22,091 nucleotides of DNA from Candidatus Micrarchaeia archaeon (GTDB lineage: Archaea; Micrarchaeota; Micrarchaeia; CAILAH01): contig JAVYLZ010000008.1 in assembly GCA_038740245.1 (NCBI GenBank), forward strand, positions 1 through 22,091. The letters run 5' to 3'. Each line of letters starts with the position of its first letter. Positions within the stretch are counted from its first letter, which is position 1. Shown here one piece after another: positions 1-22,091 of this stretch. A model generated the notes under the pieces. It was not told where the DNA came from, did not search any database, and saw only the letters and a list, made by a program, of their open reading frames with translations. The translations under genes were made by a program, and so were the position numbers.

Positions 1-975
1 AAAAAGGTATACCTCTCAGTGAAAAGCGCGGGTGTTGGGCTTGCCGGGCAGGATGTTATATACATAAGCCAAGTTGCTGCTGAAACAAGCGTTCCTGTTT
101 CCATAGATGCAAGGAATGCCGAGGAAGGGCCGCAAAAGATTGAGTTTGCAATAAATTATGAGGATGAGCTTGGCAACTCATACTCGGATGTGCGCTCGCT
201 TCCCATCATTGTGAAAAAGGAAAGCGGCGATTTTGTGTTCACCCAGCTTAGCAGCATAACCACTGGCAAGGAGGGCAAGGTCCGGCTTGAAATGATAAAC
301 TACGGTGATGAGATACAGAACCTGAGGTTCTCAATTGACGGCAACAGCGTGCAGCTTATCGGCCTCAGTGAGTACAAGATGGGTGATGTGGGGCGCGAAG
401 AGCGCAAGGTTGTTGAAGTCCCGATTATTGCAAACGTTGAGCCGGGCACCACGCCTGTGAAGCTTAAGCTGAAATGGACTGAGAAGGGGCAGAGCAGGGA
501 AAGCACGAAGGTTGTGCCATTGCGCGTAAGCTCGGATGCCGATGTCGGTGTATACCTTGAGGCAAAGCCCGCACCGCTTTACACAAATTCAGAGCACACA
601 ATATCAATAACCGTGTCTAACCTTGGCTCGTATCCCATACAGGCGACAACTGTATCGCTTTCAGGTGAGGGAATTGAGCTCCTGAGCATACAGCCCGAGC
701 AGTATGTTGGCGGCCTGAGCAAGGATGACTTCAGCAGCGTGCAGTACAAGATAAGGACCAATGATGCTGAGGGGCAGCACCCGCTTACAATAACGGTGAG
801 GTACAAGGATGCCAGCGGCGAGCAGATGGAAAAGGTGGTTAAGACAAACGTGCAGGTGAACCGCCTGGTAAAGCAGAACGGCTACGGCATTGAGCTCGTG
901 GTTGCCGCACTTGCAGTTGTGGGCATAGCGGTATACTGGCTTTTTTTCAGGCAGAAAAAAGCTGAAAGGCGGTAG
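1..975 (+). CDS. COG1361-type S-layer-domain/Ig-like surface protein with C-terminal membrane anchor (5'-truncated by window edge)
   Basis: Frame 1 is open from base 1, so the GTG at 19 is probably not the true start. Repeated CARDB-like beta-sandwich units (e.g. ITVSNLG...YVGGL...SSVQYKI...HPLTITVRYKD), a C-terminal TM helix (IELVVAALAVVGIAVYWLFF) and a basic tail. This family typically lies next to MacB/FtsX ABC permeases in archaea. Confidence 0.8.
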   Translation, partial: KKVYLSVKSAGVGLAGQDVIYISQVAAETSVPVSIDARNAEEGPQKIEFAINYEDELGNSYSDVRSLPIIVKKESGDFVFTQLSSITTGKEGKVRLEMINYGDEIQNLRFSIDGNSVQLIGLSEYKMGDVGREERKVVEVPIIANVEPGTTPVKLKLKWTEKGQSRESTKVVPLRVSSDADVGVYLEAKPAPLYTNSEHTISITVSNLGSYPIQATTVSLSGEGIELLSIQPEQYVGGLSKDDFSSVQYKIRTNDAEGQHPLTITVRYKDASGEQMEKVVKTNVQVNRLVKQNGYGIELVVAALAVVGIAVYWLFFRQKKAERR

Positions 976-987
976 CCGGGTTGTGCG

Positions 988-2220
988 GTGCCTGCAATGA
1001 AATTGGCTGAGCGGTTTGAATATGCCATGCACAACCTCCGCTATAGGCAGCTGAGGACATGGCTTACCGTTCTGGGGATAGTTGTAGGCATTGCCACAAT
1101 TATCATCCTTATCAGCCTGGCAGGCGGGCTGAAGGCCAGCGTTGAGAAGCAGCTTTCAAGCCTTGACCCGCGCGTCATAGTCATCCTGCCGAGCAGTGCC
1201 GGGATGGGTGGCATACCAAGCGGCGGTGGCGGCATGGGCACATTCATGCTGACCGCGGGCAAGCTTTACGAGCGCGACTACCAAAAAGTCAGGGCTGTAA
1301 ACGGTGTTGACAAGATTGCTAAGGCGGTAAGCAACCGTGCGCCGATTAAGTACGGTGATGAGATAATTTCGGCGCAGGTTGCCGGCGTTGAGCCCGATGT
1401 AATACGCGAGGTCTCAACGATAAACATACAGGAGGGCAGGTTCCTGCAGCCTGGGGACCGTGGCGTTGTAGTGCTTGGGAATTCAATTGCAAACGACGCA
1501 TTTGACAAGAAGGTTAATTTGGGCTCGGTAATAGAGATTGCCGGCAGGAAATTCACTGTTGTGGGCATAACCGAGAAGAGCGGGGCATCAATGGTAAACT
1601 TTGACAATACACTGTTCATACCCTTTGATGAGGGGCGGCAGATATTTGGGGAGTTGCTTGTGCAGAATGAGATTTCAATGATGCAGGTGCTTGTGGCAGA
1701 AGGGTATAACACAAGCGAGGTGCGGAAAGAGATTGAGGATGTGCTGCTGCAGTCGCACCGCCTGAGCGTTGATGAAAAGGATTTTACAGTGCTTGACGCA
1801 CGCGCAGTCGGTGAGCAGGTGGACAGCGTAATCGGGGTTCTCACCCTGTTCCTAGGTGCCGTGGCACTGATTGCGCTTGCAGTGGGGACTATTGGCGTGT
1901 CAAATACCATGTTTATGGCCGTGATGGAGCGCACGCACGAGATTGGCGTGCTAAAGGCCATAGGCGCCACAAACAGGGACATTATGCTGACATTCATTAT
2001 TGAAGCGGGCATCATCGGGCTTGTGGGTGGCATACTCGGCATACTGTTTGGCACATTGTTCTCCCTGTCGCTCGGCTATTTTGGCATAAAAACCATGGTT
2101 ACAATTGAGCTTATAGTAGGGAGCTCGCTGTTTGCGTTTGCTGTGGGCGTTGTTGCGGGCATCATACCTGCAAAAAACGCCTCCGAGATACCTGCAATAG
2201 AGGCATTGAGGTATGAGTGA
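988..2220 (+). CDS. ABC transporter permease, MacB/FtsX family
   Basis: RTWLTVLGIVVGIATII TM1, large extracytoplasmic domain (GRFL..GD...VVLG), ERTHEIGVLKAIGA motif, three further TMs, C-terminal PAIEALRYE. Start is GTG 988 or ATG 997. Confidence 0.92.
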   Translation: MPAMKLAERFEYAMHNLRYRQLRTWLTVLGIVVGIATIIILISLAGGLKASVEKQLSSLDPRVIVILPSSAGMGGIPSGGGGMGTFMLTAGKLYERDYQKVRAVNGVDKIAKAVSNRAPIKYGDEIISAQVAGVEPDVIREVSTINIQEGRFLQPGDRGVVVLGNSIANDAFDKKVNLGSVIEIAGRKFTVVGITEKSGASMVNFDNTLFIPFDEGRQIFGELLVQNEISMMQVLVAEGYNTSEVRKEIEDVLLQSHRLSVDEKDFTVLDARAVGEQVDSVIGVLTLFLGAVALIALAVGTIGVSNTMFMAVMERTHEIGVLKAIGATNRDIMLTFIIEAGIIGLVGGILGILFGTLFSLSLGYFGIKTMVTIELIVGSSLFAFAVGVVAGIIPAKNASEIPAIEALRYE

Positions 2221-2222
2221 AC

Positions 2223-3437
2223 ATGCGCCTTTATGACATGCTTGTTTATTCGGTGAAATACCTGCGGACACAAAAGCTGCGCTCATGGCTGACAATAATC
2301 GGGATTGTAATAGGTGTTGCAACAATTGTCACGCTTGTGTCTGTTGGTGACGGCGTAAAGCAGGATGTTGAGTCGCAGATGTCGCAGATGGGCGATAATG
2401 TCATTATGGTTGTCCCCGTCAATATCGGTAGCGCTTCCTTAACGAGCCTTGCAAGGACAACAACTGCCGGCAAGCTTTACGAGCGCGACTATGAGAAGGT
2501 TATGTCAACGCCAGGCATAACAAAAGGAGCACGGCTCATTATAGGGAGGACCTCAGTGCAGTTCAAGGATAAGGTTGTCACGTCGCCCGTGTATGCAATT
2601 GACAGCACATTGTTTGAAGCATATCCAGAATACCTTGAGCTGGAGAGCGGGCGGTATTACAACGACAATGAGAAAAATGTCGTCGTGCTCGGGTATGATG
2701 CCGCAAACGAGCTGTTCGGCAAGGATAAGGTAAAAGTGAACAGCATTATACAAATAGGCGGCCAGGACTTTAGGGTAATCGGCATCCTAAAGGAGATTGG
2801 GACATCGCTGTCAACTTCTGATGACCTGGCCATCTACGTGCCAGTGCGTGCGGGCCGCGACCTTTTCAAGTCGGTTGTCGCGCAAAACGAGGTTACAATA
2901 ATTTATGCAATGGTTGACGAGGGTTATGACGTAAATTTGGTGAAGGAGAGGATTGAGGCGCAGATTGATGCAAACCACCACGTCAATGCCGATACGCGTG
3001 ACTATTCCGTGATAACCGCTGAATTCATCAGGAAAACCGTGGACCAGGTGCTCAGCACGCTTACCGTGTTCCTGCTTCTCATTTCATCGGTATCCGCGGT
3101 GGTGGGCGGCATCGGCATCTCAAACACCATGTTTATGAGCGTGCTTGACCGCACACGTGAGATAGGAGTGCTAAAATCTTTAGGCGCAAAAAACAACGAA
3201 ATACTTTTGCTGTTCATAATTGAGGCAATAATAATCGGGCTGATAGGCGGGATAATTGGCTGCACGCTCGGCATCCTAGCCGTTGAGGTGATTAAGGGAT
3301 TTGGCATAATGGCAATAGTAAGCCCGCAGCTAATTGTGCTGGTGCTTATATTTTCAATGGGGATTGGCGCTGTAGCGGGCGCAATACCCGCACGCAATGC
3401 ATCCAAAGTTCCGCCGGTTGAGGCATTAAACTACTAA
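2223..3437 (+). CDS. ABC transporter permease, MacB/FtsX family (paralog of the upstream gene)
   Basis: RSWLTIIGIVIGVATIV, DRTREIGVLKSLGA, PPVEALNY. Shares TAGKLYERDY with the upstream paralog. ATG 2223 chosen; GTG 2217, overlapping the upstream stop, is the alternative. No ATPase subunit in the window. Confidence 0.92.
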   Translation: MRLYDMLVYSVKYLRTQKLRSWLTIIGIVIGVATIVTLVSVGDGVKQDVESQMSQMGDNVIMVVPVNIGSASLTSLARTTTAGKLYERDYEKVMSTPGITKGARLIIGRTSVQFKDKVVTSPVYAIDSTLFEAYPEYLELESGRYYNDNEKNVVVLGYDAANELFGKDKVKVNSIIQIGGQDFRVIGILKEIGTSLSTSDDLAIYVPVRAGRDLFKSVVAQNEVTIIYAMVDEGYDVNLVKERIEAQIDANHHVNADTRDYSVITAEFIRKTVDQVLSTLTVFLLLISSVSAVVGGIGISNTMFMSVLDRTREIGVLKSLGAKNNEILLLFIIEAIIIGLIGGIIGCTLGILAVEVIKGFGIMAIVSPQLIVLVLIFSMGIGAVAGAIPARNASKVPPVEALNY

Positions 3438-3493
3438 TCACGCGCAAGTGGCCGCCTGCGCTCACCCGCATATCTCTTGAGGCATTGAACTAC
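3418..3493 (+). repeat. 17-bp direct repeat (1 mismatch) duplicating the permease 3' end
   Basis: TTGAGGCATTAAACTAC at 3418-3434 versus TTGAGGCATTGAACTAC at 3477-3493. Confidence 0.75.
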
Positions 3494-3507
3494 CCTGCAT
3501 CAAAGCA

Positions 3508-3515
3508 TTTTTAAT
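3508..3515 (+). promoter_or_regulatory. Putative TATA box for the leader plus tRNA-Ser transcript
   Basis: TTTTTAAT preceded by purine-rich CAAAG (BRE-like). It is the only TATA-like element between the permease and the tRNA and predicts a start near 3537. Confidence 0.5.
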
Positions 3516-3536
3516 CCCTTCACACCTAAATCGTGG

Positions 3537-3663
3537 TGTTGCCGATGGCAACAAGTTGTAGGCATCGCCTACAACCCATTTCGCGAATGCGAAAGTGCGG
3601 GGCCGCTGGAGCCAACAAAATACGGTCGCTGGGGGTTGCGAAGGGGCCGCTGGAGCCCCTTCG
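3537..3663 (+). repeat. Hairpin-packed palindromic element directly upstream of tRNA-Ser
   Basis: Hairpins TGTTGCC-GAT-GGCAACA (3537-3553), GTTGTAGGC-ATC-GCCTACAAC (3555-3575), TTTCGC-GAAT-GCGAAA (3579-3594) and CGAAGGGGC-CGCTGGA-GCCCCTTCG (3639-3663). 15-nt direct repeat GGGGCCGCTGGAGCC at 3599-3613 and 3643-3657. Confidence 0.8.
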
Positions 3664-3747
3664 GCCGAGGTGGCAGAATCCGGTAATGCGCCAGACTCGA
3701 GATCTGGTGCCCGCAAGGGCTTAGGAGTTCAAATCTCCTCCTCGGCG
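3664..3747 (+). tRNA. tRNA-Ser (anticodon CGA)
   Basis: Acceptor GCCGAGG/CCTCGGC plus G discriminator; anticodon arm CCAGA-CTCGAGA-TCTGG; long variable arm GCCC-GCAA-GGGC; T arm AGGAG-TTCAAAT-CTCCT; CCA not encoded. Confidence 0.97.
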
Positions 3748-3748
3748 C

Positions 3749-3762
3749 TTTTTTTTAAAAAA
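3749..3762. terminator. Probable bidirectional oligo-T terminator
   Basis: T8 follows tRNA-Ser on the plus strand; A6 (T6 on the minus strand) directly follows the stop of the convergent HD gene. Confidence 0.65.
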
Positions 3763-4920
3763 TCAGCGGTAAGAATCTATTATGGAGTGTGCCTTTTTTG
3801 AGACGGACTCACGTTTTTCCTCGGGGACTGCAATAAAGAGCATCCGCTTTTTCTCAGAGGCATCGCATATGGACTTGACAACTTCGGAAATTTCAGATAG
3901 CTCGCGCACCTCGGACTTGCCTTTTACTGAAACTGCAATTGGCTTGTAGCTGCTATACGTATAATAACTCACTATTTCCTCGCTTGCAAGGCCGCACGAT
4001 GCACATATCTCATCCTCAAGGCCTGAAAGGAATTTTTCATCAATGACATTTTTCAGTCGCTCTGGTATCTCATACCCCCGCAGGACAAGGGCTGCTTTGT
4101 AAAGCTTTCTTGTAACCAGGCGCGCGGCGAGAAGACCGGCCTGGGGGTGCTGCGCAAGGGATTGCAGGCATTCAATATCAGTCATCTCTGCAAGCTCGCG
4201 CGCACTGAATAGCCCGTCACTATACGCGAGGTCCATCGCCTTCCGCAGCATTGCTGATGAAATGCCAACCGCCTTGTGCTGGTACAGTGCAGAGAACATC
4301 ATGAACCGCGAAACCACAAGCGACTCTGCCGCCTCAATCCCCTTCTCGGAAATCAGCAGGTCGCCGTTATTGCCTATTGACATTGACGTGAGCAGGCGCT
4401 CATAATCAAGCCGGCCATACATAACCCCGGAATAATACGAGTCCCTCATAAGGTAGTCTATGCGGTCTATACCAAGCGTGCCTGTAAGCAGCTTTCCTTT
4501 GCCCCTGCCTGCAACACAGTCTGCAACAGCACGAGGGGAGATGCCCGCGCGCTCAAGTATGTCCGCCACGTGGCTCGTTCGTATCTTTTCCTCTGAAAAA
4601 TGCTCGTGTGAGAGCCCCTCCTTCTCAAATATATACTCGCTCTCATGCGAGAACGGCCCGTGGCCCACATCATGAAGCAGTGCTGCACACGCAATCTCGT
4701 GGTCCAAAGGCAGCTCGTTTATCTCGTGAAACCGCTTGGCAAGGAACAGTGTGCCAAGCGAATGCTCAAACCGCGTATGGTTTGCGCCGGGGTAGACCAA
4801 ATAACCAAGCGCAATCTGCTTGATATACCTGAGCCGCTGCATCTGCGGCGTATCCATAAGCTGGATTTCCAAATCAGAAAGCTTGACAAAGTTGTAAAGC
4901 GCATCCTTAACAAGCTTCAT
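3763..4920 (-). CDS. HD-domain phosphohydrolase, SAMHD1/dGTPase-like (COG1078 type)
   Basis: QRLRYIKQ...YLVYPGANHTRFEHSLG, LLHDVGHGPFSH, IDRIDYLMRD and R..MF..LY.HK motifs. Confidence 0.92.
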   Translation of the reverse strand: MKLVKDALYNFVKLSDLEIQLMDTPQMQRLRYIKQIALGYLVYPGANHTRFEHSLGTLFLAKRFHEINELPLDHEIACAALLHDVGHGPFSHESEYIFEKEGLSHEHFSEEKIRTSHVADILERAGISPRAVADCVAGRGKGKLLTGTLGIDRIDYLMRDSYYSGVMYGRLDYERLLTSMSIGNNGDLLISEKGIEAAESLVVSRFMMFSALYQHKAVGISSAMLRKAMDLAYSDGLFSARELAEMTDIECLQSLAQHPQAGLLAARLVTRKLYKAALVLRGYEIPERLKNVIDEKFLSGLEDEICASCGLASEEIVSYYTYSSYKPIAVSVKGKSEVRELSEISEVVKSICDASEKKRMLFIAVPEEKRESVSKKAHSIIDSYR

Positions 4921-5772
4921 TTAAACCAGCTCATACCGGCCCCGCGATTTCTCAATCACTTCAGATTCCTCAAGCATAAACGTAAGCACGCCCTTGCAAA
5001 GTAGCTCATCAAGCGATGTGCCCTTGCTGATCTCACCGAGTGTTGAGCGCTTATTTTCCTGAAGGAATTTTGAGATTACCGCGTGCGCCTGTGAAAACTT
5101 TTGCGAGGTAAATATGTAATATTTTGAGTCAAACCCGCGTATGCCGCGAACCTCACCCGCTTTTATCTTGTCACGCAGGCTGTACGACACGGATTTTGCA
5201 AGCTCATCATTATCCAGGGTTACGAACCCCTGCTTTTCAAGCTGTGACAGCAGCGCCTGCACGCCCTTGCCGGCCTCCACCGGTGACGGTGCGGCCGTCT
5301 GCTCAGGGGGACTGCGCACTGCAAGGCCATAAGCATCCTTTGGTATTGTGTAAACGCCTTCCTTGGAATACTTGCCCTCTTTGTAAACGCGCACCACACC
5401 CTTATCAATGAGCGTGCGCAGGCTCGCCTTCTCACTCTCAGAAAGCTTTGGGAGGATAGATGAGGGGGCACGCTGCTCAAACCGCACGGATGCCAGGCGC
5501 TTAAGAAGCGAAAGCTCATCTTCTGAGAGGGTGGGCGGGGCCTTCCCGCTTTTTTGCGGGGCATCCTCACCGCCAACCGGTGGCTCAAGTATGGAGCTCC
5601 GTATCTTCTGCCTTAAATGCTCCTTGAACGAGGATTTCCGTATTACGGCGAGCATCCCTTTTTCAAGTGTCACAACATAAACATCTTCACCCTCCTGAAA
5701 CCCTGCATTATGGAGCTGGCTTTTCTTTACTATTATCGCGCATGAATCGCTGTCATGCTCAACTATCTTCAT
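4921..5772 (-). CDS. Hypothetical protein, probable N-terminal AbrB/MazE-like domain and winged-helix domains
   Basis: 283 aa, tightly coupled to both neighbours (TAATG overlap at 5772, abutting at 4920/4921). N-terminus AIIVKK..L.NAGFQEGEDVYVV resembles a swapped-hairpin domain; C-terminus TLGEISKGTSLD...L..MLEESEVIEKSRGRYELV resembles a wHTH. Confidence 0.65.
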   Translation of the reverse strand: MKIVEHDSDSCAIIVKKSQLHNAGFQEGEDVYVVTLEKGMLAVIRKSSFKEHLRQKIRSSILEPPVGGEDAPQKSGKAPPTLSEDELSLLKRLASVRFEQRAPSSILPKLSESEKASLRTLIDKGVVRVYKEGKYSKEGVYTIPKDAYGLAVRSPPEQTAAPSPVEAGKGVQALLSQLEKQGFVTLDNDELAKSVSYSLRDKIKAGEVRGIRGFDSKYYIFTSQKFSQAHAVISKFLQENKRSTLGEISKGTSLDELLCKGVLTFMLEESEVIEKSRGRYELV

Positions 5773-6371
5773 TATACCATCTCCACAACTTCGCCGCTGC
5801 TCCCTTTTTGCGTAAACACGCGCGCTGTGAACACGTATACCTTGGCTGCAGGATTGTTTGGCTGCATGCCCGCCTTGTTGAACGCGCGTGCAAGCGCCCT
5901 CTCAGGTGTAAGTGACTGTGCACGTATCTCACGCGGCAAAAGCACGCCTGCGTTTATCGGGCCTTCAACATAAAGCCCATACACACGCTCATCCCCAACG
6001 GCGGACAGGTCCTTGTGCGGCCCGGAGACCTTCCGTATCAGCGTAAGCTCAAGCGTAATGCTGTCCAGCTCCTCAAGCGTAATGTGCCTGTAGCGGGGAT
6101 CCTCGCTGGCTGCAGCTATCGCACAATCTATGGCTGCAAGGTTAAGCTGCCGTGTAGTCCCAAGAAATCCCATACTGCCGCGTACGTTTCCTTCCTTGTC
6201 CAGCAGTGTGACGAACACACCGCACGCACCGGTTCGCGAGTTGCCTGCCGGTATCGGGTAAGATACCCTGCCCTGCGAAAGGAATACTGCAAGGGATTTG
6301 CGTATGCTGTCAAAAAGCGGCTCAATGTCCTGCTTAAGCAAAAGCCTTTCTGCGAACCTGCTGACCGCCAT
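5772..6371 (-). CDS. AMMECR1-domain protein
   Basis: GVFVTL....VRGSMGF, AIAAASEDPRY..I..EEL..I.LELTLI, GVLLP and KAG motifs. The usual LRGCIG appears as VRGSMG. Confidence 0.88.
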   Translation of the reverse strand: MAVSRFAERLLLKQDIEPLFDSIRKSLAVFLSQGRVSYPIPAGNSRTGACGVFVTLLDKEGNVRGSMGFLGTTRQLNLAAIDCAIAAASEDPRYRHITLEELDSITLELTLIRKVSGPHKDLSAVGDERVYGLYVEGPINAGVLLPREIRAQSLTPERALARAFNKAGMQPNNPAAKVYVFTARVFTQKGSSGEVVEMV

Positions 6372-6433
6372 GCTGTAAATTGGCCCGCAAACAATTAAAT
6401 ACGCAAAAAATTACTGTAAGCCATATTGGATAA

Positions 6434-6595
6434 TTAGCCTATAATCATCCTAAGCACTGCAACGCCCACTATTATAACGATTGCAGCGATTAGCACATGC
6501 TGCGGTTCAACCTGTATGCCGCCACCCGTGCCGACATCGCTGAACCTCATGAGCCCTGCGCTTGAAGCAGGTGTTGATATCCTGAACTTGCCCAT
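6434..6595 (-). CDS. secG: Preprotein translocase subunit Sec61beta (archaeal SecG/Secbeta); below the ORF-track length cutoff
   Basis: Manual translation gives MGKFRISTPASSAGLMRFSDVGTGGGIQVEPQHVLIAAIVIIVGVAVLRMIIG* (53 aa), with the SAGL.RF motif, I.V.P..V and a single C-terminal TM. Confidence 0.9.
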   Translation of the reverse strand: MGKFRISTPASSAGLMRFSDVGTGGGIQVEPQHVLIAAIVIIVGVAVLRMIIG

Positions 6596-6636
6596 AGCAA
6601 CCACTTGTATTAAAATGGGTAATAATAAAAAGGTAA

Positions 6637-8577
6637 TTACCTGTGGCCTTCCTTGGCACGCTTGAGCCGCTGCATCTTTTCCTCAAGCTCGCGCTTGAGC
6701 TCGTCAACCTCGCTTTCCATAAGGCTGATTTCGTCGGCTGGCTTTGGCTGCTCTCTGGGCTGCTCGGGCTTGCCGACAACTACTACCTCCTTCTGTGGCT
6801 GCGGCTGCGTTTCTGGCCCGGCTGCGCTCTTTTCATCGGGATCCGGTAGCTTGCCAGCCAGGAATGTGTACACCACAAAGAACAGTGCGGCCGCAAGTAT
6901 TATGCCGCCCACTACCAGCCAAAGCGGCATCGTTGCGCGGATTGCATCAGCGGGCGATATCTCGCCTGCAAACGCCGCAAATATTGTGCCAAGAATGCTG
7001 CGCTCAGGGCCCTGCGGCTGGCTTTCATTGCCCTCCTGCCCGCCACCAACTATTGGGACTATTGGCTTGGGCTGGCTGCCGTTTGTCGGTGCGCCCGGCT
7101 TTTCAACGGCCTCAAACTCTGTATCGCCCACTATGGCATACTTAGCTGAGACAATCTTGTACTTGCCTGCAACGTGCGGCGTAAACTTGGCCTCACCCTT
7201 CCTGCTGGTCACAAGCGATACCTTTGTACCGTCCGGCCATACAAGGGTGAGCACTATGCCCTTCAGCGGGTCGCTGTTTGAGTCAAGCACAGTGACTGTA
7301 ACCTCCTCACCCACATATCCTTTTGTGGGCATGATTACCTTAACAGTGCTTGGTGCGCCCGTATTGCTTGTTGTGTTGCCGCCTGCAGGGGGCACAGTGG
7401 GTGTTGACGGGGCGGTTGTGGTTGGGCTGCTTGTGTTTGTGCTGGTGGATGTGCCAGGCTTCGGCTTATCCTTGTCCTTTTCCTCTTCCTGCTTCGTCAC
7501 TGAAACTGTAATTGTATCGTTAAGTGCCGGGTTGGGATTGTATACCGCGGTTATGTGTGCAGTGCACGCACTTGACGGCGCCGTAAACGTGCTGCCACTG
7601 ATGGCACCGCACGTGGTTGTATATGCAACGTCATTTGTTGCCCAGCGGTTTGAATATGCATCCTCAAGGTACGATGAGAGCGTTGCCTGCTGGCCAACCC
7701 TTACCGAATTGCTGCTTGCAGTAAGGTCAAGGCGCTTGGGCTCGCCGTGCACAATAGTGAGGGTGGCACTCCCAGTCACACCCAGGAATGTTGCACGGAC
7801 GGTCCTGCTGCCCGCATTTGCTGCAATCAGGGCCGGCAGGTAAAGTGCGCCTGCATTGCCGGTATCCCATGTGGCAGACATTGTTACGTCCTCATCATGG
7901 CCGTCATTGTAATGCGCAACCGCGCTGAGCGTTGCCTCATCGCCTGCCGTGAGTGTGGTATCTGATGCCTGCACCGCAACTGAGACGACTACCGGCATCG
8001 TGTTTATGGGTGACGAATCAAGAGCAGGACTAAGCTCTGCTGAATCCGCAGGCCCAAGCGAGACAGCCTGAGAGTTTGAGACATAAAACGGCGCCTCAAA
8101 CAAGATGTCATAATCGCCAGGAGAAAGCTGCATTGTGCCGGAGCACCCTGAAACAGCCTTAACAACTTCATTGCCGTTCTGTATCGCCTTTACAATGCAG
8201 CCGCTGATTTGCTGGCCGCTTGCATTTTTCACTGTGAATGTAACCTGCGCGTTTGGAACAACCAAAAGTGCACCCATGTTAAGTGTTTCAGATTCACCGA
8301 CAGTTGCAGTGAAATAGCCGTTGCTGTAGCCAGCACTAATTGTACGAATTGTATACGAACCGGATACGCTGTTTACTGTGAACGTGCCGGTTTCGCTGGA
8401 CTGCACTTGCGCTGCAAGCACGTTTTCCGAATCATAAACGTATATGCTTGCACCGGAGACAGGTGCACCGGACTGCATGTCAGTAACTGTTCCGGTTATT
8501 GAGCCGGCAAACACTGCACTGAAAAATGAAACTAGCACAAGCAGTGCCATTGCAATGGTGTTTTTTGCGGTCATCAT
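6637..8577 (-). CDS. Membrane-anchored surface protein with carboxypeptidase-regulatory-like and Ig-like (Big_2) domains
   Basis: Signal peptide (ALLVLVSFFSAVFA); GSITGTVTD..SGAPVSGA.I repeat type; Big_2-like LSAVAHYNDG..EDVT..ATW; T/S/P-rich linker; TM LWLVVGGIILAAALFFVVYTFL; cytoplasmic coiled-coil tail. AGGTGA RBS precedes ATG 8577/8574. Confidence 0.82.
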   Translation of the reverse strand: MMTAKNTIAMALLVLVSFFSAVFAGSITGTVTDMQSGAPVSGASIYVYDSENVLAAQVQSSETGTFTVNSVSGSYTIRTISAGYSNGYFTATVGESETLNMGALLVVPNAQVTFTVKNASGQQISGCIVKAIQNGNEVVKAVSGCSGTMQLSPGDYDILFEAPFYVSNSQAVSLGPADSAELSPALDSSPINTMPVVVSVAVQASDTTLTAGDEATLSAVAHYNDGHDEDVTMSATWDTGNAGALYLPALIAANAGSRTVRATFLGVTGSATLTIVHGEPKRLDLTASSNSVRVGQQATLSSYLEDAYSNRWATNDVAYTTTCGAISGSTFTAPSSACTAHITAVYNPNPALNDTITVSVTKQEEEKDKDKPKPGTSTSTNTSSPTTTAPSTPTVPPAGGNTTSNTGAPSTVKVIMPTKGYVGEEVTVTVLDSNSDPLKGIVLTLVWPDGTKVSLVTSRKGEAKFTPHVAGKYKIVSAKYAIVGDTEFEAVEKPGAPTNGSQPKPIVPIVGGGQEGNESQPQGPERSILGTIFAAFAGEISPADAIRATMPLWLVVGGIILAAALFFVVYTFLAGKLPDPDEKSAAGPETQPQPQKEVVVVGKPEQPREQPKPADEISLMESEVDELKRELEEKMQRLKRAKEGHR

Positions 8578-8579
8578 GA

Positions 8580-11500
8580 TCACCTGTAAAGGACGAAGTC
8601 CTTCTGGGCTTCTCCGGCAGTCGGCACGTAGAGCGTGTGCATCGCCCTCATGTAGTCGGGGTGCGTCACCTCAATCACATAAACGCCCGCAGGCACAACA
8701 AACTCGTATGCACCGGTTGCGGAAGTTGATGTTGTTGAGACAAGCACGCCGTTCCTGTAGGCCTTCACTGTTGCGCCTGCAACTGCACTGCCTGTCTGGT
8801 TGGTCACCGTGCCGTATATCCTTGCCATCTTGGTAAGCACATAGTTCTTGCTTACCGTCTGGCCCGCCTCCACCTGTACCCCGTAGTCACGGGAGGTAAG
8901 GTAGCTGGGATAAGAGACATGCACATCGTAGGTGTCTGCAGGCAGTGCAAGCGAGTATGCACCGTCAGGTCCAGCTACTGTCTCAAACAGCACCGCGCCC
9001 TGCTTAAGCACCTGCACAACTGCACCGCCAAGCGCTGCACCACTCGCGTTTGTCACGGTGCCTTCAAGAGTTCCTGCCTGCTCAATCGCAAGAACGGTTA
9101 TCACGGTGGTGTTAGTAATAGCGCCAACCGATGCGTTAACCGTGCACTGGCCCTCGGTTGCAGATGTAAACTGAGTCGTTGCAACACCGCTGGCGTTGGT
9201 GGCTGCGGTGCCGGTGCTGAGTGTTCCGCAGTTTGATGTAAAGGTTACCTGCACATTCTCAAGCGGCTGCATGTTTTGATTGAGGACTGTTGCACGCACA
9301 GTGCTCTGCCCGCCTGCAAATATCGTGCTAGGGACAGCGGACACAAGCACCTGTGCAGGAGCGCTCGGCTGCTGCACAGCAACAAACTGCCTTGATATTA
9401 CCGTCTGCGTAAGCTGGCCGTTCACAACCGCTTCAACCGTAAACGTGCCTGACAGGCCTGCAACATCAACCGTTGCATCGCATACCACTGCATTGCAGGT
9501 GGTGACGGTATTGCCGTTTACACGAACAGCAATTGAGGAAATGCCTGTTGCGTCTGAGGCCTGCACACGAACGCTGAACGGTTCACTGTGCTCGCTCATC
9601 TCGGCTGGTGTGGGGTCAACAAATGCTGCTTCGGGCGGCACGTTGTCCACAAGCATATCAACGGTGCGCTCCGCAGTGTAGCCGTGCGTATCCGTTGCGG
9701 TTATGAGCACCTGAAGCTGCCCGTCAGGATAGTTTGCAGTGTTGACTGCGCGGGTAAAGTGTGCATTTGCGTGCTCAACCTCCTCCCCGCCGTTTATGTA
9801 TGTCCTTGCGCCTGCATAGTGCGCATCGTACACCACCGCCTCAACGACAACCATGCCGCTGAAGTATGGCCCTTCAGTTGCGCTTGGCGAAATCACTGTT
9901 ATAACCGGGGGCTCATCATCATATCCCGTCAGAACGACATCAATCACCTGTGTTGACTTTGGCATGAGCGGGAATGATACCACTGTCGGGTCATAATTGT
10001 CTGCACTCACACTGAGCGTATACATTGCCTCAGCGGGGACCGGCACTGTTATCTGGTAGTGCCCTTCCGCATTGGTTGTTGCTGCTGCCTGCTCGGTACC
10101 GCCAAGTGAAAGCACAACAAGTGCGTGCTCCACAGGGCTGCCTGAGCTGTCGTGCACATGCCCTTCAACTACCGAGTACGGCACGAGCACGAAATTTACG
10201 TTGTAATCGTGGTTCTTGTGTATCACAACTTCATAGCCTGTCGGCCGGTACCCGCTTGCAAGCGCCGTAATTGTGTATGGCCCGTCAAGGTCAACCTCGC
10301 TTATCAGGTAGTTGCCGTTTTCATCTGCGATCGCCGAATACCCGGTGCCTTCAATCACAACCTGTGCGCCGGCCACGGGGTTCATCTGTGTGTCCGTGAC
10401 CGTCCCGAATACGGTTGCATTGGGCACATATACCATGAATGAATCTATGTCAGTTATGGTGGTGCCCTCAACAGTCATTGAGTACATTACTGCGCCTTCC
10501 TTATCTCCGATATTGATTGTGACCGTTGCAATACCGGACTCGTTAGTCACTGCCACCGGGTTAAGCGCGGTCACGTATGCATCGCCTGCAAGGTAATTGA
10601 ACACCACGTTCACATTTGGCACTGCGTTGCCGTTCTTGTCAGTAACCTTTGCGTATACCGATTGCGTGGTCTCAACCGGCATCATATTCTCTGAGTATGC
10701 GTCAATTGACATTGGCTGGCCCGGCACAACAGTTACCTGCGCGGACTCGCTTATGCCGTTGTATGAAACCGTAACGGTGTCCGGCCCTGCCAGTACCGGC
10801 GCAAAGTAAATGCCATCCTGCGTTATGGTGCCGCGCTCGGCGGACCATACAAGTGCGGGATTCTGTATCTGGACGCCGTACTTGTCATACACGGCTGCGT
10901 TGAACTTGAGCATCTGCTCTGGCTGCAGCTCAACGGAAACTGGCTCAAGCACGATGTTTGCCGCTTCACCCGTGCGGACCCTCACGATTGCACTGCCGTT
11001 AACAGTGTATATCACAGGGTCTATTACGGGAATGCAGAAACCAATGCTGCAGTCAAACTTGGTAGAGTATATAGTGTATAATGCTGATGCAACTATCTCT
11101 GCCTCACCCGGGAAGTTGGCCTTGACGACACCGTTGCTGTCCACGGTTGCCACTGTGGTGTTACGTGAGGACCATATAATCTTCTGGCCGGGCAGCTCGT
11201 TCATGTTTGCATCGTAAACACGCGCGACAAGTGCCACGCTGTCGCCCACATCCTCAACTGTTTCCTGCGGTGTTATTATAACCTGGGCGGGCATGCCTGC
11301 AACCACAGTAAAGTGCCTTTCATCAACGCTGTCCGCAGGGCAGAACTTGAGGTTGTTTGCATATACCTTAATGCTCGCGGGGCCGGATTTCAGTCCTGTT
11401 GGGAATGAAACGCGCGCTATGCCGTCACTCCCTGATGTAAACGTGTATTCCGTTGTCTTGCCCTCTGGAGAGGCATACTCAACGGATACACCTGCTGCCT

Positions 11501-12233
11501 TAGGATTGCCGAACTCGTCTGTAACATTAACGCTGAACGTTGCGTTTGAGCCGGCCGCATATGCCTGCTGCACCGACCCGATTATAGCGGACTGCGTGCA
11601 CATGCCCGGCTCAACTGTTATCTGTGCGGTAGCATCCCTGTCAAGGTAAACTGCGGTGAGCGTAACCTTGCCTGCCTTTGTGCCTGAGAACATGACCTCA
11701 TTGGCGCCAAGCCAGCCCGGCGTGGTGAGCGTGCCGAACGACGGGTCGGAAAGCGAGAATGAGGCCTTTATGTCCGCGGGGCTGCCGGCAGCATCAAGTG
11801 CGATGAGCCTGAACGACGTGCTGCGGCCAGCCTGCACGGTGGCCTGCTGCGGTGAGAGTGTGAACGATTTTATGTTTGAGGCACAGTATTCTGACGGCTC
11901 AAGCGTCACCTTTGCCTGCGCCGTGCCGGCTTTTACCGTATAAACGCCGCGCGGCTGTGCTGCGCCAAACTTGAACACGCACTTGCCTTTTGAGTCGGTC
12001 TTGCAGCCAAGCCCTGTGTCCACGCCGTTTGCCATATACACCTTAACCTGTATGCCCGGCGCATAAGAGACTGTTACGTCACAAGCGCGCGGCACAACTG
12101 GCGGTGTAACCTGCAGGGCAGGGTCCGCCTTTAGCGGCACGGCAACAGTGTCACCTGGTATTGTGACCACGAATGCCGAGACCGATGCAAACAGCAGGAG
12201 CATGCCTGCGAGTATTGCCATTTTTGTATCCAT
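8580..12233 (-). CDS. Large secreted Ig-repeat protein (Big_2/Big_1 invasin/intimin-type, Big_3-like and four carboxypeptidase-regulatory-like domains)
   Basis: Signal peptide; WSSRNTTVATVDSNGVVKA (Big_2); AKVTDKNGNAVPNVNVVF...TNESGIATVT and ATVLNQNMQPLENVQVTF...TNASGVATTQF (Big_1); repeated GTVT...G..V.GA.V units; no C-terminal TM; GGTGA RBS. Confidence 0.85.
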   Translation of the reverse strand: MDTKMAILAGMLLLFASVSAFVVTIPGDTVAVPLKADPALQVTPPVVPRACDVTVSYAPGIQVKVYMANGVDTGLGCKTDSKGKCVFKFGAAQPRGVYTVKAGTAQAKVTLEPSEYCASNIKSFTLSPQQATVQAGRSTSFRLIALDAAGSPADIKASFSLSDPSFGTLTTPGWLGANEVMFSGTKAGKVTLTAVYLDRDATAQITVEPGMCTQSAIIGSVQQAYAAGSNATFSVNVTDEFGNPKAAGVSVEYASPEGKTTEYTFTSGSDGIARVSFPTGLKSGPASIKVYANNLKFCPADSVDERHFTVVAGMPAQVIITPQETVEDVGDSVALVARVYDANMNELPGQKIIWSSRNTTVATVDSNGVVKANFPGEAEIVASALYTIYSTKFDCSIGFCIPVIDPVIYTVNGSAIVRVRTGEAANIVLEPVSVELQPEQMLKFNAAVYDKYGVQIQNPALVWSAERGTITQDGIYFAPVLAGPDTVTVSYNGISESAQVTVVPGQPMSIDAYSENMMPVETTQSVYAKVTDKNGNAVPNVNVVFNYLAGDAYVTALNPVAVTNESGIATVTINIGDKEGAVMYSMTVEGTTITDIDSFMVYVPNATVFGTVTDTQMNPVAGAQVVIEGTGYSAIADENGNYLISEVDLDGPYTITALASGYRPTGYEVVIHKNHDYNVNFVLVPYSVVEGHVHDSSGSPVEHALVVLSLGGTEQAAATTNAEGHYQITVPVPAEAMYTLSVSADNYDPTVVSFPLMPKSTQVIDVVLTGYDDEPPVITVISPSATEGPYFSGMVVVEAVVYDAHYAGARTYINGGEEVEHANAHFTRAVNTANYPDGQLQVLITATDTHGYTAERTVDMLVDNVPPEAAFVDPTPAEMSEHSEPFSVRVQASDATGISSIAVRVNGNTVTTCNAVVCDATVDVAGLSGTFTVEAVVNGQLTQTVISRQFVAVQQPSAPAQVLVSAVPSTIFAGGQSTVRATVLNQNMQPLENVQVTFTSNCGTLSTGTAATNASGVATTQFTSATEGQCTVNASVGAITNTTVITVLAIEQAGTLEGTVTNASGAALGGAVVQVLKQGAVLFETVAGPDGAYSLALPADTYDVHVSYPSYLTSRDYGVQVEAGQTVSKNYVLTKMARIYGTVTNQTGSAVAGATVKAYRNGVLVSTTSTSATGAYEFVVPAGVYVIEVTHPDYMRAMHTLYVPTAGEAQKDFVLYR

Positions 12234-12239
12234 CTTCGC

Positions 12240-14894
12240 TCACCACACAATTAATATTCCAAGCTCTGGGACAAGTGCCCAGTTATTGCCTACACTGCGG
12301 TATTCCGCACCAAGACGCAGCGTAAATACATCCTTCATGTTTACGGCCTTAACACTGCCGAACAGCAGGTAGCCGCTTTCAAACCCTTGCGAACTTGAAA
12401 TGCTGCCCATATAGGTTGCGCCGTCCCTCTCATATGTTCCAATGCCCGGCACAAACAGCTGGCTGTATTCCGAACCAAGTATTGCGCCGCCGCCAAAGTT
12501 CAGGTACTTCCAAGTAAGCGAGGCGCCAACCACTGCGGATGCGTTCCACGCCATATTGGGGCTCGCAGAGGCATACCTGCCGCCTGCACCTACAACAAGG
12601 TTGAGGTATGCCGGCTTGTCATACCACAGCGGAAGCTGCAGCAGCACACTGCCCTCGGTGCACTCAAACACTGAATTTCCGTCCTTCTTCTGCGAGTATA
12701 TGCCCGCAGAGCGCACTATCAGCGGGTACTTGCTGGCTGTATCCCATACATTTAATGAATATGACAGCGGCGCCCTCTCGGTAAACGTGCCGCTTACATT
12801 AAAGTTCATTACATCGCTTGTTACAAGGAACGTGCCGCCAACCATTGCATTCTCGCTTTTCCTGGTGCTCTTTGAAAGGTTAAGCAATGCGGCGATGCGC
12901 CAGTCCCTCCCGTCCTTGTCTTCCAAAAGCAGGCTTGGGCCAACACTCAATAATGCATTATGATTGTAGTACCCTTCAGTGTACTCGTGGCCGTACCCTT
13001 TGTATGCACCGCCCAGTGTAAAGCCTATTTTTGCAGGGTTAATATGAATATATACTGGGGCAGTTGCATCCCAGCCAAACAGCTGTTTACTTCCAATAGA
13101 TGATTGCGAGAGGTATCCTATCCCGCCAACTTCCAGTGCACCCTTAACTGCCTCCTTTTGGGTATCCTCGCGTGCGGGGTCAGGTGCAGCAACCGGTACG
13201 GCTTCAGTCTCAGCGTGTGCAATCAATATATCTGCAATCTCATCACGTTTGGACTCAAGACGGCCAACCGTATCAATAACTTTGTCTCTAAGGGCTTCTG
13301 GGTCGGTGCACCGGCGGCACTCATCTATCTTCTCAAGTATCTTAGCACCATCATTACCTGCAAGCGTAACCTTCTCATTGAACCTTTCAATTATCTTGTT
13401 GCCCATCTGCAAAAAGCCTTCCTTCGTGTTGGGCTCTTCACCGAAAGCGTCTATTACTATCTTTTCGGATTTTCCTTTGCCGCGGCTATACTGTGCAACC
13501 AGCTGGTTGATCTGCTCGTTAACCGCATTAATCTCGTTGTTTTGCGCTGCCTCAAATGAATCAACAAGCTCAAACACTTCTTTTGAAGTGGGGGCGTTTT
13601 CATCTGCAATCTTTTCATTGATTAGTGAGGAATACTCCTCCTTCTTCTGGATTACGTATACATCAAGTTGTGAAAGCTGGTCAAGCATATATGTAATTAC
13701 CATGCGGTCCCCCTCAGAGCTCTTATTATAGTCGTCAAGCTGCTTTTGTATCTGCTGCACCTCTTCAATCATTTGCTTGTGCAGCTTCTCTACACGCTCA
13801 AGCAGCTTGGGACCTTCTACAGAAACAAGGTCTCCGCGAAGTATTTCCTCAAGCGCAAAGTCAAGTTCTGAAATGCCGTTGCGCGTGCTGGCTTCAAGCC
13901 CCTCTATGCTCTTGGCAATCACTGCGAGATTGTCACCGGCCTTTTCCTTCTCTGCAAGGATCTGCTCAACACGCTCCTTGTTCGGAAGCTCTGCCACGCA
14001 TCCCTTGCATTCAGTCTTGTACTCTACTGCTGCGGGCTCAGTGCTCGCTTTTTGTGCATCAGCCTCCAGAGCGGCCTTCAGCTGTTCCTCGGGAACACGC
14101 TTCTCCTCAATTATCTCGGCAATGGTCTTCTCCTCTGGCGCACCGCTTAAGCCCTTGCGCATCTGCGCATACTCCTCATTAGACATTGCATAAACAGTTG
14201 TCTCCTGCACCTTTGGCGGCTTTGGCAGCTTGTGAATAACCATCTTGCCAGGCGGCTCAACAAACCGCTGCTCAGTGGCTATTGTGCCGTCCGCCATCTG
14301 ATAATATATGGGCGTATAATTCCTTTTCTGGTGTTCTGCCGCGGGTTTTGCCTTTTGTGCATCCTTGCCCTCCGTTGCGCTTGGTGCCTTACCCTTCGCA
14401 ACAGGGGCTGATTTCTGCTTCGGCTTGGGGTTCTTGAGGTTATACTGGTAATCGCACTCAAGCTGGGCCAAAATCTCATCAGAGACCTTAGGGAGCAGCT
14501 TAGGCGGCAGCCCATTCTTGCGTATGATTTCTGCGGATTTGGGGGTCACATATACCGCACGAAGGTCCTCGTATGAAAGCTTGCCTTTCTTATACTGCGC
14601 ATATGCGCGCTCAAGCTCATAATCAGTGCCTATTTTCACTTTCTTTTGGACACCTTCAAACTGGACCTCGCTTGTTGAGCACTTTTGCGGCCCCTGCTGT
14701 GCTGGCATCTCCTGCGCGGATGCGCCGGCGACGGTGCATGCCAACGCAAGTCCAAGCATTATCTTGTAAACGCCTGGCGGCAGCCTGAACCTGCGTTGCA
14801 CCTGCTCTTCGGGCGCGCTTAGTTTCAGCTGACTGTTATCACCGGAAACCTGTGCCTGCCGTGAGATTCCTTTAAGCATATATGAATTAACCAT
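12240..14894 (-). CDS. Hypothetical exported protein: extended signal-like N-terminus, coiled-coil middle, C-terminal beta-strand-rich (beta-barrel-like) domain
   Basis: Long ORF. Start placed at ATG 14894 (MVNSY..., ~884 aa) because a TATA-like element lies at 14938-14945. Hydrophobic IMLGLALACTVAGASA-QE begins near residue 45. E/K/Q-rich helical middle. Last ~300 aa consist of Gly/aromatic amphipathic strands ending in W. Confidence 0.75.
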   Translation of the reverse strand: MVNSYMLKGISRQAQVSGDNSQLKLSAPEEQVQRRFRLPPGVYKIMLGLALACTVAGASAQEMPAQQGPQKCSTSEVQFEGVQKKVKIGTDYELERAYAQYKKGKLSYEDLRAVYVTPKSAEIIRKNGLPPKLLPKVSDEILAQLECDYQYNLKNPKPKQKSAPVAKGKAPSATEGKDAQKAKPAAEHQKRNYTPIYYQMADGTIATEQRFVEPPGKMVIHKLPKPPKVQETTVYAMSNEEYAQMRKGLSGAPEEKTIAEIIEEKRVPEEQLKAALEADAQKASTEPAAVEYKTECKGCVAELPNKERVEQILAEKEKAGDNLAVIAKSIEGLEASTRNGISELDFALEEILRGDLVSVEGPKLLERVEKLHKQMIEEVQQIQKQLDDYNKSSEGDRMVITYMLDQLSQLDVYVIQKKEEYSSLINEKIADENAPTSKEVFELVDSFEAAQNNEINAVNEQINQLVAQYSRGKGKSEKIVIDAFGEEPNTKEGFLQMGNKIIERFNEKVTLAGNDGAKILEKIDECRRCTDPEALRDKVIDTVGRLESKRDEIADILIAHAETEAVPVAAPDPAREDTQKEAVKGALEVGGIGYLSQSSIGSKQLFGWDATAPVYIHINPAKIGFTLGGAYKGYGHEYTEGYYNHNALLSVGPSLLLEDKDGRDWRIAALLNLSKSTRKSENAMVGGTFLVTSDVMNFNVSGTFTERAPLSYSLNVWDTASKYPLIVRSAGIYSQKKDGNSVFECTEGSVLLQLPLWYDKPAYLNLVVGAGGRYASASPNMAWNASAVVGASLTWKYLNFGGGAILGSEYSQLFVPGIGTYERDGATYMGSISSSQGFESGYLLFGSVKAVNMKDVFTLRLGAEYRSVGNNWALVPELGILIVW

Positions 14895-14937
14895 AGTATA
14901 CCCCCAACGTTGGTAAGGGATTTTGAGTGTTCCGGGG

Positions 14938-14945
14938 TTTATATA
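14938..14945 (-). promoter_or_regulatory. Putative TATA box for the surface-protein operon
   Basis: TATATAAA on the minus strand ~44 nt upstream of ATG 14894, in the divergent intergenic region. Confidence 0.5.
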
Positions 14946-14988
14946 CATTTCTATTATGACATGTAGGCGGCGGAGCCAAAAAATGAGC

Positions 14989-14996
14989 ATATATAA
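14989..14996 (+). promoter_or_regulatory. TATA box for tRNA-Lys
   Basis: ATATATAA ending ~25 nt upstream of tRNA position 1, with an A-rich BRE-like stretch upstream. Confidence 0.65.
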
Positions 14997-15082
14997 GGAT
15001 ATGTGCCCATAATTGCCTTGCGGGCCCGTAGCTCAGCTTGGCTAGAGCGGCGGACTTTTAATCCGAAGGTCACGGGTTCAAA

Positions 15083-15277
15083 GCAGGGACCCAGCGGTCC
15101 AGCATGCGCTTTGCGCATGTGGCCTGCAAACATTCTGTTTGCACGGCCCCGCACCCCTTGCAACCAAGCAAGTGGGGGCGGAGCCCCCTTGGGCTGCCAA
15201 AAAATACCTCGCACATGTGGGGGTTTGGGCGGTGGCGGACTAAGGGGGCGGAGCCCCCTTGGGCTGCCATGTGAAAA
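15083..15277 (+). other. BHB-type tRNA intron, 195 nt, highly structured
   Basis: Canonical BHB: central helix TTCA(15077-80)/TGAA(15272-75), 3-nt bulges AAG(15081-83) and AAT(15276-78), flanked by the T stem and CA-g-GG/CC-a-TG. Cleavage after the second base of each bulge gives exactly the mature T-loop. Confidence 0.9.
15174..15269 (+). repeat. 26-nt perfect direct repeat inside the intron
   Basis: GGGGGCGGAGCCCCCTTGGGCTGCCA at 15174-15199 and 15244-15269; each copy contains the hairpin GGGGGC-GGA-GCCCCC. Confidence 0.95.
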
Positions 15278-15379
15278 TCCCGTCGGGCCCGTTTTTAATA
15301 AAAATTGCCTTCTTTTAAGGCAAATGTTGCGCTTCGGGCTGTTTAAATACTAGTTGCACAGGAGGAGATGCTAAAGGCA

Positions 15380-15387
15380 TTTATAAA
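15380..15387 (+). promoter_or_regulatory. TATA box for the pilin/VirB4-like operon
   Basis: TTTATAAA preceded by AAAGG, ~31 nt upstream of ATG 15419, which has a GGTGGTG RBS. Confidence 0.7.
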
Positions 15388-15418
15388 TTATACCGCTGAT
15401 TACATAAAAGGTGGTGTA

Positions 15419-15760
15419 ATGAATAGATTCGCGATTGTTGCACTGTTTGTGCTTACGTTCTCTGCAATGACCTATGCAGGAGTTGGCGAAACGCTTAATA
15501 ACCTCTGCTTCCAGGCGAGGGGTCTTATACCGATAGTTGCATTTGTCCTAATCGTGTTCGCAGGTCTTGTGTATGCCGCGGGGCAGGTGCTGGGTGCTGA
15601 GATGCGTTCCAGGACCAACGTGTGGGCGACAACCATGGTCATTGGCGCGATAATCGGCCTGATATTTACGTTCAGCGCACCTGCCATAATCAGCCTTGTG
15701 GCTGGGGCATTTGGGATGGATCTTGAGACCTACGAGTACACGTGTGAAACGCTGCTGTAG
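15419..15760 (+). CDS. VirB2/TrbC-like pilin (CedA1/TedC-like)
   Basis: 113 aa from ATG 15419. Signal peptide ending TYA, an amphipathic helix, then two hydrophobic helices (IPIVAFVLIVFAGLVYAAG; MVIGAIIGLIFTFSAPAII) joined by a short basic loop (EMRSR). First gene of an operon containing a VirB4-like ATPase. Confidence 0.7.
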   Translation: MNRFAIVALFVLTFSAMTYAGVGETLNNLCFQARGLIPIVAFVLIVFAGLVYAAGQVLGAEMRSRTNVWATTMVIGAIIGLIFTFSAPAIISLVAGAFGMDLETYEYTCETLL

Positions 15761-15769
15761 AGGGATGCG

Positions 15770-16531
15770 ATGGAGCTGAACGAGACGCTTGCGTACGGTG
15801 CGCTCGGAGCGGGCGGGGTATTCCTGCTGTTCGCCAGCCAGTTTGCCCCCATTGCCCTGCTTTCAATAATCTGTGCACTGCTCGCATACATGTTTTACAG
15901 GTGGGGCAACATCTACGTGCCATTCCTGGTATTCCAAAAAAGGGAAATACAGGTACCATACGCCTTTGAGATTTCGCCTGCAGAGGATGCTGTATTCAAG
16001 CAGGTTGGGGATGATTATATAGCAACAGTATTCCTCAATTTGGATATCTACGAAACGATGACCAACAAGAACCAAGATGAGATAAACGATTATGCGCATT
16101 ACTTTGAGCGCTCAATATCAAGCGTCAAGGACCCCATAAAAATATCTGCAATACTCTACGAGAGGGACATGGGGCGGTATGCTAAGGCAATTGAGGAGAG
16201 GAAAGCTGCGCTTGAGGATAAGATTGCTGCAGAGAGACAGAAGAAAAAGGCGGACCCGCGCACAATTGAAGTGCTTGAGCGCGAAAAGCTTATGTGGGAG
16301 CGGCGGCTTGAGGGGCTTTACAAGTCGTCTGAGCGGCCTCGTGCGGTTGAATACATAATTGCAACTTCCGGGTTTGGGCCGTCACGCGACGCCGCGCTCA
16401 GCGCTGCAAAAACAAGGGCACGGGAGATTAAGGCAACGTTTGCGGGCGGCATGTCCGTCAATGTTGATGAGCTTACACGGAACAGAATGAGGTCCTGCTT
16501 TGAGTGGGAATTCCTTTCCCCAGAATGGTGA
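15770..16531 (+). CDS. Membrane protein, two N-terminal TMs plus cytoplasmic alpha/beta domain with coiled-coil insert (VirB3/VirB4-N-terminal-like)
   Basis: 253 aa; hydrophobic hairpin at residues ~8-45; clearly paralogous to the next gene; located between the pilin and the ATPase. Confidence 0.6.
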   Translation: MELNETLAYGALGAGGVFLLFASQFAPIALLSIICALLAYMFYRWGNIYVPFLVFQKREIQVPYAFEISPAEDAVFKQVGDDYIATVFLNLDIYETMTNKNQDEINDYAHYFERSISSVKDPIKISAILYERDMGRYAKAIEERKAALEDKIAAERQKKKADPRTIEVLEREKLMWERRLEGLYKSSERPRAVEYIIATSGFGPSRDAALSAAKTRAREIKATFAGGMSVNVDELTRNRMRSCFEWEFLSPEW

Positions 16532-16535
16532 GATT

Positions 16536-17336
16536 GTGCCAAGGATACCCAAGCTGTATATGATTGCCGGCGTGGTCTTTGTAACAGCAATTGCGCTGTT
16601 TATACTGTTCCAGGCAGGAATAGTGATATTTGCAATAGGCCTGCTTCTTGCGCTGCTGGTTGGTGCATTCATTTACTTCGGGCATTTCATCACGCCGCTC
16701 ATAACACGCATAGCTGGCATAACCTACCGAAAAGGTGAGTATATTTTCCCGCCGGGGCAGGATGTGATAGTGAAAAAGAGCGGGGATAAGTATATGGCCG
16801 CCAAATTCATGCTGGTAAACATACCAGAGCGCGAGGAGGTTTCAGGAAAGCGCGAGGAGCGGTCCGAAGTGTACCTGAAGGACTTTGAGGCCGCAGTGAG
16901 CGCGATACACGTGCCTGTGAAATTCAATATGCTGCTCGCGACCAAGGACATAAGCGCCTACAGGGAAAGCATACAGTCCAAGGTATACGAGTACGGACTC
17001 AGGATAAAGCGTGAGATGGAAAAGGCCGAGCCCGACGTGATAAAGCTTGACAAGTGGCAGAAGGAGAAGGAGTTTAACGAGAACCTTCTCAAGCGGCTTG
17101 CAAGCGGCGTGAAGCCGATGGCCTGCGTGATGTATGTTATGACATTGGCCAAGGGCATAACGCAAAAGGAAGCCATTGACAAGGTAAAGGCCAATGCCAA
17201 GGAGATCAAGGCGGTCATCTCAAACAACCTCAACGCCGAGGTAACCGACCTTATTGGCGAGGATGCAGAGCTCTGCCTTGAGTGGGAGCGTGCGCTGCCC
17301 ACAAGCTATGAAGAGCTTGTTGCAGCTACGGATTAG
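16536..17336 (+). CDS. Membrane protein, paralog of the upstream gene (VirB3/VirB4-N-terminal-like)
   Basis: GTG 16536 follows a GGTGA RBS and is preferred over TTG 16500. Two TMs; aligns with the upstream protein through to the shared C.EWE motif. Confidence 0.6.
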   Translation: MPRIPKLYMIAGVVFVTAIALFILFQAGIVIFAIGLLLALLVGAFIYFGHFITPLITRIAGITYRKGEYIFPPGQDVIVKKSGDKYMAAKFMLVNIPEREEVSGKREERSEVYLKDFEAAVSAIHVPVKFNMLLATKDISAYRESIQSKVYEYGLRIKREMEKAEPDVIKLDKWQKEKEFNENLLKRLASGVKPMACVMYVMTLAKGITQKEAIDKVKANAKEIKAVISNNLNAEVTDLIGEDAELCLEWERALPTSYEELVAATD

Positions 17337-17345
17337 GTGTATGCG

Positions 17346-18914
17346 ATGGGAGTGATAACCGTAAAGAACAGGAAGCTATACAGCTCTGATGTGGCGTCGC
17401 GCGGCATTGTCAGCAGGCCGCCAGAGCCGCCTGCCGAGCTCATAACCGGCGATCCAACAAACTCCATCTATATCGGCAGGACTGCGGTGTTCAACGAGCC
17501 GTTCCACTGGAGCTATGAGAATGTTACAAACCCCCACATCGCAGTGGTTGGTATCTCAGGTGCAGGCAAGTCATACTTCATCAAGACATTTCTCACACGC
17601 GCATCTTTCGTGTGGGGCACAAACGCGCTCATAATTGACTGGGCCGGCGAATATAAGGAATGGGTAAAGCAGGCCGGCGGCAAGGTGCTCGCGCTCGGGA
17701 AGGGGTCATACCTGAACCTGCTTGACCTTGCGGGCATGCGGCCGCTTGACCGCATAAAGCAGATAAGCAGGAGCCTTGAGATACTTACGGACATCGGCTC
17801 ATACCCTGAGCAGAAGCGGCTTACCGAGGAAGCGATCGAGCGCGCATATGTTGACAAGGGGTTCAAGCTTTCCGTAAAGGACCAGAAGGATGCGCTTGGC
17901 AACCCGCTTACTCCCCCCACACTCAAGGACGTTGTGCGGGTGCTTGAGGACAAGCTTGCTTCCGGCACCTATGAGTTCCCAGTAGAGCTTGAAAACGCAA
18001 TATACAGGCTCAAGAAATTCACGCGCGAGGGTGAGGATTTCTTTGCCGAGCAGAGCACTATAAAGCTTAACGAGCTCATTTCATCCGGCCTTGTGGGGCT
18101 TGACTTATCGGGCCTGCCTGATGAGACGATGCGTGCGCTTGCTGCGCTGTCAATACTCCAGTTCATCAAGGAAAAAATGCGCGCCTCGGGCTGGGAAAAA
18201 CAGAAGGGCATCAAGCTCATCATAGTGCTTGATGAGGCATGGAAGATTGCAAAGGACGATAACGGCGATCCGGTTATGATTGTAAGGGAAGGACGCAAGT
18301 ACAACTTTGCGCTGCTTGTCGCATCGCAAAACCCCACGGACATAAGCGAGGCGATATTCTCAAATGTCGGCACGACGTTTATACTCAGGGTCAAGTTTGA
18401 GAAGTTCCTTGACTATTTGCAGAACACGCTGAACTTCAGCGATTACATGCGGCAACAGATTGCGCGCCTTGGGGTTGGGCAGGCCGCAGTGAACATGGCG
18501 CTCCAGACAAGCACACCGTACCCCGAGACGTTCCTGCTCTCCAAAATAGAAGGTGAGGAGCCGGTGGTTGAATACTTCCTGGACGTGCAGCCAAAATTGA
18601 TTGGTGGAGAGGATATTGTGGGCAAAACATTCTCGTTTGAAAGGAATGAGCTTCGCAAGAAGCTCCGGCTGTTTGGGCTGAATGACGAAAAGGTGGAGGA
18701 GATAACCTCAACATTTGACAAGCAGAACAGGCATATGGACATCGTTGACTTCGTGATTATGCTTGAACGTTACGGCATAGACCGCAACGACATTACGGGT
18801 TACCTGAAGGACTTGGGTGTGGAGGACAGCGTGATAATCAACATACTTTCAGAAGCGGATTATAAGAAACAGGGCATCCGTGGCGAGAGCACGGAGGTTG
18901 AGCTGAATGATTAA
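17346..18914 (+). CDS. VirB4/HerA-family P-loop ATPase (DUF87-like) with an extra C-terminal helical domain
   Basis: NPHIAVVGISGAGKS Walker A, IIDWAGEY, LNLLDL, PTL.D, IIVLDEAW Walker B, REGRKYN arginine finger and ASQ motif. ATG 17346 follows an AGGTG RBS. Confidence 0.9.
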   Translation: MGVITVKNRKLYSSDVASRGIVSRPPEPPAELITGDPTNSIYIGRTAVFNEPFHWSYENVTNPHIAVVGISGAGKSYFIKTFLTRASFVWGTNALIIDWAGEYKEWVKQAGGKVLALGKGSYLNLLDLAGMRPLDRIKQISRSLEILTDIGSYPEQKRLTEEAIERAYVDKGFKLSVKDQKDALGNPLTPPTLKDVVRVLEDKLASGTYEFPVELENAIYRLKKFTREGEDFFAEQSTIKLNELISSGLVGLDLSGLPDETMRALAALSILQFIKEKMRASGWEKQKGIKLIIVLDEAWKIAKDDNGDPVMIVREGRKYNFALLVASQNPTDISEAIFSNVGTTFILRVKFEKFLDYLQNTLNFSDYMRQQIARLGVGQAAVNMALQTSTPYPETFLLSKIEGEEPVVEYFLDVQPKLIGGEDIVGKTFSFERNELRKKLRLFGLNDEKVEEITSTFDKQNRHMDIVDFVIMLERYGIDRNDITGYLKDLGVEDSVIINILSEADYKKQGIRGESTEVELND

Positions 18915-19281
18915 GGAGAGGGGCAAGCACCTGAGAGGCGCATCAAAAAACAGTGTGTGCATACTTTGCGAGAAGCTGGGAGCTCGCGGCAGGGCCGTTA
19001 AAGAGGACTATTTAATAGCGGCGATACGCGCAGTGAAGCGGCTCTTCAAGATGGAAGCCGGCAATAAGCTGGTCGTGTGCGATGAGTGCTATCCTGCCTA
19101 CAGTAAGAAGCGCGGGGAGTTTGAGAAAGGCCTGCTCATCTACGGTATAATCGGCATGGCAATCATGCTGCTGCTTCTTATTATGAGCTTCTCGCTTGGG
19201 AGCCTGATTTCCGGATTGCTTATGCTGTTGTTCCTGCTCATACTTGCACACATCAAGTACACGCCTAAAGTAGAGGGTTGA
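18907..19281 (+). CDS. Small membrane protein with CxxC...CxxC putative zinc site and C-terminal TM hairpin
   Basis: CILC and CDEC motifs, two hydrophobic segments, GGAGGT RBS; overlaps the ATPase stop. Confidence 0.72.
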   Translation: MIKERGKHLRGASKNSVCILCEKLGARGRAVKEDYLIAAIRAVKRLFKMEAGNKLVVCDECYPAYSKKRGEFEKGLLIYGIIGMAIMLLLLIMSFSLGSLISGLLMLLFLLILAHIKYTPKVEG

Positions 19282-19284
19282 AAA

Positions 19285-20043
19285 ATGGCTGAAACTGAGA
19301 GAACTGAAGCGCAGCCGGCACGGCTTGACCTGGTGCCAGAGCCGATGGGCGCATCATTCAAGTTTGGTGCCAGGCGCAAGGTTGATGCTGCACAGCTGGC
19401 CAAAATGCTCTCAAGCATACCCGATATTGAGGTTGTTGAGCAAAAGGGCACTGTCTGCATGATAAAGGTTGACAGCAGGGATATTGACGGTATGCCTTAC
19501 CTGTTCACGATTGTGTATTTCAATGAGAATAACATTGAGGTTCTCTACACCATTACCCCGGAAATAAGCCTTAGGAAGCGGCGGCTTGAGCTGCTCAGGT
19601 TTCTTGTTAATACGGTGACAATGCTTTCAGATGCCTATGACATTGACCTGCCAAGCTTTATGCAGCTGCTTGATGTTTTCCTCGCGGACATTAAAGAATT
19701 TGCAACACTTGACTATGAGAAGCTGTTCACGCGGTATGATGCAGCCCTTGCGCGGCTTGAGGAGGCAAAGAAAAAGATAGAGCGGCTTACTGAGAGCAAC
19801 GAGCGGCTGAGCAAGGATGTGCTTGAGATTACAAACCAGCGCAACGAGCTTAGGCTCAAGCTTGATGAGCTTGAGAAGTATTCTGACGATGCGCTCATGA
19901 TAAAGGTGCAGGAGTGGATAAAGGAGCACAACAATGAGATTAACATAGGTGATTTCTGCAAGCTTTACAAAGTCAATGAAAGCCGTGTTGAGCAGATACT
20001 CAACAAGATGGTGCGCGAAGGGTATCTTGAAGTAAGGCGCTGA
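19285..20043 (+). CDS. Hypothetical protein: N-terminal alpha/beta domain, coiled coil, C-terminal winged helix
   Basis: 252 aa; heptad pattern YDAALARLEEAKKKIERLTESNERLSKDVLEITNQRNELRLKLDELEK; C-terminal INIGDFCKLYKVNESRVEQILNKMVREGYL. Confidence 0.75.
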   Translation: MAETERTEAQPARLDLVPEPMGASFKFGARRKVDAAQLAKMLSSIPDIEVVEQKGTVCMIKVDSRDIDGMPYLFTIVYFNENNIEVLYTITPEISLRKRRLELLRFLVNTVTMLSDAYDIDLPSFMQLLDVFLADIKEFATLDYEKLFTRYDAALARLEEAKKKIERLTESNERLSKDVLEITNQRNELRLKLDELEKYSDDALMIKVQEWIKEHNNEINIGDFCKLYKVNESRVEQILNKMVREGYLEVRR

Positions 20044-20061
20044 GCCGCAGGTGTTCACAGG

Positions 20062-22091
20062 ATGGCTGACAAAGTATACCGGTTTGTCCCGAAAAAAGAA
20101 AAGAAATATGTGCGCGAGTTTAAGCCGGTAAAGGAAAAAACGCTCAGTTTTGACAGCATCCGCGAGATATTCCTCGCCACAATCAAGAAAAAGCGTGGTG
20201 CGGCCGGCCCTTCTGAAACCCGCGCAATTGACAAGAACAGGCCTGTGGTTAAGAGCGCGTTGCGCAGCGTTTTCCTGTATATAGGTATGTTCATACTGGC
20301 GCTTGGGCTTATTATCGGCTATATCCTGTTCAGCCTGCAGGGCATTGTTCTGGAGACGGGGCCGGCTGTGCCGCCAGGTGAGGAAACGCTTAATGTCCGC
20401 ATAATTGAAAGCGGGATTGCAAACATCAAGGGTCTTGATGTTTATACACCCTACGCAATAGTAGCGGCTGATTCATACGGGCTTGGCAAAGTTGAGCTGG
20501 TAATGGAGGCTGCTGACGGCCCGATGTTCAGCCAGGTGTATGTACTGAACTCGCGCAGGGAGCAGGGTGCGTCTTATCAGGAGTTCAAGGATGAGCTTGC
20601 ACGGCTGCTGTGGAAAGATGGCATTGTTGTAAACGAGATTTACCTGGACGAGCTTGCGCACGTCCCCAAAGGTGCCAATTCAATAATAATCGTGCCGACC
20701 GGCTATATGCCAGCAGAGCTTGCAACAAGCCCAAACAAGAACATAATGGAGCTCGCAAACAGAGGGGCAACTATAATATATATCGGGTACGGCATTCACG
20801 AGGGGCTTATGGATGAGCGCAGGGGCAGGGTTTTCCCGGGGGTTGACTACTCAGTCCAGTCGGTTGAGAAAAGCCTCGGCATAAGCACAAGCGGCCAGGC
20901 ACCGGCGGCTTCAGGGCTGCGCCTGCAGCAGGCAAGATATGGTGTTACATCCGCATCAGTTCAATCGGAGCGGAAGTCCACTGTAAGATATATATACGGT
21001 GCGGTCTCAGCGGTAAGCTGGGGCGGAGATGGTTACCTGCTTGCCGTGCCCAATACACTTGACAGCGGCTGGGTGAACGGCAAGGCAGCCGCCGCAGATA
21101 TTGCAAAAATAATCAGTGAAAAGGCATGGTATACTGAATTTGGGAGATTCGCTGGGAGAAGCATAAAGGATTCAATTGAAACAACTGAAAACGCAACTGT
21201 TACTTCGCTGCTCATAACACCTGGCAAGGAAGGCCTTGCGTCATCAGGCATGCGCATTTACGCATACGGTTATGATTCAAGGGACCGCTTGGTAATTTCG
21301 CAAAGCACATATGTTTATGCAACGCGTGAGCAGCGGGGCCAGCTTGGCAACGAGTTATACTCGCTTTCAGAGCGGCTTAGCGGCAAGAAACTGGCTGTTG
21401 AAGCAGTCCTTAATGAAAGTGCTGACAAGTTCAGGCAGCCGCTCCCGCTATTCATAACTGTAACTGACAGCAGCGGCAACCAAATATCAGAGCAGTTTTT
21501 CGGTACCGGCCCGATACTCCCAATACGCGAGTACAGGCAGAGCTGGCAGTATGACCCGTCCATGGGTCCTGGCAGGTACCTGCTCAAGGTTGAGGCACCG
21601 ACTGCACCAAGGACAGTCCTTGCCAAATCAATACTTATTGTCCCCGAAGTTAAGATAGAGCCATATTCCCTTGATTGGAGGACCCAGGAATTCTATTTCA
21701 GGGTTAATGTGCCAGAGCTAAGCTCACAGAACGAAAGATTCACACAAAGCCTTGCTGACACGTACGTGACGGTTGACAATGACCCTGAGACGCGCACAAA
21801 AATAGTTGTGGGCAAATATGGCACTGATACTGTTGCCAGGGTTGCAATAACCAAACCCCTTGCAGAAAATGCCGAGCACGTGTTCAGGTTTGATGTGCAG
21901 TCGCTTGAGTATAAGGGCAGGTCCGAGATATCACGTGGATGGTGGGAGCAGTGGTGGTTCTGGGCAGGGGTTGCCCTTACGCTTGGCATTGTTGGCATTG
22001 GCATTATGTTCAAGGCACGCGAGAAAATCGTCTATTCACTTGACATACCCGACTTTGAGATACGCAAGAAGAAAAAGATTGCAATAAAAAG
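20062..22091 (+). CDS. Large two-TM membrane protein with ~540-aa extracellular domain (3'-truncated; absent from the ORF track)
   Basis: Manual translation from ATG 20062 (AGGTG RBS) has no stop to the window end (at least 676 aa). MADKVYRFVPKKEKK..., TM1 VFLYIGMFILALGLIIGYILFSL, TM2 WWFWAGVALTLGIVGIGIMF, then cytoplasmic YSLDIPDF. Confidence 0.88.
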   Translation, partial: MADKVYRFVPKKEKKYVREFKPVKEKTLSFDSIREIFLATIKKKRGAAGPSETRAIDKNRPVVKSALRSVFLYIGMFILALGLIIGYILFSLQGIVLETGPAVPPGEETLNVRIIESGIANIKGLDVYTPYAIVAADSYGLGKVELVMEAADGPMFSQVYVLNSRREQGASYQEFKDELARLLWKDGIVVNEIYLDELAHVPKGANSIIIVPTGYMPAELATSPNKNIMELANRGATIIYIGYGIHEGLMDERRGRVFPGVDYSVQSVEKSLGISTSGQAPAASGLRLQQARYGVTSASVQSERKSTVRYIYGAVSAVSWGGDGYLLAVPNTLDSGWVNGKAAAADIAKIISEKAWYTEFGRFAGRSIKDSIETTENATVTSLLITPGKEGLASSGMRIYAYGYDSRDRLVISQSTYVYATREQRGQLGNELYSLSERLSGKKLAVEAVLNESADKFRQPLPLFITVTDSSGNQISEQFFGTGPILPIREYRQSWQYDPSMGPGRYLLKVEAPTAPRTVLAKSILIVPEVKIEPYSLDWRTQEFYFRVNVPELSSQNERFTQSLADTYVTVDNDPETRTKIVVGKYGTDTVARVAITKPLAENAEHVFRFDVQSLEYKGRSEISRGWWEQWWFWAGVALTLGIVGIGIMFKAREKIVYSLDIPDFEIRKKKKIAIK

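Follow-up and report, generated by a model that had tools for sequence, protein, structure and literature searches.

What are the hairpin clusters that two tRNA genes of a Micrarchaeota genome carry, one in a leader and the other in an intron, and how did they come to be there? The genes lie in a window of 22,091 nucleotides, the whole stretch of contig JAVYLZ010000008.1 that was analysed, and a preliminary description had proposed that their palindromes belong to a REP-like family of small mobile elements targeting tRNA genes. The observation itself is confirmed and is richer than first described, every coordinate proving correct on re-check. The tRNA-Ser leader and the tRNA-Lys intron are mosaics of dispersed repeats of this genome (G000).

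The intronless tRNA-Ser(CGA) gene occupies 3664-3748 on the forward strand. About 25 nt upstream of its repeat cluster is a TATA-like T/A run (3508-3514, forward strand), which from its sequence is likely to be a promoter with a predicted start site, and 3537-3663 would then be a transcribed 5′ leader. A sigma-70 promoter scan was set aside, as that model is not applicable to archaea. The tRNA-Lys(UUU) gene spans 15022-15292 and was missed by ARAGORN, Rfam detecting its 5′ part only. Its 5′ exon (tRNA positions 1-59; 15022-15082, forward strand) and 3′ exon (positions 60-73 plus one base; 15278-15292, forward strand) are separated by a 195-nt intron (15083-15277) in the T-loop, between positions 59 and 60. 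By sequence reading, 15077-15085 and 15270-15278 form a strict hBHBh′ motif, in which TTCA (15077-15080) pairs with TGAA (15272-15275) to leave the bulges AA/G and AA/T; the 3′ end of the intron (15270-15277, forward strand) completes this bulge-helix-bulge. Hairpin repeats within tRNA genes cause standard tools to overlook most tRNAs of this genome, ARAGORN making 13 calls against 42 curated genes.

The mosaics are built from three elements. E1 consists of a tail, a G-tract and a GC hairpin; E2 is a twin hairpin of about 50 nt, precisely inserted in the E1 stem; and E3 sits nested within E2. In the leader, all on the forward strand, E3 comes first (3536-3576), as two hairpins with 3-nt loops in the E2 linker. 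Its nesting is judged from an intergenic locus (G000:C3:32299-32390) where E3 lies between the halves of an otherwise intact E2. There follows the 3′ half of an E2 (3577-3600), its second hairpin, with the 5′ half lost, identified by alignment and by a match to model R1 (3568-3600; 18.2 bits, E = 5e-4). The next segment (3601-3613), previously termed repeat copy 1, is the remnant of a first, truncated E1 hairpin, and the layout around it recurs in the leader of a tRNA-Phe on contig C11. A complete E1 unit (3614-3663) closes the leader with an A-rich tail containing AAAATAC, a G-tract (3631-3637) and a 9-bp hairpin (3639-3663), the final base of which adjoins tRNA +1.

The intron opens with an E1 on the reverse strand (15083-15172), its end hairpin (15083-15152) directly abutting the 5′ splice site and followed by the G-tract (15153-15157) and a small hairpin (15157-15172). 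A full-length E2 twin hairpin (15099-15146, reverse strand) lies in the G-run of the end hairpin without any duplication; E2 is antisense here, and its leader copy is sense. This E1 also has an A-T pair at 15089/15098, a compensatory change relative to the C-G pair of four sister copies. Beyond it is E1b (15174-15269, forward strand), an E1-related unit in which a 26-nt direct repeat (15174-15199 and 15244-15269) encloses an AAAATAC tail and a G-tract; E1b also occurs within introns on contigs C4, C5, C16, C32 and C34. Neither leader nor intron is a single element, each comprising several nested units in opposite orientations. The inverted 11-mer common to both is where it had been placed (3595-3605 and 15144-15154), but was rejected as a homologous motif because the leader copy spans the end of E2 and the intron copy its start.

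E2 has subterminal hairpins at both ends and shows precise excision, without target duplication. Its removal in silico restores a host stem of 7-9 bp at at least 10 of 15 sites, and an empty twin of the E2-filled E1 hairpin (G000:C3:4254-4275) stands in tandem with a filled copy (4300-4369) inside one intron. Covariation in E2 (85% paired; 0 of 500 shuffles) is only suggestive of a paired structure, a +1 slide giving an equal score. The hairpin end of E1 is preserved, whereas its tail ends are ragged, and the element forms tandem arrays.

These resemblances exceed chance. Leader and intron align locally with a score of 38 against a shuffle mean of 21.8, a value matched in 2 of 1000 shuffles, and two real seeds recruited 16 genome segments in a first round when 200 shuffled seeds gave 3 matches in total. 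Folding z-scores were -6.5 for the tRNA-Lys precursor as RNA and -4.7 for the leader as DNA. A crude early hairpin scan returned 24 matches against 5-8 in Markov controls, and a second returned 12 and missed known copies; both were replaced by later scans. Within the window, the E2 model matches these two places only.

Genome-wide, 42 hairpin matches were found, few next to the numbers of bacterial REPs, and about 38 of them are non-coding. The copies are strongly concentrated in the discarded parts of tRNA transcripts: 35 of the 38 non-coding matches lie in tRNA leaders, introns or trailers, which make up 19.7% of non-coding DNA, a count in which copies are not independent, many descending from few events. 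The proposed multi-copy, non-autonomous hairpin family exists, as does its association with tRNA genes, but a family confined to tRNA genes was rejected, as copies also occur at the RNase P RNA, between genes and, in frame, within a phosphomannomutase gene. E1 also adjoins stop codons.

The placement of E1 is often exact to the base. Its hairpin end falls at tRNA +1 in 7 of 7 detected leaders among the 42 curated tRNA genes, and in 7 of 7 leaders of relatives once two false in-array tRNA calls are dropped; in eight genes it falls at the T-loop 59/60 5′ splice site. Overall, the hairpin end of E1 occurs, on either strand, at +1, at one of the junctions 37/38 and 59/60, or at the last base of helix P1 of RNase P RNA. 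There are exceptions: the offset is 2-6 nt in some T-loop cases and 1-5 nt in some anticodon introns. With a stricter script, 14 of 22 T-loop candidates, some of them mis-parsed, yielded no hairpin, and that of the window's own intron was scored as lying 2 nt from the junction. In trailers, duplications of the 3′ exon begin at position 59 or 60 in 10 of 17 loci and elsewhere in 7; here the tRNA is intact and selection cannot fix the position of the junction. These duplications continue into the genomic trailer rather than CCA, and one is at an intronless T-loop. A fixed 3′ end, a ragged 5′ end and a variable target duplication characterise E1 in trailers and self-insertions, but not in most leaders, where insertion occurred without target duplication.

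Comparison of orthologous sites reveals both filled and empty states. The tRNA-Lys intron is about 55 nt long in one relative (G001) and absent from another (G005), and all 3 of the 3 relatives in which phosphomannomutase could be read lack the insert. With 93-98% identity to the introns of four other tRNA genes, the T-loop intron was recently copied as a whole among five genes. It is likely that the repeats point to how archaeal tRNA genes gain or enlarge introns. In three sequencing runs of a single study, the DNA contigs contain a rearranged variant, with a 70-nt go-back within the intron in one contig; these may derive from sister copies and form no part of the evidence.

The explanation we prefer, to which we would give an even chance, is that leader and intron have accumulated small non-coding hairpin repeats, present at many places in this genome, which probably spread as selfish DNA by one-ended copy-in. 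It might be asked whether true mobility is needed at all. Replication slippage, template switching and gene conversion between similar tRNA genes could by themselves generate and spread such repeats, with deletions ratcheting hairpins to essential borders and some being kept as terminators or stabilisers. Many tandem duplications, quasi-palindrome corrections and the intron common to five tRNA genes accord with this, and the copies next to stop codons are explicable by a simple deletion ratchet. Yet E2 is precisely placed within several distinct host hairpins, within a protein gene and, in other archaea, within RNase P RNA, without the flanking homology that conversion would need, and the 59/60 junctions in trailers are not under selection. 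Of the explanations considered, this one seems the least probable.

If the repeats do move, an enzyme might be supplied in trans. One reading, which follows the preliminary description, is that they are REP/IS200-type elements mobilised by a Y1 HUH nuclease and lasting only at sites cleared by processing. The precise insertion and removal of E2 without duplication, and tandem arrays resembling the amplification model outlined for BIMEs (PMC3333891), are consistent with it, and the repeats qualify as REP/BIME in being imperfect palindromes of 20-65 nt in many copies. GNA loops on the element strand fit it too. They belong to a set of signs at the DNA level that favour the preferred reading: both polarities occur, and on the element strand G-T exceeds A-C by 15 to 5 (p = 0.04), GNA triloops exceed their complement by 8 to 2 and GNRA loops by 6 to 0; the bias in loops and G-T tracks the element strand, not the transcript. 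Against the REP reading, none of the 9 family genomes, which are 61-93% complete, contained a match to Y1_Tnp (PF01797), compared with 41 of 151 in the class, and a custom profile at maximum sensitivity found no match in G000. In the class, Y1 genes are bordered by ordinary ends of the IS200 type that do not resemble E1 or E2, and E2 ends are absent from the flanks shown for 21 of 30 fetched Y1 loci. A GTAG, CGTC or TGTC tag stands at the foot of 1 of 42 hairpins. The four bases before E2 are NGGG in 13 of 15 G000 copies but comprise 13 different tetramers in 21 archaeal GTDB matches, leaving no fixed target tetranucleotide. Neither the REP label nor an IS200/IS605 identity is supported, and the unselected 59/60 junctions would go unexplained; we consider this route quite unlikely.

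Searches for other enzymes were likewise negative or uninformative. Tyrosine recombinase (PF00589) was found in 0 of 5 genomes, and an integrase att site was rejected on this ground and because most duplications start at 59/60 and omit the 7-nt loop. Y2_Tnp gave 0 of 5, in a search without any positive control match. Cas1 occurs in 1 of 9 family genomes, G000, with a Cas12f-like gene, also only there, within a CRISPR locus; neither the repeats nor the rest of the genome are matched by its spacers. No autonomous, ORF-carrying version was seen among 23 GTDB matches or viral contigs; a viral match inside a terminase-like ORF was judged to be chance, and two further patterns matched none. The class-wide E2 search scored 40 candidates per genome and so gives a lower bound, and in a metagenome scan 2 of 46 matches passed a perfect-hairpin test, most being chance. 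Rfam covariance models recovered tRNA, 5S and RNase P only, besides a weak Clostridiales-2 match (E 0.19) far below its gathering score.

Junctions at RNA ends invite an RNA route, in which ends made by RNase P or the splicing endonuclease either become joined to repeat RNA through a ligase such as RtcB or act as points for template jumps, and an occasional reverse transcriptase, for example from a diversity-generating retroelement (DGR), writes the chimera back. This route matches the junctions equally well, whether at +1, 37/38 and 59/60 or at the end of RNase P RNA, and RtcB is present in 5 of 5 genomes. E1 resembles a product of target-primed reverse transcription in that its 3′ end is fixed, its 5′ end ragged and the duplication variable. 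Of the 7 trailer duplications that begin at 60, 6 belong to genes carrying an intron at 59/60, and those at 59 are in three intronless genes, a start that would match a stop at m1A58. However, RVT_1 was not found in G000; it occurs in 1 of 9 family genomes, where it looks like a DGR enzyme, and across the class in 19 of 151. In addition, both polarities are represented, 7 of 9 tRNAs with E1 leaders retain their introns (by inspection), the duplicated exons lack CCA, and some copies are intergenic or within a coding gene. We regard this route as unlikely.

In the preferred reading, copy-in would join the terminal hairpin of the repeat to the exact edge of a tRNA segment. A free DNA 3′ end would arise at such borders by a nick or stall, perhaps where the single-stranded gene folds like its own RNA or where processed RNA re-pairs with the gene; from there a host polymerase would copy E1, beginning at the hairpin end, and rejoin close by, at times with a duplication of 13-26 nt. 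The movement of E2 would be a separate process, in which a single strand is precisely excised and inserted into the purine runs of other hairpins. The cargo would be removed by RNase P, a broad-specificity splicing endonuclease and RtcB, and for that reason be tolerated. RNase P RNA is present in 9 of 9 family genomes, and the splicing endonuclease in 8 of 9 (8 of 8 relatives), with three-unit-sized frames of 385-446 aa in seven relatives; it was not found in this assembly, which is 81% complete. The earlier suggestion that the repeats persist where processing discards them accounts for their survival, but leaves unexplained why hairpin ends are flush with cut sites.

Tiny elements of comparable kind include the yeast mitochondrial GC clusters and the Rickettsia palindromic elements, the latter inserting in frame in proteins. 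Fungal mitochondrial double-hairpin elements, as presented in PMC10085805, are likewise tiny, two-hairpinned, probably mobile, without known enzyme, and found between genes and in RNA genes; those described here are archaeal, nested and flush with processing sites, a comparison of form made without testing sequence relationship. Bacterial REP/BIME with TnpA-REP (RAYT) share short imperfect GC palindromes, mosaics, tandem arrays, strand-specific structure and insertion into other palindromes and occasionally genes (PMC3333891, PMC3733652, PMC6006769). They are scattered between genes, whereas the present repeats concentrate at RNA cut sites, form three nested classes and have neither a GTAG/CGTC tag nor a Y1 gene in the family. 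PMC6006769 reports IS200-type Y1, and not TnpA-REP, for archaea. Non-autonomous, peel-and-paste derivatives of IS200/IS605 resemble E2 in their two hairpins, precise ends and lack of target duplication (PMC6006769, PMC5027513), but E2 has no conserved target tetranucleotide or TnpA and the IS200 ends of the class differ.

Closer in setting is the tRNA intron transposition of Thermoproteales (Fujishima et al. 2010, as summarised in PMC4090602), where near-identical introns occupy one position in unrelated tRNA genes. The introns here are long and made of repeats found outside introns too, and a DNA source for introns is thereby offered. ARMAN-2 likewise has 59/60 introns, a heavily interrupted tRNA set and a three-unit-sized epsilon2 endonuclease, and the available text of PMC3239211 describes no repeat family or leader insertions. 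A literature search found no description of these repeats, supplements and most subscription journals lying outside its coverage.

It is an open question how introns enter the tRNA genes of archaea, and a 2026 preprint on Asgard archaea that tested copying, mobile elements and reverse transcription reports no general route (10.64898/2026.10.13.758758). The repeats are a concrete donor sequence inside and outside introns, and empty and filled sites, single-base junctions and five-gene copying make intron gain testable. They also form, in archaea with small genomes, a counterpart of the REP mosaics of bacteria that has neither tags nor a transposase. A bolder possibility, which we hold only tentatively, is that E1 is an enzyme-less archaeal mini-element written into DNA at RNA-processing ends, the RNase P site and splice sites. 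If so, the tRNA maturation machinery would itself mark the target of E1, and new or longer introns would be born from a repeat.

The genome to which the window belongs (as contig C8) is 688 kb long and 81% complete. The tRNA-Ser(CGA) gene (3664-3748) follows a leader at 3537-3663, and the tRNA-Lys(UUU) gene (15022-15292) carries a 195-nt intron at 59/60 (15083-15277), at whose junctions a strict bulge-helix-bulge can be read. All coordinates in the preliminary description proved correct on re-checking, and the kinship it proposed between leader and intron is borne out by a mutual resemblance above that of 998 of 1000 shuffles. Both regions fold better than shuffles. The unit named E1 here comprises, in order, a tail (often a small hairpin plus AAAATAC or TACC), a G-tract and a GC hairpin of 7-9 bp. 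E2 is a twin hairpin of 47-52 nt, running from CC to GG, which is sense in the leader and antisense in the intron; in the leader it is interrupted by a further element, E3 (3536-3576). The minus strand at 6637-14990 encodes three large surface-type proteins, two with Ig-like repeats; one, of 916 aa, has no Pfam match, as is true of most genes in a cluster at 15368-22089 encoding a pilin-like small protein, membrane proteins and a HerA/TraG-type ATPase (17337-18914).

Iterative BLAST against the genome with exons masked found 24 segments, 12 intronic, six in leaders and six elsewhere (one in a real gene, two overlapping doubtful ORFs, three weak), against three matches in total for 200 shuffled seeds. 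The Ser leader has one counterpart in intergenic sequence (C3:32326-32427; 93% identity over 102 nt) and another in the tRNA-Phe leader (89% over 87 nt). The Lys intron matches T-loop introns of two tRNA-Gly genes over its own length (95% and 93% identity) and those of tRNA-Arg and tRNA-Ile over 86-90 nt (97-98%). At the end of the leader's intergenic counterpart (C3:32276-32500), 10 nt match the T-arm of tRNA-Ser and may be what is left of a tRNA copy since deleted.

Scanning the whole genome for hairpins yielded 42 matches: 26 in introns, seven in leaders, two in trailers, three in other non-coding DNA and four in coding DNA. The proposed association with tRNA genes stands as a strong enrichment, 35 of the 38 non-coding matches (copies that are not independent) lying in 19.7% of the non-coding DNA. 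It is not exclusive, however. One E1 ends at the last paired base of RNase P RNA, and a phosphomannomutase-like gene (C29:1846-1953; L031) carries E1 and E2 in frame at its start, before the FGTNG motif; this insert adds ~26 codons and is absent from all three readable orthologues of the four fetched. A second, T/A-rich hairpin family, which also fills many tRNA introns, forms an insert of ~50 nt in 5S rRNA (C22, about 856-1023; L296) and a similar one in RNase P RNA (C1:5452-5801; L196).

The strict E2 model matches in three of eight family relatives and in two weak cases among 149 genomes of the class, and one E1 pattern gives several matches per genome almost exclusively within this family. 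Other archaea have looser relatives of E2, two of them inside RNase P RNA (flanks read by eye); 19 of 23 stretches with the twin-hairpin motif in GTDB records are archaeal, the titled records being for the most part Micrarchaeota or unnamed archaea. Related units are present in the Ser(CGA) leaders of two relatives (G001, G002). The tRNA-Lys intron is ~55 nt in G001 and absent from G005, with other short introns elsewhere. A GC-rich archaeal metagenome contig (L291:600-700) has an E1-like hairpin/G-tract/hairpin unit joined to a tRNA 3' half, which suggests similar elements beyond this lineage.

The main new point is that the E1 hairpin ends flush with RNA cut sites. Among 42 curated tRNA genes, all seven leader hairpins detected within 40 nt lie at distance 0 from +1, and two further leaders look flush by eye; in relatives seven of seven are flush, a count that omits two false tRNA calls within arrays, at distances 3 and 8. 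In T-loop introns, the end of the antisense hairpin coincides with the 5' splice site in eight genes of this genome and two of relatives, with exceptions at -1, 2, 3 and 6 nt; a stricter parse detected no such hairpin at 14 of 22 T-loop candidates. In anticodon introns, inspection placed the ends within 0-1 nt in about seven cases; two others were displaced by 5 nt. Of 17 loci at which the trailer duplicates the tRNA 3' exon, 10 have a duplicate that begins at position 59 or 60, and in the others it begins at 56, 62, 63 (two) and 65 (three); the 17 include orthologues, and only some of the trailer units are E1. The tRNA gene itself remains intact, and selection cannot fix this junction. E1 may either create T-loop introns or enter short pre-existing ones, since many short introns at 59/60 in the class lack E1.

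Exon-repeating trailers (C2:42800, C5:2700, C26:230-600, C34:2745, C40:5850; L093, L099, L187, L215, L229) stand behind several different hairpin units, some with an inverted copy too. Two tRNA-Leu leaders (C15:573-630, C10:18840-18897) contain a hairpin unit 44 nt long, with a duplication of the tRNA's initial 13 nt flanking it.

The E2 model R1, trained on 12 copies that it necessarily matches, recovers 14 full copies and a split one from the genome, as well as a truncated one in the leader. In this genome E2 is preceded by a purine-rich run, mostly within the 5' arm of an E1 hairpin, and after its removal in silico at least 10 of 15 sites regain the host stem. Filled and empty copies are adjacent in the tRNA-Ile intron. 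Paired positions of E2 covary, a result weakened by a slide control. Arrays are polar: the tRNA-proximal unit is complete, and upstream units, often carrying E2, end abruptly in the 3' arm of the hairpin. An origin of the repeats by slippage and conversion alone is quite unlikely. There is about an even chance for a joint account, in which host enzymes would copy E1 one-endedly, as DNA, into the borders of tRNA segments, E2 would move separately by precise hopping, and whole introns would be copied between tRNA genes; this would be the chemistry behind the observed family, nesting, enrichment and junction positions. The repeat cargo would be tolerated, being removed by RNA processing, the machinery for which was found in the family (RNase P RNA in 9/9, splicing endonuclease in 8/9, RtcB in 5/5).

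Both orientations relative to the transcript occur. On the element strand of 66 distinct hairpins, G-T exceeds A-C (15 versus 5), GNA triloops their complement (8 versus 2) and GNRA its complement (6 versus 0), and the G-T of the window's antisense E1 becomes A-C in precursor tRNA. It is therefore the structure of the element strand that matters, whether this is single-stranded DNA or a separate RNA, the counts fitting either. A route through RNA ligation or reverse transcription, for which a stop at m1A58 and the hallmarks of target-primed reverse transcription are relevant background, is doubtful. A reverse transcriptase, DGR-like, was found in one of nine incomplete family genomes; its locus (L208; G007:C26), where the gene adjoins a stretch resembling a template repeat and a target gene that matches is present, is consistent with a diversity-generating retroelement.

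A true HUH system is quite unlikely: Y1 transposase was found in none of the nine incomplete family assemblies, and the suggested REP or IS200 identity was not upheld by membership tests. Tyrosine recombinase (PF00589) was found in none of five incomplete family genomes (G000, G001, G004, G006, G007), which is unusual for archaea, and Cas1 in one of nine. These searches of the family yielded no mobilising enzyme. The Cas1 locus (G000:C1:57841-61360; L243, L249) also has a Cas12f/Cas14-like gene of ~583 aa and a seven-repeat CRISPR array.

Rickettsia palindromic elements and yeast GC clusters serve as comparison systems. In their working the repeats resemble REP/BIME mosaics (PMC3333891, PMC3733652) and the double-hairpin elements of mitochondria (PMC10085805), yet they fail membership tests for REP and for IS200 elements (PMC6006769). 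Further comparisons draw on PMC3239211, PMC4090602, PMC3293823 and an Asgard preprint (10.64898/2026.10.13.758758). No description of these repeats turned up in the literature searched; they are a real variant of selfish palindromic DNA, apparently one not described before. Such selfish repeats bear directly on the gain of tRNA introns in archaea.

Follow-up and report, generated by a model that had tools for sequence, protein, structure and literature searches.

A predicted outer-membrane-type beta-barrel in one order of Micrarchaeota, tentatively the far end of an Ig-repeat tether

The window, by which we mean the whole 22,091-nucleotide stretch of DNA that was analysed, encodes a protein whose C-terminal domain is predicted to work like an outer-membrane barrel, yet fits no filed family. 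According to the structural model, this domain is very probably a closed 16-stranded barrel, and it is probably inserted in a membrane. Our preferred reading, to which we give a probability of about 45%, is that the barrel is the part embedded in a membrane at the end of a tether or portal of three proteins, which would run from the cytoplasmic membrane of the symbiont to a second bilayer.

The open reading frame spans positions 12240-14990 on the minus strand, and 12240-13145 is its 3' end, encoding the last 301 residues and the stop. The product is most likely an exported protein of 884 residues from a Micrarchaeota archaeon. From the N-terminus, a 45-residue extension and a signal core precede a small domain; a low-complexity region and then a helical segment lead to the 301-residue beta domain. 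The features of the gene, with the evidence for each in brackets, are:

12240-13145, minus strand: predicted 16-stranded antiparallel beta-barrel, last 301 residues and stop (AlphaFold2, structure search, face analysis)
12243-12266, minus strand: beta-signal-like C-terminal octapeptide ELGILIVW (fit to the consensus in an excerpt of PMC10945584)
13146-13202, minus strand: short Ala/Pro/charged linker N-terminal to the barrel (translation, composition)
13203-13985, minus strand: helical Glu/Lys-rich stalk of ~260 aa, variable across the family (heptad scan, homologues, Pfam on homologues)
13986-14420, minus strand: Lys/Glu/Pro-rich low-complexity region (composition)
14421-14681, minus strand: small domain near the N-terminus, kept across the family and probably helical (alignment of 8 sequences)
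14715-14759, minus strand: signal-peptide core, hydrophobic, with the cleavage site A-S-A (assigned by eye)
14760-14894, minus strand: 45-residue N-terminal extension, with the likely true start at ATG 14894 (promoter and ribosome-binding-site conservation, leader alignment)
14900-14945, minus strand: archaeal TATA box TATATAAA at 14938-14945 and GGGGGT ribosome-binding-like site at 14900-14905 (conserved in G006)

The ATG at 14894 has the TATA box and the GGGGGT site ahead of it, both of which are kept in G006, so the start most likely lies 45 residues before the signal core. A scan for sigma-70 promoters and terminators gave results at chance level. An earlier note on this DNA had described an N-terminal extension of ~44 residues ahead of a signal-like segment. 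Both were present in all family sequences examined (11/11), the extension with a length of 40-52 residues and the signal segment, as judged by eye, with a hydrophobic core and a small-residue cleavage motif. When the leader profile was searched within G000, there was no second significant carrier, the best being C35 at E 0.33. The nine peptides quoted in the same note and the terminal Trp could all be located in the translation of 12243-13145 on the minus strand. Its 'coiled-coil stalk' stood only in part: the segment is helical, but it is broken by Pro/Gly turns and its length is not conserved in the family. Helical stalks of such length occur only in the window protein and its G006 orthologue; the homologue sequences and their Pfam matches showed that other members have ankyrin repeats and a coiled coil instead, or merely charged low-complexity linkers. 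The small N-terminal domain had no match in Pfam or NCBIfam and a dN/dS of 0.16 in comparison with G006.

From a shallow alignment of 9 sequences, AlphaFold2 predicted 16 antiparallel strands and no helix for the beta domain (pLDDT 85.2, pTM 0.80), and the pLDDT of the five models ranged from 82.8 to 85.2. Foldseek returned 73 chains at E up to 0.001, the matches listed being outer-membrane barrels; the best TM-score, 0.47 to PgaA at 10% identity, is modest. A Foldseek-independent search of 48,161 chains also placed PgaA first (PDB 4y25; Z 12.5, rmsd 4.9, 240 residues aligned), followed by CymA (Z 11.0), OmpT (10.8), BrkA (10.5), and, at ranks 5 and 6, BcsC (6tzk/9b8h; 10.3) and PelB (9h80; 10.2). 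Ranks 1-21 of this search were occupied by transmembrane barrels only, one of them designed, and the first match of another kind was the single-layer sheet OspA (Z 8.7, rank 22). Among the 50 matches listed, no sandwich or propeller stood ahead of the outer-membrane barrels. Hence, the model and both structure searches, each led by outer-membrane barrels, bear out the barrel-like fold that the earlier note had proposed. The whole-barrel alignment covers PgaA 517-807. Small barrels align from first to last strand over model residues 1-301 (6x9z: 103 residues, rmsd 2.7), and strands 1 and 16 would therefore adjoin. Neighbours in the ESM Atlas at 0.91-0.92 include the OmpG, CymA, Tsx, and KdgM families, which is weak evidence because the recognition score of 1514 is below the level of strong hits. 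Neither Pfam nor NCBIfam gave anything near cut-off for the barrel. A match to the Ig domain 9ncf (E 1.6e-4) was rejected, as it vanished with the family profile.

We analyzed the distribution of the barrel domain and found homologues in one order of Micrarchaeota only. The domain matched in 8 of the 9 genomes of this order; the remaining one, G004, which is 84% complete, gave no match even with a profile. Among 401 genomes sampled from the phylum there were 6 matches, all within one family. A profile search of 1.84 billion representatives resulted in 9 proteins, and the four named clusters among them are all Ca. Micrarchaeota or Micrarchaeia. Identity between genera is 22-31%. Comparison with the G006 orthologue gave a dN of 0.31 and a dS of 1.36 (dN/dS 0.23), indicating purifying selection, and the GC3 of the gene is inside the range of the genome (13th percentile of 225 ORFs). 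An artefact or contaminant was rejected on account of this dN/dS, the normal GC3, the Micrarchaeota homologues, and a gene order shared with 7 other genomes. Recent transfer from bacteria was rejected as well, bacterial homologues being absent from the nine matches. The barrel gene is thus native and conserved.

The barrel gene heads a three-gene operon and is followed by genes for two Ig proteins, the first with repeats and no anchor, the second anchored in the membrane:

8580-12233, minus strand: gene 2, secreted 1217-aa protein with Big_1/Big_2/Invasin_D3/CarboxypepD_reg repeats and no C-terminal membrane anchor (Pfam, synteny)
6637-8583, minus strand: gene 3, CarboxypepD_reg/Ig protein of 648 aa that ends in a hydrophobic anchor and a cytoplasmic tail (Pfam, synteny)

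Gene 2 begins 6 bp past the barrel stop, and gene 3 overlaps the stop of gene 2. The barrel gene is located directly upstream of the Ig gene in all orthologous loci (8/8) and gene 3 comes next in the six loci that are long enough (6/6), while the upstream neighbour of the barrel gene varies. This gene order is weak evidence of a complex, because the whole region is syntenic in the family. One paralogue, in G005, is located outside the operon. Gene 2 is enriched in N-glycosylation sequons, of which 7 orthologues contain 174 where 111 are expected (O/E 1.57, z 6.8), a pattern in line with display on the surface of the archaeon itself. Sequons were not enriched in the barrel protein, but the S-layer fragment and gene 3 likewise showed no enrichment, so this measure does not discriminate.

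We also inspected regions of other families around weaker Ig matches. Three of the eight (G046, G122, and G052) encode, in the same slot, an exported protein that has a long leader and is beta-rich in part; the other five are differently arranged or too short. The slot proteins of G046 and G122 end in Phe or Trp. Homology between them and the barrel was not detected by hhalign (probability 0.2-0.3%), and no relatives of the G046 slot domain were found.

We compared the barrel protein with known systems. PgaA, BcsC, and PelB, the best fold matches that have a similar layout, carry barrels which we take to be 16-stranded, and, like the window protein, they have the barrel at the C-terminus behind a long helical N-terminal part. 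However, identity to them is only 6-10%, the window protein is archaeal, no TPR match was found in it or in 8 homologues, and the window lacks a polysaccharide synthase gene; the Pfam scan of 15 window proteins detected no synthase. Proteins of the OmpM/SlpA type share with the window protein a small N-terminal domain, a stalk, and a C-terminal porin-like barrel. The Foldseek match to Veillonella OmpM1 (PDB 8bys) had an E of 1.1e-4 but a TM-score of only 0.21, and the window protein differs from this type in having no SLH match at E 0.1 and a stalk that is not conserved. Type Va autotransporters (BrkA 3qq2, AIDA-I 4mee, EspP) resemble it in their extended signal peptide, N-terminal passenger-like part, and C-terminal barrel with an aromatic end, and they align to the barrel model with Z 9.8-10.5 and rmsd 6.5-6.8. 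The likeness to autotransporters drawn in the earlier note does not extend to the strand number, which is 16 and not 12, and with an Autotransporter Pfam match in 0 of 9 members and no ESPR Pfam match in the barrel protein, we rejected this class.

The operon as a whole recalls two further secretion systems. In intimin and invasin (type Ve) a barrel is coupled to Big_1/Invasin_D3 Ig repeats, and in two-partner secretion (type Vb) the barrel gene is next to that of a large secreted protein. In contrast to both, barrel and Ig repeats are here separate proteins with their own signal peptides, and there is no POTRA. Membership in Omp85/TpsB was rejected, as no POTRA match was obtained, VRGF/Y, the loop-6 motif of Omp85/TpsB, is absent from the window protein, and TamA and CdiB reached only Z 8.0-8.1. 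The PopA superfamily (Bdellovibrio, PDB 9gf0) aligns to the barrel model over 238 residues with Z 9.8, but a profile search of the PDB revealed no sequence similarity. According to an excerpt of PMC12228718, a possible distant relative of PopA exists in Ca. Altiarchaeales, which belong to another phylum, and this is the only archaeal barrel precedent found in the literature searched. Ihomp1 of Ignicoccus hospitalis resembles the barrel as a pore protein of an archaeal outer membrane, but it is described as alpha-helical and explicitly as no beta-barrel (PMC3422733, in excerpt). Titles and the beginnings of abstracts, from outside subscription journals, contained no description of beta-barrels in Micrarchaeota, and the accessible part of PMC12352652 had nothing further on DPANN.

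If the barrel is the far end of a tether, its precursor would be exported by Sec and slowed on the way by its long leader. By analogy, the leader may act as the extended signal peptides of autotransporters, which have been proposed to slow export (PMC8151025, in excerpt). Once closed and inserted, the barrel would have its short-turn side, with the N-terminal domain and the variable stalk, turned toward the archaeon. This orientation, with both termini and the stalk on the archaeal side, would be the same in an outer layer of the cell's own and in a host membrane. The gene 3 product would anchor in the cytoplasmic membrane, the gene 2 product would be a glycosylated Ig rod, and the barrel would hold the far end of the tether and may pass solutes. 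As to the second bilayer, a host membrane at the site of contact is slightly more likely than an own outer membrane, in view of the S-layer gene, the failure to find an insertase, and a divergence that is fast and confined to the lineage.

The best-surviving alternative, though on balance a rather unlikely one, is that the archaeon has a true outer membrane of its own, in which the protein serves by itself as a porin or as a tether like OmpM, assembled by a machine other than Omp85. Such a membrane would be in keeping with genome G000, which in only 0.69 Mb encodes several barrel-like exported proteins. One of them, C35, has 233 residues, ends in YIGLTVEF, scores 0.96 to outer-membrane-protein clusters, and has an orthologue only in G006. 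Two others, of 1428 and 1539 residues, have large beta-rich ends, and the AlphaFold model of the former has a pLDDT of 39.7. Homology between the barrel and the large barrel-like C36 family was not detected. The genome-wide barrel score serves for leads only, because it was trained on the barrel family and ranks helical membrane proteins and Ig proteins high. The leader-stalk-barrel layout like that of OmpM (PMC10628300, in excerpt) also suits an own outer membrane.

The envelope data bear on this alternative from both sides. Double membranes have been reported for ARMAN cells (PMC4243693, in excerpt), a precedent on which the earlier note drew. This double membrane has been reinterpreted as an S-layer in cultured Micrarchaeota, for M. 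harzensis (10.1101/2021.04.28.441871) and for ARM-1 (10.1101/2024.05.20.594898), both cited from excerpts. M. harzensis and ARM-1 are other lineages, and so the envelope of the present order is not settled by them. An S-layer protein scored over the Pfam cut-off in 4 of 5 genomes, G000 included, and SLH was absent from the Pfam scans, which both argue against this alternative. The same holds for the restriction to one order and the low identity between genera, which are unlike a housekeeping envelope protein. Omp85 (PF01103) was detected in all 7 diderm control genomes, but in none of the 9 genomes of the order and in none of 301 from the phylum; an insertase could have been missed, as G000 is 81% complete and a strongly diverged homologue might escape detection. 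The BamA/Omp85 homologue sought on the suggestion of the earlier note was thus not found, and no POTRA was over cut-off in 5 genomes.

It is unlikely that the domain only mimics outer-membrane proteins, being a large barrel or curved sheet that is soluble or associated with the surface and either binds a ligand or sits in the S-layer. In the family alignment, hydrophobic residues make up 77% of one strand face and 26% of the other, and charged residues 1% and 17%, respectively; Gly accounts for 18% of the latter face. The hydrophobic contrast between the faces was 0.52 versus 0.34 ± 0.04 in within-strand shuffles, none of which (0/2000) reached the observed value. However, when the 16 best windows were freely chosen, the neighbouring Ig protein used as a control had a contrast of 0.57 compared to 0.585 for the barrel. 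Strand alternation alone is therefore not diagnostic of a barrel, the Ig control scoring nearly equal. This near-equality would suit a soluble mimic, and the single-layer sheet OspA at rank 22, the insertase not found in 301 genomes, and the shallow alignment point the same way. On the other hand, without a plug a hydrophobic core could not fill the wide lumen of 16 strands, and the barrel exceeds the Ig control both in Gly on the polar face (0.17 versus 0.09) and in aromatic residues on the hydrophobic face (0.21 versus 0.12). Moreover, conserved aromatic columns form one band at the turn end (74, 133/134, 175/180, 212/214, and 301) and a second one 7-9 residues up the strands (11, 48, 121, 259, and 282), and in the alignment these two bands appear arranged as girdles would be, which argues against a soluble mimic.

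We infer that the hydrophobic face points outward. The invariant polar residues Q170, N182, S209, T211, and N216 sit close to the short-turn end of the polar face, next to an S-x-Y-P turn that is likewise invariant, and may form a putative conserved site in the mouth of the lumen. The C-terminus ELGILIVW fits the full beta-signal consensus, given in an excerpt of PMC10945584 as polar-x-G-x-x-hydrophobic-x-aromatic. The full pattern is present in 6 of 10 family members (5 of 10 if Gly at -8 is counted as non-polar), and 9 of 10 have the terminal Trp, ending in hydrophobic-x-Trp.

A beta-signal retained by an organism in which no Omp85 was found would also be consistent with delivery of the precursor to a diderm bacterial host or prey, whose Sec and BAM would insert the barrel in the host outer membrane; we consider this improbable. 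PG_binding_1 was over cut-off in 4 of 5 family genomes, in one instance beside the large barrel-like gene of G002, and a weak copy is present on the protein G000:C11. In addition, a cluster with a pilin and a VirB4/CedB-like ATPase, transcribed divergently from the operon, could serve such delivery. However, the hosts in 10.1101/2021.04.28.441871 and 10.1101/2024.05.20.594898, both in excerpt, are archaeal, and PG_binding_1 also matches Haloferax and Methanosarcina controls at a loose threshold. Barrel closure alone can yield a terminal aromatic strand, the delivery route is only hypothetical, and the pilin/ATPase cluster may be a mere genomic neighbour. Finally, a channel with a plug, or a docking ring, that enters the single membrane of the archaeon from the outside would need no second membrane and would recall the barrel-shaped docking platform for host nanotubes, 21 nm wide, in the ARM-1 envelope (10.1101/2024.05.20.594898, in excerpt), but it is highly improbable, as the sizes do not match, no plug domain is evident, and an open 16-strand pore would drain ion gradients.

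Overall, we return to the tether and suggest, tentatively, that the present order, and probably other Micrarchaeota too, has bacterial-type barrels without Omp85, one of which is the far-end plug of an Ig-repeat tether that reaches into a second bilayer. Transmembrane beta-barrels are textbook markers of the outer membranes of bacteria, mitochondria, and plastids, and they depend on Omp85. A native, conserved archaeal barrel family without Omp85 bears on the question of the Micrarchaeota envelope and on how DPANN symbionts attach to their hosts and draw from them. The 301-residue domain is small enough to be expressed and refolded, so that insertion, channel activity, and BAM dependence are directly testable without culturing the organism. 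If an Omp85-free barrel tether exists, it would mean either that an archaeal outer membrane, along with a new insertase for barrels, has so far gone unrecognised, or that a symbiont places barrels in the membrane of its host, possibly by borrowing the BAM of a bacterial host.

Next to the barrel operon, two features lie on the opposite strand of the window:

15022-15292, plus strand: split tRNA-Lys(UUU) with an insert in its T-loop region
15368-18914, plus strand: VirB2/TrbC-like pilin, two paralogous membrane proteins and a VirB4/CedB-like ATPase

The pilin/ATPase cluster and the barrel operon are divergently transcribed, and the two adjoin in all seven of the relatives' loci that reach that side. 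The tRNA insert is ~195 nt long and contains a direct repeat; ARAGORN did not call the split tRNA, and the Rfam match covers its 5' part only.

In three genomes of other families, the slot of the barrel gene, directly upstream of the Ig-repeat gene, is occupied by an orphan exported protein that contains beta-rich stretches; the one of G052 has its beta-rich part at the N-terminal side:

L063, 10904-13081, minus strand
L064, 5158-7494, minus strand
L065, 4945-6681, plus strand

Elsewhere, the genome of the window (G000) and its relatives encode further beta-rich or PG_binding_1 proteins:

L017, 3621-4319, plus strand: small exported barrel-like protein (G000:C35)
L019, 1340-5623, plus strand: giant protein with beta-rich end (G000:C36)
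L018, 7-4623, minus strand: giant protein with beta-rich end (G000:C11)
L079, 3853-5349, plus strand: 499-aa protein (G006)
L090-L093: Lys/Glu-rich PG_binding_1 proteins (G008, G002, G000:C32, G006)

The small C35 protein, which has a long leader and a beta-signal-like C-terminal end, scored 0.96 in Atlas against outer-membrane-protein clusters, and only G006 has an orthologue. Both giants have helical N-terminal halves, their last ~600-800 residues being beta-rich. Homologues of the C36 giant end in beta-signal-like strands; its structure model did not succeed (AlphaFold pLDDT 39.7). The C11 giant carries a weak peptidoglycan-binding motif, and directly downstream of its G006 orthologue lies the gene for the 499-aa protein, which has a Gly-rich amphipathic beta stretch. 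The PG_binding_1 domains of the four Lys/Glu-rich proteins scored above the cut-off, and these proteins have no evident signal peptide. The gene for the G002 protein is the immediate upstream neighbour of the C36 homologue in that genome.

Two members of the barrel family have ankyrin repeats in the exported stalk, and gene 2 has a distinctive start:

L027, 8891-11392, minus strand: ankyrin-repeat member
L029, 11347-13548, plus strand: ankyrin-repeat member
Window 12113-12173, minus strand: N-terminal conserved strand and linker of gene 2

After its signal peptide, gene 2 starts with a short conserved strand, F-V-V-x-I-x-G-D, and a linker of varying length, an arrangement that resembles a donor or docking peptide.

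Follow-up and report, generated by a model that had tools for sequence, protein, structure and literature searches.

Published archaeal tRNA introns are short: a 2014 review gives lengths of 11-129 nt (PMC4090602), and a preprint of October 2026 reports medians of 22-23 nt for Asgard archaea (10.64898/2026.10.13.758758). Insertion at position 59/60, heavy interruption of Micrarchaeota tRNA genes, intron families that cross isotypes and the circular form of excised introns are already known (PMC3239211, PMC4090602, PMC12558985). The epsilon2 EndA of ARMAN-2 has been reported to cleave a 59/60 intron in vitro (PMC3239211). How do such introns arise and move? The 2014 review states that the origin of archaeal tRNA introns is open and calls the mechanism of their transposition unknown (PMC4090602), the Asgard preprint reports no general route (10.64898/2026.10.13.758758), and PMC11291895 deals with Asgard intron load only. 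Among mobile elements, IS200 insertion is reported to produce no target duplication (PMC10055086), and a 52-bp terminal-only element is described as possibly mobile (PMC3119063, PMC10055086).

The window analysed here, a stretch of 22,091 nucleotides, is contig C8 of a 688-kb Candidatus Micrarchaeia genome (G000) that is 81% complete. It carries a tRNA-Lys(UUU) gene of two exons (15022-15082 and 15278-15291) with an insert of 195 nt at 59/60 between them. In our best reading, this insert is probably an intron that is spliced out and that a non-autonomous DNA element has colonised; an IS200-type TnpA may move the element.

The tRNA-Lys(UUU) gene and its splice borders

The features of the locus, all on the + strand, are as follows (basis in brackets).

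14990..14996, +: candidate TATA-like box, ~26-32 nt upstream of tRNA-Lys(UUU) (sequence reading only)
15022..15082, +: 5' exon of tRNA-Lys(UUU), positions 1-59 (sequence reading, Rfam)
15022-15028, +: acceptor part of the 5' exon (sequence reading)
15057..15059, +: anticodon UUU, TTT in DNA (sequence reading)
15072-15076, +: T-stem part of the 5' exon (sequence reading)
15077..15083, +: BHB exon strand, central helix TTCA plus 5' bulge, cut after 15082 (sequence reading)
15083..15277, +: intron, 195 nt at 59/60, GC 0.636 (sequence comparison)
15083..15172, +: 5' block of four hairpins (common to T-loop introns on contigs C3, C5, C6 and C34)
15174..15199, +: truncated copy, the 3' half, of the mobile hairpin (repeat comparison)
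15219..15269, +: full mobile hairpin of ~50 nt, G-rich leader and 16-pair stem 15233-15269 (pattern and alignment)
15272..15278, +: BHB intron strand, helix TGAA plus 3' bulge, cut after 15277 (sequence reading)
15278..15291, +: 3' exon of tRNA-Lys(UUU), positions 60-73 (sequence reading)

An earlier note on this DNA had described a tRNA with two complete halves whose T-loop is split by the 195-nt insert, and reading of the sequence bears this out. The anticodon stem has one G.A mismatch, common to the family orthologues; CCA is not encoded in the 3' exon, and a T tract lies downstream. TTCA (15077-80) pairs with TGAA (15272-75), and this 4-bp helix is flanked by two 3-nt bulges, AAG (15081-83) and AAT (15276-78), as in archaeal BHB tRNA introns; removal of the intron restores the cloverleaf. 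The intron-side helix runs for just 2 bp before a mismatch, so that the description of a strict BHB at 59/60 is right for the helix, the bulges and the cut position and too strong for the intron side. The three hairpins named in that note and the exact 26-nt repeat (15174-99, 15244-69) lie where it placed them, and its expectation that tRNA finders may overlook the gene was correct: ARAGORN does not call it, and Rfam matches only its 5' half. ARAGORN calls at long-intron settings were mostly spurious and were set aside. Standard finders recovered only 3 intact tRNA genes of the ~30 or more in G000, which implies that Micrarchaeota tRNA sets are under-annotated.

The note had asked whether this is the sole tRNA-Lys(UUU); in the assembly, at 81% completeness, no second copy was found. 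The 5' exon region is 100% identical over 68 nt to a genome of the same genus (G001), whose orthologue has identical exons and a different intron of 56 nt, also at 59/60. Elsewhere in the family, the orthologue in G007 has a 48-nt intron at 59/60, those in G002, G006 and G008 have introns of 39, 36 and 34 nt at a different T-loop position, and those in G060, G031 and G036 are intronless. Exons that stay constant while introns change among orthologues argue for a spliced, selected tRNA. Judged by this comparison, the G000 gene would be a working tRNA-Lys(UUU) with a real 59/60 intron that is probably spliced.

RtcB is present in G000. A splicing endonuclease gave no match in the G000 assembly and matches in 8/8 other family genomes; contig C26 of G000 stops where synteny with G001 would place the gene, and the enzyme of G001 aligns along its length with the ARMAN-2 epsilon2 structure (E 4.5e-125). 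The host's epsilon2-type endonuclease would thus cut the BHB and RtcB join the exons, and the excised 195-nt RNA may circularise, presumably with no job of its own.

Several observations concern the neighbourhood. Upstream, on the - strand at 12240-14990, lies a 916-aa ORF with no Pfam match, whose true start may be downstream of 14990. By features, its C-terminal ~320 residues look like a bacterial outer-membrane beta-barrel (0.92), which is odd for an archaeon, and the predicted structure of this C-terminal part shows beta-barrel likeness (TM ~0.6) in a low-confidence model. Directly after the tRNA, the cluster at 15368-20043 (+) has a weak T4SS-pilin match (E 0.00086, below the cut-off), two membrane proteins without Pfam match and a VirB4/HerA-like ATPase; in G007 a pilin-like gene is also found downstream of the Lys gene.

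Intron copies and a mobile hairpin

The earlier note had called the intron unusually long. This is true against the published 11-129 nt and does not hold within G000, where other introns at 59/60 measure 198 and 193 nt and anticodon-loop introns reach ~287, ~269 and ~218 nt (C32:384-816, C27:8960-9299 and C15:4693-5048); 195 nt is therefore unusual for archaea and typical of this genome. Among the 30 G000 tRNA genes recovered by script (34 rows minus two false positives and two duplicate ends; at least 4 genes seen by comparison, on C1, C4 Ser, C5 Gly and C27, were missed), 27 are interrupted, 18 of them by a T-loop intron, and 3 are intronless. One of these three is a tRNA-Ser(CGA) gene in the window (3664-3748, +).

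The intron is not the single case for which it had been taken. It is 95% identical to the T-loop intron of tRNA-Gly(CCC) on C5 and 93% identical to that of tRNA-Gly(UCC) on C34; the set thus shows the identity (>=80%) across at least two isotypes that marks a transposing intron family of the Thermoproteales type. As judged by identity, copying between tRNA genes was recent enough to leave copies that are 93-95% identical in the Lys and two Gly genes. The opening 86-90 nt of the intron are found again in tRNA genes on C3 and C6, and the first six bases are common to 10 T-loop introns of G000. One or two matches to these six bases occur in 20 of 300 other genomes; of those inspected, 4 family loci are T-loop introns and 12 others are chance matches. 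The first hairpin shows a compensatory A-U / C-G change among copies (15089, 15098), with bases that are copy-specific and also seen in the intron of a family member (L366). The intron folds better than 200/200 shuffles (z -5.4; reverse strand, z -3.1). Hairpin modules of the tRNA introns also lie outside the listed tRNA loci (C3:32270-32500, C29:1870-1940, C6:4945-5072, C11:11489-11554 and C34:2386-2448).

The 3' half of the intron contains 1.5 copies of a mobile hairpin; in the full copy the fixed end, 15269, stands 8 nt upstream of the 3' splice site. When 185,579 species genomes were scanned for the pattern, 31 loci matched: 28 carry the label Micrarchaeota or Micrarchaeia, 2 are 'Ca. ainarchaeum sp.' and 1 is an uncultured archaeon. 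Within the class the hairpin occurs in 31/401 genomes from 10 families, patchily even within the genus of G000; the reversed pattern gave 0 matches in the same 401 genomes. Metagenomes added 112 stretches, and viral contigs gave 0 matches. In all, 180 distinct copies were collected; those that come from kindred genomes do not count as independent, and some metagenome contigs may duplicate counted genomes. The terminal triplets are complementary in 175/179 two-armed copies, in 10 variants. In 41 aligned copies 98.3% of cells are paired, with 40 double-sided changes, which exceeds 500/500 shuffles and all slid controls, figures inflated by sequence relatedness; G.U-type pairs favour one strand. 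No autonomous element with an ORF between the arms was found among 179 copies, in which the longest loop is 118 nt, and a search with the right arm matched 26 records of Micrarchaeota, plus 2 of bacteria in which the left arm is missing. The hairpin lacks the terminal inverted repeats and fixed short target duplication of a MITE: its conserved leader reaches past the left arm, and duplications are absent or variable. At L191, L192, L253, L277, L289 and L300 copies are nested, a hairpin lying within the loop of a related one, in T-loop introns of up to 255 nt.

Where does the hairpin land? T-loop introns of many isotypes (28 acceptor stems in script calls) account for about 75 copies: ~67 run antisense to their tRNA and 8 in sense, and of these 8 G000 has four. 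G000 has both orientations, sense on C8, C5, C34 and C4 and antisense on C16 and C32. In script-called antisense T-loop copies, the fixed end is at most 1 nt from the 5' splice site in 59/60, and these introns have a median length of 78 nt. Excluded rows were L147 (a spurious 396-nt call), L026 and L146 (tRNA-end duplications scored as introns) and L238 (wrong 3' end, although the intron is real by eye).

Another ~100 copies lie outside T-loop introns. Among 93 copies without a nearby tRNA signature, a TTYGAA-like hexamer follows 18 with at most 1 mismatch (0.9 expected; 3 of the 18 are tRNA-linked by eye and 5 come from one genome) and 49 with at most 2 mismatches (6.2 expected), against a background that covers more than AT-rich spacers, which raise the true background. 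The BHB intron strand in the window (15272..15278) resembles this hexamer, and the end of the hairpin adjoins a short AT-rich target motif on its 3' side, as described for Haloquadratum PATEs. Of the non-T-loop copies, 21/85 are flanked by duplications of 14-60 nt whose start coincides with the fixed end (null 0), and exact duplications beginning at the junction are seen in 17/92. At L220, L251, L262, L292 and L209 the hairpin separates two versions of the end of a protein gene, and these differ, by eye, mostly at third codon positions; it looks as if the upstream copy of the gene end derived from another strain.

By comparison of its copies, the hairpin is thus shown to have one fixed end, to land preferentially beside a TTYGAA-like hexamer, to occur in both orientations and to have spread. 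The T-loop would present the target hexamer on the antisense strand and the 3' end of a 59/60 intron a mimic of it, which would explain both hairpin orientations; that the hexamer falls on opposite strands in the T-loop and in the intron 3' BHB strand would follow from the nearly palindromic helix.

We propose that the intron is a neutral shelter that was enlarged at the DNA level in two ways. A family-specific T-loop intron was copied between tRNA genes that share T-arm flanks, by a route that we infer, and the intron also took up the ~50-nt hairpin that moves among Micrarchaeota genomes. Insertion within the intron would keep the BHB intact, be neutral and persist. In most cases the excised intron would not contain the conserved strand, and copies often lie outside tRNAs; this points to a DNA-level element and not to RNA cargo. 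The view that the intron carries cargo thus finds support in its parasitic branch, an element made harmless by splicing, and none in its branch of a functional circular RNA. A contig of run X3, from another sample, has an extra 70-nt repeat unit relative to window positions 15174-15282, which suggests that the length of this or a related intron may vary by slippage.

Candidate movers and rival readings

What moves the hairpin? At 4/173 loci (L157, L242, L244 and L299) an IS200-like tnpA begins 150-205 nt away from the hairpin, always in one geometry, so that the hairpin stands at the left end of the transposase gene, and two further loci carry a tnpA remnant. With about one tnpA per 1.7 Mb in the class, by our estimate, well under one such pairing would be expected by chance. 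The link emerged only on reading the flanks of non-tRNA copies. In G193 (L101, L123-L130), nine short non-coding elements of variable length each begin with the hairpin at different sites; they measure 111-310 nt where both ends are visible, an AT-rich motif precedes them and two have a tnpA remnant. PATEs have two defined ends and no target duplication, a form that the hairpin copies overall do not show; the G193 elements fit it by eye, and the copy in the window is without a second end.

Further results qualify the link. A search of G000 and 8 family genomes found no Y1 transposase, and at the genome level one is present in 6/18 hairpin-bearing genomes vs 54/183 others, with no enrichment. 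Six loci of close IS200 homologues (L379, L410-L414) have the same inner end hairpins and no outer mobile hairpin, which is also missing from all other scanned Y1 loci; a first scan of 30 Y1 loci found none. The better-folding hairpin strand is opposite to the reading strand of the transposase, and the duplications that flank 21/85 non-T-loop copies are not a product of IS200 insertion (PMC10055086). Present at four tnpA left ends and missing from homologues, the hairpin could be an optional outer part of some IS200 left ends, travelling with them, or an independent repeat that landed there. The most likely mover, at somewhat less than even odds, is an IS200-type Y1 TnpA that acts in trans or carries the hairpin on its left end. 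A second hairpin module, found in G000 anticodon introns or just upstream of tRNA genes (C32:522 (-), C27:9050-9270, C15, C16:5570-5626 and C4:17230-17306), resembles the right-end hairpin of several IS200 copies (L244, L410 and L411); a strict pattern for it matches one G000 site and three distinct IS loci.

A bolder extension, which we consider rather doubtful, is that a class of Micrarchaeota T-loop introns are peel-and-paste mini-transposons inserted by IS200-type TnpA. The enzyme would insert an element of ~70-80 nt directly after the T-loop TTCRAA, and the far end (TGAAAA-like) would pair with the target, so that the insertion would be born with a BHB and spliced exactly at its borders. 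The intron in the window would be a later stage, with elements piling up inside an older intron. If true, this would name the enzyme, the substrate and the target rule for archaeal tRNA intron gain.

Alternatively, the hairpin may be a small repeat in its own right that some other enzyme than TnpA moves, whether by target-primed reverse transcription or by a one-ended reaction of rolling-circle or integrase type, and that only rides along at IS200 ends. The fixed 3' end, the variable 5' side and the duplications starting exactly at the junction would suit such a route, as would the strand bias of the G.U-type pairs and the IS200 homologues that work without the hairpin; small repeats of Haloquadratum are also reported to target IS605-type elements (PMC3119063). 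Candidate enzymes, however, show no association: reverse transcriptase occurs in 6/31 hairpin-bearing vs 8/38 other genomes, IS91 transposase in 2/31 vs 0/38 and tyrosine integrase in 16/31 vs 20/38. The 45 largest clusters of neighbouring ORFs, inspected by eye, hold no recurrent mobile-type family, the viral contigs are without matches, and Y1 TnpA is the only enzyme that repeatedly adjoins the hairpin. We regard this alternative as somewhat unlikely.

A role of the excised intron as a functional, stable circular RNA (a guide, regulator or template) under RNA-level selection is very unlikely. Such a role would agree with the strong fold, the one compensatory change among paralogous copies, the sense orientation of all three long G000 copies, the circularity reported for excised archaeal tRNA introns (PMC12558985) and a stop-free circle frame in 2/3 copies. 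Most host tRNAs, however, carry the conserved hairpin in antisense, and it is frequent outside tRNAs; the intron is absent from the same-genus orthologue, and orthologous Lys genes have unrelated introns or none. In the third copy the circle frame is interrupted, and at 64% GC a stretch of 65 codons is often free of stops (by our estimate, a chance of ~0.4 for any of three frames). Unique cargo, a box C/D guide RNA (no C or D boxes, no Rfam family matched) and a coding circle (frame not conserved, broken in the third copy) were rejected, and a homing-endonuclease or group I/II intron does not fit either (no Rfam match, 195 nt, no conserved frame).

Finally, a dead gene copy disrupted by insertion, or an assembly chimera of three similar loci, is barely credible: another Lys(UUU) could be missing from the incomplete genome, the interior is a 93-95% repeat and no contig from four public DNA runs crosses the whole intron or covers 31 nt on each side of a splice site, but the BHB is intact, the exons match those of G001, the compensatory bases at 15089/15098 are copy-specific and recur in L366, other-strain contigs of these runs tile the intron and extend into the exons by 12 and 25 nt, and interruption is the rule among the recovered G000 tRNA genes (27/30).

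Comparison with known systems

With a colonised intron as the preferred reading, the significance lies in the hairpin and its testable link to intron gain and not in this single gene: a fixed end at the splice site, a target preference, non-tRNA copies and a candidate transposase make the question of intron gain testable in vitro. Our literature search found no description of the mobile hairpin in print, and supplementary intron tables (ARMAN-2, Asgard) could hold long examples.

The locus resembles those of ARMAN-2 (Ca. Micrarchaeum acidiphilum) in phylum, the 59/60 position, the type of enzyme in the family and the many interrupted tRNA genes; those tested in ARMAN-2 measure 13 and 25 nt, in contrast to 195 nt of repeated modules here (PMC3239211). 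A long archaeal intron with internal structure is also known from tRNA-Trp, where a box C/D guide RNA is nested within it; here there is no C or D box, and orthologues do not conserve the intron (PMC4090602). The Caldiarchaeum model (Sugahara et al. 2012) likewise links the gain of an intron with a mobile element at the tRNA gene, although that element is 1.8 kb long, codes for a recombinase and lies beside the gene, whereas here an element of 50 nt is the content of the intron (PMC3293823).

Near-identical introns across isotypes of one genome recall intron transposition in Thermoproteales (Fujishima et al. 2010; PMC4090602, PMC3239211, 10.64898/2026.10.13.758758). The intron described here differs from those in its defined sub-element: one end of it is fixed, it prefers a certain target, it stands in either orientation and also outside tRNA genes, and it is linked to a transposase. 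The hairpin itself is closest to Haloquadratum PATEs and other non-autonomous IS200/IS605 derivatives, being short and non-coding, with a hairpin and an AT-rich motif, and found at IS200 ends (PMC3119063, PMC10055086). It differs from PATEs in that most copies are one-ended, a quarter of the non-tRNA copies have long flanking duplications, and many copies are tRNA introns.
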